Shown: positions 1 to 64,000 of the stretch, piece by piece
Layout of the letters: the number at the start of each line of letters is the position of its first letter
Position numbering within the stretch: the first letter of the stretch is position 1
Assembly (NCBI GenBank): GCA_964016885.1
Contig: OZ024755.1
Coordinates: 34,162,001-34,226,000 of the forward strand
Origin: Eledone cirrhosa
Lineage: Eukaryota
DNA length: 64,000 nucleotides
Direction: 5' to 3'
Made by a program: the position numbers and the translations under genes
Notes under the pieces: generated by a model
The model's input: only the letters and a program-made list of their open reading frames with translations
Database searches by the model: none
What the model was told of the DNA's origin: nothing

Positions 1-883
1 TCTCTACCAATACTGCCAATCCCCCTGCCCTAAATATAGAATAATGTAAACGCTATATGATTAAAGAGATGTGAAAATATACATAGAGAGCTTCTAGTTT
101 GACTATCCTCTTAACAACAAATAACTTGTCATCATCACTGTTTACCGTCCACTATTCCATTGGTTAGACAGGTTGTCCACACTGGGAAGCAAGTCTGGCC
201 AGAGTTGGCCTCAACATACCTTGTTTTGACGGGGACTGTAAAATTGGCCAGGTATATATTTTAACTCCCCTTTGATGGACAAAATTGCTTGATTCAAATT
301 ATACACAATGATTCATTATTATATGTTTTTTTTATACAAGTGATAAACAGTGTTTTATTTCTTTTTCTGACAATGATATGTTTATCATCTACTTTATGAG
401 GTTTAACTTCTTAAGATCAGCTTTCACCACTTCTACCCATGTTTAATTACTATGCAACATTGCACTATGTTCACAAATATTATATAATCTTTCATTGTTT
501 GGAAAGAGAATCCCTTTATTACCAACAGAGGAAACAACTCCCAGAAATGTTTGCACATATTCTAGCTACTAAACTTTCAGAGCACCTTCTTCCAGTGCTG
601 ATTCAATCACTGAGGTAACAGAAGCTATCAACTACTTTATGTAACTTTCTTAGCATTAGAAAGATTTGATTTTATTTGTGTACAAACTGCTTACTGCTCC
701 TATACATCTGGCACACATAAAGTTTACTTTTTCTGTTAGCCAAATTGCAACCCCTTAAACTGAGAATGCTGCATGGAATTCATAAAATCTTTTCTGCATA
801 TTGTTTGTCCATTTCCATGAGAGTAACAGAGTTTTATCTACTTTTATACTTACCAAAACTTAAGGTAATACCCCAAAACAAAA

Positions 884-1078
884 ATAATTGTTTCTACTTT
901 TGGGCACAAGGCCAGCAATTCCCCCAGTGCATTACTGGTGCTTTATTTTATCGACCCTGTAAGGATGAAAGGCAAAGCTAACTTTGGCAGGATTTGAATT
1001 CATCCTGTAAAGGGCCGTAACTCCATGCTGCAAAGCATGGTGTCTGACCCTCTACCGATACTGCCAATCCACTGCCCT
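884..1078 (-). mobile_element. tRNA-derived SINE family B (head GGCGGTGGATTGGCAGTATCGGTAGAG...GAGTTCAAATCC, core GCCTTTCATCCTTACGGGGTCGATAAAATAAAGTACCAG), representative copy
   Basis: Pol III A/B-box-like head and a conserved core. It recurs at about 1-30, 5128-5225, 9365-10010, 23390-23490, 25110-25452, 43465-43640, 50018-50210, 51062-51253, 52040-52360, 55864-56135, 59360-59543 and 60559-61240. The core resembles the Meta-SINE domain (from memory, unverified). Confidence 0.85.
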
Positions 1079-1140
1079 ACACAAAAATAATATACACCAG
1101 TTATGTGGACAATATGTACCAGATATATGGACAATATACA

Positions 1141-1900
1141 TCTGCTCAACACAATCTCCATCTCCTCCATCAACTCCTCAGCCTCCTTCACTGTGTTTGT
1201 CACTAGAACTATGTCATCGGCAAATTCAGCATCCGATATCTTTTTCGCCTTAACTTTGGGGCTGAGAATGAATGAGATTCAGATTAAGTACCTGGTAAAG
1301 AATATTAAGAAGCCAGAGGAGATTACTAATGTAGGCGGGAAGCCGCTAGAATTGGTTGAAGACTTCCTGTCTCTGGGAACAAAGAAATTGGGAATACAGA
1401 ATATGATGTGGTCGAGAGGAAGAGCAAAGCCTGGGAGACATGCCACAGTTTGAGATCGGTGAGGAAGTCAGATCTTTGTAAAGACCTGAAGATCCATCTC
1501 TTCGTTGCTGTAGTGGAGTCTGTACTACTGTACAGGTCTGAGACTTGGACACTGACCAAGAAACTCACTCAGATGGTGGATGGCTCTGGACATTAAACAG
1601 TATACACTGAGGATGAAGAACTCAGGGCCGTACGGGGGCCTTCCGAAAGTCAGCTCGAGAGTAGCACAGAGGAAACAGGTTAGCTGGACATGCTCACTGA
1701 CATCCAGAGCTGACACTGTACTCAGTGCTCCTGTGGAAGCTCCTGCATGGACACACCGGAAGAGGGAGATTGAGGTTGACATATGGTGATGCTCTAAGGA
1801 CAGACACTGGTCTCTTGGAGATGCAGGACATGGCAGTGATGATGAGGGACAGAGACCGCTGGAGAGAACTCATCCTTGGATCTCGGGAATTTTACCCGCC
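1141..1900 (+). pseudogene. 5'-truncated, 5'-inverted RTE-like LINE remnant (RT C-terminus)
   Basis: Plus strand 1251-1900 encodes frameshifted LGLRMNE...VEDFLSLG...KIHLFVAVVESVLLYRSETWTLTK. Minus strand 1250-1141 encodes AKKISDAEFADDIVLVTN (RT FADD motif). Confidence 0.85.
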
Positions 1901-1919
1901 CTACATAGATACATCAGTT

Positions 1920-2013
1920 ATGATGTAGACAATATACATCTGGTATGTAGACAATATACATCTGTTATGTAGACAATATACATCTGTTATGTAGACAATA
2001 TACATCTGGTATG
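1920..2013. repeat. 22-bp minisatellite (TATGTAGACAATATACATCTGK) flanking the LINE remnant
   Basis: About 4 copies here and diverged copies at 1092-1144. Confidence 0.85.
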
Positions 2014-2113
2014 TGTCTGGTTTGTTTTATTTTTTGGTTTTTGTGTGTGTCTGTATGTCTTCATCTTGTCCTTAATTACTGGTTGTGATGTTACTATTCC
2101 ACTCGTTTTCAGT

Positions 2114-2734
2114 TTAACTCTTTAACATTTACCTTACTCTATATATACTATTGTATTTTCACAGTAAAGGCTTTACCTCACATAATATCTCACATAACAT
2201 TTACATTACTCTATATATACTATTGTATTTTCACAGTAAAGTTTTACTTCACATAATATCTCACATAACATTTACACTACTCTATATATACTATTGTATT
2301 GTCACAGTAAAGGCTTTATCTCACATAACATTTACATTACTCTATATTTACTATTGTATTTTCACAGTAAAGGCTTTACCTCACATAATATCTCACATAA
2401 CATTTACATTACTCTATATATACTATTGTATTTTCACAGTAAAGGCTTTACCTCACATAATATCTCACATAACATTTACATTACTCTATATATACTATTG
2501 TATTTTCACAGTAAAGTCTTTACCTCACATAATATCTCACATAACATTTACATTACTCTATATATACTACTGTATTTTCATGGTAAAGGTTTTACCTCAC
2601 ATAATATCGAATCTATGAGATTTTGATATTATTTATTTTAATATCAGCATGAGTTGCCAGTTACGGCTGGTTTGAACAGAAAACGGTAAAAGAATTCTGG
2701 CCGACTTTGGCCAGTTTGAATGCTAAAGGGTTAA
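2114..2734 (+). mobile_element. piggyBac-type MITE (TTAA/CCCTTTAGCATTTA...TAAATGCTAAAGGG/TTAA) with an internal 72-bp tandem expansion
   Basis: TTAA at both ends with terminal inverted repeats. About 7 tandem units of about 72 bp at 2128-2610. Unexpanded copies are about 210-230 bp. Confidence 0.8.
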
Positions 2735-2830
2735 TTTTTGGGTGGAGTTTGATTATGTTTGTCGCTTTCAGTTCAAAAGTGAAGTAAATATATATAAATA
2801 TATGTGTGTGTGTGTATATATATATATATG

Positions 2831-2883
<53 letters not shown>

Positions 2884-2986
2884 CTGTATATATATATGTA
2901 GGAGGTGAGTTTTATTGTAGCACAATAAAGCAATGCAAATATCGGATAAGTAGCACTCAACAGTTTATTGGACTGGAGTATATATA

Positions 2987-3084
2987 TAAGAACAAATTAA
3001 AAGATGGTTAAAAAGTTCCATGTATTTGAAATGCGCATAATAAAATACATGGAACTTTTTTAACCATCTTTTAATTTCTTCTTA
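2987..3084. repeat. fold-back hairpin between (TA)n tracts
   Basis: Arms 2987-3027 and 3043-3084 are near-perfect reverse complements; loop GAAATGCGCATAATA. Confidence 0.9.
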
Positions 3085-3162
3085 CATGTATATATATATA
3101 TTTATATATATATATATATATATATGTGTGTATATATATATGTATATATGTATATATATATA

Positions 3163-3718
3163 TCATTGGATACCAGCAGGGTTGCAGGTGTGATATCAGA
3201 GTTTTCCTTCTCCTAGAATTCTGCCTTGACAAAGGCTAAGGGGTCATCTCTCCCGACGATTTTGGATGACCATTGACTCTTAAGAGCTCCTTTTCCCTTT
3301 GACAGATTTTGTTTTTAGTCCTGCAGGATGTCCAAAGTCACCCTCCTCACCAAGAAACCTTGGTGGGGTTGCCAGTTTAGTCGCCAACGACGCGACAATG
3401 ATGTTGACTTGTTCTTCTTTTTGGTAAATATCATCTTGGTTAAGAGAGTGGGACTGGCTTTGTGCAGTGCCTTTGCTCACTATAAAAGCTTCACGGCACA
3501 GGCATTGCTTTATATCTGGAGATCTCTCTGCACTTGTCGTCACATGGTTCCATGGGCCCAGCACTATGTGTCAATAATTATCACAAGTGTAGTGTTTGTA
3601 CCAGAGTTTTCAAGTTGCTGGCTGGACTAAAAAGTCACACTCGTTCAGCGCATCGGTAGGGGTTCTCCTACATGGATATAAAGTAGTGGCCGTACTCGAA
3701 AACGAGTTGGCAGCCACC
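3163..3718 (-). mobile_element. dispersed repeat resembling an RTE 5' UTR or SINE, flanked by (TA)n
   Basis: Diverged opposite-orientation copy at about 34075-34320 (CTAAACTGGCAACC...CTAGGAGAAGG..ACTCTGATAT). Confidence 0.55.
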
Positions 3719-4841
3719 ATATATATATATATTTATATACATATATAAATATATATATATATGATTATATGTATGTCTATATATTTATATATATATGTAT
3801 GTATATATATATGTATATATATATATATATTTATATACATATATAAATATATATATATATGATTATATGTATGTATGTATATATATAGAGAGAGAGAGAG
3901 TGTGTGTATATGAATCAGTGTATTATTGGTGGGGGTCCAACAATCAATGCACAGGCAGAGTGTATATATTAACATGTTTTGTTTACATATATTTAGGTTT
4001 TTAGTGTGTATCAACCTGTTATGGGTGTTTTTCAGAGGATTTGCTCAAGGTCATCCATGTAGGAAATTCTGCCAAAACTAAGAAGCAAAGTCTCTCAATT
4101 TATAGAGTGATGCCATCTGATGTCTCTGGAGACAGCTTTCATCATACATTGGTCATGGTGTGCCAAAAATCATCATATTTCTTCTTCTCTTTCCCCTCCA
4201 GATATGTACCTGCTTAAAATATTTTCTTATATTCTCTACAGATCATACTAACATGAGGGAGACCTGCCTTGGGATTGGTAAAACGTGGCAAAGAAAATAT
4301 ATACTGTACTGTTTCATAAAACAATCTGTCAGTAAAACTATATTTTTATCCAATTTAATTCAACTAAGAGCTTTATCAATTTAAAAAAAATATATTTTAA
4401 ATTTATAAAATTTAAATATGAATTTAATTCCAAAGAGAAGAAACTGAAACAGTTTTCTCAGAGAGTTCCTTATACTCTGAAGAAGGGAATTTTAATCCTA
4501 TAATATTAGGATGAAAGAAACAACAGCAACAAAAAAATAACAAAAAACAAAGATTACCAGGTAACTAACTTCTTTGTTACCTCCATCTTACCATCCAGTT
4601 TGCATTGTTTATCCTTGTATCACTTTCCACATTATATATTATATACAATGCTTCAAGCAAATTACAACATTTGCTTATTTTGTTTTCATTTATAAATCAA
4701 AAGAGAAAGAAAAAAGAGAAATTTGTCAATCTTACTTTTATGAATTCCTTCTAGTATCTTCATCATGTGCTAAATTCTGTGGAACACATCATACCAATGA
4801 GATAATTGTATTTACAAAAGAAGTTATCTGTAATCATAGAA

Positions 4842-5060
4842 AGGATAAGAGTTAAAGAATTGATTTATTAAAAATTAATAGCAGCAGATATGGGAAAAGA
4901 AATATTGTTTTGTAATTATTTTACAGAGAAAATACAAAACAGTATAAAGATATATATGAACCAATTCTTTCTATTTAACCATAACTCATTGGGGAATCAT
5001 AAGGGCATTTTAAAACCTGGTGGTATCCATCTCCTTCCCAGGTCTGAATACAGCAGATTT
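4842..5060 (+). repeat. about 200-bp dispersed direct repeat, second copy at 10228-10410
   Basis: Shared AGGATAAGAGTTAAAGAATTGATTTATTAAAAATTAATAGCAGCAGATATGG...CTCCTTCCCAGGTCTGAATACAGCAGATT; the second copy has an internal deletion. Confidence 0.85.
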
Positions 5061-6236
5061 CTTCCAGTGATGGATAGAGAGAGTGAGAGAGAGGAAGTGA
5101 GAAAGAGATACAGAAGAAGAACGAACACCAGTACTAGACTGGTATTTTTTTATCGACTTCAAATAGATGAAAGGCAAAGTTGACTTCAGCAGGATTTGAA
5201 TACACAGTTCTAATGATTCTGCCAATTATATGACCTGATATGTTTACATATATTACCATACATCAAGTTTCACTGTGAGTCTTTAAGCTGTAACCATGTT
5301 GCAACTACTTCAACAGCTAGGACAAAAATGGCGGATGCATATTCATCTAAGCTTCTTTTCTTTTCAAAGAACACAAAATAGTCAGAAATTATTATTAGTT
5401 TTACCATTACTGCTCTTATGTTACTATGTTTAAGAATCCAAAAGTTTTGATTAATATATATCAAAAGGAGAGAAGGAAATATCATTTTCATCTTACTTTC
5501 ATGTAATAGAAAACTAATCTGAAGTCTGTCTGAAGCGAGAAGGCTCATTAGGCTAGTGCTTATCCCAGTTCCATGGTGTGAAGTGGCTGAGAGTACAAGA
5601 CTTCCCCTGGACAGGATGCCAGTCCATGGCAGTGTTAAAGTCTGTCTGAAGCCCTCATATCCTCCATCTCTCTTTTACTCAGTGTATATCATCATCGTCA
5701 TCATCATCGTTTAACATCTATCTTCGACGCTAGCGTGGGTTGGACGGGTTTGTCCCACTTGAGGCAAGATTGGTCGGGTGACTGTATCTCGCTTGAACAG
5801 AACTGCTTCTGGCAGGTTTTCTACAGCTGGATGCCCTTCCTAACACCAACCTCATTTACAGAGGGGACTGGGTGTTTTTTGTCTTAACATCTACACGACC
5901 ACTTTAGAGTGGACGGAAGTAGGAGAATGCAGTAGGGAGTGCGGAACAGGGTGTATATTGGGTTAAGAGGTGCCTACTGACTGCATATATACTCTGAAAT
6001 TGTCGGTAGTGATGCATTTTCATCCTCTGCCTTTGTTGTTGGTTTGTGAGTTATTGTGGTAGCTTCTAGATAGTGTATGTAGGAGGAGGTGGAGGGAAGA
6101 GTGATCACAGACAAACAGTAGAATAAACCGCCACCCTTTCGTGAGCTGGAATGGCTCTTCCAGCACGTCTCCCTCACTATCCTCCACCGTAACACCTTCT
6201 CTATATTGTCCGCCAGGGACGCGAAGCTGCCAGCAT

Positions 6237-8100
6237 GTGAGAGATGGGGAGAGCGGCAGGGACGGAGGCAGTGAAAGTGGGAGTTTGGTTCCTTTGTGTT
6301 CGGACCTGGTGTATATGAGAGATGGGGAGAGTGGGAGAGATGGAGGCAGTGAGAGTTTGGTTCCTTTGTGTTCGGACCTGGTGTATATGAAAGATGGGGA
6401 GAGTGGGAGAGACGGAGGCAGTGACAGTGGGAGTTTGGTTCCTTTGTGTTTGGACCTGGTGTATATGAAAGATGGTGAGAGTGGGAGAGACGGAGGCAGT
6501 GACGGTGGGTGTTTGGTTCCTTTGTGTTCGGACCTGGTGTATATGAGAGATGGGGAGAGTGGGAGAGACAGAGGCAGTGACAGTGGGAGTTTGGTTCCTT
6601 TGTGTTTGGACCTGGTGTATATGAGAGATGGGGAGAGTGGGAGAGACAGAGGCAGTGACAGTGGGGGTTTGGTTCCTTTGTGTTTGGACCTGGTGTATAT
6701 GAGAGATAGGGAGAGCAGGAGAGATGGAGGCAGTGACAGTGGGGGTTTGGTTCCTTTGTGTTTGGACCTGGTGTATATGAAAGATGGGGAGAGTGGGAGA
6801 GACGGAGGCAGTGACAGTGGGTGTTTGGTTCCTTTGTGTTTGGACCTGGTGTATATGAAAGATGGGGAGAGTGGGAGAGACGGAGGCAGTGACAGTGGGT
6901 GTTTGGTTCCTTTGTGTTTGGACCTGGTGTATATGAAAGATGGGGAGAGTGGGAGAGACAGAGGCAGTGACAGTGGGAGTTTGGTTCCTTTGTGTTTGGA
7001 CCTGGTGTATATGAAAGATGGGGAGAGTGGGAGAGACGGAGGCAGTGACAGTGGGTGTTTGGTTCCTTTGTGTTCGGACCTGGTGTATATGAGAGATGGG
7101 GAGAGTGGGAGAGACGGAGGCAGTGACAGTGGGTGTTTGGTTCCTTTGTGTTCGGACCTGGTGTATATGAAAGATGGGGAGAGTGGGAGAGACGGAGGCA
7201 GTGACAGTGGGTGTTTGGTTCCTTTGTGTTCGGACCTGGTGTATATGAGAGATGGGGAGAGTGGGAGAGACAGAGGCAGTGACAGTGGGAGTTTGGTTCC
7301 TTTGTGTTTGGACCTGGTGTATATGAGAGATGGGGAGAGTGGGAGAGATGGAGGCAGTGAAAGTGGGAGTTTGGTTCCTTTGTGTTCGAACCTGGTGTAT
7401 ATGAGAGATGGGGAGAGTGGGAGAGACGGAGGCAGTGACAGTGGGAGTTTGGTTCCTTTGTGTTTGGACCTGGTGTATATGAAAGATGGGGAGAGTGGGA
7501 GAGATGGAGGCAGTGACAGTGGGAGTTTGGTTCCTTTGTGTTTGGACCTGGTGTATATGAGAGATGGGGAGAGTGGGAGAGATGGAGGCAGTGACAGTGG
7601 GTGTTTGGTTCCTTTGTGTTTGGACCTGGTGTATATGAGAGATGGGGAGAGTGGGAGAGACAGAGGCAGTGACAGTGGGTGTTTGGTTCCTTTGTGTTTG
7701 GACCTGGTGTATATGAGAGATGGGGAGAGTGGGAGAGACAGAGGCAGTGAGAGTTTGGTTCCTTTGTGTTTGGACCTGGTGTATATGAGAGATGGGGAGA
7801 GTGGGAGAGATGGAGGCAGTGACAGTGGGAGTTTGGTTCCTTTGTGTTTGGACCTGGTGTATATGAGAGATGGGGAGAGTGGGAGAGACGGAGGCAGTGA
7901 CAGTGGGAGTTTGGTTCCTTTGTGTTTGGACCTGGTGTATATGAAAGATGGTGAGAGTGGGAGAGACGGAGGCAGTGACGGTGGGTGTTTGGTTCCTTTG
8001 TGTTTGGACCTGGTGTATATGAGAGATGGGGAGAGTGGGAGAGATGGAGGCAGTGACAGTGGGAGTTTGGTTCCTTTGTGTTTGGACCTGGTGTATATGA
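6237..8100. repeat. 63-bp minisatellite, about 30 copies
   Basis: Unit ATGAGAGATGGGGAGAGTGGGAGAGACGGAGGCAGTGACAGTGGGAGTTTGGTTCCTTTGTGTTTGGACCTGGTGTAT family (the unit as written is 78 nt, matching the 26-aa period of the translated ORF, so about 24 copies of 78 bp is the better count). Confidence 0.6.
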
Positions 8101-8169
8101 ATATAGTTATTTACCACACCAGACCTTATAAAAGATCTAGCTGTATATTGGTATTTTAGTATATTGGTT

Positions 8170-8400
8170 GCTGGAAGATTATTCTTGAGCTTGTCTTTGT
8201 ACCTGAACCATACCACATTTCTATATCCACAATGAAGCTGGCTGTACAAGAGGACTCTTGGTAATTCTTGTCACAGATTCTGGTGATGTAACCAGCTCAG
8301 AGTAGTTGTGATTTCATACAAAAGGTCTTAATGCCTCCAATTCTGCCTTTAGTGAAGAGTTCAGTATTAGATATTTTGTCTTGGAGTGTGTACCCACATA
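8170..8400 (-). pseudogene. decayed RTE-like LINE 3' coding fragment
   Basis: Frameshifted minus-strand translation SNTELFTKGRIGGIKTFCMKSQLL*AGYITRI...LYSQLHCGYRN...RYKDKLKNNL resembles the RTE C-terminus (QLRWAGHxxRM). Confidence 0.65.
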
Positions 8401-8460
8401 TTGCCCCCAAACAACTTTCATATATATATGTGTGTGTATATCTATATATATATATATATA

Positions 8461-8848
8461 ATCATCATCATTTCATTTTATGTCCCCTTTTTCCCTGCTT
8501 GCAAGCGTGGGACGGGAACTGATTCTGGCTTGATTTCTACAGCTGGATGCCCTTCCTAACCCCAACCTCATTTACAGTGAGTGCTGGGTACTTTTTTCCG
8601 TGGGCACCTCCACGACCGCTTTACAGTGAGTGCTGGGTGCTTTTTTGCTGTGTCACCTGCACGACCACTTTGCAGTGGAATGATAGGGACCCCAGTCCCT
8701 ATCATCTCATTTCTACAGCTGAGTAAACTGGAGAAATGTGAAATAAAGTGTCTTGTTCAAGGAAACAACACATCATCAGGTCTGAGAATTGAACTCACAA
8801 CCTTTCAATTGCAAGGCTTATGCTCTAACCACTAAGCCAAGTGCCTCC
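8461..8848 (-). mobile_element. tRNA-derived SINE family A (CORE/V-like centre, RTE-derived tail)
   Basis: Same family as 18699-19043. Confidence 0.9.
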
Positions 8849-8935
8849 ATATATATATAGCGGCAGAACACTGGAAAGTAATATCCATAGTGGTAGAGCA
8901 CTCAGTACATGGGACGAGTTAGGTAGAAGTGGTCA

Positions 8936-8973
8936 CGAGCTGAGGATCCGCTAAGGTGAAACAATTGTTCTCG
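8936..8973 (+). ncRNA. minimal type I hammerhead ribozyme motif
   Basis: CGAG-CUGAGGA-UCCGCUAAGGU-GAAA-CAAUUG-UU/CUCG. Stem I is CGAG/CUCG, stem III is the palindrome ACAAUUGU, stem II is weak. Confidence 0.65.
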
Positions 8974-9024
8974 GTATGGTGAACTAACTGTTGTGTAACC
9001 ACTTCTCTCTCTCTCTCTCTCTCT

Positions 9025-9076
<52 letters not shown>

Positions 9077-9364
9077 AGAGAGAGAGAGAGAGAGGGAGGG
9101 AGAGAGAGAGAGAGAGAGATAAAATCCTGACTGCGGCACCACACATATATGTTTCTGTATATATGTATATATATGTACACACACACACATATATGCATTT
9201 GTGTGTGTGTAAATAATTCTTCTTCCATTCTCTGTTACTACATATGTCTCTCTATTCTTTGGCTTCAACTGAAATTTCTTTTGCATCAGCAACTCCAGTC
9301 ATGGTATATATTTCTGAAGAGATATTTCACTGGTTTTCAGCTAAATTACTGTATATTAGAGTCA

Positions 9365-9810
9365 CCCAAGTTAACTTTGCCTTTCATCCTTACGGGGTCG
9401 ATAAAATAAAGTACCAGTAATGCACTGGGCTAATTGCTGGCCTTGTGCAAAAAGTAGAAACATTACTAGTTGAAGTCAGACAATATGCTTTGCAGCATAG
9501 AGTTATGTCCCTTTACGTGTTGAGTTCAAATCCCACCGAGGTTAGCTTTGCCTTTCATCCTTACGGGGTCGATAAAATAAAGTACCAGTAATGCACTGGG
9601 ATAATTGCTGGCCTTGTGCCAAAAGTAGAAACATTATTAGTTGAAGTCAGACAATATGCTTTGCAGCATAGAGTTATGTCCCTTTACGTTTTGAGTTCAA
9701 ATCCCTCCGAGGTTAGCTTTGCCTTTCATCCTTACGGGGTTGATAAAATAAAGTACCAGTAACGCACTGGGATAATTGTTGGCCTTGTGCCAAAAGTAGA
9801 AACCATTATT
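9365..9810 (+). mobile_element. tandem array of SINE B units
   Basis: Three head-to-tail core copies with a period of about 171 bp. Confidence 0.85.
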
Positions 9811-10585
9811 AGAATTGTTAGAGCATCAGACAAATGTGTAGTAGTGATAGCTTTAGCTCGATATTCTGAGTTCAAATCCTGCCATGGTCAACTTTGCCTC
9901 TTATCCTTCTGAGATTGGAATGATGAGATTTATATAATTAAGAACTGGGATTTATCTAATTGGCTTACCTTCTCCTCAAAATGACTGTCCCTAAATCAGA
10001 ACCCATTATTTCTCATACTATAGTTGTTTTCTATTACAATGACTCCATTACTAAACCTTTGGTATATATATCCTATGTTGGGGCAACATTAACAACAGAC
10101 AAAAATAGTTTTTCCCTTTACATACGCACTACCATGTCATGTATAATAAACTATTCTAATGAGAATATTTTCCCTGCCCAGCTTGTTGGCTATCTCTTAC
10201 ATTGAGCCATGAAGACACCCTCAGTTTTAGGATAAGAGTTAAAGAATTGATTTATTAAAAATTAATAGCAGCAGATATGGAAAAAGGAATATTGTTTTGT
10301 AATTATTTTAGAGAGAAAATACAATATTTAACCATAACTCATTGGGGAATCATAAGCCCATTTTAAAACCTGGCAGTGTCCTCTCCTTCCCAGGTCTGAA
10401 TACAGCAGATTGTTATCTTTTGTTCTGGCAGCGGTTCGTTTGTCCACCCCTTTCACCTGCCTTTTGTAGTATGAGGTCCTAGATGTGTGCTATTACCTGC
10501 CTGTGTGTTTTTTTAATTTTTTCCTTCCCTTTTTCTCTTTTTATTTGTAATATTATGATGATGGTTATATTGACAAATACAGTTT

Positions 10586-10797
10586 TTAACCCTTTAGCAT
10601 TTAAACTGGCCGTATCCAGCTAGAATTCTCTCACTTATTTCAGTTCTAACCAGTCACAATCATCACTCATACCAACATTAAGGTATGATTTTCAAAATAA
10701 ATATTAATTTCTCGTATTTTCAATATTATGTGGGATAAAGCCTTTATTGTGAAAATACAATAGTAAATATAGAGTAATGTGAATGGTAAAGGGTTAA
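10586..10797 (-). mobile_element. piggyBac-type MITE, unexpanded copy
   Basis: TTAACCCTTTAGCATTTA ... GAATGGTAAAGGGTTAA. Other copies at 21265-21726 (interrupted by a LINE piece), 31696-31925, 35177-36014 (four pieces), 42520-42730, 42897-43300 (two, fused) and 59094-59668. Confidence 0.85.
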
Positions 10798-12026
10798 GTA
10801 TCTTTCATTTGTTTGTGTTTTTTTCATTCCAACAAAATTTAAAAACAAAATACCATTTAAAGTATTCATGGCAAAACCTAATAGAAATATTTGAAATTTG
10901 TCCTGATTTTTTACCATTCTTATGTCAATCCACACCAGAAATTTAATGTTAATCTTTAAGACTGATAATCTAATACGTTCTTCAAAAGCTAATAATATAT
11001 GAGACACAATTTATTCCATTATACAAATATAGAATAAGAGTTCCAGCATTCAGTTATTTGTGTCCATTGTTAATGTTTAAGACTAATGTTTATGACTAGT
11101 ATCATGCAAGGCAGAAGATCATAATAGATTTTCTTGAAGCAATAAGTGCTGTAATAAATATATATTCTTTTCTGAATTCTTTTACAGTGAAATGTTAGAT
11201 TATTGATAATTTCCTGATATTTTATGGATTTGTGTAAAGAGTTGAGAAGAATCCAATTGCTTGACCAAAATAAGGATTTGTTGTCCATGCATTTTGAATG
11301 ATTTAATACTTGAGTTAATGACAAAGTTTAGAAAAGACTTGACCTCAGTGAGAAGAATTTTGCACTCTTTTTCCATAAATTCTTTATAAACTAGTTATGA
11401 AGAAAGAAATAATTTCATGAACAATTTATAATCACACATGCAATCTTCACACATACCCACTACCAGTCTATAAAAAATAAATATATTTTTACACATACAA
11501 TATATCAACTAACTGTCATAGATTCGCAATTTTTTGTGCATATAGCATATTGCACATGGAACAAAAGAATATATGTAATCATGTACATACTGCACATATA
11601 TGGATACTTGTGTAGATATATATTGTACCAACTAAAATGTATACAACAAACCCAGTTACATCCACATTCATAGATGCATACATAAACAGACACTCACTGT
11701 TCGCAAAACTTTTCTACAATACTACACATACATACACATCCTCAAAGAGTATCTTTTGCAAACAAATAGAAAAATCTATATGCAACCCCAACCCTCCACA
11801 ACTACACACATATATGTCATAAGGATCCTGATAAACATTAAAACAACAACAACAACAACAACAAACATATAACCTCAAATATAAATATATGAACATATGT
11901 ACAGCTATACAGCATACAAATGAAAACATGTAAACACATTGTTATAGTTATCTCCAAAAACATACATACTATCATGCAGAATTCACCAAGACTGTGTTTA
12001 AACATAAAAATGGGATATATGAAAAT

Positions 12027-12159
12027 ATATACTATATGTTTATATACAATAAACATATCGGTACCCTCACTATCAAAGAAAAATAATTTTTTGTTACAAA
12101 AAAATATTTTTCTTTGATAGTGAGGCTACAAATATATTGTATATAAACATATAGTATAT
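12027..12159. repeat. imperfect fold-back hairpin
   Basis: ATATACTATATGTTTATATACAATA / TATTGTATATAAACATATAGTATAT outer arms and CCTCACTATCAAAGAAAAATA / TATTTTTCTTTGATAGTGAGG inner arms. Confidence 0.85.
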
Positions 12160-12465
12160 GTTTACATGGATATCTGTGTGTTCACACCTTCTGATGAGGG
12201 TTTGACAATCAATTAAATGTGCCTATCATTTTTTTCTATTTACACAAAAATTTCTATTTTCTGTGATGTTTACATTCCTACTTATTAAATATGAGGTGTA
12301 TCCCCAAAATAAGGATACAGATGTTTTGTTTAAATGTATGAAATGCGTGATGCTGCATTTTTTTTTTTTTTTCTTTTATCGACTTCTGCCAATTTGCTAC
12401 CTACTTTATAAGCTATATTTATAACATTTCTGCGCTTGAGGACTTTCTTTATACTTTTATATATA

Positions 12466-12995
12466 TAAGAAGTTTAGGGAGCTGCTTCCTCTATTGACAA
12501 AGAAGGAGTTCACCTACAAACGAAAGGCTGGTTATATGATGCCTGTGTGAAATGCGCGATGCTGCATGGTAGTGAGACATGGGCAGCAACTGCGGAGGAT
12601 ATGCGATGGCTGGAGAGAAATAAAGCAAGCATGCTCCGTTGGATGTGCACTATCAATATGCGGGAATGACTAAGCATAGACGAGTTGAGAGAGAAACTGT
12701 GTATAAGAGGGATAAACTGTAGTGTGTGGGAGAGAAGACTGGGTTGGGATGGATAAGTGATATGCATGGAGGATGACCGCTGGGTAAAGAAGTACCAAGA
12801 AATCCCAGTAGAAGGAAGACGCAGTAGAGGAAGACCATGAAAATCATGGGCAGAGGTGGTGAGAGCTAACCTCAGATTGCTGAAGCTCACGGAGAAGATG
12901 ACTAATGACCGTGACAACTGGAGAGATGCTGTGCTGAATACTACCCGTCCCACCCTTGCAAGCAGGGAGAAGCGGACGTAAAATGATGATGATGA
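12466..12995 (+). pseudogene. 5'-truncated RTE LINE (3' end with (GAT)n tail)
   Basis: KKFRELLPLL...LYDACVKCAMLHGSETWA..EDMRWLERNKASMLRWMC is homologous to the C-terminus of the intact ORF; it ends in CCCACCCTTGCAAGCAGGGAGAAGCGGACGTAAAATGATGATG. Confidence 0.9.
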
Positions 12996-13021
12996 GGTAT
13001 ATTAGACATACATGAAATTAC

Positions 13022-13330
13022 GAGTCATCTCTTTCAAAATACAATCCTTGGGAAGTCACATAGTGGTTCCAACGTTTTTCTCAATGATTGTAGCAGTACT
13101 GCAAGTCATTTTTGGTGAGTGTCCTTAGCTCGTTGTTTACAATTTTTTGTATGTTTTCAACAGCCCCCAGAAAGATGAGCCTTCAACTTCATTTTCAACT
13201 TAGGGAAGAGGTAGAAATGTTTTTCTTCACCAGAAATTTTCTAATTATAAGTGGTGTGTGAGCAGGCACATTATCGTGGTGCTGTACCGAATCTCCTGCA
13301 ATGTTCTTTCAATGCTTTTTTTACAAGTGA
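13022..13330 (-). pseudogene. decayed mariner transposase 3' remnant
   Basis: Minus strand reads KRWNHYVTSQGLYFERD, like the mariner C-terminal xRWxxCxxxxGxYFE. Confidence 0.55.
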
Positions 13331-13334
13331 TGGC

Positions 13335-14790
13335 CGGCAGGAGGCTGAATTTAGAGCAAGAATTGCAGGGCTGGTGCAGTAATGCATCAGTTTCGGTATT
13401 CTGTAATCAGAAGAAGGGAGGTAAGCATAAAAGCCAAACTCGCTATCTTCAATTCGCTATTTATGCAAAAACTTACCTAAAGACATGAATCGTGGGTAAC
13501 GACCAAAAGGATATGATCGAGAATACAATTGGCCGAAATGGGATTGCTCCAAATGGTCTTTGGAGTAACGTTACTCAATAAAGTGCTCGGGGATTGATCA
13601 GAGAGTCGCTCCAGATAGTGCCATTACTTCTCTGAATTGAGAGACCACAGCTCTGATACTATGGACATGTGGTTAGAATGTCTCAGGAAGGAATTGCTGG
13701 AGGTATTTGCAGCTCAGAGAGCAGAGCATCTACTTCTCCAAGCTGAGAGATCACAGCTCTGATACTATGGGCATGTGGTTAGAATGTCTCAAGAAGGAAT
13801 TGCTGGAGGTATTTGTAGCTCAGAGAGCAGAGCATCACTCCAGATAGAGCCACTACTTCTCCAAGCTGAGAGATCACAGCTCTGATACTATGGACATGTG
13901 GTTAGAATGTCTCAAGAAGGAATTGCTGGAGGTATTTGTAGCTCAGAGAGCAGAGCATCACTCCAGATAGAGCTGCTACTTCTCCAAGCTGAGAGATCAC
14001 AGCTCTGATACTATGGACATGTGGTTAGAATGTCTCAAGAAGGAATTGCTGGAGGTATTTGTAGCTCAGAGAGCAGAGCATCACTCCAGATAGAGCCACT
14101 ACTTCTCCAAGCTGAGAGATCACAGCTCTGATACTATGGGCATGTGGTTAGAATGTCTCAAGAAGGAATTGCTGGAGGTATTTGTAGCTCAGAGAGCAGA
14201 GCATCACTCCAGATAGAGCCACTACTTCTCCAAGCTGAGAGATCACAGCTCTGATACTATGGACATGTGGTTAGAATGTCTCAAGAAGGAATTGCTGGAG
14301 GTATTTGTAGCTCAGAGAGCAGAGCATCACTCCAGATAGAGCCACTACTTCTCCAAGCTGAGAGATCACAGCTCTGATACTATGGGCATGTGGTTAGAAT
14401 GTCTCAAGAAGGAATTGCTGGAGGTATTTGTAGCTCAGAGAGCAGAGCATCACTCCAGATAGAGCCACTACTTCTCCAAGCTGAGAGACCACAGCTCTGA
14501 TACTATGGGCATGTGGTTAGAATGTCTCAAGAAGGAATTGCTGGAGGTATTTGTAGCTCGGAGAGCAGAGCATCACTCCAGATAGAGCTGCTACTTCTCC
14601 AAGCTGAGAGACCACAGCTCTGATACTATGGGCATGTGGTTAGAATGTCTCAGGAAAGAATTGCTGGAGATATTTGTAGCTCGGAGATCAGAGAATCACT
14701 CCAGACAGAGCTGCTACTTCTCCAAGCTGAGAGATCACAGTTCTGATACTATGGGCATGTGGTTAGAATGTCGCAGGAAGGAATTCCTAG
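13335..14790 (+). repeat. RTE LINE 3' fragment running into a 123-bp tandem array (about 9-10 copies) derived from LINE coding sequence
   Basis: Period 123 (TGCTGGAGGT at 13801, 13924, 14047...). The unit translates as IEPLLLQAERSQL*YYGHVVRMSQEGIAG. Confidence 0.9.
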
Positions 14791-15274
14791 ACAGATTAAT
14801 TAATAGATATTTAATTAACTGATGATATTTGCCGGCATGCAATCTACAGCGCCACTCAGGTCTTTGAGCATATGTCTTTTAATAGCTCTAACTTGTTGGG
14901 AATTTCATATTTTCAATTTTTATTTTGCAGATAAATGATGACAGACATAAAGTATGGAAGGAGTATTTGAGGACTCTGTCCCCACAGACCTCTCAGGAAT
15001 AAGTGGAGGACAACAACAAAGAAAACATCTGATCCAAGTCTGATTTAATTCTTACATTATTGTTATAAACCCTTTCATTACTATATTTTTATTGAAAGAC
15101 ACTGCCTATAATTTTCACATCAATTCGAAAATAATCAAGAGCTTGGCAGGATTTAGTAATATAACTATCTCTCTCAAGCTGGTATTTGGAGCCTAACAAC
15201 ATTTCTCACAGGAAATTATGATGGCAGGGTTTTAGATAACCATAAACTCTTTAAGACAGTTTCATATTGTCGAA

Positions 15275-15630
15275 CAGAGGTTCTCATAGTGAGTGCTACC
15301 ACCCCCTGAGGGGCATTGAGAAGGCCCCAGGAGGTGCTGAGGCCTAAGTGGATGGTGATGGGAGGGTGGTAGAGATGATATAATAGTAAATTAAATATCA
15401 TATGATACAGATTATAAATAAATATAGTAAAATAAAAAATATATAATATTTATTTATACATAGTATATATTATATTATTTATTATAAATAAACTAATGAT
15501 TTTATTTATTATATATCATTTACAATTTGCATGTCGGCAAGTCTTTCTGGAAATAGGGTTGGGTGGGGGTGCTGAGGGTATTATGTGGCTGTGAGGTGGG
15601 CCAATGGTCCCCAAAGTTTCAGAACCTCTG
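15275..15630. mobile_element. hAT/Charlie-like MITE
   Basis: TIRs CAGAGGTTCT / AGAACCTCTG; imperfect 8-bp flanks TTGTCGAA / CTGTAGAA. Confidence 0.6.
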
Positions 15631-16077
15631 CTGTAGAACAAGGGTGGATTCAGGGAGTTTGGTGTCAAAATGCTTAAGCTAGATAATTCTCATATTTAGT
15701 AAGAGAACCGCATTTTTGAATGAAATAACATAAGTGAATGTATGTGTGTACAAACTTGTGTCTTTGCCTGCATACATGAGTGTGCATGCATGTGTGTTTA
15801 CATGTGTATGTCCATGCAAGTATGGCTGCATGCATGATTGTGCATGTATGTTTGTGTGTGGCTGTGAGTTGGTAAATCTAGTTTTATTAATTTAGGCATG
15901 TTTATCCAAGACATAGTGCACCTGCTTACACTAGCAATAGTAGAAGTCGCAGCATAAGTGGTAGTAACCATTAGAGATGCAACTTCACAATATTCTTAAT
16001 GTTTTCACTGCTACTGCAACCATCATTACTAAATCAGGCTCTGGCAATACAGACCTCCTACACATACCCACAAACAT

Positions 16078-16084
16078 GCACACA

Positions 16085-16115
<31 letters not shown>

Positions 16116-16285
16116 GTATATATAGGTATATGTACTTATATTTGTATATATATGTATACATATGTATATATGTATACATATATATATATGTATATATATA
16201 TACATATATATGTATATATATATATATGTATATATATGTATACATATATATATATGTATACATATATATGTATACATATGTATAC

Positions 16286-16341
<56 letters not shown>

Positions 16342-16465
16342 GTATATATGTATATATATATTTGTATATATATGTATATATATGTATATATATGTGTGTA
16401 TATATGTGTATATATGTGTGTATATATATATATGTGTGTGTGTATATATATGTATATATATATGC
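16078..16465. repeat. (TA)n/(TATG)n compound microsatellite
   Basis: Direct reading; it explains the Y/I/M/H-rich ORFs. Confidence 0.95.
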
Positions 16466-17319
16466 AACACTACCACCATCACCCCTGTACCATCTCAAAG
16501 ATCTCCACCACACCACTCTACATCCATACTACTGCCTGAGTAAATACCAACAATATTACTGTCACATCCAATATAATCATCTCCAACATCATGATCATCA
16601 GCACCAGCGCAACTAACAGCAACAACAACAACAACAACAACAGCACCAACAACAACAGAAATTCCACCCATAGCTAAGTGTATCAACAATAACTGCTGCA
16701 ACCAACGAGAGCACTACGATGACCATCACCAAAGATCACTAAAATACACCCCCCCCCCCCCCCCCGCCCACCCCGTTCATCTCTACCATTGATGCTTGAC
16801 ACTTCTGTCATCAATTACCCCGCCCACCCACCCCTGCCGCCACTACCACCACCGCCACCACCACCACCACTACCTGAGCAACACTAGTGGATGGTGGATG
16901 GTGACAGAACGCTGAAGGCCATCACAGACTTGACAATTCCGCTCTACCATTGTGTAGAATACAGCCTTGAAATTATGAAGTTTACTTGAAGAAACCTTAT
17001 GAGGTTATAACTTTGGTTCTAATGACTCAGCAATGTTGATAGGATCGGAGTCTTTGATGAAAGCAACAATAATATGATGTGGACACCATTAAAGATGGAA
17101 GTGGAGTGCAGAAAGATTGCTGTTTGGAACTTAAAGCAGCTGCTGAAAATATCTGTATTGCAAACCTATCAACTATTTGCTGTTTAAATTGCTTCCTCAT
17201 ATTCCTCATAAACAAATAGACTTACTGAGATATATGAAGAGGTAGTAGTGCTTAAATTTCAAAGAAGCTCATGATTTCTTAACAATTGGCAGAGTAGAGG
17301 TATAATAATGATGTATGAT

Positions 17320-17912
17320 AGAGAGAGGGGGGGTGGGAGCAAGAGAGTGAGAGATGGGAGAGGAGAGGGAAAGGGAGAGAGAGATGGGAGAGATAGGGAG
17401 GTAGTGAGCGAGAAAGAGGGGAGAGCGAAAGAGAGGGGGGAGAGAGCGAAAAAGAGGGGGGGAGAGCGAAAGAGAGGGGGGGAGAGCGAAAAAGAGGGGG
17501 GGGGGAGAGCGAAAGAGAGGGGGAGGGAGAGCAAGAGAGGGGGAGGGAGAGCAAGAGAGACAGAGAGGAGAGAGCAAGATAGAGAGCGAAGGAGAGAGAG
17601 GGGGAGAAGGAGAGAGTGGGAGAGCAAGAGAGAGAGAGAGTGGGAGAGCAAGAGAGAGAGTGGGAGAGCAAGGGAGAGAGTGGGAGAGCAAGGGAGAGAG
17701 TGGGAGAGCGAGCGAGATGGAGAGCAAAATAGAGAGGGGGAGAGGGGAGAGAGTGCGGGAGGGGGAGAGGGGAGAGAGTGCGGGAGGGGGAGAGAAGGTG
17801 AGTAGGAGAAAAGAGGGTGGTTAGAGAGAAAAACTCCAATGGGAACAGATAAAGTGGAGAGAGGGAGAGAGAGAGAGAGCGGGAGAGAAGGAGAGAGAGT
17901 GGGAGGGAGAGA
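17320..17912. repeat. polypurine (GA-rich) low-complexity tract
   Basis: Direct reading; a similar tract lies at 22128-23140. Confidence 0.95.
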
Positions 17913-18698
17913 AGTTAAACCACCACTTAATATCATCATCATCATTATCAACATATCACTATTGTTGTTTTCCCCATGATCATCATCATCATCATCATTA
18001 TCATTATCAACCATCAATTACTATCATCAACATCATTATCAACATTATCAACATCATCACCATTGTTATTCTGACCACCATCATCATCATCATCACCATC
18101 ATCATTATCACTTCTATTTCTCAGTCAACCCAGCACCATTTATTGGGAAGACACACACATATATACCCACATATATATACCACACATATACCCACATATA
18201 TACACATATATACCCACATATATATCCATATACACCTTTATATACACATACATATAATACATACACACATATACCCACACGTATACACACATATACACAT
18301 GTATACACATATACACACACATGTCCACACATACACACACACACATATCCACACATACACACACACACATATCCACATATACACACACACACATATCTCC
18401 CCATATACCCACACATATACACACTCATACACCCATATACCCACACATACACACACACATTCACCCATATACACACACACACACACATATATACCCACAT
18501 ATATATGAATTTATAAATGTATATATATTGGAATATAATAATATCCGTTTAACTTGTTCACACAGTATAATATAATCAATAATTATATTATACTTTATAA
18601 TTCTATAAAAACTTCTTCAGATATAACTCAGTTGAATATAACTTTCTTACTATTGTCTTACTTTCTGTCTTACTTTGTCCTTTTTATTATTAGTATAT

Positions 18699-19043
18699 GG
18701 AGGCATATGGCTTAGTGGTTAGAGCATTGGCCTTGCAATCGAAAGGTTGTGGGTTCAATTCTCAGACCGGGTGATGTGTTGTTTCCTTGAGCAAGACACT
18801 TTATTTCACATTGCTCCAGTTTACTCAGCTGTAGAAATGAGATGATAGGGACTGGGGTCCATATCATTCCACTGCAAAGTGGTCGTGGAGGTGCCCACGG
18901 CAAAAAAAAGCACCCAGCACTCACTGTAAATGAGGTTGGTGTTAGGAAGGGCATCCAGCTGTAGAAATCAAGCCAGAATCAGTTCCCGTCCCACCCTTGC
19001 AAGCAGGGAAAAGCGGACGTAAAATGAAATGATGAATGATGAT
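18699..19043 (+). mobile_element. tRNA-derived SINE family A, full-length
   Basis: A box TGGCTTAGTGG, B box GGTTCAATTCT, centre CCTTGAGCAAGACACTTTATTTCACATTGCTCC, and a tail shared with the RTE 3' end at 12944-12995. Minus-strand copies at 8461-8848, 24145-24486, 45432-45775, 51521-51866 and 63055-63386. Confidence 0.9.
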
Positions 19044-19406
19044 ATATATATATATATATATACTAATAATTTTCATGAAATAAGTTTTTGTGAAATAGTC
19101 TTTTCAAGACTATACAGAGCATTTGTAGTTGTACCAAATTGAAGGATGAGTATTTTAAACTTTATTTTATCAGGAGTTAAGGCTCTATTGATTTTTCCCT
19201 GAATTTCACTAAATTCTGTTGGATAAATCTATATCCTGATTCTTTTTGAATTGAGTTTGAATTATTTTTCCCACATCTTACGTTAACTATTTTCCAATTT
19301 TGACGCTATAGTCATTTATATATTATGGAATACTGTTGGCTTCTTGCTACAATACTTTCTATACCTTTCATATATATATATATATATATATATAGTGAAT
19401 TTAAAA

Positions 19407-19471
<65 letters not shown>

Positions 19472-19654
19472 TAAAAGGAAAAGAAAATGCTGACAAATTT
19501 TTCCCAGTGAAAAATAGTTTCATTAGGAATAAGCAAAAATTAAAAATAAGTATTGCTTAATATTCAGTTTTAGTTTTAAGTTTTTACCGGTTGCGCATTT
19601 CTAATGCTTTTCAAGAATAATTTTGAGATAGAGCGCCCGTGATGTTTGCTCTAA

Positions 19655-19700
<46 letters not shown>

Positions 19701-20840
19701 GTTTGTATTTGTAAAGCCAAAACAATGCAGGTATGGAGATAGAATAAAAAATGCAAATGCAAAAGATATTGTTGACAATTAGTCTTTTACCTTAGATTTA
19801 TTTAAATGTCCTTAATTTCCGAGATAATATCTCTTCTTCCTCCTCATATATATATATAAATGTGGTTGGTGTTAGGAAGGGCATCCAACCGTAGACAACC
19901 TGCCAGATAGTCGTATACGAGCAAGACACGGTCACCCGACCAATCTTACCTCAAGTGGGACAAATTCCACTGCAAAGTGGTCGTGGAGGTGTCACGACAA
20001 AAGAGCACCCAACCAACACTGTAAAGGGGCTGTGTAGGTGCCACGGAAAAAAAGCACCCAGCACTCACTGTAAATGAGGTTGGTTAGGAAGGGCATCCAG
20101 CTGTAGAAACCAAGCCAAAATCAGTTCCCCTATGAGCAAGACAAGGCCACCCGATTCGGCATTGCCCACAAGAGGACAGCCCGTCTAACCCATGCATGGA
20201 AGAACGGACGTAAAATGGTGATGATAGATATATACATACACACACACACACAGTATTTTCCAGTGCAAGATCAAGCTGTTCAAACTATTTTACGCCAAAC
20301 TTTAACAAAAAAAATCTGCATCCTTTACACTGAAAGTTTTAATGTAGTAATACTTATGAGACATTAAATTTGCATATATTTTCAAAACTATGCAGTATAA
20401 ATTAGGATTGTTCTAATATTGAGATTAGAATAGTCTTGTGAATTTCTTTAAACCAACAACAGAATTGCCAAAATCTGAGGAAAATTCTTAAACTTATTTT
20501 TATAGAAGCATCTGTTTTAGTATGGCTTGGTCATAGAACGTATGACCGAACACATAGCATTTTCATTGAAGCTCTAAGACTATTGTGGAGATAAGACAAT
20601 TATCATCATCGTCATCATTTAACGTCTATCTGCCACGCTAGCATGGGTTAGGCGGGAATTGTCCAACTTGAGGCAAAATTTATCGGGTGACTGTGTCTCG
20701 CTCGTATAGGACTCTATGATGATGGTGGTGTTGGTGGTGATGATGATGATGGTGGTGGTGATGGTGGTGGTGGTGGTGGTGGTTGTTATGATGGTGGTGG
20801 TGGTGGTGGTGGTGATGATGATGGTGGTGGTGGTGGTGGT

Positions 20841-21068
20841 GCAGAATATTATAAAGGCCAACAAATGAATCTATACATTCCAGTTTATTTCAGTTAATGA
20901 AATAAGTATTTTTATGATCCTCAATCATCAAACCTTGTCTACATCAAAACCTGGAAGACATCTATGTTACAAAGGTAAAGGTAGTCTACTACCCAGTTAT
21001 TTCCAATCTACAGCTAGAGGGAACCTCAGTAATGGTGTTAGTTTTAGGCTTACTTGTCTTTCTTGCCA
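20841..21068 (+). repeat. about 230-bp repeat, inverted copy at 27964-28206
   Basis: Near-identical reverse complements, each abutting a (GGT)n/(ACC)n microsatellite on its outer side. Confidence 0.9.
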
Positions 21069-21294
21069 AATTCCAATGGAACATGGTGCTCCCTTAGACA
21101 GGTGTTTAGCTATGTGAAATTTGAATTCTCGTTTAATTCCAGCCAAAACATCATTTTTCTCTGTAATCCCTAAATTATGTTCCCTATTGTTAAATACTAT
21201 ATTTGATAAATCATTGCACTCCTCCTCAGGGGATTGCTGAATGCCCATCTTATTCTATTTGAGTTTAACCCTTTGGCATTTAAACTGGTCGATT

Positions 21295-21543
21295 GAGGCC
21301 AATCTCAAAAAAAGTTGCCTGCAGACGAATGAAACTGGCTGGGCACTGCATCTGTCATCCAAAAGAGATGGCATCACAACTTGGGCTCTGGAAACCAACG
21401 GTCGGATGAAGAAGTGTGGGAAGACATGCCATCTCATTCATTGATACCCTGCTGAGAGATGCCAACATTGACAACATCGAAGAACTGGAGAAAGTGTGCT
21501 GAATCTTTGCGAGTGTAAACTCGGCCGAAGAAGAAAAAGAAAA
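21295..21543 (+). pseudogene. RTE-like LINE 3' fragment inserted in a piggyBac-type MITE
   Basis: KKVACRRMKLAGHCICHPKEMASQLGLWKP...GRHAISFIDTLLRDA; MITE halves lie on either side. Confidence 0.75.
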
Positions 21544-22127
21544 TATCCAGCCAGAATTCTCTCACATCTTTCTGTTCAAACTGGCCATAATGGGCTACTC
21601 ATGTTAAGGTATGGTTCTCAAAGTAAATAATATAAAAATCTCAAACATTCAATATTATGTGAGGTAAAGTGTGTACCATGAAAATATGATAGTATATATG
21701 GAGTAATGTAAATCCTAAAGGGTTAATGTACAATGAAGAGGTACAACGAGCAGAAAACTGGATGGAAATGGATACCACTATAACATACTAATCTCCAAAA
21801 GAAATCACAGTATGACAGAGTTTGCAGTACGTTTCATGACCTACCAGAAGTTCTATATCAGTGTCCAAGGAGAAATAAATGCTATTACTGAATAACAAGT
21901 ATAGGTGCTGCACTTATTATGGATGCTATCAAATTCTGTCTAGAACCATTTAGGATTGACAATATGAAAATTTGTCTAGAAACATAGACATAAGAGTAAA
22001 GAAAGAAGACAGAGTTTATAGCTTATAAACAATAGATGATTTATACTTAGCTAAAAACACTTATTCCGCAATAGAAGCAAATGATGTCCACTCATAAGTT
22101 GGTTCCATTTCAGTTATTGTAATATGT

Positions 22128-23140
22128 AGGAGAGAAGGGGAGAGACGGAAGGGGAGAGACGGAAGGGGAGAGTAGGAGATAATGAAAGAGAGAGAAGTGG
22201 AGAGTAGGAGAGTAGGGGAGAGAGAGAGAAGGGGAGAGGAGGGAAGGGGAGAGAGGGAAGGGGAGAGTAGGAGAGAAGGGGAGAGAGGGAAGGGGAGAGT
22301 AGGAGAGAAGAGTAGAAGATAATGAAAGAGAGAGAAGGGGAGAGTAGGAGATAATGAAGGGGGAGAAGGGGGAGAGAACGAAAGAGAAAGAAGGGGAGAG
22401 GAGAGAACGAAAGAGGAGGGGGGTGAAAGAGAGAGGAGGTGGAGAAGAGAACGAAAGGGAGAGGAGGGGGAGGGAGAGGGGGAGGGGGAGAAGATAACGA
22501 AAGGGAGAGGAGGGGAGTGGGAGAGAACGAAAGAGAGAGGAGAGAGTAGGAGGGAATGAAAGAGAGGAGGGACAGAAGGAAAGAGAGAGAGAGGGGAGAG
22601 GAGGGAGAGAAGGAAAGAGGGAGAGGAGGGAGAGAAGGAAAGAGAGAGAGAAGGGGAGAGAGAGAGAAGGGGAGAGTAGGAGGGAATGAAAGAGAAGGGG
22701 AGAGTAGGAAGTAATGAAAGAGAAGGGGAGAGGAGGGAATGAAAGAGAGGAGGGAGAGAAGGAAAGAGAGAGAAGGGGAGAGTAGGAGAGGATGAAAGGG
22801 AGAGGGGAGAGGAGAAGAGAAAGAAAGAGATAGAAGGGAGAGAGTAGGAGGGACGAAAGACAGGGAAGGGGAGAGAGAAGGGGAGAGAGTAGGGGAGAAC
22901 GAAAGAGAAGGGGAGAGTAGGAGAGAAAGAAAGAGCTAGAAGGAGGTGGGAGAGAGAAGGGGAGAGAGTAGGGGGAGAACGAAAGAGAAGGGGAGAGTAG
23001 GAGAGAAAGAAAGAGCTAGAAGGAGGTGGATGAGAGAAGGGGAGAATGAAAGAGAAGGGAGAGTAGGAGAGAAAGAAAGAGCTAGAAGGAGGTGGATGAG
23101 AGACAGCAGTGAAGGGGGAGCAGGAAAAGAAGGCAGACAA
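22128..23140. repeat. polypurine low-complexity tract
   Basis: Direct reading. Confidence 0.95.
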
Positions 23141-23653
23141 GTGTAATATGAAAATATACTAAGAGCTAAATAGCTGTTCAGAAGTGCAAACAAAGTGTTA
23201 TAAATATAACAACCAAGACACAATACTGTGTTTAGGGTATTTAAATATAAGATGGTTTCCACTTGGTTGGAAACACTCATGTGATGAAAGAAGTGTAGAT
23301 TGTTCATGTCTGAAGCATCAAACACATCAGACGTCTACTGATATAGTTGATAAGTAAGAACAAAGTAATAATAATATTGTACAATATCATAATTGTTTCT
23401 ACGTTAGGCACAGGGCCAGCAATTACCCAGTGCATTACTGGTACTTTATTTTATCGACCCCGTAAGGATGAAAGGCAAAGTTGACCTTGTACAATATCAT
23501 AATACAACAAGCCTTGCCATACATCATACCTCGAGGATATAGTCTGCTACGGTCAGCTTAGAATCATGTCTATCAAATTAAATAATTTATTTCCATCATA
23601 ATTTCACTCACAAGATTGAGAGTTCAAACATTAGTTCTGTAAACTATTTTTAT

Positions 23654-24144
23654 ATAGAAATAAAAATGATATCGACACAGAAAAGATGCAATGCTCAGAC
23701 AAATTACAGAGGTGACAAAAATAGATGAACTCAAACCAAAATTAAAGAGTAAACATGAATGGAATAGCAACATCACAACTAGTAATTAAAGACGTATTAA
23801 AGACACAAAAACCAAACTAATAAAACAAATCAGACACAAATGAATAGAACAAACAACCAACTAGTAATAAGTAAATAAACACCATAAATAAATAAAACAC
23901 CCACACAGATACACTCAGATGTGCAAACCAAACACAACACAAAAAAACAAGATGGTGTAGGACAGAACAAAGGAGAGACACAAAATAAAAACTCAGTCAC
24001 TGAAGAGGTCACAGAATCTGTGACGAAAGCGTTTTGACAATATATAAACAACCATCAGTTATCGAACCAAACAACTGGAAATTTATAATAAATTGAAATG
24101 AAAACCAACAGGTGTGTGTTTTTATAGGCAGCATGACCCTCCCA
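23654..24144 (+). mobile_element. Penelope-like element 3' remnant (GIY-YIG endonuclease C-terminus, A/C-rich UTR, hammerhead)
   Basis: 23654-23788 reads IEIKMIS/RHRKDAMLRQITEVTKIDELKPKLKSKHEWNSN*, homologous to the peptide at 36105-36314, followed by a hammerhead at 23996. Confidence 0.7.
23996..24038 (+). ncRNA. minimal type I hammerhead ribozyme motif
   Basis: GUCA-CUGAAGA-G-GUCACAG-AAU-CUGUGAC-GAAA-GCGU-UU/UGAC: stem I 4 bp, stem II 7 bp, stem III AGCGUU self-complementary with G-U pairs. Confidence 0.8.
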
Positions 24145-24584
24145 CATCATCATCATCATTTCATTTTACGTCCGCTTTTCCCTGCTTGCAAGGGTGGGAC
24201 GGGAACTGGTTCTGGCTTGATTTCTACAGCTGGATGCCCTTCCTAACACCAACCTCATTTACAGTGAGTGCTGGGTGCTTTTTTGCCATGGCACCTCCAC
24301 GACCACTTTGCAGTGGAATGATAGGGACCCCAGTCGCTATCATCTCATTTCTACAGCTAAGTAAACTGGAGCAATGTGAAATAAAGTGTCTTGCTCAAGG
24401 AAACAACACATCAGCCAGTCTGAGAATTGAACCCACAACCTTTCGATTGCAAGGCCAATGCTCTAACCACTAAGCCATGTGCCTCCATCAGTATAACAAT
24501 ATATGTTTCAGATAAGAAATTGTGCAAAACAAATTCAAAAACGAAGTATTTTTACATATTTATGGATGTCTATATAAAGATAGT

Positions 24585-24812
24585 CAACAGAACTGCTGGA
24601 CAGGTTTTACAGGCAAAACCAACCGGCGGGAGATCCAGGGGTAGACACTGAGTAAGAAGGTTGGATAACATCCATGAGCTTGGCTAGTCTCGCTTGGGGA
24701 TCCAGCCAGATCAGTTGGAGTTGGTTGCTTCTGATAGGTCCCACTGTAAGAAGTGTTTGAAGATTCTATCCCCCACGACCCTTTCAGGAATAAGTGGGTG
24801 AAGAAGAAGACT
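24585..24812 (+). pseudogene. RTE LINE 3' end fragment
   Basis: RTAGQVLQAKPTGGRSRGR..., with a (GAA)n tail; homologous to 29390-29563 and 61920-62140 (-). Confidence 0.75.
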
Positions 24813-26894
24813 ATTTTTATTTTGGCTATAAATATTTCTCTATTTAGCTACATACACAGTGCTGGATTTACCACTGTACTTAGGTGTGCTTAAGCAAGGG
24901 CCCCATTGGACGGGTGTGTGGCATCTTCCTGCTCCAAAATATTTTACCTCCTTCAGAGCCCAAGGGAAGGGTATTGCACCTGAGAAACCATGCCAAAGGT
25001 TTGAGAGGACTCTTACTTGTTTCAAGGATATGATAACCTACTTAGTATTTGTGCGACAATGAAATGCACCTAATATACTCTGTAAGGTGGTTGGTATGTA
25101 TTAGGAAAGGCTACGTCCCTTTACAGTCTGAGTTCAAATCCCGCCGAGGTTAACTTTGCCTTTCATCCTTACGGGGGTCGATAAAATAAAGTACCAGTAA
25201 TGTACTGGGTGATTGCTGGCCTTGTGCCTAAAGTAGAAACAATTAATTCTATACAAGCAGTGGCGGTGGATTGGCAGTATCGGTAGAGGGTCGGACGCCA
25301 TGCTTTACAGCAAAGATTTATGGCCCTTTATGGTCTGAGTTCAAATCCCGCCAAGGTTAACTTTGCCTTTCATCCTTACAGGGTTGATAAAATAAAGTAC
25401 CAGTAATGCACTGGGATAATTGCTGGCCTTGTGCCAAAGTAGAAACAATTATTCTACACTAAATACCAATGGATTGTGTTTCCTTAATATGCACTTTTAT
25501 CCTCCATACAGAATCTACAACAAACTTATGTATTCAGAAATTTAAATGAATTTACTGTCATAATGTCAGCTTTTTCATATACTTGTCTTCCATATCAGTA
25601 TCGTAACAACAAAGGTCATACCATGTACCTAATACCACCTATGTAAATGCCAACTAATATTTGTTAACCAGTGGACATAATTTTAGAAAACTTATACTGG
25701 CAAACAGTATGAATAGCCTTTTCTCCTCATCCTCTTTCAGCATCTTTGTAAACTTATTTGCATTATAAACAGTATTACTTACTTCCGAGTCTAAGGTTAC
25801 TTTCTAATGGATTTACTTCATTACAATTTCATACCAATGTCTCAAAGATTTTCAATCGTTTGACAGTCTTTAAGGAAACCAGAATGAGGTCAAATCAATA
25901 AATCTATCAAAGGATGAAGAAAAAAGTATGGCAAGTTTAAAGTGAACAATAATTGCCTTGTTCAGTTGTTATTACAGTCAGTCAAGCACTACTGGTGCTC
26001 TTTGTTGGCTTTTTTCTTCTTTTTATTGCCCTTCTTCTTCTTCTAAAACTTCTTATTTATTAGGTTTATTATTACTGTTACTGTTGTTATTATTTTATAT
26101 TGTAACCTATCCCTGTCATGTCTCCTCATCCTTGTACCTTTGTCATAATAAAAAAATATTTATTATCATCATCAATATCATTGTATTACTATTATTATTA
26201 TTATTACTATTATTATTATTATTATTACTATTATTATTATTATATCATTATCACTATTACTATTATTATTATATCATTATTATTATTATTATTATGGCCA
26301 TTATTGTTGATAGTGTTTATTATTGTTTTTTTGGGGGGTTGCTTTTTTTTTTATTTATTGGCTAGCATTTACTTCTTATTGATTATTGTTTATCGATTAT
26401 TGATAACTCATTTAAGTTGAACACATTATACATTCACGGAATGCCATTTCAAAGATCACAGAAAGAAACACTGCAGATTAAACAGAACAAGGTCTGAAAT
26501 AAAATGTTTCCCCTCTGCAACTAAAGGCTTGGTTACTAGCGCTTCAGCTGTTTGACTTTTTGACCCACAAATTATCACTTGTACTATGACACTACCAATT
26601 TATATTCACCTACCTCCAAAACAAATGGCCTTTGCTTGAACAATTTTGCTGGCCTTTTATCATGACAGATTAATTAATACAATAATGGGTGATTTTTATT
26701 GCATACTTCAGCAAATACCTTTAAAATTAGGGTTTGAATTTGGGTGTTGAATTGTCATTACAACTATTAGTGATTTATTTAATTTAAAGAATGATTAATG
26801 ACAATAATTTTTTTTTAAATTCCATATGGTGTTATAAAGTCAGACAGATTTTGTAAAATACTCACTATTACTGGCAGTCGATATTGCAAAACAT

Positions 26895-27665
26895 GACAAA
26901 AGAACCCAGCCCAAGCTATAAGGTGGTCATGTAGGTGTCACATCAGAAAGCACCCAGTCTACAAACTGTAAAGTGGTCATGTAGGTGTCATGACAAAAAG
27001 CACCCAGTCTAGACACTGTAAAGTGGTCATGTAGGTGTCACGACAAAAAGCACCCAGTGCTCACTGTAAAGTAGTTGTGTAGGTGTCATGACAAAAAGCA
27101 CCCAGTACTCACTGTAAAGTGGTCATGTAGGTGTCATGACAAAAAGCACCCAGTGCTCACTGTAAAGTAGTTGTGTAGGTGTCATGACAAAAAGCACCCA
27201 GTACTCACTGTAAAGTGGTCATGTAGGTGTCACGACAAAAAGCACCCAGTACTCACTGTAAAGTGGTCATGTAGGTGTCACGACAAAAAGCACCCAGTGC
27301 TCACTGTAAAGTGGTCATGTAGGTGTCATGACAAAAAGCACCCAGTGCTTACTGTAAAGTAGTTGTGTATGAGTCACAACAAAAAGCACCCAGTACACAC
27401 TATAAAGTGGTTATGTAGGTATCACAACCAAAAGCACCTAGTCCACACTGTAAAGTGGTCATGTATGAGTCATGACAAAAAGCACCCATACACACTGTAA
27501 ATGTGGTTGGTGTTAGGAAGGGCATCCCGCCATAGAAACCAAGCCAAAATCAGTTGTGTGTGAGTGAAACACGTCATCTGATCTGATTTCTAACAAAGGA
27601 GCAGCCTACCCTACCCATTCTAGCGTGGAAAATGGACATTAAATTATGATGATGATGATGATGAT
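26895..27665 (+). repeat. 48-bp tandem array (about 12 copies) expanded inside a SINE/RTE-tail element
   Basis: CACCCAG recurs at 27051, 27099, 27147, 27195, 27243...; followed by GGTGTTAGGAAGGGCATCC and a (GAT)n tail. A shorter array lies at about 42040-42280 (-). Confidence 0.9.
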
Positions 27666-28943
27666 GAACTTCATAAAGCTAGAAACTGCAAGTGTGTGTA
27701 AAAGTGTTAGGCAGGCAAGATTAGTCAGCAGATCAAAGAAGGATGCCAGCATTGTTGAATTGTCAAAAAAGTTCACTTCCCAAATATGTACAGCATCTTC
27801 AGGATGTCGACAAACCCTAAGATTGGTCAACTAAATTCTTAAGAGTAAAAGTTTGAAGACAAAAACTGTATGGAATTCTATTGGAGGGATTATTTCTGTT
27901 CAGGGTGGGGGGATGTCAAACTAAATCCTTCCCTTTGTTTATTGCCACTACCTGGCCCATGGGTGGCTAGAAAGACAAGTAAGCCTAAAACTAACACCAT
28001 TACTGAGGTTCCCTCTAGCTGTAGATTGGAAATAACTGGGTAGTAGACTACCTTTACCTTTGTAACATAGATGTCTTCCAGGTTTTGACATAGACAAGGT
28101 TTGATGATTGAGGATAATAAAAATACTTATTTCATTAACTGAAATAAACTGGAATGTATAGATTCATTTGTTGGCCTTTATAATATTTTAGCCTATAATA
28201 TTCTGCACCACCATCATCACCACCAACACCACCACCATCACCACCACCACCATCATCACCAACACCAACATCATCATCACCACCACGACCGCCGCCGCCG
28301 CCACCACCACCACCACCACCATCACCATCATCATCATAAATGTAATCTATCGGTAAGCTGGGCCTACAACATGATTCCTTTTAGCAGAATCTATATGAAG
28401 GGATTCAGCAGGTACATCAGTGTGAGGCCCCAAAAAATCCAAGAAGAGAACCATAAATATCTGATACAGTTTCCAAAACTCTTAAAAACTTCTCGACCTA
28501 TTTGAATTTTTATAGCAGTTCTTCTTGGGACCCCAAAGTAGTTTTGTTCCATTTTACAAATCTTCTCTCAGAATCCATGCCTAATTGTAGCTGCATCACT
28601 TCACATATAACACCAATGATATTCAGAAAAACTTAAATGTTATGCAAAATCTACTTTCCCTGGTTTACAGTTATATTTGAAATTTTTATCATCATTCTAC
28701 ATTCCCTTACATCTCTCTCTTCACCACCGGATTCTGTTACCTGGAGATTTACCCATCTGCATTGTTGAGGCTTCTAAATCAACCAAAAGAAATAAATCTT
28801 ATTATTCCACAATGCTTCAAGCAAACTTCAATACTCTTTTATCATCAATTTCAATCACAAACACCTTTCTAACAATAGTTTAGAAATGTAGGAACACAGT
28901 TATAAACTTCAATAAATTTATTACTTCTGAACAATTCACAACT

Positions 28944-29563
28944 CCGATACTATGGCATTGTGGTTAGAATGTCTCAGGAAAGAATCACTGGAGAGTCACA
29001 CCAGGAAGAGCCGCTATTTCTCCAAACAGAGATCACAGCTCTGATACTATGGACAGGTGGTTAGAATGTCTCAGGAAAGAATCACTGGAGAGTCACACCA
29101 GGAAGAGCCGCTATTTCTCCAAACTGAGAGATCACAGCTCTGATACTATGGACAGGTGGTTAGAATGTCTCGGGAAAGAATCACTGGAGAGTCACTCCAG
29201 GTAGAGCTGCTACTTCTCCGAATTGAGAGATCACAGCTCTGATACTATGGGCAATGTGGTTAGAATGTCTCAGGAAAGAATCACTGAAGAGTCACTCCAG
29301 GTAGAGCTGCTACTTCTCCGAATTGAGAGATCACAGCTCTGATACTATGGCAATGTGGTTAGAATGTTTCAGGAAAGAATCACTGGAATGATTTTATGGG
29401 CAAAACAAACTGGCAAGACATCCAGGGGTAGACCCTGAGCAAGATGGTTGGATAACATCCATGAGCTTGGTTGGTCTCGCTTGTGGATCCAGCTGGAGAT
29501 GGTTGCTTCTGACAGGACCCACTGGAAGGAGTGTTTGAAGACTCTTCCCCAACAACCCTCTCA
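28944..29563 (+). repeat. about 99-bp tandem array from RTE coding sequence plus LINE 3' end
   Basis: GTGGTTAGAATG at 28960, 29057, 29156, 29256 and 29355; same source segment as the 123-bp array. Confidence 0.9.
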
Positions 29564-30387
29564 AGAAGAAGAAGAAGAAGAAGAAAAAGAAAAAGAAGAA
29601 GAAGAAGGAGGAGGAGAAGAAGAAGGAGGAGGAGAAGGAGGAGGAGAAGAAGGAGGAGGAGAAGAAGAAGGAGAAGAAGGAGGAGGAGGAGGAGAAGATG
29701 GAGGAGGAGGAGAAGATGGAGGAGGAGGAGAAGATGGAGGAGGAGGAGAAGAAGAAGAAGGAGGAGGAGGAGAAGGAGGAGGAGGAGAAGAAGAAGGAGG
29801 AGGAGAAGAAGAAGGAGGAGGAGAAGAAGGAGGAGGAGGAGAAGAAGAAGGAGGAGGAGAAGAAGAAGGAGGAGGAGAAGAAGGAGGAGGAGGAGAAGAA
29901 GGAGGAGGAGAAGAAGGAGGAGGAGGAGAAGAAGGAGGAGGAGAAGATGGAGGAGGAGGAGATGGAGGAGAAGAAGAAGAAGGAGGAGAAGGAGGAGGAG
30001 GAGAAGAAGGAGGAGGAGAAGAAGATGGAGGAGGAGAAGAAGGAGGAGGAGAAGAAGGAGGAGGAGAAGATGGAGGAGGAGAAGATGGAGGAGGAGAAGA
30101 TGGAGGAGGAGGAGAAGAAGAAGGAGGAGGAGAAGAAGGAGGAGGAGGAGAAGAAGGAGGAGGAGAAGAAGGAGGAGGAGGAGAAGAAGGAGGAGGAGAA
30201 GATGGAGGAGGAGGAGATGGAGGAGAAGAAGAAGAAGGAGGAGAAGGATGAGGAGGAGAAGAAGGAGGAGGAGAAGAAGATGGAGGAGGAGAAGAAGGAG
30301 GAGGAGAAGAAGGAGGAGGAGAAGATGGAGGAGGAGAAGATGGAGGAGGAGAAGATGGAGGAGGAGGAGAAGAAGAAGAAGAAGGAG
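29564..30387. repeat. (GAA/GGA)n triplet expansion of a LINE tail
   Basis: Begins directly after the LINE 3' end; source of the poly-E/G/R/K/L/P ORFs. Confidence 0.95.
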
Positions 30388-30832
30388 ACGTCTGAACAAT
30401 CAGAGAAAGAGCATGGTTACCAGAGTATAAGAGGCCACCAAATACTCTGTGTTTGGGAAATACTGAAATTTTAATTTTCATAAACATAGTGTTTCCCAAA
30501 TTAAGGGTTTTTTTTTATGTATTAATTGCAATACAGTTGACAGGGGAGAAGGTATTATCTTTGTACTGATGTATGACTGTCAACTGAGCACAGATTACCA
30601 ATTCTTGTGAAGTTAAACTACTTAAGCTTTGGTTCTGCATGGAATGGCATTACTCTATATAATAGTATGAGATTATTTGTTGATGCATGATAATGTTGAT
30701 GTGCTAATGGACAGTATGAACATAGGTTTATGTGACAGGGATATGCTATAGCAGTATAGATAACTTCTGTTTACTGTCCACTGTTATCTGTCTACCTACC
30801 TATCTGTCTAGCTAGATATCTAGCTACCAACT

Positions 30833-31618
30833 TTAGCCCTTTACTATTTACATTACTCTATATATACTACTGTATTTTCATGGTAAAGGCTTTACCTCAC
30901 ATAATATCTTACATAACATTTACATTACTCTATATATACTATTGTATTTTCATGGTAAAGGCTTTACCTCACATAATATCTCATAACATTTACATTACTC
31001 TATATATACTACTGTATTTTCATGGTAAAGGCTTTACCTCACATAATATCTCACATAACATTTACATTACTCTATATATACTACTGTATTTTCATGGTAA
31101 AGGCTTTACCTCACATAATATCTCATAAGATTTACATTACTCTATATATACTACTGTATTTTCATGGTAAAGGCTTTACCTCACATAATATCTCATAACA
31201 TTTACATTACTCTATATATACTACTGTATTTTCATGGTAAAGGCTTTACCTCACATAATATCTCATAACATTTACATTACTCTATATATACTACTGTATT
31301 TTCATGGTAAAGGCTTTACCTCACATAATATCTTACATAACATTTACGTTACTCTATATATACTACTGTATTTTCATGGTAAAGGCTTTACCTCACATAA
31401 TATCTCACATAACATTTACATTACTCTTATATACTACTGTATTTTCATGGTAAAGGCTTTACCTCACATAATTTATTGAATCTATGAGATTTTGATATTA
31501 TTTATTTTGAGAATAACCCCTTAACATCAGTATGAGTGACCAGTTATGGCCAGTTTTGAACAGAAAGAGGTGATAGAATTCTGGCTGGATATGGCCGGCT
31601 TGAATGCTAAAGGATTAA
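30833..31618 (+). mobile_element. piggyBac-type MITE with about 9 internal 70-72-bp tandem units
   Basis: Same structure as 2114-2734. Confidence 0.85.
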
Positions 31619-34600
31619 ACATTTTAACAGGAGTTGTGATGAGATCACTGTGTTGTGACTTTCAGATCAAAATAGGAAAAACACATTTTCATAATTTAAC
31701 CCTTTAACATTTACATTACTCTATATATACTATTGCATTGCCACAGTAAAGACTTTACCTCACATAATTATCTCACATGATATCGAATCTATGAAATTTT
31801 ATTATTATTTATTTTGAGAACAATACCTTAACATCAGTATGTGTGGCCAGTTACAGCCACTTTGAACAGGAAGAGGGGGGAGAGTTCTGGCTGGATACAG
31901 CCGGTTTAAATGCTAAAGAGTTTAAAATGTTTTCTAGACTCCTAAATAATATTTCCAGTTTTTTAAATTCCTAAGGTTTGTCATACATACAAAATAATTG
32001 TTTCTACTTTTGGTACAGGCCCAGGAGGGGAGGGGAAACTCAATTAAATCGACCTTAGTGCATACTGCTAATTTATTTTATTGACCCCATAAGGATGAAA
32101 AGCACCCTCGGGGGACCCTCACTTTGACAGGTCTGATCTACATGATAAACGCACCCAGTACCCTCTGTAAAAGGATTGGATGCTGCTAAATATTGTCTTC
32201 AGCTGTAACAAGAACATGACCATTTCACTAGTGTTGATGCCACCTTATTGAGTGCGCGGTCATGTGTTTGGAAGCTGACCCACCTGGTGATCAATGGCTT
32301 CACTTGTACATTGAGCATTCTTTAACAACACATCCAACCCTTGCTAGAAAGGAAAATTGACACTAAACGATGATGATGATGATGATGATGATGATATATA
32401 TACATACATTTGCACTTTTGTTTTTATACAGCTAACTATGTATTTATATATTTACATATTTATCTAGCTGTCAACCATTCTCACTTTGTTTGGCTACCTA
32501 CAGATAGAGCTATTTGTCCATCTATGATATATATCATTTCTATGTATATAATTTCTCTAAACATCAGATGCATTTTATCAAATGATATTTATTTATATGC
32601 TAAAGATATGTCACCAATATATCACTCGCTGATGCATAAATTTTGTAAATGACTCCCTACTGTATAAACACTCATTTAGATATCCTTTTATTATGCAATT
32701 TCCTTCCATATTTTGTTACCTTATTAGTCAGTATTTCCCCGTTTCCACCATATGATTCTGAAATGCCTTTGAATTAATAAGTGTCGCTAGAAATGATTTT
32801 AGTCAGCAGTTCCAAACTAATGGAATCTGACAATATCTGATTCTCAATAGTAAGTATCAGAGCTTATTTAATTTCTGTTTAAATTTCTTTTTGTTTTTAT
32901 CTATGCTTTTTTTCTAGAAAGAATCGAATATAATATAATTTAGAAAGACTTAAATATAGTTTGAATTTCAGCAAGGGAGCTATTTAGGAAGTGAACCATC
33001 CCAAATACTTTTGTCATTGATCAATATTTCAGCAGATGGTAGATTATTTTGAACCATTCCAATATGAATCATAGCATCATCAATATCTTTTTATGTCCAT
33101 TTTAACCATATTGGCATTGCTTGCATGGCAGTATTTTAACACTAGCGGCAGTCCTTTATCATACAAACTAAACCAGAATAAAAAGCCACACATTTTTGGT
33201 GTCGATGTTGTGTGATTTTGGCATACATTTTTTAAAATTTTCTGTTGGATGTACTTCAGACTGTCAACTCAGATCGTAGGCAGCACGTCTGATGAAGGAG
33301 CCCTGTGAGGTGGGGTGGCTGCTATAGTGGGTATTGCGGGAATTTTTCTGTGGTCTTGTCCTCGGGACGCAGCCCTTCTACCCCCACACCTAAGGCCCAG
33401 AGCCCAATCATTCTCCCCATTCCCCCTCCCCATTCTTTTATGACAGTAGAGTCCTTGCCATTCCCTCCTCTTCTCGTTTTTTTTCATCTTTTTCCTATTT
33501 TACATTCCCTTCTTCTCAATCTAAATTTTCTTTTTTACTATTTCTATTAAACTGTATTTACATGATATATTCCAGAAATAAAATTGTTTATAATTTCAGC
33601 AATTAAATCATGCTTTCGAAATATAATAAAAGTGACCTATGGTAAAATGCCAAATCTGGACTTTAACCCTTTCATTACCAAACCTGGCTTTGGTTTTATG
33701 AAACATTATTTCCTGTTCCTGGATTACAAACGCATATCCTTCAAAGTGAAAGCTAATATACCAATTGTTGGTCCAAGATAGACTGGTTTACTTTTCTATA
33801 TAACTCTCACTTTGAAGTTTTCAAGCAACATATCCATGCATGACTTTTTGCTGATATGCTGGCAGCTATTCTTCCATGGAAACATTGTGGTATGGCTGTG
33901 CACTTTCTTTGGGTGTGAGATTTTGGTTATCATGCAGGGAGTATTTCTCAAGAAGCTCCTTCTCAACTCTCCTGACTTGCATGCATGTGTCTGTGTATGT
34001 ATGTATTTATGTATATGTCAGGAGGTCACTCTTCAGCACTACTGGTAACATGTAACTCAGTATAACCTGTGCATGGTCAGTTTGTCAGTGGCTAAACTGG
34101 CAACCACCCCAAGCTTACTTGGTGGGGAGAGTGATTTTGGACACTTTGCAGAAGGAAAAACAAGACCTGACATAGGGCTGAGGAACTCAGGACAGTCAAT
34201 GGCAATTCAATAAAGGCTTTTTTTCATAGAGTGAGAGAATCCTAGTCTTCATTAAGAAATCTCTCTAGGAGAAGGTCACTCTGATATAAACACTGTGACT
34301 TTGTTTCCATCCAATAATGTAAACCAGTTTTACCTTTTGAGTAATTGCATTCGATGTTCAGAGAGTGGGATTGGCCCTGTGCAAAGCCTTTCCTCAATTA
34401 AAACAGCTTCAAGCACAGGATTGCTTCAAGCACAGGATTGTTTGTGATGTATGGTATTGCTGACCATAGCTAAGTCCCTAGCAGAGCTATAAAGCTACAT
34501 CTGTGATGCTTATGTATCTAGTGATGGCATTACTCGAAATCGAAGCCATTATGTATTTATGCATGATGTATGTATGAATGAATGCATGCATGGAAGCTTG

Positions 34601-36032
34601 TATGTCTGAAAGTATGTATGTAAGCACTACAGATGGGTTTTTGAACTTGTTTCTTTTATATTATAAAGCAATAGATTTTAAGATTTCATTCAAAGCACTG
34701 CCTTTAATTTCATTTAAACCACATTTGATAAAAAGCTGGGAAAAGCATTTGGTTTTGTTTTAATCAAAATATGAAGACAAAATTATGAATGTCAATGACA
34801 ACCATCTCAGAAAATTAATTGCAAGTGAGAATTATCAAACATCTTAACTAAGACATATCTTTAAAGTGTTCCAAATAACTATATTGGCATAATAATTACA
34901 AACACAAATAATTGTCCCCATGAAACTCAGATTTAAGATTCTTACTGATTCAAGTACTTGTACCAGTTGATACTACTTAATCCATTTGCAGTAATGAGAA
35001 AATAATGATTTCTGCTTCAGTTGCTCAATATATTATTATATGCAGTGTGATACTTTTATATGCCTGGCTTGAATGTCTTTACGAGGGAAATATTGTCATT
35101 AATCTAAGAAATATAGTGTGTTTCAAGAAATACGTTAGCAGAGAAATGGTTGACTCATTTGTTTCCCTATAGTATATAAACTGGCCATATCCGGCCAGAA
35201 TTCTCTCACCTCTTTCTGCTCAAAAACTGGCTGTAACCGGCCACTCATGTTGATGTTAAGGTATTGTTCTCAAAATAAATAATATCAAAATCCCATAGAT
35301 TCAATATCATGTGAGATAAAGCCTGTATTGTGAAAATACAATAGTATATATGAAGTAATGTAAATGATAAAAGGTTGAAGTACTCAAAAGTCTCTCACCT
35401 CTTTCTGTTTGTACCAGCTATAACTTTAAGGTATTGTTCTCAAAATGAATAATAACAAACTCTCATAGATTCGATATTATGGGAGATAAAACCTTTACCA
35501 TGAAAATACAATAGTAAATATAGAGTAATGTAAATGCTAAAGGGTTAAATCGGCCATATCTGGCCAGGATTCTTTCACCTCTTTCTGTTTCAACCAGCCA
35601 TAACTGGCTCTTCATACTGATGTTAAGGTATTGTTCTCAAAATAAATAATATCAAAATCTCATAGATTCGATATCATGTGAGATAATTAATTATATGAGG
35701 TAAAGCCTTTACTGTGAAAATACTATAGTACATATAGAGTAATGAAATGCTAAAGGGTTAAAGCAGAAGCAACAAAAGTGAGTGTAATTCTAGAGAAACA
35801 TACAGACATATGAATTTAACCCTTTAGCATTTACATTACTCTATATTTACTATAATATTTTAACAGTAAAAGCTTTACCTCACATAATTATCTCACATGA
35901 TATCGAATCTATGAGATTTTGAAATTATTTATTTTGAGAACAATACCTTAACATCAGTATGAGCAGCCAGTTTGAACAGAAAGAGGTGACAGAATTCTGG
36001 CTAGATACAACCAGTGATACATATATATATAA

Positions 36033-36330
36033 TCATTTCTATGTTTAGATATTATTCTAATTTCTATGTTACCGTCGTGTTGTTGTCTGGCATGTTCGTA
36101 TAGTACTGTACTATACGAACATGCCAGACAACAACACGACGGTAACATAGACAACATAGAAATTAGAATAATATCTAAACATAGAAATGACCCAGCAGAT
36201 AGGCAAATCAGAGAGGCCAGTGAAATAGAACTTAGAAGGCCAAGGCTAAACAGAAAGAATGAATGGAATAACAACAACACCCAAACAAACAACACTGACC
36301 TAAGAGAAGTATAAATAAATAAATACATAC
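36033..36330 (+). mobile_element. Penelope-like element, left part: 5' fold-back inversion and GIY-YIG C-terminus
   Basis: 36033-36190 is a palindrome. The right arm onwards reads VLYEHARQQHDGNIDNIEIRIISKHRNDPADRQIREASEIELRRPRLNRKNEW, a Penelope EN C-terminal pattern (H..H, R..E..I...P.LN..E). Confidence 0.7.
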
Positions 36331-37014
36331 AAATCATGTAAACGTAAGGTACAGACTTCATCTCTCTCTCCTCTCTCTCTCTCATTTCGTATTTCAAGTC
36401 CAAATAGCCATTCTATCGCTAAAACAAACTACATTTTCTGTTCCTATTAAGTGCTAAATACGTTTAGGTTTTTGGACGTATTTAACTGAACAAATTTTGT
36501 ATTTTTGTTAATCGCTTGTTAAATGCATAGACCTATCTCAATCATTACCTTCTTGCTAGCTATTTTCAAACCTTAATTCCTAACGTATTTTCAAACCCCA
36601 AAAAAAGCAAAATCCTTTCCTTCTTCCTTCTTCGAAGGCACGGGGCGGTCAAACGCCTAACACCCACAGCCATCATGTGGCCCCCTACCCTCGCACTCTC
36701 TCTCTCTCTCTCTCTCTCCCTATAAATATATGATAGGAATTCACTTCGCCAAATTTCATTTCTTTGCCTGCTGTCCGAACGAAAATCATGTAAACGTAAG
36801 GTACAGACTTCATCTCTCTCTCCTCTCTCTCTCTCATTTCGTATTTCAAGTCCAAATAGCCATTCTATCGCTAAAACAAACTACATTTTCTGTTCCTATT
36901 AAGTGCTAAATACGTTTAGGTTTTTGGACGTATTTAACTGAACAAATTTTGTATTTTTGTTAATCGCTTGTTAAATGCATAGACCTATCTCAATCATTAC
37001 CTTCTTGCTAGCTA
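36331..37014 (+). repeat. 232-bp direct repeat in the LINE 5' region (36331-36562 and 36783-37014)
   Basis: The copies look identical by eye from AAATCATGTAAACGTAAGG to CTTCTTGCTAGCTA; period 452. Confidence 0.92.
36721..36728 (+). promoter_or_regulatory. candidate TATA box within the LINE 5' monomer
   Basis: CCCTATAAATA after a GC-box-like GGGGCGG (36642) and a (CT)n tract, with Inr-like TCACTT and TCATTT downstream at non-ideal spacing. Confidence 0.3.
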
Positions 37015-37182
37015 CCCAACATCCCTCCCTCCCACCCCCACACACCACCATTGCTATTACGTGGACCAATCATAAAACAGCCCCCACGTATCACCAGTAT
37101 TATTACGCGGACCAATCAGAAACCAGAGGCCTATACTATCGCTTGCCTGGTTGCCTTTCGATATACGATATATGATGGATGG

Positions 37183-40100
37183 ATGGACTGCGGAATCCTG
37201 GAGAGTGGAGGTGAGAGAGAAAAATCTGGACGCTCAGCGACAATGCCAAAGATAAAGACAAATTCACCCCTTGGACGAGAATGCGAGCACTCCTCATTGT
37301 TTCGACCGCGGACGGCTAACATAACACCATCGCCCCCCGCCCCTCACCGCCCCCAACCCCCAAACGCAATCCAAAACTTCAGAGTTGGTACCATAAATGT
37401 AGGCACCCTAAAGGGTCGCGCTAACGAGGTTGTAGAAATGCTTGAACGTAAGGAGGTCGATGTTTGTTGTATTCAAGAGACCAGGTGGAGGGGTGGGTCT
37501 GCTAGGTTCATTGAGGGTAAAAAACGTTGTTATAAGCTTTTCTGGGTGGGAAACGACGATGGGCTGGGTGGAGTAGGAATCATGGTAGCAGAAAAGTGGG
37601 CAGATAAGATAATAGACGTAAATAGAGTGAACGACAGAATAATTAAAATACGACTTGTCCTCAATAGAACTACGGTGACAGTAATATCTGCGTACGCACC
37701 CCAATCCGGACTGCCCGGCACTATAAAAGACAGATTCTATGAGACACTGATGCTAACTACCTCCCAAATATCCGACAGTGACTATATAATTATCGCAGGC
37801 GACCTAAACGGTCACGTTGGACAACATTGTGACGGCTACGACGAAATCCATGGAGGCTATGGGTTTGGTACTAGAAATGAGGAAGGCTCCAGAATCCTGG
37901 AATTCTGTGATGCAAATAACCTAACTATCTGTAACACTAACTTCAAAAAACGTGACAATCACCTGATCACCTATAGATCCGGGGAACACACAAGCCAGGT
38001 AGATTATATCCTTACCAGAAGACGTGACAGAGTGTCTGTTGTTAACACTAAATCCCTCCCCCATGAAGAATGCACCTCCCAACATAGACTGATAATTAGC
38101 GACCTCATAGTCAGGACGAGACGTACTCGACAACAGAAGAGGACTATCCTCAGGAGGAAAATATGGAAGTTAAAGGACCCCACAGCCAGGAATAAATTTC
38201 AAAGCATATTACTTGATGCTTTCGACAGTAAGGAAGAACATTTAGAGTCGGACAATATAGAGGGAGAGTGGGAATTTCTGAAAGCAAACCTGCTGTTGGC
38301 GACAGACGAGGTCTGTGGCTGGAGCAGGCCTGTAGGCAGGAGGAGAGTAACATGGTGGTGGAACAGTAAGGTGGAGGGGTCAATTAAGGCCAAAAAGCAG
38401 GCTTGGAAAGTATGGCGGGATGGGGGAAGTAGAGAGGACTATCAAGTGGCCAGGAGGGAAGCTAGGAGACAAGTGTACTTAGCAAGAAGGGAAGCTGAGG
38501 AAAGAAAGTTCAAGCATGTTCTACAACGCGATGACCAAAAACGTGAGGTGTTCAGGATTGCTAGGCAATGCGTCAAGGAAAACCGTGATATTGTCGGGGA
38601 GAAGTGTGTACTAAACGACGATGGCACACTTGCCATCACCGACGCTGATAAGAAGGTAGCTTGGAAGTGTCACTATGAAAGGCTTCTAAATGAGGAGAAT
38701 AATTGGGAGAAAGGCAGTCTCCCCCATATCGACCCAATAGAGGGACCAGCAGTGTTAGTCGAGGGGAGTATAATAAGTAAGGCAATCAAGGATATGAAGA
38801 CTGGTAAGGCGGCTGGGCCTTCGGAAATAGTTGCTGAGATGCTGAAGGCATCTGGCACGGTGGGACACACCATGGTCACCCGCATAGTTAACCAAGTCGT
38901 ACAAAACGGGGTTGTTCCGAAGGACTGGCATAGCAGCATCATCGTTAACTGTTATAAGGGTAAAGGAGACGCCCTAGATAGGAGTAACTATAGAGGCATT
39001 AAATTAATCGACCAGGTCATGAAGGTCACGGAAAGAGTAATAGCGCAGCTAATCAGAGAGAGAATTGACCTAGATGAAATGCAGTTCGGGTTTGTGTCAG
39101 GCAAAAGTACCACAGACGCTCTTTTCATAGTACGACAACTACAAGAGAAGTACCTAGCTAAAGGTAAACCCCTCTACTTAGCTTTTGTCGACTTGGAGAA
39201 AGCCTTCGACAGAGTCCCCCGCTCCATTATCTGGTGGGCTCTTAGAAAACTAGGCGTTGACGAATGGCTTGTGAGGGCTATACAAGCCATGTATAAAGAA
39301 ACAGTCAGCAAGGTTAGAATTAACAACGAATATAGTGAAGAGTTTAGCGTAAAAGTCGGCGTCCATCAGGGCTCTGTTCTCAGTCCACTACTATTTATTA
39401 TTGCCCTTCAGGCCATAACAGAGGAGTTCAAGACAGGCTGCCCATGGGAACTCCTATACGCAGACGACCTGACACTCATAGCGGAATCAATGGCCGAGCT
39501 AGAGAAGAAATTCCAAACATGGAAGCACGGCCTAGAGTCAAAAGGACTTAAAATTAACCTGGCTAAGACCAAAGTACTAGTTTGTAGGAAAGAAAACAAG
39601 GCGGCGGTCCCTTCTGGGAAATGGTCGTGCTCGGTGTGTAGGAAAGGCGTAGGTAGAAACTCCATTTTATGTCCTAAATGCAAAGTATGGGTGCATAAAA
39701 GATGTAGTGGGATCACAGGTAGGCTAACTAAGAACATAGATTTTACATGTGGCCGGTGCTCTGGTGCAATAAGTAGCAGCAAGTGCCCACAAACTACTAG
39801 CTCTTTCAATTGCGCAGAGGGTTCTATAGAAATAGTGGACAGCTTCCGTTACCTGGGCGATAAAATCAGCAGTGGGGGAGGGTGCTCTGAAAGTACTGTA
39901 GCTAGAGTCAGAACTGGTTGGAAAAAGTTCAGAGAGCTTATACCACTATTAGCTGCTAAAGGGTTCTCACTAAAAATGAAAGGCAGGTTGTACGATGCCT
40001 GCATACGAACAGCAATGCTGCATGGCAGTGAGACCTGGGCATTGTGTGCAGAGGATATACGCAGACTAGAGAGGAACGAAGCTTGCATGCTCCGCTGGAT

Positions 40101-40413
40101 GTGTAACAGTAATATACGTGAACGGCAAAGCATAAACGAACTAAGGAATAAATTAGAGATAAGAGGGATCAGATGTTGTTTACTCGAGAGAAGGCTACGT
40201 TGGTATGGACACGTGATGCGCATGAAAGTCGATAGCTGTATAACAAAGTGCAGGGCAATAAAGATAGACGGTAGTCACGGAATAGGCAGACCTAGAAAAA
40301 CCTGGGACGAGCTGATAAACTCCGACATCACACACTTACACCTCTCCAAGACAATGTCACTGGACCGAGACCTTTGGCGGTACTCAGTAACAGAGAAGAC
40401 CCGCCTTACCTAA
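37183..40413 (+). CDS. RTE-clade LINE protein: APE endonuclease, reverse transcriptase and PHD-type zinc finger
   Basis: GTINVGTL, CIQETRW, SAYAPQ, AGDLNGHVG, QVDYIL, SQHRLI (APE); NYRGIKL, QFGF, FVDLEKAFDRV, GVHQGSVLSP, YADD at 39457 (RT); C4HC3 at 39628-39759. The frame is open from 37051; first ATG 37183, next 37243. Confidence 0.95.
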   Translation: MDCGILESGGEREKSGRSATMPKIKTNSPLGRECEHSSLFRPRTANITPSPPAPHRPQPPNAIQNFRVGTINVGTLKGRANEVVEMLERKEVDVCCIQETRWRGGSARFIEGKKRCYKLFWVGNDDGLGGVGIMVAEKWADKIIDVNRVNDRIIKIRLVLNRTTVTVISAYAPQSGLPGTIKDRFYETLMLTTSQISDSDYIIIAGDLNGHVGQHCDGYDEIHGGYGFGTRNEEGSRILEFCDANNLTICNTNFKKRDNHLITYRSGEHTSQVDYILTRRRDRVSVVNTKSLPHEECTSQHRLIISDLIVRTRRTRQQKRTILRRKIWKLKDPTARNKFQSILLDAFDSKEEHLESDNIEGEWEFLKANLLLATDEVCGWSRPVGRRRVTWWWNSKVEGSIKAKKQAWKVWRDGGSREDYQVARREARRQVYLARREAEERKFKHVLQRDDQKREVFRIARQCVKENRDIVGEKCVLNDDGTLAITDADKKVAWKCHYERLLNEENNWEKGSLPHIDPIEGPAVLVEGSIISKAIKDMKTGKAAGPSEIVAEMLKASGTVGHTMVTRIVNQVVQNGVVPKDWHSSIIVNCYKGKGDALDRSNYRGIKLIDQVMKVTERVIAQLIRERIDLDEMQFGFVSGKSTTDALFIVRQLQEKYLAKGKPLYLAFVDLEKAFDRVPRSIIWWALRKLGVDEWLVRAIQAMYKETVSKVRINNEYSEEFSVKVGVHQGSVLSPLLFIIALQAITEEFKTGCPWELLYADDLTLIAESMAELEKKFQTWKHGLESKGLKINLAKTKVLVCRKENKAAVPSGKWSCSVCRKGVGRNSILCPKCKVWVHKRCSGITGRLTKNIDFTCGRCSGAISSSKCPQTTSSFNCAEGSIEIVDSFRYLGDKISSGGGCSESTVARVRTGWKKFRELIPLLAAKGFSLKMKGRLYDACIRTAMLHGSETWALCAEDIRRLERNEACMLRWMCNSNIRERQSINELRNKLEIRGIRCCLLERRLRWYGHVMRMKVDSCITKCRAIKIDGSHGIGRPRKTWDELINSDITHLHLSKTMSLDRDLWRYSVTEKTRLT

Positions 40414-40805
40414 ATATATAGTAAAACCTACTCCAGCCAGTAGGCATCTCTAACAAATACACCCCGTCCCACCACCCCCACCCGATCCACACCACCCCGT
40501 TCTATGTAAAGTTATGTTGGTGCCGCGCCATCGAGGCCGAAACAAATGAGATCGTGTAGGTGTCACGACAAAAAAAACACACAGTCCACGCTGTAATGTG
40601 GCCGTGTAGGCAACACGGTAAAAACCTCCCAGACCCACACTGTAAATGTGGTTGGTGTTAGGAAGGGCATCCAACTGTAGAAAACCTGCCAGACAGTCCT
40701 ATGCGAGCAAGACAATCACTCTTGCCTCAAGTGGGACTACCCCCGTCCAAACCCATGCAAGCGTGGAACACGGACGTTAAACGCTGATGATGATGATGAT
40801 GATGA

Positions 40806-41345
40806 TACACAAGCACAATAACAACAAACACATATAAACACACACTAGTAAAGATAGAATATGTTAACCAATACACAGTCACCCAATCACGAACACACAT
40901 CAAACAAAACACTATACACACACGCAAACGCATGCGCAAAGAAGACAAAATAAAATAAACAAATAAATAAATAAATAAATAAATATATAAACAGACTAAA
41001 TAAAGATGGCGTAGAAAATACAATGTAACGGGAGGAAACAATAGCACCACTGACGATGTTGCAGATGTGCAACGAAAGAACTTTGATAAACTATATATAT
41101 GTGTTTGTGTCTATATTGTATCTGTATTATTTTTGACCGTTGGTCAGTCAATGGCAACATTGAGGACCGAATAAATTAGATTACCGATATAAAAGACACA
41201 GAAGCGAAAACCAACCAAACAGTGAGTGTGTTCTGTTATTAATTCTGGCAATAATACCCAAATATGACCCTTCCCAAGTATAACAATATTTGTTTCGACA
41301 CACGATTTCATATCAAAAACCTCGCAAAACTAATTCATCGCCGTT
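40806..41345 (+). mobile_element. Penelope-like element, right part (A/C-rich UTR/pLTR with hammerhead), ending at (TA)n
   Basis: Same order as 23790-24144: A/C-rich tract, hammerhead, AATAAA, GAAAACCAAC..GTGTGTT..ATGACCCT motif. Confidence 0.65.
41046..41087 (+). ncRNA. minimal type I hammerhead ribozyme motif
   Basis: ACCA-CUGACGA-U-GUUGCA-GAUG-UGCAAC-GAAA-GAAC-UU/UGAU: perfect 6-bp stem II; stem I has one C-A mismatch. Confidence 0.75.
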
Positions 41346-41351
41346 ATTATA

Positions 41352-41422
<71 letters not shown>

Positions 41423-44400
41423 TAAATACACACACTGTCTCTATTACACCTACAAACTCACTCACACACACACAAACACACATACATATAAATAGAATTA
41501 CCATTACAAGCATAGACTACTCAAATGCTCACACATGCTCCTATGTAAACAAGCAAATAGGACCATCAAATACATAAATCTAAACGTAGATACATCTAAA
41601 ACAAACACAAAGTAATTACTGAATGTCCCTATATGTATATAATACACTCTGAAAACAAAGCCAATAGTCAAAACACCCAGTGGATAAGACCATCAAAATG
41701 ATGCTTACAGAAACCTATACAATGTTATTTTATAAAACACTATTATATAACATATTTATGTATAAAATCATACTCACACATCAGCAAATATATGTATGTG
41801 TATATGTATTAATATATATCCATATGAATGTACACATATTTGTGATGGTAGAGATTCATAAAGAGATCCTCATCATCATCATCATCGTTTAATGTCCAAT
41901 TTCCACGCTAGCATGGGTTAGACGGGTTATCCTGTGTGAGGCAGGTAGGGTCAGGTGACCATGTCTTGCCTTATCGAGAACCGTTTCTGGCTTGGTTTCT
42001 ATGGCTGGATGCCCTTACTAATGCCAACCACATTTACAGTGTGGGCAGGGTGCTTTTTGTCATGACACCTACACAACCACATTTAGTGTGGGTTGGGTGC
42101 TTTTTGTCATGACACCTAAACAACCACATTTAGTGTGGGTTGGGTACTTTTTGTCATGACACCTACACAACCTCTTCACAGTGAGTACCGGGGGCTTTTT
42201 GTCATGACACCTACACGACCACATTTACAGCGTGAGCAGGGAGCTTTTTGTCATAACACCTACATGATTACTTTACAATGTAGGCTGAGGTTGTAAATTC
42301 TAAAGAGTGAGTAGAAAAGTTCAATTGTTGGTGCAGTTTGCAAGATAATACGATTCATACCTTAATTATCTCAAGTACTGCCAATTAACTTAATGAATAC
42401 TTTATTTCATTTCATAAATATAAACACATTAAAAGAGTTTTGCATTGTAGCATCAAGTTGTTTGGTATATGAAAGGTTTACCTTTCTTGTTGGTATAATG
42501 TTCTTCTTCACAAAGAGATTTAAACCTTTAGCATTTAAAGCGGCAGTATCCGGACCTCTTTCTGCTCAAACTGGTTGTAACTGGCCCCTCATCGACTCTA
42601 ACTGATATTAAGGTATTGTTCTCAAAATAAATAATATCAAAATCTCAAAGATTTGATATCATGTGAGATAAAGGGTTTACTGTGACAATACAATAGTAAA
42701 TATAAAGTAATATAAATGCTAAAAGGTTAAGAATTATGCTATCAGAGCAGTCTTTTCAAATACCCAAATTTTGTAATTAGCCATGACATAGGATGTCAAA
42801 TTATTTTTGGTAGTTGATTGATGAGGGCAAAAACCATGAAGATTCATAAGATCATTAAAATGAAAATATAAAATAACTAATGATAAATTGTATATTTTAA
42901 CACTTTAACATTTACATTACTCTATATTTACTATTGTATTTTCATGGTAAAGGCTTTACCTCACATAATATCGAATCTATGAGATTTTGATATTATTTAT
43001 TTTGAGAACAATACCTTAATATCAGTATGAGTGGCAGGTTACAGCAGGTTTGAACAGAAATGGTGACAGAATTCTGGCCGGATATGGCCAGTTTAATCCT
43101 TTAGCATCTAAACCAGTTATATCCGGCCAGAATTCCCTCACCTCTTTCTGTTCAAGCTGGCCGTAACCAGCTGTTTATACTTATCCTGATATTGTTCGCA
43201 AAATAAATAATATCAAAATCTCATAGATTCAATATTATGTGAGATTTTACCTCAAAAATACAATAGTAAATATAGAGTAATGTAAATGCTAAAGGGTTAA
43301 GAAGCATTATTTGAGCATAATTCAACCTTAGTTTTGTGTTACACTATTTCTTTCTCATCCATATTTTGTATATTTATTATGAAAATATAAACAACAGTAA
43401 CTAGTAAACAACAACACAAACAACCTAAGCGAAAATATAAACCATATTACTGACTCATACAAAATAAGGCACAAGGTCAACAATTACCTCAGTGTATTAT
43501 TGGTACTTTATTTTATCAACCCCGTAAGGATGAAAGGCAAAGTTAACCTCGGTGAGATTTGAACTCAGAACGTAAAGGGCCATAAGTATGCTGCAAAGCA
43601 TATTGTCTGATGCTCCACAGCCACTGCCAATGCACCACCAATGAACATGATACTCTTAATTGAAATTATTGTTTACCAATAATAATTTCAATTAAGAATG
43701 TCAAACATTGCTGTTGTTTTTTAGAAAGAAAGAAAGAAAAGCAATACTTCCTTATTTAAAAAAAAAAAAAAAAAAAACAAAGAATATAAACAAAATGACA
43801 AGAAATGCAGAGACAACAAAAAATACTAAATAAATTTCAACGAATAAATATTCACTTTGACCCCAACAAGATGGCAAAAATACGGAAAAGCTATCAGAAC
43901 ATTATGGCTTTCACGAAATATCGTCCAGGCAATGATGAAATTATTACATTTCAAACAAAATTCTCATTAATCGGAGTAGTGGGTAATTTTGATTTCATGT
44001 TATCGAGTTAAGTGGATGAGTCATGAAAGCGAAATCAGTCGGACATGTAACTATAGCAAGCTGGTGCAAGTCTGGGCTGTAGATTAAATAATTCAAACAG
44101 CAAAACAAGTTTTATTCCATGAGTAACATGAGAAATCTAAAGCTTTGAGAAGAAACCTTGAGAAGGAACAGAAAGTGTCAACTAAGAGTTGTTTCAGAAG
44201 AAAGGGTGTGTAAATTAGAGGGAACTGTTAGAAGGAGGAGGCATCAATGGTCATAGAGAAGAGAAAATAAACAGGACACTGAAGGATGAAATAACAGGGA
44301 AATTATATGTAATTATAGGAAAAACAGATGCACAAATATGCATCTCTTTCTGTATATATATATGTGTGTGTGTGTGTGTATGTATGTATATATATATGTA

Positions 44401-44451
44401 TAAACCCATGCTAGCGTGGAAAATGGACATTAAGCGAAGATGAAAATGATG

Positions 44452-44531
<80 letters not shown>

Positions 44532-44537
44532 ATAATA

Positions 44538-44585
<48 letters not shown>

Positions 44586-45135
44586 GTGTGTATATGTGTG
44601 TGTGTGTATATATATACATACATGTGTCTATATATACACACATATATACATGTATGTATATACGTGTATATATATATGTATGATTATACAGATTGGGAAA
44701 TTTCGTTCCATTTTATACAAAAATGTGAAGGCACGTGGCTGATTGGTTAGAGAACTGGATTCGCAATCATGAGGTTGTCAGTTCAATTCCTGCGTTAAGT
44801 CCTTAAGCAAGACATTTTATTTCATGTTGCTCCTTCTACCTGGAGCTGCAACCGATAGGTAGCATTAATTGGAAAGACCAATGGAAACATTACTTCCTCG
44901 GTCCGATTTGACGAAAGTCGACCGACAAATTTTTTTATAGAAAAAAGTGGCTCGGATTCCTATATTTTAAAAGTACAATTTGATTGGGTTTGGATGATCA
45001 CATGATTAGAAATAGAATTTTGATGTAGTTTATACTTTTATGTGAATAGGATGTTCTGTGTTGAAAGTGTGTATTCAAAGTTGCATAATTTTAATATTGG
45101 TGTAATTTGCTATATGTTTATATTAATAAAGAGAA

Positions 45136-45426
45136 AAAGTTTCAATTTAATATATTTTATTCAAAATCATATATGACATGTGTTTAGCAAGTGAGCGGCT
45201 CAAGACTTTAATCAAATATGATTGGCTTGACTATGGTGTTGATTTGCTCATCAGGCACACAGAAGATCAGAACTGACAGAGAAATGAACATATTTTATTT
45301 CTGACCTGTTATGCGGTCTGATGAGTAAATTAACATTGGAGTCAGGCCAATCATAATTAAGGCCTTGCTCACCTGCTAAATCCCGTTATGTGTGATTATG
45401 AATAAAATATGTTAAACTAAAACTTT
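45136..45426 (+). repeat. about 290-nt imperfect inverted repeat
   Basis: For example, TATGATTGGCTTGACTATGGTGTTGATTTGCTCATCAGG pairs with TCTGATGAGTAAATTAACATTGGAGTCAGGCCAATCATA; the outer arms also pair. Confidence 0.85.
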
Positions 45427-45878
45427 CTTAATCATCATCATCATCATCATTTTACGTCCGCTTTTCCCTGCTTGCAAGGGTGGGACGGGAACTGATTCTG
45501 GCTTGATTTCTACAGCTGGATGCCCTTCCTAACACCAACCTCATTTTACAGTGTGGTCTGGGTGCTATTTTTGCCGTGGCACCTACACGACCACTTTGCA
45601 GTGGAATGATATGGGCCCCCAGTCCCTATCATCTCATTTCTACAGCTGAGTAAACTGGAGCAATGTGAAATAAAGTGTCTTGCTCAAGGAAACAACACAT
45701 CCCCCGGTGTGAGATTTGAACTAGCAACCTTTTGATTCCAAGGCCAATGCTCTAACCACTAAGCTACGTGCCTCCATGCATATATATTTATATATATGTA
45801 TATATATATATACATGTATGTATATATATGCACACACACACAAACACATATACATATAGATATTTATACACACATATA

Positions 45879-46711
45879 CAGGGTATGGACGATATTTGTT
45901 TGCAATATTCAACTGCTAATTTTATGCAGATTTTTTTACTTCCGTTGTCACTCTTGTCTTCATAAAAACAGTGACTATATTTCCATTATTTACTTTCAGA
46001 ATAATTGATTATGAATAATTTTGAACCTCCAAATTTGTGGAAGAGACACAGAGTTCGTTTTGGAATCGGCGCAGGGAGGACAAATAAGGAAATTTCAGAC
46101 TTTCTCAGTGTGGAAAAGGTCAGACGTGCCCAGAGTCATGCAGACAAAGTTTCCAGCGCAACATTGGTCTGAGGTGTCGTCAGCAGTCAAGGTGACGTCA
46201 TGCCACCTCACTTCTTCCCTGAGGGCCTCAAGCTGAACACCGATGGCTACATCCGCGTTCTGAGTGAGGTAGTAAAACCCTGGATCAACCAGGTAGCTGC
46301 AGGTAGGCCATACGTGTGGCAGCAAGACTCAGTGCCCTGCCATACCAGCCGAAAGACCCAAGCCTGGCTGTCAGAGAACTTCGTCGACCACACTTCACCT
46401 GACAAATGGCCTCCCAGCTACCCTAACTGCAGCCCCCTCGATTTCTTAGTGTGTGGCGCAGTGGAACGAGACACCAACAGATCTAGTTGCAATACGAAAG
46501 ACGATCTGAAAGCGAGGATCACAAGTGCCTTTAGGGGCCTAAGTCGGGGGACAGTGACGAAGGCCTGTAGCCGGTTCCGAGGCCGCATTGAGGCCGTCAT
46601 CAAAGCCAATGGCGAGTTTATCGAGTGAGATCGAAAGAAGTTTGATAAATATATCTTAAAAAATAAAACTAGTGTTATTTTTTCTTGCGAACAAATATCG
46701 TCTGCACCCTG
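45879..46711 (+). mobile_element. internally deleted Tc1/mariner DD37D (maT) transposon
   Basis: 27-bp TIRs CAGGGTATGGACGATATTTGTTTGCAA / TTGCGAACAAATATCGTCTGCACCCTG with TA on each side. Confidence 0.9.
46138..46628 (+). pseudogene. DD37D transposase C-terminal half
   Basis: YVWQQDSVPCH...WPPSYPNCSPLDF with 37 residues between the 2nd and 3rd catalytic D; the N-terminus is missing and there is a frameshift near 46165. Confidence 0.88.
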
Positions 46712-46743
<32 letters not shown>

Positions 46744-46974
46744 CACACATATATATAATATATGCATGTCTGTATTTGTGTGCAAGTGTATGTATGTATG
46801 TCCATGTCTGTGTTTACACCACTAAAATTTTGGGGTCATTGAGTAGCAATAAAAATGTATGTATTTTTACATAAAATGGCGAAAATGTGTTTAGAAAGTC
46901 AACTGAGTAATTCTCTCTTTCTGAATAATGATTCTTTCACTGAGAGCCACTGCTGTTAGTTGAATTAAATGTTA

Positions 46975-47440
46975 AAGACACCCTTCAGTCATGAATGACC
47001 ATGGGATTTGCACCTATGAGGTTCCCCTACGAGGCTCAAGTCAGGGCAAGGTTGTTTGTGGAAGACCTGCAGTCACCCATGCATACCAGTCTCCCCTCTC
47101 CACACCACCGATGTTGTCCAGGGGAAAGGCATTGGCTGATACAGCCTGGCACCAGTCACGCGACTATATATATCATCATCATCACCGTTTTACGTCCGTT
47201 CTTCCACGCTAGCATGGGTTAGACGGGTTGTCCTGTTGTGTGCAGTGTCTGGTCGGCTGACCATGCCTTGCTCATACAGGAACTGATCTGGCTTGATTTC
47301 TACAGCTGGATGCCCTTCCTAACACCAACCTCATTTACAGTGAGTGCTGGGTGCTTTTTCGTGGCGCCTACACGTCCACTTTACAGTGTGGGCTGGGTGC
47401 TTTTTTGCCGTGGCACCTCCACGACCACCTTGCGGTGGGG
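46975..47440. mobile_element. SINE-like repeat followed by an RTE-tail SINE fragment
   Basis: GATGTTGTCCAGGGGAAAGGC...GATACAGCCTGGCACCAG recurs at about 48222, 48998 and 49483. Confidence 0.65.
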
Positions 47441-47579
47441 GATATATATATATTAGGGTAAACATTGATGCAATTCAATTCAAGCACTCAACGTACTTTA
47501 TCCACATAGGAGTGACGGAGTAAATATCGAATAAGGAAAAGCGAAGTAGTTTCAGATGTTCAAGTCCTTTAATAATAAT

Positions 47580-47653
47580 GCTGTGATATATATTTCAGTG
47601 ACGACACTGGCCACACTGTTCTGTGTGCGAGTGTCGTGTCATCATCAGACAGC
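47580..47653 (-). ncRNA. type I hammerhead ribozyme motif
   Basis: Minus strand GCUGU-CUGAUGA-(UGACACGACACU...AGUGUCGUCACU)-GAAA-UAUAUA-UC/ACAGC. Confidence 0.8.
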
Positions 47654-47674
47654 TTGTTATATATATATATATAT

Positions 47675-47751
47675 ATATTTATTAAAATAACAGATTAAAA
47701 TTTAAGCAAAGAATTGCTGCTTAAACTTTAATCTGTTATTTTAATAAATAT
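47675..47751. repeat. fold-back hairpin adjacent to (TA)n
   Basis: ATATTTATTAAAATAACAGATTAAAATTTAAGCA / TGCTTAAACTTTAATCTGTTATTTTAATAAATAT with a 9-nt loop. Confidence 0.9.
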
Positions 47752-48055
47752 TTGCTCTACGGTTCTTATATATTTGATATTTGATATATATTTATCCTTA
47801 TCGAGCCCTCTTTGGATTTTAGTCTTCAAATTTATTATTATTACTATATATATATATATATTCATTTAGGTTTGTTGATTCACCATTGGATAGAACTGGT
47901 CATTCTGTATGGTCAACCTCGATGTAATATTAGGGAGAGCACTCGACGTAATGCAACTCACCCGTCTTCGTTTGTGTTGTTGGTGGTGCGAGTACGGAGT
48001 TAATTATTATAGAATAACAGGAGGCTGGTCTGGTGTAATTCCTTAAAGGTTTATT

Positions 48056-48113
48056 ATACTATGAACATTTCAATGACCGGGTTCAGTATGAATCCGGTGA
48101 CATCATCAGGTAT
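48056..48113 (-). ncRNA. type I hammerhead ribozyme motif
   Basis: Minus strand AUAC-CUGAUGA-(UGUCACCGGAUUCA-UAC-UGAACCCGGUCAUU)-GAAA-UGUUCA-UA/GUAU, followed by AAUAAA. Confidence 0.78.
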
Positions 48114-48275
48114 TCAAAATTTAACAAAGGAATATAACCCATGGGGCTGAAAAGGCAGAGAGACAAGAATATATATTATATATATAAATACATTATATAC
48201 ACAGTATATATACACTATATCTGATGTTGTCCAAGGGTAAGGCAATGGCCGATACAGCCTGGTACCAGTGACGTG

Positions 48276-48307
<32 letters not shown>

Positions 48308-48309
<2 letters not shown>

Positions 48310-48602
48310 AAGTTATGGTGGTACCACAACATCCATGCCCGAAACAAATGAGGTCGTGTAGGTGTCACGACAAAAAAACACACAGTCCACGCTGTAATGT
48401 GACCGTGTAGGCAACACGGTAAAAACCTCCCAGTCCACACTGTAAACATGGTTGGTGTTAGGAAGGGCATCCAGCCGTAGAAAACCCGCCAGACAGTCCT
48501 ATGCGAGCAAGACAACCACTCTTGCCTCAAGTGGGAAAACTCCCGTCCAAACCCATGCAAGCGTGGAACATGGACGTTAATCGATGATGATGATGATGAT
48601 GA

Positions 48603-48605
<3 letters not shown>
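48308..48605 (+). mobile_element. copy of the RTE 3' UTR/tail
   Basis: Highly similar to 40505-40805. Confidence 0.88.
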
Positions 48606-48633
<28 letters not shown>

Positions 48634-48682
48634 ACTGCCAAGACTGGAATTGAACCATCAGCACAGTTGAGGTATGTCATAC

Positions 48683-48768
48683 ATCAATTTATGTATTTTA
48701 TCTGATGAGGGCGTACTGAAAAAACAGCACAGTACCTCCGAAATATATATAATAAAACATATTTTGAT
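48683..48768 (+). ncRNA. type I hammerhead ribozyme motif
   Basis: UUUUAU-CUGAUGA-GGGCGUACUG-(loop)-CAGUACCUCC-GAAA-UAUAUA-UA/AUAAAA. Stem I extends past a bulge (AUCAAUUUAUG/CAUAUUUUGAU). Confidence 0.82.
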
Positions 48769-48799
48769 TACGTGAATGTCTCCATTTATTAATATTTTG

Positions 48800-48835
<36 letters not shown>

Positions 48836-48874
48836 AGTAAGGTACTCAATACATTGCAGAGTATAAAAGTTTTA

Positions 48875-48977
48875 ATATAGATGAGATTCTACAGGACTAG
48901 AACTGTTTCATTCTTTGAAATTCCTGATGATTTCTAAAGAATGAAACAGTTCTAGTCCTGTAGAATCTCATCTATAT
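48875..48977. repeat. fold-back hairpin containing a hammerhead core remnant
   Basis: About 42-bp perfect arms; the loop and right arm read CTGATGA-TTTCTAAAGAAT-GAAAC...GTC. Confidence 0.9.
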
Positions 48978-49235
48978 ATATATATACACTATATATATGA
49001 TGTTGTTCAAGAGAAAAGCAATACAGCTAGGCACCAGCGACAACATATATATATATTCCACACTGTAAATGAGGTTGGTGTTAGGAAGGGCATCCAACCA
49101 TAGAAAACCTGCCAGATAGTCCTATACGACCCAGATGACGGTTACTCGACCTACCTTGCCTCAAGTGGCACAACTCCAGTCTAACCCATGCTAGCGTGGA
49201 AGATGGACGTATGATGATGATGATGATGATGATAT

Positions 49236-49328
49236 ATTTTATTGGCAACATGACCCTCCGAAAGTATAACAATATAAATATATATATATATATTGCTATA
49301 CTTTCGAAGGGTCATGTTGCCAATAAAA

Positions 49329-49329
<1 letters not shown>
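49236..49329. repeat. fold-back hairpin with a (TA)n centre, derived from the Penelope terminal motif
   Basis: ATTTTATTGGCAACATGACCCTCCGAAAGTATAACAATA and its reverse complement; similar to 41265-41288 and 24121-24142. Confidence 0.85.
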
Positions 49330-49389
<60 letters not shown>

Positions 49390-50212
49390 CTAGAGAGAGA
49401 GCGCTAGAGAGAGAGAGAGAGAGCGAGCTAGAGAGAGAGATAGATAGATTGATTATATATACAGAAATATATATACTATATATGATATTGTCCAAGGGAA
49501 AGGCAACGATTGATACAACTTGACACCAATGATGCCATAACTCATTTCTATAGCTAAGTGAACTGGAACAACATGAAATAAAGTGTTTTGCTGAAGAGTT
49601 AAATATTAATGTCATTATATTGAATAAGAAATGAATTTATAAACATATTTATTTCTGAGAAAACTACTCAACATGAAATAGTGTGAATTGTTATTCATTC
49701 AGTTTAAAAGATGTCTTAATTGGACTTGCTGAGGAGTTCTATATGAAGATGGTGAGATAAAATGTTGGTTAGTGTGTTTCTGTTAAAGAAAAATTTAGAG
49801 TGAAGCTAAATAGCTGGCTAATGGATTACTGCTTGTTAATCATCATGAACAACTTCCTCTATTATTATTAGGTGACTGCATGTAATGCTACTCAATAGAG
49901 AAGTGCTAAGGATGAATGCATTCTTCAACTCATAATAGCATAATTAATTTATGTGGTAGAATATTTCCATTGTTTGAGTTAGAGAATTATCATCATCATT
50001 ATCATCTATATATATATAGGGGCGGTGGATTGGCAGTATCGGTGGAGGGTCGGACGCCATGCTTTCCAGCATAGTTACCTCCCTTTACGATCTGAGTTCA
50101 AATCCCGCCGAGGTTAACTTTCCCTTTCATCCTTACGGGGTCGATAAAATAAAGTACCAGTAATGTACTGGGATAATTGCTGGCCTTGTGCCAAAAGTAG
50201 AAACAATTATCA

Positions 50213-50420
50213 TCTATATATATATAAAACTGAGGATGTCTGTCTGTCTGTCTGTCTGTCTGTGTGTGTGTGTGTGTGTGAGTTTGAATCCCTAAAACTC
50301 GAAAAGCACCCAACCGACTGTTTTCAAACTTTACACATGTAATACTTATGTTTCAGGGAGTGTTCGGAGCAAAAGAAATATCAAACTATTGAGTGTTGCA
50401 TACCTAGCTACTGAGGTAAA
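50213..50420 (+). mobile_element. non-autonomous Helitron-like 5' end
   Basis: TCTATATATATAAAA..(TGTC)n(TG)n..AACTCGAAAA..ACCGA..CAAACTTTACAC layout typical of Helitron-N/HINE elements; 3' end not identified. Confidence 0.5.
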
Positions 50421-51381
50421 TAAATATTATCACCGATATTAGTGATATCAGATATGTAATTCAGAACTCATCAGATATGTAATAAAGAACTCATCAGATA
50501 TGTAATAAAGAACTCATCAGTTTGATTTTATATCATAGCGGTTTACCAGAGGATGATTTTAAGTGGCAGAAATGGGGTTTGGAGTAACGTTACTCCATAG
50601 AGCATGTAGCTCAGAGATCAAAGTGTCACTCCAGGTTGAGGTGCTACTTCTCTGAATTGAGAGATCACAGCTCTGAGACAATGGACATGGGGTTAGAATG
50701 TCTCAGGACTTAAAGGAAAAGTCTTTGCTAGAGCAAACATCATATTGGTCCATTCATTTGTCTTTAGATTGTATTGCATTGGCAACATAACCTTATTACA
50801 TAAGATGCTGTCTGAGGATGTCACATAACTGGTTGCATGGTCAAAGCATCACATAGCCATAAGCACCATTGAAATAAGTATTACAGTTTTATGAATAAAG
50901 TAATTATGAACATCTACATCAGACCTTCACAATTATCATTATTGTAAATAAATAGGTTGGTGTTAGGAAGGGCATCCAGCTGTAGAAATCAAGCCAGAAT
51001 CAGTTCCCGTCCCACCCTTGTAAGCAGGGAAAAAGCGGACGTAAAATGAAATGATGAAATAGGCGGTGGATTGGCAGTATCGGTAGAGCGTCGGACGCCA
51101 TTCTTTGCAGCAAAGAGTTACGGCCCTTTACGGTCTGAGTTCAAATCCCGCCAAGGTTAACTTTGCCTTTCAACCTTACGGGGTCGATAAAATAAAGTAC
51201 CAGTAATACACTGGGATAATTGCTGGCCTTGTGCCAAAAGTAGAAACAATTATTGTAAATAAACTCTGTCACAGACAAACAAATTATATTTGCAAGATGT
51301 TGAGTGCTTAAATCTAATTGCATCATCATTCACTGATTGGTGTTGCATTTGAAACCCTGATTAGTCAAAATATTTACCGAA

Positions 51382-51444
<63 letters not shown>

Positions 51445-53030
51445 ATGATAAACTTAAAATTAACAGATGACAACAAACTAAAATAAGGTAAGGGGACTGG
51501 AGATCTGCAGGGTTCTTCAATTCATTTCATCATCATCATTTCATTTCACGTCCGCTTTTCCCTGCTAGCAAGGGTGGGACGGGAACTGATTCTGGCTTGA
51601 TTTCTACAGCTGGATGCCCTTCCTAACACCAACCTCATTTATAGTGAGTGCTGGGTGCTTTTTTGCCGTGACACCTCCACGACCACTTTGCAGTGGAATG
51701 ATAGGGACCCCAGTCCCTATCATCTCATTTCTACAGCTGAGTAAACTGGAGCAATGTGAAATAAAGTGTCTTGCTCAAGGAAACAACACATCACACGGTC
51801 TGAGAATTGAACTCACAACCTTTCGATTGCAAGGCCAATGCTCTAACCACTAAGCCATGTGCCTCCACATTAGCCCTAGATATTCAGCTCTACTTACCAA
51901 GAGGACTAAATGCATTATACAATTGTATACAATGTATATCATGTATATACCATGTATTCCAAACATATATATGATGTATACCTAATGTATATACTGTCTT
52001 CCTAACATGTAAACTATGTATACCCAATGTCGATAAAAGTAAGTACCAGACACACACTGGGGTCGATTTAATCGACTTTCCCTTCCCTCCAAACATTGTT
52101 GGCCTTGTGCTTAAATCAGAAATTATTATTATTAGAGGGCGATGGATTGGCAGTATCGGTAGAGTCGGACACCATAATTTGCAGCAAAGAGTTACGGCCC
52201 TTTATGGTCTGAGTTCAAATCCTGCCGAGGTTAACTTTGCCTTTCATCTTTACGGGGTCGATAAAATAAAGTACCAGTCACGCACTTGGGTCAATTTAAT
52301 CGACTTTCCCCTCCCCAAAAATTGCTGGCCTTGTGCCTATATAAGAAACAATTATTATTATTACTATTATTGGTCTGATTGGACGTCCTTTTTCTCGCTC
52401 CCAGTAAGTTGCTTTATTTACCTGTTATAATTATTTGTTGCTTAATTTTTCTTGTTGTGTAAGGGATATAAGCCCTTGGACTTTGCCCTGTGAAGGGGAA
52501 AGTGTAATATTTGGTCCTTTTTTGCCCAAATATTTGATTAATATTTTAATAAATTAAATATTTTAAATATTTAAAGAAAGAAAAAAAAAAGACATGGCTG
52601 AGCCACGGCCATAACCCCCCCCCCCCCCCCCCCAGCAATATGTCTGCTGTCATGTGACAACGGCGTAAAAGTTGAGAGGAGGGTTACAGAAATTCATACA
52701 ACAGACACCACCACAGACATCGTGAACAAAGACAACAACACAGAGAAGACTAATTTTTTTTAAAAAATTACCACACCAACTACAACAATAACAGCGACAA
52801 CCAGAATACAGACAACAGAGAAAACTGACAACTACAACACCAACAGCAACAATACAAATTGCACCGAAAACAACAACAATGGTGGCACGAAAAACACAAC
52901 CAACTACAACAGTGATAACAGCAACAACACCAACAACACCATTTGTAGCAACAGCACCAACAAGACCAGTAGCAGCAGTAGCGGTAGCAATAATGGTGCC
53001 ACTGAAAAAGAGGTCACTTCTTTCGCAGGT

Positions 53031-53862
53031 GTGGCCCGAATTATAGAGACAGTGCTAGTCACGGAGGAGGAGATGGCAGTCGCAAGAGCCATGGTGTCGA
53101 GAAATGACAGTAGAGTTTACCTGAAACCTCCACCCGATTTCTTCAAAGACCAGCAACTGCGCACGGTGACTTACCGCACTGTAAGCAAAATGTCACAAAA
53201 GGCCCTGGGGTGCGTCTGGGCATGAAAAACCCATATCACCCGAGGCAAAAAGTACGCCACAGTAGATGTAGTTTTCACCACCCTGCAAGAGGCGAAGTCT
53301 CACTCTTTGGAAACTCTAAAGAGTGAGGAGATAGTCTTGGTGCCCTCCAACTGCGGGGAGAAAATTGTGAGGGTCAAAGTGACACAGGTTCCACCCGATG
53401 TGCCTACACCTTGGCTGGCCACGTCTGTACTTGCTGGAATTGAGGAGAAGACCACATTACTGCAAATACAGAGAATGGGAAGAGAGAACTGGTCAGGAAT
53501 AGGCATGCAAATGCTAATACAAACTGACCAGGAGTGCATCGAGGCCATCCCAGATATCATAGACCACGAGGAAGGACTCCAACTCCCTATAAGCATGGAA
53601 GGAAGGCGCCCAAAGTGCTATCTCTGTGGGCAGAAGGGTCACCTCAAGGCCTTCTGTCTGCAGAAGACAGCCAAGAAGAGAGAACCCTTCCTTCCGACAC
53701 CTGATTTGCTGCTACCAAGAGCAGGGCAGGCTACAGAGGCAGAAGACCCTTCAATGGTGAGTAGGAGGGCAACGTCCCTTGCACCCATACCAAGGCCACG
53801 GACAACTAAAACAGCAGCAGCAGTGGCGGCAACACTAACAGTTGCAGTAGCTACACCAGTGG

Positions 53863-53894
<32 letters not shown>

Positions 53895-53978
53895 GCCGGA
53901 ACGGGCTCCACTACCACCACCAACAGCAGTGGAGCTCATACTCCTCCCAGACGCCATGGAATCCGACATGGAGTATGA
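53031..53978 (+). pseudogene. L1/Tx1 ORF1 (gag-like) remnant
   Basis: CCHC knuckle CYLCGQKGHLKAFC at 53616-53657 preceded by MEGRRPK; frameshifted. Confidence 0.8.
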
Positions 53979-54511
53979 GACGGGAGGGAAGTGGCAAACG
54001 GTCTGCCACAAAAAAAAAGAAAAAAGAAAAAAAAAACCCTTAGCTTCACCCTCCAAAGGCGAAAGCCAACAAAGAGGGGTAAAGGCAGCAAGGAGTCTTG
54101 CAGCAACACCACCACCATCACTACCAACATCGCAAACACAACAAAACACACACACCAAACAGCAACAAAATCACCACTCCCTCAAAAAGTACACAGCCAT
54201 AAACATGGCAAATAGAAAAATCTTACAATATATAAAGCAGCACACAGACATCACAAAAAAAACACCCCACCAACACCAAGAACTCTCCCGAAAAAAATAA
54301 ACATCACTGAAATCAAAATAGAACATTACAAACTTTTAAAACAAAAATACACCAACGCAATTGGAGACTTCAAAGGGTAGGTTACCAAGAGGATATACAC
54401 CGACATCCTCTTGGAAACACCCATGACCAGCCAAAGGGACGGTTCTACTGTCCCTTCACCAGACGATCAAAGTAAGTGATCCTTTTCTACTTACCCTGTT
54501 TCTCATCCAGC

Positions 54512-55545
54512 ATGGCCGTACTTAGAATAGGCAGTATAAATGTACGTGGCCTGGGGTCATCTTGGAAGCAGGGTCACCTGCTCAACGACCTCAGGTCACT
54601 AAACATAGATGTGGTGGCCATCAGCGAGACCAGAATTCTCGAAGCACGAGCCTTTGCACCGATCTCCGGTGTCTCCGATGTATACACATCTCCCAGCCGT
54701 CCAGGATCGGGGGGAGGAGTTGGTGTGCTTTTTCGAAGAGGCTTGGATCTCGCCATACGGGCCATCTTACTGGATGTGACCGGCAGTGAAGGCAATGCTT
54801 TCAGGCAAGTAGCCATCTACGCCCCAACAGGGGCAGGATGGCCAGATTTCTTCAGACGTCAAGAGACCTTTCTTGGAACGTCCCGCTCTTTAGTGTTAGT
54901 GGGCGACTGGAACAGTATCTTAGATGCATGCTGGGATTATGTGGCGCTAGTAGACAGGTCAGGAGGGTGTAAAAGCCTCAACAACCTGCTCAAACATTTT
55001 GAACTGTCACACAGGTATAGACTAGAGTGCGTGCTCTAAGACACGAGGGGATGAAAGCTGTTCAATGGGCCCGGGTGGTGGAGGCGCGACGTGGCAACAA
55101 GTCCACAATTCGCGCTTTGCCTGATTAAAACAGGCGCATGTTGCTTGAACCCGAGCATATGTGTGCGGCTTTTCAACAGCACTGCTCAATTGTTCCGGAC
55201 CAGCGGCGGGCTGGATTGGTGTATGGATTTCAGTGCATACCTCAACGGACTGCCACAGCTATCGACGACCGCAGCGCAGTGCTGCAAACAGCCGATAACA
55301 GCAGGTGAAATATGGAAAGCGATGTCCGACTGCACGAGGGGTAAATCGCCAGGTTTGGATGATCTGCCCTACGAGCTTTATGCGTATATGCCAGACTTGT
55401 TCGGCGACCTCTTGGCAGATGTCTGTTGCAACTGGCAGCAGAACGGGAGCATTCCCAGTTTTGTGAGCTGGGGAGCGGTGGTGCTGCTGAGAAAAAACCC
55501 AAACAAGGGGGACGTTTTAGACAACTTCAGGCCTATAACTCTGAG
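54512..55545 (+). pseudogene. L1/Tx1 ORF2 remnant (APE and RT N-terminus)
   Basis: GSINVRGL, AISET, AIYAP, VGDWNSIL; then GKSPGLDDLPYELY...NFRPITL. The RT core is deleted. Confidence 0.88.
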
Positions 55546-56957
55546 AAGCAAGAATGGCCCGAGTGAATGGGCCTACTCTGAGTATGTGTCTGTAAATTAA
55601 AGGTGGAAAACTGGGAGAGGGCACTTGCCTTGGTGGTCAGGGTCACTGTGGCCTTTTAATGGGCTTTCTCCACAAATGTCCCTCCAAAGTCTCCCCCCTA
55701 TTGGGGAATTTTTCATTGTTATTTTTTTGTTACATCCTCTGTTTTTGTTTTTTACACGCAGAAATGCCCATTTGTACCGTCCTGTATTGTCCTGCACTGT
55801 CCTTAATGTTTACTTTATGTAAACCCTTGTGGTTAATAAAGAAATCATTATTATTATTAAAATAGGGCGGTGAATTGGCAGTATCGGTAGAGGGTTGGAC
55901 GCCATGCTTTCTAGCATAGTTACGTCCCTTTACAGTCTGAGTTCAAATCCCGCCGAGGTTAACTTTGCCTTTCATCCTTACGGGGTCGATAAAATAAAGT
56001 ACCAGTAATGTACTGGGTAATTGCTGGCCTTGTGCCTAAAGTAGAAACAATTATTATTATTAAAATAAAGTACCAGTAATTCACTGGGATAAATGCTGGC
56101 CTTGTGCCAAAAGTAGAAACACTTATTATTATTATTCCTTGGAAGTCTCACCCCTATTGGGGAATTTTTCATTGTTCTTTTATTACATCCGCTGTTTTTT
56201 TTTTTGTTTTTTTTTACACGCAGAAATGCCCATTTGCACAGTCCTGTATTGTCCTGTACTGTCCTTAATGTCTACTTTGTGTAAACCCTTGTGGTTAAGA
56301 AAGAAAGCATTATTAGTATTATTATTATTATCATCATCACTATTATTTTATATATTGTTGTTCTATCTTTGTATTTAGTTTATTTCATATCATATTTCAT
56401 GTTGTTTTATCTCTGATTTATTTTTGTACGTTAGTTTTGTTTTGTATGTTTCGTGTTGTTGGGGGCTTTTTTTTTGTTTCATTTCCATCTGAATGAATTG
56501 ATAAAAACTCCTGTGTGAGCTTGTTTGTCAAGATTTATTTTAGTTATATTTTATTTGTTTTTATTTTAATTATTTTATTTTCTATTGCTCTTTCATGGTT
56601 ATATTTTGTGTTTAATTTTGGAGTTGGTGAAACGTTAACACCATTGGTTATTCATGGGTAACTTATGAGAAATCCATATGATATCTTTGTTGATATTATT
56701 TTTCCTTGTTTTCTTCTTCAGAATTTTTGTTTCATAGATATCATACAGATTTCCGAAGAAGGAATAAAACACAAAAACAAAAAACAAACAAACAAACAAA
56801 CAAAGAAGAACCCAACAAAAATAATAGCTATACACCCTAAAAAATAACCTTACTTTTCACAGATATTTATAATCTATTTCATACAACTGTTTATACAATA
56901 GAAATTAATTTTCAAAATCTGTTCTTAACATTGTAATATCAGCACAGAAGCTACAAT

Positions 56958-56985
56958 GGTGGCGGTGGTGGTAGTGGTGGTGGTG

Positions 56986-57025
<40 letters not shown>

Positions 57026-57148
57026 CAGAAATATAGTTAGTGGTGGTGGTGGTGGTAGTAGTAGTAGTAGTAGTAATAGTAGTAGTAGTAATAGTAGAAA
57101 TATAGTTAGTGGTGGTGATAGTAGTAGTAGTAGTAGTAGAAATATAGT

Positions 57149-57180
<32 letters not shown>

Positions 57181-57510
57181 ATAGTAGAAATATAGTTAGT
57201 GGTGGTGGTAGTAGTAGTAGTAGTAATAGTAGCAGTAGTAGTAGTAGTATCAGAAATATAGTTAGTGGTAGTAGTAGTAGCAGAAATATAGTTAGTGGTA
57301 GTAGTAGTGGTAGTAGTAGTAGCAGAAATATAGTTAGTGGTAGTAGTAGTGGTAGTAGTAGTAGCAGAAATATAGTTAGTGGTAGTAGTAGTAGTAATAG
57401 TAGTAGTAGTAGTAGCAGAAATATAGTTAGTGGTGGTAGTAGTAGTAGTAGTAGTAGCAGAAATATAGTTAGTGGTAGTAGTAGTAATAGTAGTAGTAGT
57501 GGTAGTAGTG

Positions 57511-57550
<40 letters not shown>

Positions 57551-57564
57551 CAGAAATATAGTTA

Positions 57565-57625
<61 letters not shown>

Positions 57626-57803
57626 CAGAAATATAGTTAGTGGTGGTAGTAGTAGTAGTAGCAGAAATATAGTTAGTGGTGGTAGTAGTAGTAGTAGCAG
57701 AAATATAGTTAGTGGTAGTAGTAGCAGTAGTAGTAGTAGTAGCAGTAGTAGTAGTAGTAGTAGCAGTAGTAGTAGTAGTAGCAGTAGTAGCAGTACTAGT
57801 AGT
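56958..57803. repeat. (GTA)n satellite punctuated by GCAGAAATATAGTTA
   Basis: The invariant spacer recurs more than 12 times between variable triplet runs. Confidence 0.95.
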
Positions 57804-58002
57804 GGTTGCTATTCTAAGTCTATATCAACAGATGTGCTATGATACCAATCCTCCCCACCACCTCCCCCTTCACTGCTCCCACCACAATCAATCTAGTCCT
57901 CAACATTATTATTATCATCTTTCTCCATCTTTCCAATTACCATAGCAATATTATCGTTCCTGCTGGCATTATATATTTAGTTACTGCTTTTGTTTGGCTA
58001 TC

Positions 58003-58664
58003 GTTGTTGTTGTTGGTGCTGTTGTTGGTGGTGGTGGTGGTGGTGGTGTTGTTGCTGTTGTTGTTGGTGGTGGTGTTGTTGCTGTTGTTGTTGTTGTTGT
58101 TGTTGTTGTTGGTGTTGTTGTTGTTGGTGGTGTTCGTGGTGTTGTTGTTGGTGGTGTTCGTGGTGTTGTTGTTGGTGGTGTTCGTGGTGTTGTTGTTGTT
58201 GGTGCTGTTGTTGTTGGTGGTGGTGGTGGTGTTGTTGCTGTTGGTGTTGTTGTTGTTGTTGTTGGTGTTGTTGGTGGTGGTGTTGTTGTTGTTGCTGTTG
58301 GTGGTGGTGGTGTTGTTGTTGGTAGTGTTGTTATTGTTGGTGTTGGTGTTGGTGTTGGTGGTGTTGGTGGTGTTGTTGTTGGTAGTGTTGTTGGTGTTAT
58401 TGTTGTTGTTGGTGTTATTGTTGTTGTTGGTAGTGTTGTTGTTGTTGTTGTTTCTGCACCACAGATACCTTTGTTCTCCTTATCATCCCTATCGAGACCA
58501 CCTACATCATCACCACTGCAGCACCTCACCACAATGTCATCATCATCACCACACCACCACCATCATCATCATCATCACCCCATGTGTGTATCTGTGTGTG
58601 TGTATCTGTGTGTGTATCTGTGTGTTTATGTGTGTATATATCTGTCTGTGTGTGTGAGTGTGTA

Positions 58665-58699
<35 letters not shown>

Positions 58700-58860
58700 C
58701 TGTGTTTCTGTGTGTGTATGTATCTATATGTGTGTATGTATCTGTGTTTGTGTGTGAGTCTGCATTTGTGTGTTGGCATGTGTGTGTGTGTGTATCTCTG
58801 TGTTTATGTGTATGTATTTATCTATCTGTGTATGTATCCGCGTTTGTGTGTGTGTGTGGT
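58003..58860. repeat. (GTT/GGT)n and (TG)n low-complexity tracts
   Basis: Direct reading. Confidence 0.95.
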
Positions 58861-59260
58861 TATGGAAGAAAAGAGAAATTAATGTATGAAGTAGAGCAAG
58901 TAGAGGCAACATTTCTCGATATGTGGGCCACATAAAATGTTGCTCACTATAGAGTAGGCCACACTACAAAACTAAATTCAGAAAGCCAAGCAGGCCACAG
59001 TTTGATATGACTGAAATAAAGTTTATAGAGTTATTGGGAAATAGTCAGTCCTCTCACTACACTTATCAAGTTAGCTTGAGTAGAATGGTCAATTTAACCC
59101 TTTAGCATTTAAACCGGCTATATCCGGCTAGAATTATCTCACCTCTTCCTGTTCAAACCGACTGTAACTGGCCACTCATGATGAAGTTAAGGTATTGTTC
59201 TCAAAATAAATAGTATCAAAATGTCATAGATTCCATATTGTGTGAGATAATTATGTAAAA

Positions 59261-59622
59261 TACTGTATTTCCTGGTGTCGAAGACGTTACTTTTTTCTTA
59301 AAATAAGTCTCAAAAATCTATTATGCATTCTGGAGGCCGAAGGTTGTTTATTATTTTTGTGGATTGGCAGTATCGGTAGAGGGTCGGACGCCATGCTTTC
59401 CAGTATAGTTACGTCCCTTTACGATCTGAGTTCAAATCCCGCCGAGGTTGACTTTGCCTTTCATCCTTACGGGGTCGATAAAATAAAGTACCAGTAATGC
59501 ACTGGGTATTTGCTGGCCTTGTGCCTAAAGTAGAAACAATTATTTTTGTTTCAAATTTTTGGTTGTCAAAATTAGGGAGCGTCCTCGAGGACGAAGTGGC
59601 TTCAGCGCTGGGAAATACTGTA
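59261..59622. mobile_element. pogo/Tigger-like MITE carrying a SINE B, nested in a piggyBac-type MITE
   Basis: TA-CTGTATTTCCTGGTGTCGAAG ... CTTCAGCGCTGGGAAATACTG-TA imperfect TIRs; the host MITE resumes at 59623. Confidence 0.6.
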
Positions 59623-60558
59623 AAGCCTTTACCGTGAAAATACCATAGTATATATAGAGTAATGTAAACCCTGCAGGACAAAAAACAAAACCTGACAAAG
59701 GGCGGAAGAACTCATAAGAGTCAACGGCCATCTAAAAAAAAAAATCCTACCAAATCAATGGGTGGCAGTAGTTCCAGCTACACACATTGAAAGACTGGTG
59801 TAGTGGTTCTGAGAACAATGTGGCTTTGCAGATGATCAATACAAATTGACAATGGAAAGGTGTTCCCGCTCGAGTTAGAAGAGAACTATTGACCTTGAGG
59901 TGAAGCAGTGACCCCTCATTGTATTCAGCAACTGAAACAAATATGAAGTACACCAAATCTAAAGCTCCTAGAGGCGGCCCTGGTGGTTCTTATTTGTGAG
60001 TGTAAACTCGGCCAGATTAGATTAGTATGAAATTTGTAGAAAAAAAAGCAAATTTCTACAAATTTCATACTTGACGACCCAATGACTGAAGAGTTTGTAT
60101 CAGAGTTTACCACTAAAATATCAAATCCAGAATATGTTTTTAAAAAATGAAAGAAATGGCAAATAAACTAACAAAAAAGTAAATAGAGTGACCCAAATAA
60201 TACTAAGAAGGACATAAATAACAATAACAACATCAACCTCATAGGTACCAGCAATAACCAAAAGTTAGTTGATGAAATGTTTATATGTGTTTAATGTTCT
60301 TTTAGATAATAGATTTCTTTAAAGATAATATTTAAAAGCTTTTAAGATCTAAATTGATTCTTCTATTTGATTTCATAAAATTGAAAAAGTCATAAATATT
60401 CAACTATAAAAATTTATGTTTGGAAATGTATCTCTTGTTTAATTTTCTATTTAACTTAGATTTTCCACTTGCTTGAACTGTGATAGTGTAATATTTGTAG
60501 AATGTATTCATTTTCGATTCCACTCTGGAGTCTTTGTGATGATAAACTTAACATTATT

Positions 60559-61240
60559 GGGGGTGGATTGGCAGTATCGGTAGAAGGTCGGCCACCATGC
60601 TTTGGCACATAGAGTTATGGCCCTCTACATTCTGAGTTCAAAATAAAGCACCAGTAACGTACTGAGGTTGATTTAATCGACTTCCCCTCCCCAAAAAAAA
60701 TTACTGGCCTTCTACCTATATAAGAAACCATTATTATTACTGGCAAATCCTGCCGAGGTTAACTTTGCCTTTCATCCTTATGGGGTCGATAAAATAAAGT
60801 ACCAGTAATACACTGGATAATTGCTGGCCTTGTGCCTAACGTAGAAACAATTATTATTACTGGATTGGCAGTATCAGTAGAGGGTCGGACGCCATGCTTT
60901 GCAGCAAAGAGTTATGGCCCTTTATGATCTGAGTTCAAATCCCGCCGAGGTTAACTTTGCCCTTCATCCTTACGGGGTCGATAAAATAAAGTACCAGTAA
61001 TGCACTGAGGTAATTGCTGGCCTTGTGTCTAAAGTAGAAACAATTATTATAGGTATTGGCAGTATCGGCAAAGGGTCGGACGCCGTGCTTTGACACATAG
61101 AGTTTCGGCCCTTGCCATTCTGAGTTCAAATCCCGCCGCGGTTAACTTTGCCTTTCATCCTTACGGGAGTCGATAAAATATAGTACCAGTAACGCACTGG
61201 GTATTTGCTGGCCTTGTGCCAAAAGTAGAAACAATTATTA
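60559..61240 (+). mobile_element. cluster of about 4 head-to-tail SINE B copies
   Basis: Repeated GATTGGCAGTATCGGTAG heads and AGTAGAAACAATTATTA tails. Confidence 0.88.
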
Positions 61241-61474
61241 ATACTTATGTTAGTGTCCTAAATTATTTTTATTCCAAGCAGATGTGTTTGTGATAGACTT
61301 AAAAGTATAGCTATCTTATTAATACTTCTGTTACAAATTTCTTACTTTTTTGTTTTATGGTTTTACTGAAGAACTAGACCTCCCATGTCCAGTTGGGTCA
61401 TGTTCACTTAGGAATGTTTTTAAATAATTAAAATATACACAGACATGTATATAATGTGAAATGAAACTGGAAGG

Positions 61475-61509
<35 letters not shown>

Positions 61510-61547
61510 GTGTGTATGCATATATATAAATGTGTGTGAGTGTATAC

Positions 61548-61581
<34 letters not shown>

Positions 61582-62689
61582 GTGTGTGTATATATATATA
61601 TATATATGTGTATATATGTGGGTGTCTGTTTATATGCACTAGTCATAGACACACATATACACACGCATATATATATATATATACACACAACACCACCACC
61701 AGCTCTCTTCCATCTCCTCTCCCTCTCTCCCTCTCTATTTATGAAGGTACCCAGAAAAACCCTGTATCTCAGGATCCCATGCTCTGATTTACATGAAACT
61801 TGTTTTATTCCATTTGTATTCCCATTTCGAAGGCAACTTCCTTTCAAAGTATTTTCCAATTATGCACCATTTTGGCTGTATTACATTACAGACAAGCACA
61901 CAATCACAGAGTTTTCATCATCATCATCACTCGTCGACTACTGTCGAGATGATGGATCTCACTCTCATGCCCCAGAATCGCCTGTCCCCCATCGCTGCCC
62001 CCAGGTCCTGTCTGCTGATTCCCGTATCCCTAGAGATAACGTCAGGGAATGACAGCTTCCTACTCCTAGTCAGGCTGGAGTCAGGGTTCCAGAGCAAGAG
62101 AGTTTTAGTAGTATATGGAATAAAGGTCATGCTTATATGCAGGTCCTCCTAGACAGGTAGGTGTTTGACTGAGATAACTGCAAATCAACCTATATAGAAA
62201 AGTAAAAGGTGGGAAGGGTATTCGAGGGATGTTCACAGACTGAGACTTATGAGATGTAGGAAGAAAGACACAACATGGATGGGAAAAAGAGGAGGGTGTG
62301 TTGAGTGAGATTAGATGGAGAAAATATTGACCTATCTAACTTTGTGGAGCAGATAATTTAAATAGAGGTAGAAGATGCTCATTGAGGGAACAGTACATCT
62401 GAAGAATATTGGTGAGTTCCAGGCAATCAGCCAAATGGAAGCAATATTCTATTATTGGTCTCTCTGGAAATTAGTAAAAAGTCAGCAATTTATTTGTGAT
62501 GAATTATTTCATAGATCTGATGAGGTGGGGACAATTTTTTTTAGGATGCAGTAGTTTCTAAGGGGAGGTTTGAAATTTATAGCAGCTTTGAGGGTTTTAA
62601 TTGCAAGATGTCCAAGACTAGTGAGTGTGAGATAGGTAACACATTTTTTTCTTTGATTCTCCAAATTTAAGGAGCACACAACATTATTA

Positions 62690-62807
<118 letters not shown>

Positions 62808-62813
62808 GAAAAG

Positions 62814-62940
62814 AGTCAGGACCTCAACGGCTGAGTTTCGGCCATTTTGACAGCTAGGTCCAAACTAAGCCAGCATACTGCTGGCTTAATTCAGATCCAG
62901 CTGTCGAAAGGGCTGGAGCTCAGCCGTCGGGGTCCTGACT
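62814..62940. repeat. GC-rich imperfect hairpin in a (TA)n-flanked cassette (62808-63027)
   Basis: 62-nt arms, AGTCAGGACC...TAAGCCAGCA-TAC-TGCTGGCTTA...GGTCCTGACT. Confidence 0.9.
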
Positions 62941-63424
62941 GATTTCCTATTACCCACTCTACTACCCTAAGTATTGAGTACTCTGGTGCGTTATGGTCCT
63001 CCTGGTATTTTACCACACCTTCTTTACATATATATATAGATATATGTGTGTGCATTCATTTCATTTTACGTCCGCTTTTCCCTGCTTGCAAGGGTGGGAC
63101 AGGAACTGGTTCTGGCTTGATTTCTACAGCTGGATGCCCTTCCTAACACCAACCTCATTTACAGTGAGTGCTGGGTGCTTTTTTGCCATGGCACCTCCAC
63201 GACCACTTTGCAGTGGAATGATAGGGACCCCAGTCGCTATCATCTCATTTCTACAGCTGAGTAAACTGGAGCAATGTGAAATAAAGTGTCTTGCTCAAGG
63301 AAACAACACATCACCTGGTCTGAGAATTGAACTCACAAACTTTCGATTGCAAGGCCAATGGTCTAACCACTAAGCCATGTGCCTCCATTACCTATCTCAC
63401 ACTCACTAGTCTTGGACATCTTGC

Positions 63425-63487
<63 letters not shown>

Positions 63488-63490
<3 letters not shown>

Positions 63491-63876
63491 TCATCATCAA
63501 CGTTTAACGTCCGTGTTCCACGCTTGCATGGGTTTGGATGGGGGTAGTCCCACTTGAGGCAAGAGTGATTGTCTTGCTCGCATAGGACTGTCTGGCAGGT
63601 TTTCTACAGTTGGATGCCCTTCCTAACACCAACCACATTTACAGTGTGGGTCTGGGAGGTTTTTACCGTGTTGCCTACACGGCCACATTACAGCGTGGAC
63701 TGTGTGTTTTTTTGTCGTGACACCTACACGATCTCATTTGTTTCGGCCTGGATGGTGTGGCACCAACACAACTTTACATAGAACGGGGTGGCGTGGATGG
63801 GGTAGGGGGAGGGGACGGGGACGGGACGGGGGGTATTTTGTTAGAGATGCCTACTGGCTGTAGTAGGTTTTACTAT
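63488..63876 (-). mobile_element. copy of the entire RTE 3' UTR
   Basis: Matches 40418-40805 from ATAGTAAAACCTACT to the (TGA)n tail. Confidence 0.9.
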
Positions 63877-64000
63877 GTATATATATGTGTATCATCATCA
63901 TCATAATCATCATTTTACGTCCACTTTTCCCTGCTTGCAGAGGTGGGACAGCAACTGATTCTGGGTTGATTTCTACAGCTGGATGCCCTTCCTAACACCA

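Follow-up and report, generated by a model that had tools for sequence, protein, structure and literature searches.

Among the published hallmarks of Penelope-like elements (PLEs) are 5' ends that are inverted and have palindromic junctions (PMC3846280 and PMC8557442, available text). Self-priming has been proposed for these junctions in the accessible part of PMC3846280, and the corresponding part of PMC8557442 still calls the way in which PLEs produce inverted ends open. The available text of PMC12910113 contains nothing on PLE junctions. As for the hammerhead ribozymes of PLEs, a single minimal motif gave no detectable cleavage in vitro (PMC4209133, available sections), and that of an anole PLE required the PLE protein, with no RNA-seq ends at its site (PMC11167929). 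Microsatellite 3' ends are common among RTE elements (PMC9115989). Here we analyzed a 64,000-nt window of Eledone cirrhosa contig OZ024755.1, in which a first-pass annotation had described a fold-back-truncated PLE split by an intact RTE LINE. The locus is likely to consist of two stacked insertions: a short PLE fragment, likely of Nematis type, lying between (TA)n runs and carrying a 5' hairpin that likely arose from cDNA fold-back, and a likely younger RTE-type LINE inside its 3' UTR (Table 1).

Table 1. Features of the nested PLE and LINE, in window coordinates.
Feature	Position	Strand	Basis
Left (AT)n target remnant of the PLE insertion	36021..36032	.	sequence
Inverted arm, copied from the endonuclease coding sequence at 36108-36190 minus 9 nt	36033..36106	-	sequence and relatives
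C-terminal half of PLE GIY-YIG endonuclease, open to stop codon	36102..36314	+	alignment of relatives
Hairpin centre	36107..36107	.	symmetry and alignment of relatives
Start of PLE 3' UTR, including left copy of candidate LINE TSD (36327-36331)	36315..36331	+	sequence
Repeat A, 5' end of insert, 232 nt, identical to 36783-37014	36331..36562	+	repeat search
Spacer B: GC box 36643, (CT)n, TATA box 36721, initiator-like site 36751	36563..36782	+	motif positions; putative promoter
Repeat A' (second copy): donor-like GT sites near start, acceptor-like AG at end	36783..37014	+	motif positions; putative splice sites
LINE 5' UTR, two CCAAT boxes (37066, 37112)	37015..37182	+	motif positions
LINE ORF of 1076 aa counted from its first ATG (open frame starts at 37012): AP endonuclease, RT, PHD finger	37183..40413	+	domain and motif search
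LINE 3' UTR and (GAT)7 tail (tail 40786-40806)	40414..40806	+	sequence
Continuation of PLE UTR/pseudo-LTR, right candidate TSD copy (40805-40809)	40805..41045	+	alignment with relic
Minimal type I hammerhead with core at 41050 and a bulged U: helix I mismatched, helix II of 6 bp, helix III of 2 bp	41046..41087	+	motif and pairing
Likely first ~27 codons of PLE ORF, closing pseudo-LTR	41264..41345	+	translation; likely role after available text of PMC3846280 and PMC11167929
Right (TA)n target	41346..41417	.	sequence

The hairpin had been attributed to GIY-YIG coding sequence. A phmmer search with the 70-aa frame at 36102-36311 revealed 18 relatives (E<=0.001), which align to it as the C-terminal half of a PLE endonuclease and mostly end shortly past it, and the attribution is borne out through them. 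The frame itself gave no match to Pfam GIY-YIG, a family matched by two of the ten relatives scanned, one of these above the cut-off. The RT motif YxDD was present upstream in 1/18 relatives. A word-indexed protein search with the fragment returned three candidates, none at E<=0.01, and in the ESM Atlas its nearest named cluster was labelled GIY-YIG on 15% of members (score 0.90), which is a lead only. Two weak matches in bacterial and archaeal genomes were judged to be chance. The PLE product is a dead fragment, truncated short of the telomerase-related RT that characterizes canonical EN+ PLEs.

The aligned relatives and the C-terminal position of the endonuclease agree with a canonical EN+ PLE. 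The two His of the CCHH motif lie within the fragment and in 16 of the 18 relatives; the two Cys fall upstream of the truncation and are seen in the relatives only. A pseudo-LTR with a hammerhead, probably ending shortly into the ORF, is present here (hammerhead 41050, ATG-led frame 41264-41345). Hammerhead and frame are shared with another relic at 23652-24600, and the motif of the frame also occurs at 24133 and 49247; the element likely ends near 41345. As in other PLEs, an inverted 5' piece is combined with an AT-rich/(TA)n target. The TA runs annotated at both outer ends are present, but the right one spans about 70 nt (about 41347-41417) and is not short. The full CX2-5CxxC linker motif was found in six of the 18 relatives and is short, with 6-8 aa before the next Cys; most of the others are too short or unmatched for it, and the fragment does not contain the linker. 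Compared by eye, this short linker is like the Nematis rows and unlike the Neptune rows of Fig. S2 in PMC8557442. The relic is likely Nematis-like, a label that, like RTE for the LINE, comes from architecture and by-eye comparison, not from trees. The Hydra clade was rejected, its endonuclease having no CCHH (PMC8557442) and His-x4-His being present here. The Naiad clade, with an N-terminal endonuclease and no canonical hammerhead, was also rejected: here the endonuclease is followed by a stop codon, UTR and hammerhead.

Examination of the hairpin confirmed a 158-nt palindrome at 36033-36190 with a 1-nt centre (T) and a 9-nt asymmetry, its left arm measuring 74 nt (36033-36106) and its right arm 83 nt (36108-36190). 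The arms contain no substitutions, and their sole difference is the 9-nt gap, which falls where AACATAGA (8 nt) is directly repeated, at 36144 and 36153. The RNA fold was predicted at -113.6 kcal/mol (z -23; equalled by none of 200 shuffles), and the 44-bp inner arm is the longest among the eight perfect, non-simple inverted repeats of the window (arm >=14 bp, spacer <40). Matches of the hairpin to miRNAs in Rfam stayed below gathering scores and reflect merely a long stem. Because the His-to-Asp spacing of the right arm, the longer form, is kept in 18/18 relatives, the 9 nt are, by this alignment, missing from the inverted (left) arm and not added to the right arm. The inverted arm terminates within coding sequence and directly abuts (AT)n, and native PLE sequence probably starts at 36106-36107. 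At the hairpin centre, codon 36105-36107 encodes Thr, where all 18 relatives have Ser, and the base differing from either Ser codon would be the one dictated by symmetry. Loss of this conserved serine at the centre suggests a fold-back with almost no pre-existing stem.

To examine the nesting, the flanks of the LINE were joined in silico and compared with the LINE-free relic at 23652-24600, which is only about 70% identical and has a low-complexity UTR, so that the join is not fixed at base level. The joined flanks were collinear with this relic (score 307, compared with 192+-12 and a maximum of 222.5 in 200 shuffles), and five landmarks occurred in one order in both. The right flank by itself scored 207. 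Two shuffle sets, each of 300, reached maxima of 171 and 195.5, and none of 492 stretches of the window exceeded 161. Since the LINE-free relic aligns across the insertion point, the flanks belong together, as the first-pass annotation had proposed. The LINE interrupts the PLE 3' UTR and is likely younger than the PLE relic. A candidate 5-nt TSD, ATACA, was found at 36327-36331 and 40805-40809; because 8 of the 14 other related tails also continue into ATA, only two or three informative bases remain and the TSD is weak. The exact join is uncertain by about 2 nt, since the junction may hold this 5-nt duplication.

The insert, which we take from its architecture to be an RTE-type LINE, had been described as intact, and this description holds. 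Its stop-free frame (37012-40413) matched Exo_endo_phos, RVT_1 and PHD, all 11 motifs checked were present, and the ORF deviates from its relatives at only 6 of 206 conserved columns. There were 103 relatives at E<=1e-50, the best being 45-54% identical over most of the length, and none among bacterial and archaeal genomes. As expected of RTE, one ORF encodes AP endonuclease and RT, ORF1 is absent and a short tandem-repeat tail, (GAT)7, takes the place of poly(A); 3' ends related to that of this LINE recur throughout the window. Close to the end of the AP endonuclease, Gln stands where Asp is usual; this is not a defect, being common to 55/56 relatives. A spliced N-terminal extension of the ORF was also rejected; the only upstream ATG meets a stop at once. 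The 4.5-kb length annotated for the LINE includes a direct repeat of 232 nt and a 220-nt spacer at the 5' end that had gone unreported.

This A-B-A' leader may be a promoter monomer or derive from 5' transduction. An LTR element or a Helitron was rejected by inspection, since neither matching termini nor a primer site nor a 3' hairpin was seen, and a sigma-70 promoter scan was set aside as irrelevant to eukaryotic DNA. We lean slightly towards a one-off origin outside the LINE family, either as a 5' transduction from a tandem host promoter beside the source element or as an assembly duplication. A and A' are 100% identical across 232 nt, neither A nor B has a further copy elsewhere in the window, and B resembles an upstream-type Pol II promoter, with the putative initiator 30 nt past the TATA box. 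Promoters of this type are unusual in LINEs. Against this, the insert starts 32 nt past the point at which transcription from a B copy lying upstream would begin, which fits a slightly truncated tandem-monomer transcript, although it fits transduction too, and a simple tandem misassembly would more likely yield A-B-A-B.

For the hairpin, fold-back of the PLE cDNA is supported by exact symmetry around one base and by the absence of substitutions. Against it, a 1-nt loop is physically impossible, and the tip would need untemplated bases, subsequent editing or a 4-bp stem already present in the native sequence (only -0.2 kcal/mol); the identity of the arms could also be maintained by later conversion. 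The first-pass annotation had stated that the locus shows directly how fold-back hairpins arise from Penelope-like sequence. A hairpin made of PLE sequence is indeed there, but its cause is inferred, and such junctions had already been described (PMC3846280, PMC8557442, available text). Twin priming is an unlikely alternative. In this model a single broken PLE RNA would be copied from both nicked target strands, with one priming at the usual start and the other within the RNA at 36190, and a symmetric junction would result as both cDNAs ran off its 5' end. The anole PLE protein, a predicted dimer, acts on both strands by cleavage and extension and initiates at internal positions without homology (PMC11167929), and L1 twin priming gives 5' inversions, 17% of them with internal duplication (10.1101/2024.08.27.596794, available text). 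However, the same text describes such L1 duplications as short, with a median of 22 bp, and deletions as the main outcome (66%), whereas here the full inverted segment is duplicated with exact symmetry. Initiation by PLEs is moreover tied to sites near the ORF start and not to the endonuclease region (PMC11167929), and past 36190 no complementarity between RNA and target is seen. An origin in host repair, with a resected DNA end folded back at the 5' junction of the insertion after or apart from reverse transcription, appears quite improbable. Fold-back inverted duplications are reported for broken yeast DNA (PMC11724301) and in the vicinity of L1 insertions (10.1101/2024.12.14.628481), both in the text available. 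The yeast products, however, are mostly 5-34 bp and use microhomology, compared with an arm of 74 bp here, palindromic junctions are recurrent in PLEs (PMC3846280, available text), and another PLE-derived palindrome lies in this window at 49237-49328.

A hammerhead on the same strand about 240 nt past the LINE tail had also been proposed, and its core was located at 41050, 243 nt after the tail, with a predicted cut after 41083. A strict motif scan found exactly two such motifs in the window (24000 and 41050) and none in 100 shuffles; no hammerhead family was detected in Rfam at the gathering score or at E<=10. The 41050 copy has the CUGANGA and GAAA core, the long helix II and the unpaired base 5' of helix II of minimal PLE hammerheads. 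Its helix I has three of four pairs with a C.A mismatch, short of the usual 4-5 bp and compared with 4/4 at 24000. Its helix III is not self-complementary, as pairing in a dimer would require, four of six positions pairing at +1.4 kcal/mol for the duplex, compared with 6/6 and -3.7 kcal/mol in the 24000 copy. The active fold differs from the predicted minimum. Helix II is intact, with two compensatory changes between the copies; 3/12 pairs change on both sides, a covariation reached by 62 of 500 shuffles and, with two sequences, not significant. A U at the cut site also occurs in 10/26 Hydra hammerhead rows and does not count as a defect. With that U and the intact helix II, weak protein-assisted or trans cleavage may occur. 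The idea that the ribozyme cuts read-through LINE RNA at 41083, trimming or destabilizing it, would be interesting if true and draws on the same-strand position, the complete core with its 6-bp helix II, a LINE 3' UTR without an A(A/T)TAAA hexamer that makes read-through plausible, and the apparent requirement that PLE RNAs extend beyond the UTR hexamers if they are to serve as templates. The evidence points against it, and trimming is highly improbable: isolated minimal motifs were inactive when assayed in vitro (PMC4209133, available sections), the anole element depends on protein and shows no RNA-seq ends (PMC11167929), eight A(A/T)TAAA hexamers resembling poly(A) signals lie upstream of the cleavage site, at 40949-40999, and the relic ribozyme, with its defects in helices I and III and its unfavoured fold, is probably too damaged.

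These findings are consistent with the following history. The PLE endonuclease would have nicked (TA)n, and reverse transcription would have started near 41345, ~80 nt inside the following ORF unit. About 0.75 kb would then have been copied through the pseudo-LTR, UTR and endonuclease C-terminus, stopping at 36106-36107. The 3' end of the cDNA may have switched onto its own strand with little or no pre-formed stem, copying back 83 nt of template, skipping 9 nt between the two 8-nt repeats (possibly later) and being joined to the upstream (TA)n. The LINE would have entered an A/T-rich site by target-primed reverse transcription, duplicating about 5 nt and bringing with it, as its 5' leader, one and a half copies of a TATA-bearing repeat unit of 452 nt. 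The hammerhead would be a passenger of the PLE pseudo-LTR, degenerate here and with no real effect on LINE RNA. A bolder joint proposal is doubtful: that the LINE family retains an upstream-type TATA promoter through tandem 452-nt 5' monomers, mouse-L1-like but independently evolved, and that PLE RT turns back on its own cDNA essentially without a stem, so that PLE truncation seeds ready-made dsRNA hairpins. If the TATA-bearing repeated leader recurs in other copies, it would show how this LINE family keeps its promoter. The exactly symmetric junction, ending inside coding sequence with a conserved codon overwritten, gives a pattern that can be counted genome-wide and that could separate fold-back from twin priming.

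In comparison with known systems, the LINE resembles RTE-2_OV of octopus in its single ORF, AP endonuclease, RT, C-terminal zinc finger and microsatellite 3' end (PMC9115989). The ORF of RTE-2_OV spans 1109 aa, its finger is of the C2H2 type and its UTRs measure about 600 nt. The LINE here differs in its ORF of 1076 aa from the first ATG, its PHD finger and its 3' end of 393 nt, and its leader, 852 nt long, includes an internal repeat; on these figures the two are different elements. Three short motifs of the window had no match in supplementary files 1-4 of the eight of PMC9115989. The leader is like the promoter monomers of mouse L1Md (PMC6454616, available text) in its tandem promoter-bearing units at the LINE 5' end, the first truncated, but belongs to another LINE clade, with a 452-nt unit present 1.5 times, a TATA box and a single copy seen. 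The hammerhead shares with minimal PLE hammerheads (PMC4209133, available sections) type I, a short helix I, a long helix II, an unpaired base 5' of helix II, a tiny helix III and its location in a pseudo-LTR; the helix I mismatch and non-palindromic helix III set the 41050 copy apart from them, and the 24000 copy has neither. The PLE fragment is like the Nematis clade (PMC8557442, Fig. S2) in its C-terminal endonuclease with His-x4-His-x-Gly spacing, its relatives adding CCHH and the short CX2-5CxxC linker, but it carries neither RT nor linker itself, and membership would follow from the relatives. With Pen2, Pen2a and Pen3a of Adineta vaga (PMC3846280, available text; scheme in PMC8557442) it shares 5' truncation, a C-terminal GIY-YIG endonuclease, an AT-rich target, a pseudo-LTR ending a few codons into the ORF, and head-to-head inversion with a junction palindrome. 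In Adineta the inverted piece is a pseudo-LTR or a 5'-truncated copy with the 3' end of the element, and the palindromes are 18 and 38 bp; here it is 74 nt of endonuclease coding sequence only, with an internal end and exact one-base symmetry. As a single locus this is a clean example of known behaviour, nested retrotransposons combined with PLE 5' inversion.

The nested structure consists of a Penelope-like element (PLE) fragment, an endonuclease piece with UTR/pseudo-LTR, split by an insert with an unbroken ORF (LINE). We compared its two flanks with a second PLE relic in the window, which lacks the LINE and is itself split by a SINE-like sequence just past the ORF start; both inserts were removed in silico before alignment. 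The two copies aligned from the endonuclease through to the end with a score of 307, compared with 192±12 and a maximum of 222.5 in 200 shuffles. The right flank alone scored 207 against the relic's 3' part; among the controls, two shuffle sets of 300 each peaked at 171 and 195.5, and 492 other window stretches at 161. Five landmarks occurred in identical order in both copies, and a 25-column block without gaps spanned the join. These scores, the landmark order and the block crossing the join indicate that the flanks are contiguous, as the first-pass annotation had assumed, within the limits set by a relic of only ~70% identity and a UTR of low complexity. Because the LINE is nested inside the PLE, it is the later insertion. 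The ATACA pair may be its target-site duplication; the pair holds few informative bases, since 8 of 14 other related tails likewise run into ATA.

Coordinates of the features discussed and of other repeats in the window
Feature	Position	Strand	Remarks
Nested structure	36033-41345		TA runs at outer ends: left 12 nt, right ~70 nt
Palindrome	36033-36190		left arm 74 nt, central T at 36107, right arm 83 nt
8-nt direct repeats	36144, 36153
PLE endonuclease frame	36102-36311	+
LINE insert	~36331-40806
Repeat copies A and A'	36331-36562, 36783-37014		identical over 232 nt
LINE frame	37012-40413		stop-free; AP endonuclease, RT and PHD domains
ATACA pair	36327-36331, 40805-40809
Hammerheads	24000, 41050		41050 marks the core start
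PLE relic	~23652-24600		SINE-like insert ~24144-24489, reverse orientation
Inverted repeat joining relic ends	23633-23661, ~24566-24594		29 nt (25/29)
Third PLE fragment	2012-2125	-	end of the endonuclease plus beginning of the UTR; sequence close to that of the 23652 relic
Hammerhead-like core	48109	-	long irregular helix II; fails strict scan
LINE-related sequences	63487-63883, 48304-48607, 12464-12995, others	-, +, +	5'-truncated pieces of the LINE's own family (372/398 and 274/299 columns identical), an older relative and many short repeats
Decayed LINE of other type	53226-55600	+	zinc-knuckle-like motif, AP endonuclease match, RT-like pieces in separate frames
Minisatellites	6191-8200, 13600-14883, 26918-27584		units 78, 123 and 48 nt, the last similar to a stretch of the LINE 3' UTR
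tRNA-like match	51792-51860	-	right at Rfam gathering score; likely the head of a SINE
Inverted repeat	48875-48977		perfect, 42 bp, 19-nt spacer
Tail-to-tail palindrome	49237-49328		short; PLE ORF-start motif around (TA)n spacer; geometry opposite to the hairpin at 36107
Dispersed repeat	35815-36015		~200 nt, directly left of PLE, >10 copies in window; its start also in 70-72-nt tandem arrays (~2.1-2.6 kb, 30.8-31.4 kb)

The palindrome reported at the left end, with its 1-nt centre and 9-nt arm difference, proved real and well-formed. Its arms differ only by a 9-nt gap, located in the left arm between the two direct repeats. The predicted fold of -113.6 kcal/mol was equalled by none of 200 shuffles, and the 44-bp inner arm is the longest among eight non-simple perfect inverted repeats in the window. 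All 18 protein relatives of the fragment place 19 residues between the second His and Asp, the spacing of the right arm, so the loss of 9 nt is on the left. At the hairpin centre the fragment has Thr, compared with Ser in 18/18 relatives; the codon is one base off either plausible Ser codon, and that base is the one symmetry imposes. On the simplest reading, native sequence would start at 36106-36107 and the fold-back would have needed at most one pre-existing pair. Alternatively, the family may truly have Thr, with a native 5-bp inverted repeat at this point; as DNA, its stem would have a marginal -0.2 kcal/mol.

Judging from the end product, from which all steps of PLE and LINE insertion are deduced, the PLE reverse transcriptase most likely started within the next ORF unit, ~80 nt from its beginning, and made ~0.75 kb of cDNA before it stalled in the endonuclease region. 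It would then have turned back to use 83 nt of its own cDNA as template, and the folded-back product would have been joined to a (TA)n target. Twin priming on broken RNA as the source of the inverted end, and host fold-back repair as the source of the hairpin, remain rivals to this self-copying.

The endonuclease frame alone gave no GIY-YIG match in Pfam, and a word-indexed protein search gave no match to the fragment. The 18 relatives (E≤0.001) were revealed by phmmer among 1.84 billion proteins; aligned with the fragment, they form the second half of a PLE endonuclease, in which His, Asp, Arg, Gln and Glu do not vary. An RT YxDD motif lies upstream of the endonuclease in one of them, and Pfam GIY-YIG matched two of the ten scanned, one above cut-off. 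Six of the 18 carry a CX2-5CxxC linker just 6-8 residues ahead of the next cysteine. Compared by eye with the rows of Fig. S2 in PMC8557442, this linker matches Nematis, unlike the long linker of Neptune. The relatives' linkers suggest that the fragment is Nematis-like. Hydra and Naiad were both excluded: the CCHH motif is absent from Hydra elements, and in Naiads the endonuclease is N-terminal and a canonical hammerhead is missing (PMC8557442).

Downstream of the LINE frame come a 3' UTR and a (GAT)7 tail. At E≤1e-50 the LINE matches 103 relatives, of which the best reach 45-54% identity and share its domain order. All 11 motifs checked were present, and compared with 56 relatives the LINE is changed in 6 of 206 conserved columns, twice by a non-conservative substitution. 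At the level of sequence, its earlier description as intact holds. RTE serves as a provisional label, chosen for the lone ORF and the microsatellite tail; going by published figures, it is not the same element as RTE-2_OV (PMC9115989). An older relative, at 52% amino-acid identity, also lies in the window, together with many short repeats that have the LINE's 3' end and GAT tail.

The A and A' copies, absent from the first-pass annotation, are separated by a 220-nt spacer (B). In B, a TATA box at 36721 is followed 30 nt further on by an initiator-like site; a GC box and a (CT)n tract are also present. Given this A-B-A' arrangement, one and a half copies of a 452-nt repeat open the insert, whose start lies 32 nt past the initiation point expected for an upstream unit, as a transcript from a tandem array would if slightly truncated. 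The array would either belong to the LINE itself, like mouse L1 monomers (PMC6454616), or be a host array beside the source copy; the block may be a promoter monomer, a 5' transduction or a misassembly. No further copy of A or B occurs elsewhere in the window, and the literature searched yielded no report of such monomers in RTE elements, a weak negative. This repeated promoter-like leader is the best lead from the locus.

A strict motif scan detected two hammerheads in the window and none in 100 shuffles; Rfam missed both. Both share the unpaired base ahead of a long helix II found in minimal PLE hammerheads (PMC4209133). Between them 3 of 12 pairs are changed on both sides, a count from which two sequences cannot give significance. 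The 24000 motif, which lies in the PLE relic, is undamaged, with a fully paired helix I (4/4) and a self-complementary helix III. In the 41050 motif, helix I is interrupted by a C.A mismatch and helix III is poor at dimer pairing. The U at the cut site was rejected as a defect, being normal (10/26 Hydra rows). The LINE 3' UTR has no poly(A)-signal-like hexamer; eight are located between the LINE tail and the ribozyme and may be leaky, as PLE RNA has to read through them. In vitro, no cleavage was seen with a single minimal motif (PMC4209133), and the anole PLE ribozyme cleaves only with PLE protein, is dispensable for in vitro insertion and has no RNA-seq ends (PMC11167929). The proposed trimming of read-through LINE RNA by the 41050 hammerhead is possible but unlikely, and no PLE hammerhead trimming a nested LINE was found in the literature searched.

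Published PLE junctions include inverted pseudo-LTRs with 18- and 38-bp junction palindromes, for which self-priming was proposed (PMC3846280), and an inverted 5'-truncated copy is typical of PLEs, by a mechanism described as unresolved (PMC8557442). The present arm differs from the inversions in the sections of these papers covered here in being coding sequence only, exactly symmetric and without the element's 3' end; such an arm was not found in the literature searched, partly excerpts, which is not proof of absence. The locus is real and well-formed, and its components belong to kinds already known.

Follow-up and report, generated by a model that had tools for sequence, protein, structure and literature searches.

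Hammerhead ribozymes in stacked 3' ends of Penelope-like elements in (TA)n tracts of Eledone cirrhosa

Penelope-like elements (PLEs) of the Hydra clade and hammerhead-bearing non-coding elements derived from PLEs are the described systems that most resemble the sequences reported here. According to Craig et al. (2021, PMC8557442, section 11, Files S1/S2), Hydra elements are defined by a set of RT/EN motifs (see below for our sequences), (TA)n targeting and a 3' hammerhead, and the curated Hydra-1_Obim of Octopus bimaculoides has both a hammerhead with a palindromic stem III and (TA)n targeting. For Poseidon_Ac, Frangieh et al. (2024, PMC11167929) found in vitro that AT-rich DNA is cut on both strands, each of which is then extended, that the start site is alike on both strands, and that the 'tail' is delimited by two internal start sites; the uncleaved RNA is the template, ribozyme mutants still insert, and cleavage needs the protein. 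In O. vulgaris, PLEs make up 6.83% with 190 families, according to the supplement of PMC13282606. The word 'ribozyme' does not occur in the accessible part of that repeat study, and nonautonomous Penelope is mentioned once in that of PMC6685494. A literature search covering few subscription journals returned neither a study of how abundant hammerheads are in octopus nor one of non-autonomous Hydra elements.

The type I hammerheads of one published survey share with ours the type I topology, a short stem I, a palindromic stem III and the predicted requirement for a dimer. They are, as here, mostly single and 'probably related to truncated PLEs', and some occur as dual motifs on opposite strands, separated by 100-700 bp. 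However, they number up to about 9,000 per genome, against about 2.5x10^5 estimated here, and have the G10.1-C11.1 pair where our families A, B, D and R have U-U. Non-autonomous PLEs, namely MRC1 and other non-autonomous Chlamys (PMC8557442), are likewise non-coding and form pLTRs, with head-to-tail insertions in MRC1, and non-LTR retrozymes (PMC7229834; bioRxiv 10.64898/2026.07.22.740005) are also hammerhead-bearing, non-coding PLE derivatives. In contrast, our non-coding families A, B and B' are dispersed units of 1.3-3 kb that combine a hammerhead, (TA)n targeting and two 3' ends; B also has a form of about 360 nt with a fixed start, and the sampled loci contained no autonomous family whose 3' end resembles theirs.

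The first-pass annotation of the window (the whole 64-kb stretch of DNA analysed here) had proposed a probably unannotated population of elements. At the class level this does not hold, in view of the curated Hydra-1_Obim and the known PLE content of O. vulgaris; the class is known, and what is added here is the scale, the dependent non-coding families and a rule of paired long and short ends. The locus itself is ordinary transposon debris, and its families bear on the open role of the hammerhead in PLE transposition. It is probable that the stack was formed by at least five independent insertions of PLE 3' ends in (TA)n, four of them with a hammerhead, likely made by Hydra-clade RT/EN through two-site priming.

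Hammerhead motifs in the window and in the genome

A descriptor scan for the elements of the type I hammerhead in order (stem I, CUGAUGA, stem II, GAAA, palindromic stem III, NUH) located motifs at 47580-47653 (-), 48056-48113 (-), 48696-48757 (+), 8936-8973 (+) and 50807-50887. When a longer stem III was permitted, a sixth appeared at 48920-48966 (+), and the type I core (CUGANGA, GAAA, NUH) is present in order in 6/6. The three complete hammerheads reported previously between 47453 and 48980 are therefore real, since 3 motifs were observed in this interval against none in 1,000 dinucleotide shuffles; in the whole window the strict scan gave 5, against a mean of 0.02 (100 shuffles). Some details need correction: the span 48683-48768 given for the third motif includes an extended stem I, and the presumed 'core remnant' at 48924 is the complete sixth motif, which has a 16-nt near-palindromic stem III.

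The predicted monomer folds of the window hammerheads differ from the active fold and have modest z-scores, between -1.2 and -2.5, which is what minimal hammerheads should give. In an Rfam cmscan of the window, no hammerhead was among the 147 matches at E<=1; standard annotation thus misses all six. Stem covariation among homologues, the lack of which would have counted against the first-pass annotation, was observed for C-like sequences only: in 15 hand-picked rows (four from the motif scan, which makes the analysis partly circular), 96.5% of the cells pair, and double changes occur at 10/21 stem pairs, a number reached by 0/500 shuffles with kinship among the rows uncontrolled. These changes fall in stem II (8/9 pairs) and stem III (2/4), and none in stem I. 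At the base of stem II, C has the G10.1-C11.1 pair, and A, B, D, E and R have U-U. We consider the window ribozymes likely to be inert passengers whose cleavage is predicted to need a dimer or the help of a protein; cleavage, if any, would probably occur on tandem source transcripts.

To estimate abundance, 39 stretches of 10 kb at round coordinates of large contigs (389.8 kb) were scanned with relaxed settings. This gave 57 motifs, spread over 21 stretches; 15 shuffled sets gave 3. When two tandem arrays are each counted once, 33 motifs remain, that is 85/Mb (bootstrap 51-126). Extrapolated from these 389.8 kb to the assembly (3.0 Gb, chromosome-scale contigs), the genome is estimated to hold about 2.5x10^5 hammerhead motifs, with at least one sample match probably false and variant cores missed; this exceeds the largest published count that we met, about 120,000 in axolotl, in the accessible part of PMC7229834. 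The abundance also bears on whether the motifs could have arisen by chance in AT-rich microsatellites or through faulty assembly. A stem I of only 4-6 bp, the inactive monomer folds, the low z-scores and the absence of Rfam matches would agree with such an origin, but the shuffles of the window and of the sample, the double changes, and the recovery of all cassettes as repeats in DNA reads (two runs) and contigs (one run) refute it, leaving it a negligible probability. No single record spans the whole stack; the presence of the repeats in independent DNA runs shows that the families are not assembly artefacts.

The locus had been called a hotspot. Its density, six motifs in 64 kb or about 94/Mb, matches the roughly 85/Mb of the genome sample. 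Around 67 copies of A, B and C, the strict scan found 34 other motifs in 196 kb of flanks (174/Mb, with one being an unmasked A copy), against 67/Mb in the genome sample, and two or more other families lie within 1.5 kb at 8/67 loci. The stack is thus real clustering, but clustering of a kind common in the genome, and the pile-up is ordinary here. A biased sample of loci contains 38 motif clusters, some of which may lie outside Hydra; Craig et al. mention 'a small number' of Hydra families, one in octopus, in the accessible part of PMC8557442.

It had also been proposed that the hammerheads of cassettes A and C could pair in trans through their common stem III, AUAUAUAU. The idea of a functional ribozyme cluster, with A and C RNAs pairing in this way and cleaving host transcripts, would fit with the identity of the two stems III, both perfect palindromes able to form a duplex of 8 bp. 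It would also fit with the local density, which is far above the roughly 0.13 motifs that 1.5 kb would hold if 85/Mb were spread uniformly. However, A and C are on opposite strands, the 8-bp duplex is worth only -3.2 kcal/mol, and AUAUAUAU is found in many families. Furthermore, the same-strand neighbours (A/B and C/R) are not complementary and cannot pair, similar stacks exist at 8/67 loci, and all the pieces are truncated copies of the ordinary sort, sharing 94-100% identity with the closest members of their families. We therefore regard a functional cluster as very unlikely; pairing of A with C is possible in principle, and by this calculation it would be weak and unspecific.

Families of inserted cassettes

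The expectation that the motifs are multicopy and tied to PLEs and (TA)n was borne out by genome copy searches and by their links to pLTRs. Whether they are discrete, non-autonomous mini-elements is answered differently for each cassette. A and B are non-coding and B has the form of about 360 nt, but A, C and R are what remains of longer elements after 5' truncation, with 5' ends that are scattered or vary, and the parent of C is coding.

Cassette C (48634..48803, +) is the short-end 3' pLTR of a coding Hydra-clade PLE with RT and C-terminal GIY-YIG, about 3.8 kb from pLTR to pLTR. Its hammerhead has a 6-bp stem I and stem III AUAUAUAU, with predicted cleavage between 48751 and 48752. A search with C gave 2,053 candidates. 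At loci L071 and L073, C is continuous over 2 kb (93%) with GIY-YIG and RT coding sequence; at L366, C lies at both ends (94% identical to the window) around remnants of a Hydra ORF, and at L368, direct C repeats 3,790 nt apart flank a broken ORF. The order of RT and then C-terminal GIY-YIG between pLTRs is seen in the broken frames of L071, L366 and L368. In a comparison by eye with Hydra-1_Obim and Hydra-1/2_Amil, motifs DKT, YRDD, CxCX5C, GIY-YIG-like and CxxC..E..CxH were recognised in the broken ORFs of L366 and L368, and L366, L367 and L368 have DKT, the CxCX5C linker and CxxC..E..N..CxH and lack CCHH. The RWK position reads GWR in the degenerate copy L366 (the only copy of the C parent that was translated), RWR in L074, and RWK in a family with 781-codon frames. 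A sister family of the parent (L370) has a 750-codon frame. A Pfam search of five RT/EN frames returned nothing relevant. The C parent has its hammerhead near the 3' end and is inserted into (TA)n; with its C-terminal EN and its hammerhead, it differs from Naiad elements, which have an N-terminal GIY-YIG, a CxC domain and no canonical hammerhead. Judged from these sequence features, the parent of C is a coding Hydra-clade PLE.

The 781-codon family is a young Hydra family, found at L268:5476-7818 and at L269-L275. At least 15 open frames of 781 codons were present among the 150 matches listed, and the ten that were translated are identical at 769-779 of 781 residues, so that recent activity of the family is likely and it could supply the protein. 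Its hammerhead-like core has a stem II of about 75 nt and no stem I in cis (39/39 matches counted), and the segment after its cleavage site is complementary to a hexamer inside stem II.

Cassette A (47453..47660, -), with (TA)n on both sides, is the 5'-truncated long 3' end, with a tail of about 75 nt, of a 1,295-bp non-coding PLE-like unit. Hammerhead A has a 5-bp stem I and stem III AUAUAUAU, with predicted cleavage between 47585 and 47584. The search with A gave 1,498 first-look candidates, the best 40 at 99-100% identity, and a 24-mer of its ribozyme has 570 exact matches genome-wide, against none for the reversed control. In 30 loci, one boundary is common to all, and there (TA)n follows in 21/30 and the next unit in 9/30; where the unit body was found, 30/30 loci follow the 1,295-bp unit. 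The longest stop-free stretch of the unit is 74 codons, and tblastn against two Hydra proteins gave no match at E<1. RT/EN frames beside A copies at three loci (L022, L135 and L145) were considered as A's own and rejected; they belong to neighbouring elements. A copies extend to two units (a tandem of 2,584 nt) and have scattered 5' ends, without a peak attributable to transcription start where we looked for one, and two 3' ends about 75 nt apart. None of 137 integrated A copies, counted after rows with a repeat insertion were dropped, has its 5' end at the predicted cleavage site. A pile-up of 5' ends just past this site (unit 1162-1171) was considered as a footprint of cleavage in vivo and rejected, since another repeat inserts into ATTATTATTA there; that repeat, which ends in ATTATTATTA, has entered repeatedly just 3' of the A ribozyme (unit 1165-1186) at eight loci. 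At locus L139, an A copy stops in (TA)n inside the stem III palindrome, which suggests that the (AT)4 of the ribozyme can itself be a target or priming site. Cassette E (50769..50915, +), which the first-pass annotation did not contain, is an older relative of A, about 70% identical, with the complete hammerhead at 50807-50887.

Cassette B (47862..48168, -) measures 307 nt, beyond the 150-260 nt that had been given for the cassettes. It is a long-end copy of the non-coding element of about 360 nt, lacking some 48 nt to the common 5' start, and corresponds to the terminal part of a 2,084-bp non-coding unit; this longer unit overturned the idea that B has no longer parent. Hammerhead B has a 4-bp stem I and a near-palindromic stem III, with predicted cleavage between 48060 and 48059. 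The search gave 4,007 candidates (94-96% identity), and B together with its sister B', a related non-coding unit of about 2.4-3.1 kb, has 5,504 exact 24-mer matches genome-wide (control 0). The longest ATG frame of the 2,084-bp unit is 83 codons, and its tblastn search gave no match. That the cassettes are unrelated was supported: apart from its ribozyme, A does not match the long units of B or B' significantly. Thirty B copies were picked by the segment downstream of the cleavage site, blind to the 5' side: 13 of them reach the first 21 nt of the short form, of which 12 start there and 1 continues into the long unit. Only 2/47 alignment rows that reach the B start have upstream sequence in common. 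The short form begins at the A of TCA(C/T)TT, which resembles the initiator consensus, directly before a hairpin, and a pLTR promoter is therefore the likely cause of the fixed start, as far as its sequence indicates. An HDV-like ribozyme, suspected by eye at this 5' end, was rejected as a plain 10-bp hairpin. The 5' end coincides with the predicted cleavage site in 1/30 integrated B copies, which is compatible with chance.

These data bear on the possibility that the cassettes are self-contained, retrozyme-like mini-elements that cleave from multimers, circularise and reinsert via circular RNA. The A tandems of up to two units are what a circular template would give, the short B form is discrete (12/30 copies start within its first 21 nt and only 1/30 continues into the long unit), true tandem hammerhead arrays exist in the genome, and a 2026 preprint, in its accessible part, derives retrozymes from PLE pLTRs (bioRxiv 10.64898/2026.07.22.740005). 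However, B starts about 157 nt upstream of its predicted cleavage site, no head-to-tail tandem of the short form was found in 44 loci, and longer parents exist; the parent of C is coding, and the 5' ends of A are scattered. Furthermore, the tandem repeats of 150-450 nt with one hammerhead each that characterise non-LTR retrozymes (PMC7229834, as far as accessible) differ from A, B, C and R, which are dispersed and have units of 1.3-3.8 kb where known. We thus consider this possibility improbable for the cassettes and prefer truncated PLE 3' ends. The tandem arrays at L094 and L119 do fit non-LTR retrozymes; their repeat units measure 310 bp and about 422 bp, and 11 and 15 motifs, respectively, were counted in them.

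The remaining pieces of the stack are inverted pairs. Between A and B lies a pair of family F (47680..47850), with the short end on the - strand and the long end on the + strand, truncated 3' of the ribozyme core; the F pLTR flanks a 644-codon Hydra-type frame at L074. Matches to family F (window, L074, L106 and L198) have CAGAAGA for CUGAAGA in 24/24 cases counted, overlapping loci included, a high-copy natural U4A core variant. Family R (48833..48976) has its long end, with the tail partly lost, on the - strand and its short end on the + strand, and is the 3' end of a longer element; hammerhead R has a stem I of 4 bp here and 6 bp in longer copies, and the hairpin of the inverted pair (-73.5 kcal/mol) dominates the predicted fold around it. 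The similar cassette noted at 8860..9005 is an inverted pair of family D and does carry a hammerhead, with the long end on the - strand and the hammerhead and short end on the + strand, but this short end abuts (TC)n. Among the sampled loci fetched, no autonomous partner sharing its 3' end with A, B or R was found. At 49239-49326, two 3' ends are arranged tail to tail around one (AT)n tract; the same end occurs 400-600 nt after a Neptune-like endonuclease at five loci (L021, L063, L080, L095 and L104).

Paired 3' ends and a proposed mode of insertion

The copies end at either of two fixed 3' positions, vary in their 5' ends and often have a 5'-inverted partner, and for A and B partial tandems, 5' truncation, 5'-inverted copies and a tail at one end were all observed. 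Where two copies lie head to head, the long end is found on one arm and the short end on its partner: this was so in 34/34 classifiable pairs of A (11 rows unclassifiable) and 14/14 of B (3 unclassifiable), jointly 48/48, in 6/7 of C (3 unclassifiable; the exception is long/long), and by eye in 24/24 pairs of R (30 loci). Most of these loci were selected with a long-end query, so that one arm was fixed by the query and the partner arm was free. Families H and F have equal ends in two rows each; their short-end windows were misplaced, and both are outside the count. The arms of A pairs differ at 20/442 diagnostic-site comparisons (4.5%), against 37.5% for other copies, and those of B pairs at 3/26, against 28%; the 61 arm comparisons are not independent. 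From the cleavage site to the short end there are 52-58 nt in A, B, C and the 781-codon family; in R, F, D and one other family this distance is 12-45 nt.

The long/short rule and the subfamily alleles common to the arms of A suggest two-site priming on one RNA, and arm similarity could also stem from one source locus or later gene conversion. The sampled copies retain an intact ribozyme junction, and as the 5' ends of integrated copies do not pile up at the cleavage site, the RNA templates were likely uncut. Taken with the in vitro data for Poseidon, the rule favours two-site priming on one uncleaved RNA. In this mechanism, a Hydra protein would bind uncleaved RNA, either its own or non-coding A or B RNA in trans, and cut both strands of a (TA)n tract; the two DNA ends would then prime reverse transcription on the same RNA, at two fixed positions inside it that are separated by 75-145 nt, and premature stops would yield short ends or head-to-head pairs. 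The (TA)n left on both flanks of each insertion would likely attract further insertions and so build the stack, and the hammerhead would be a passenger or a binding landmark. Poseidon_Ac (PMC11167929, in the accessible part) is alike in its two internal start sites, AT-rich target, uncleaved template and absence of ends at the cleavage site, but belongs to a different clade and has adjacent start sites, and a rule of one site per DNA end was not among the results found there. That the start site of Poseidon_Ac is alike on both strands counts against our explanation.

Hydra-clade PLEs as described in the accessible part of PMC8557442 share with our elements an RT with C-terminal GIY-YIG, DKT, the CxCX5C linker and the absence of CCHH, as well as a 3' hammerhead with palindromic stem III, (TA)n, partial tandems, 5'-inverted copies and a tail at one end. 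The ribozyme listed there for Hydra-1_oBim differs from every window ribozyme; the elements here are 3.1-3.8 kb long with tails of 75-145 nt, whereas Hydra tails are 30-40 nt. Against our preferred explanation, the C parent, at about 3.8 kb, is longer than the '<3 kb' towards which Hydra elements tend, although this size does not define the clade, and RWK is replaced by GWR in L366.

The non-coding families A and B likely hitchhike on a PLE protein. As an autonomous family with the 3' end of A or B was not found in the sampled loci, Hydra is proposed as their helper on the grounds of architecture and ribozyme type. An alternative is that another retroelement, such as a Neptune-like PLE, Naiad or a LINE, mobilised A and B. 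The loci fetched contain no Hydra family with 3' ends matching A or B, and a Neptune-like coding family that also ends in (TA)n is present in the genome, including the tail-to-tail pair of the window, which counts against our explanation as well. However, the U-U at the base of stem II in A, B, D and R is shared with most Hydra hammerheads in File S2 (PMC8557442, as far as accessible), the spacing of 52-58 nt from cleavage site to short end is equal in the coding C and 781-codon families, and the two-ended, 5'-inverted and tandem architecture argues against a LINE. A helper other than Hydra is thus improbable, and Hydra-made insertion remains our preferred reading.

We tentatively suggest, as a possibility, that the quarter-million motifs were spread by Hydra together with a guild of non-coding parasites, in which the hammerhead is a landmark for protein binding and not a cutter; a dimeric RT/EN would measure from it two downstream start sites on the uncleaved RNA, one per DNA end. 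If so, this would account for the tail of PLEs and for 5' inversions, and also for the mobilisation of unrelated non-coding RNAs that need only a hammerhead-bearing end, and the short form of B would be a self-propagating equivalent, in the PLE class, of a SINE. The genome offers intact young Hydra ORFs and non-coding substrate RNAs of 0.36-2.1 kb, and the near-absolute long/short rule with arms that share alleles is directly testable in vitro.

Very high-copy SINE-like repeats, presumably octopod SINEs, are interleaved with the stack at 47180-47440, 48308-48600 and 49035-49215.
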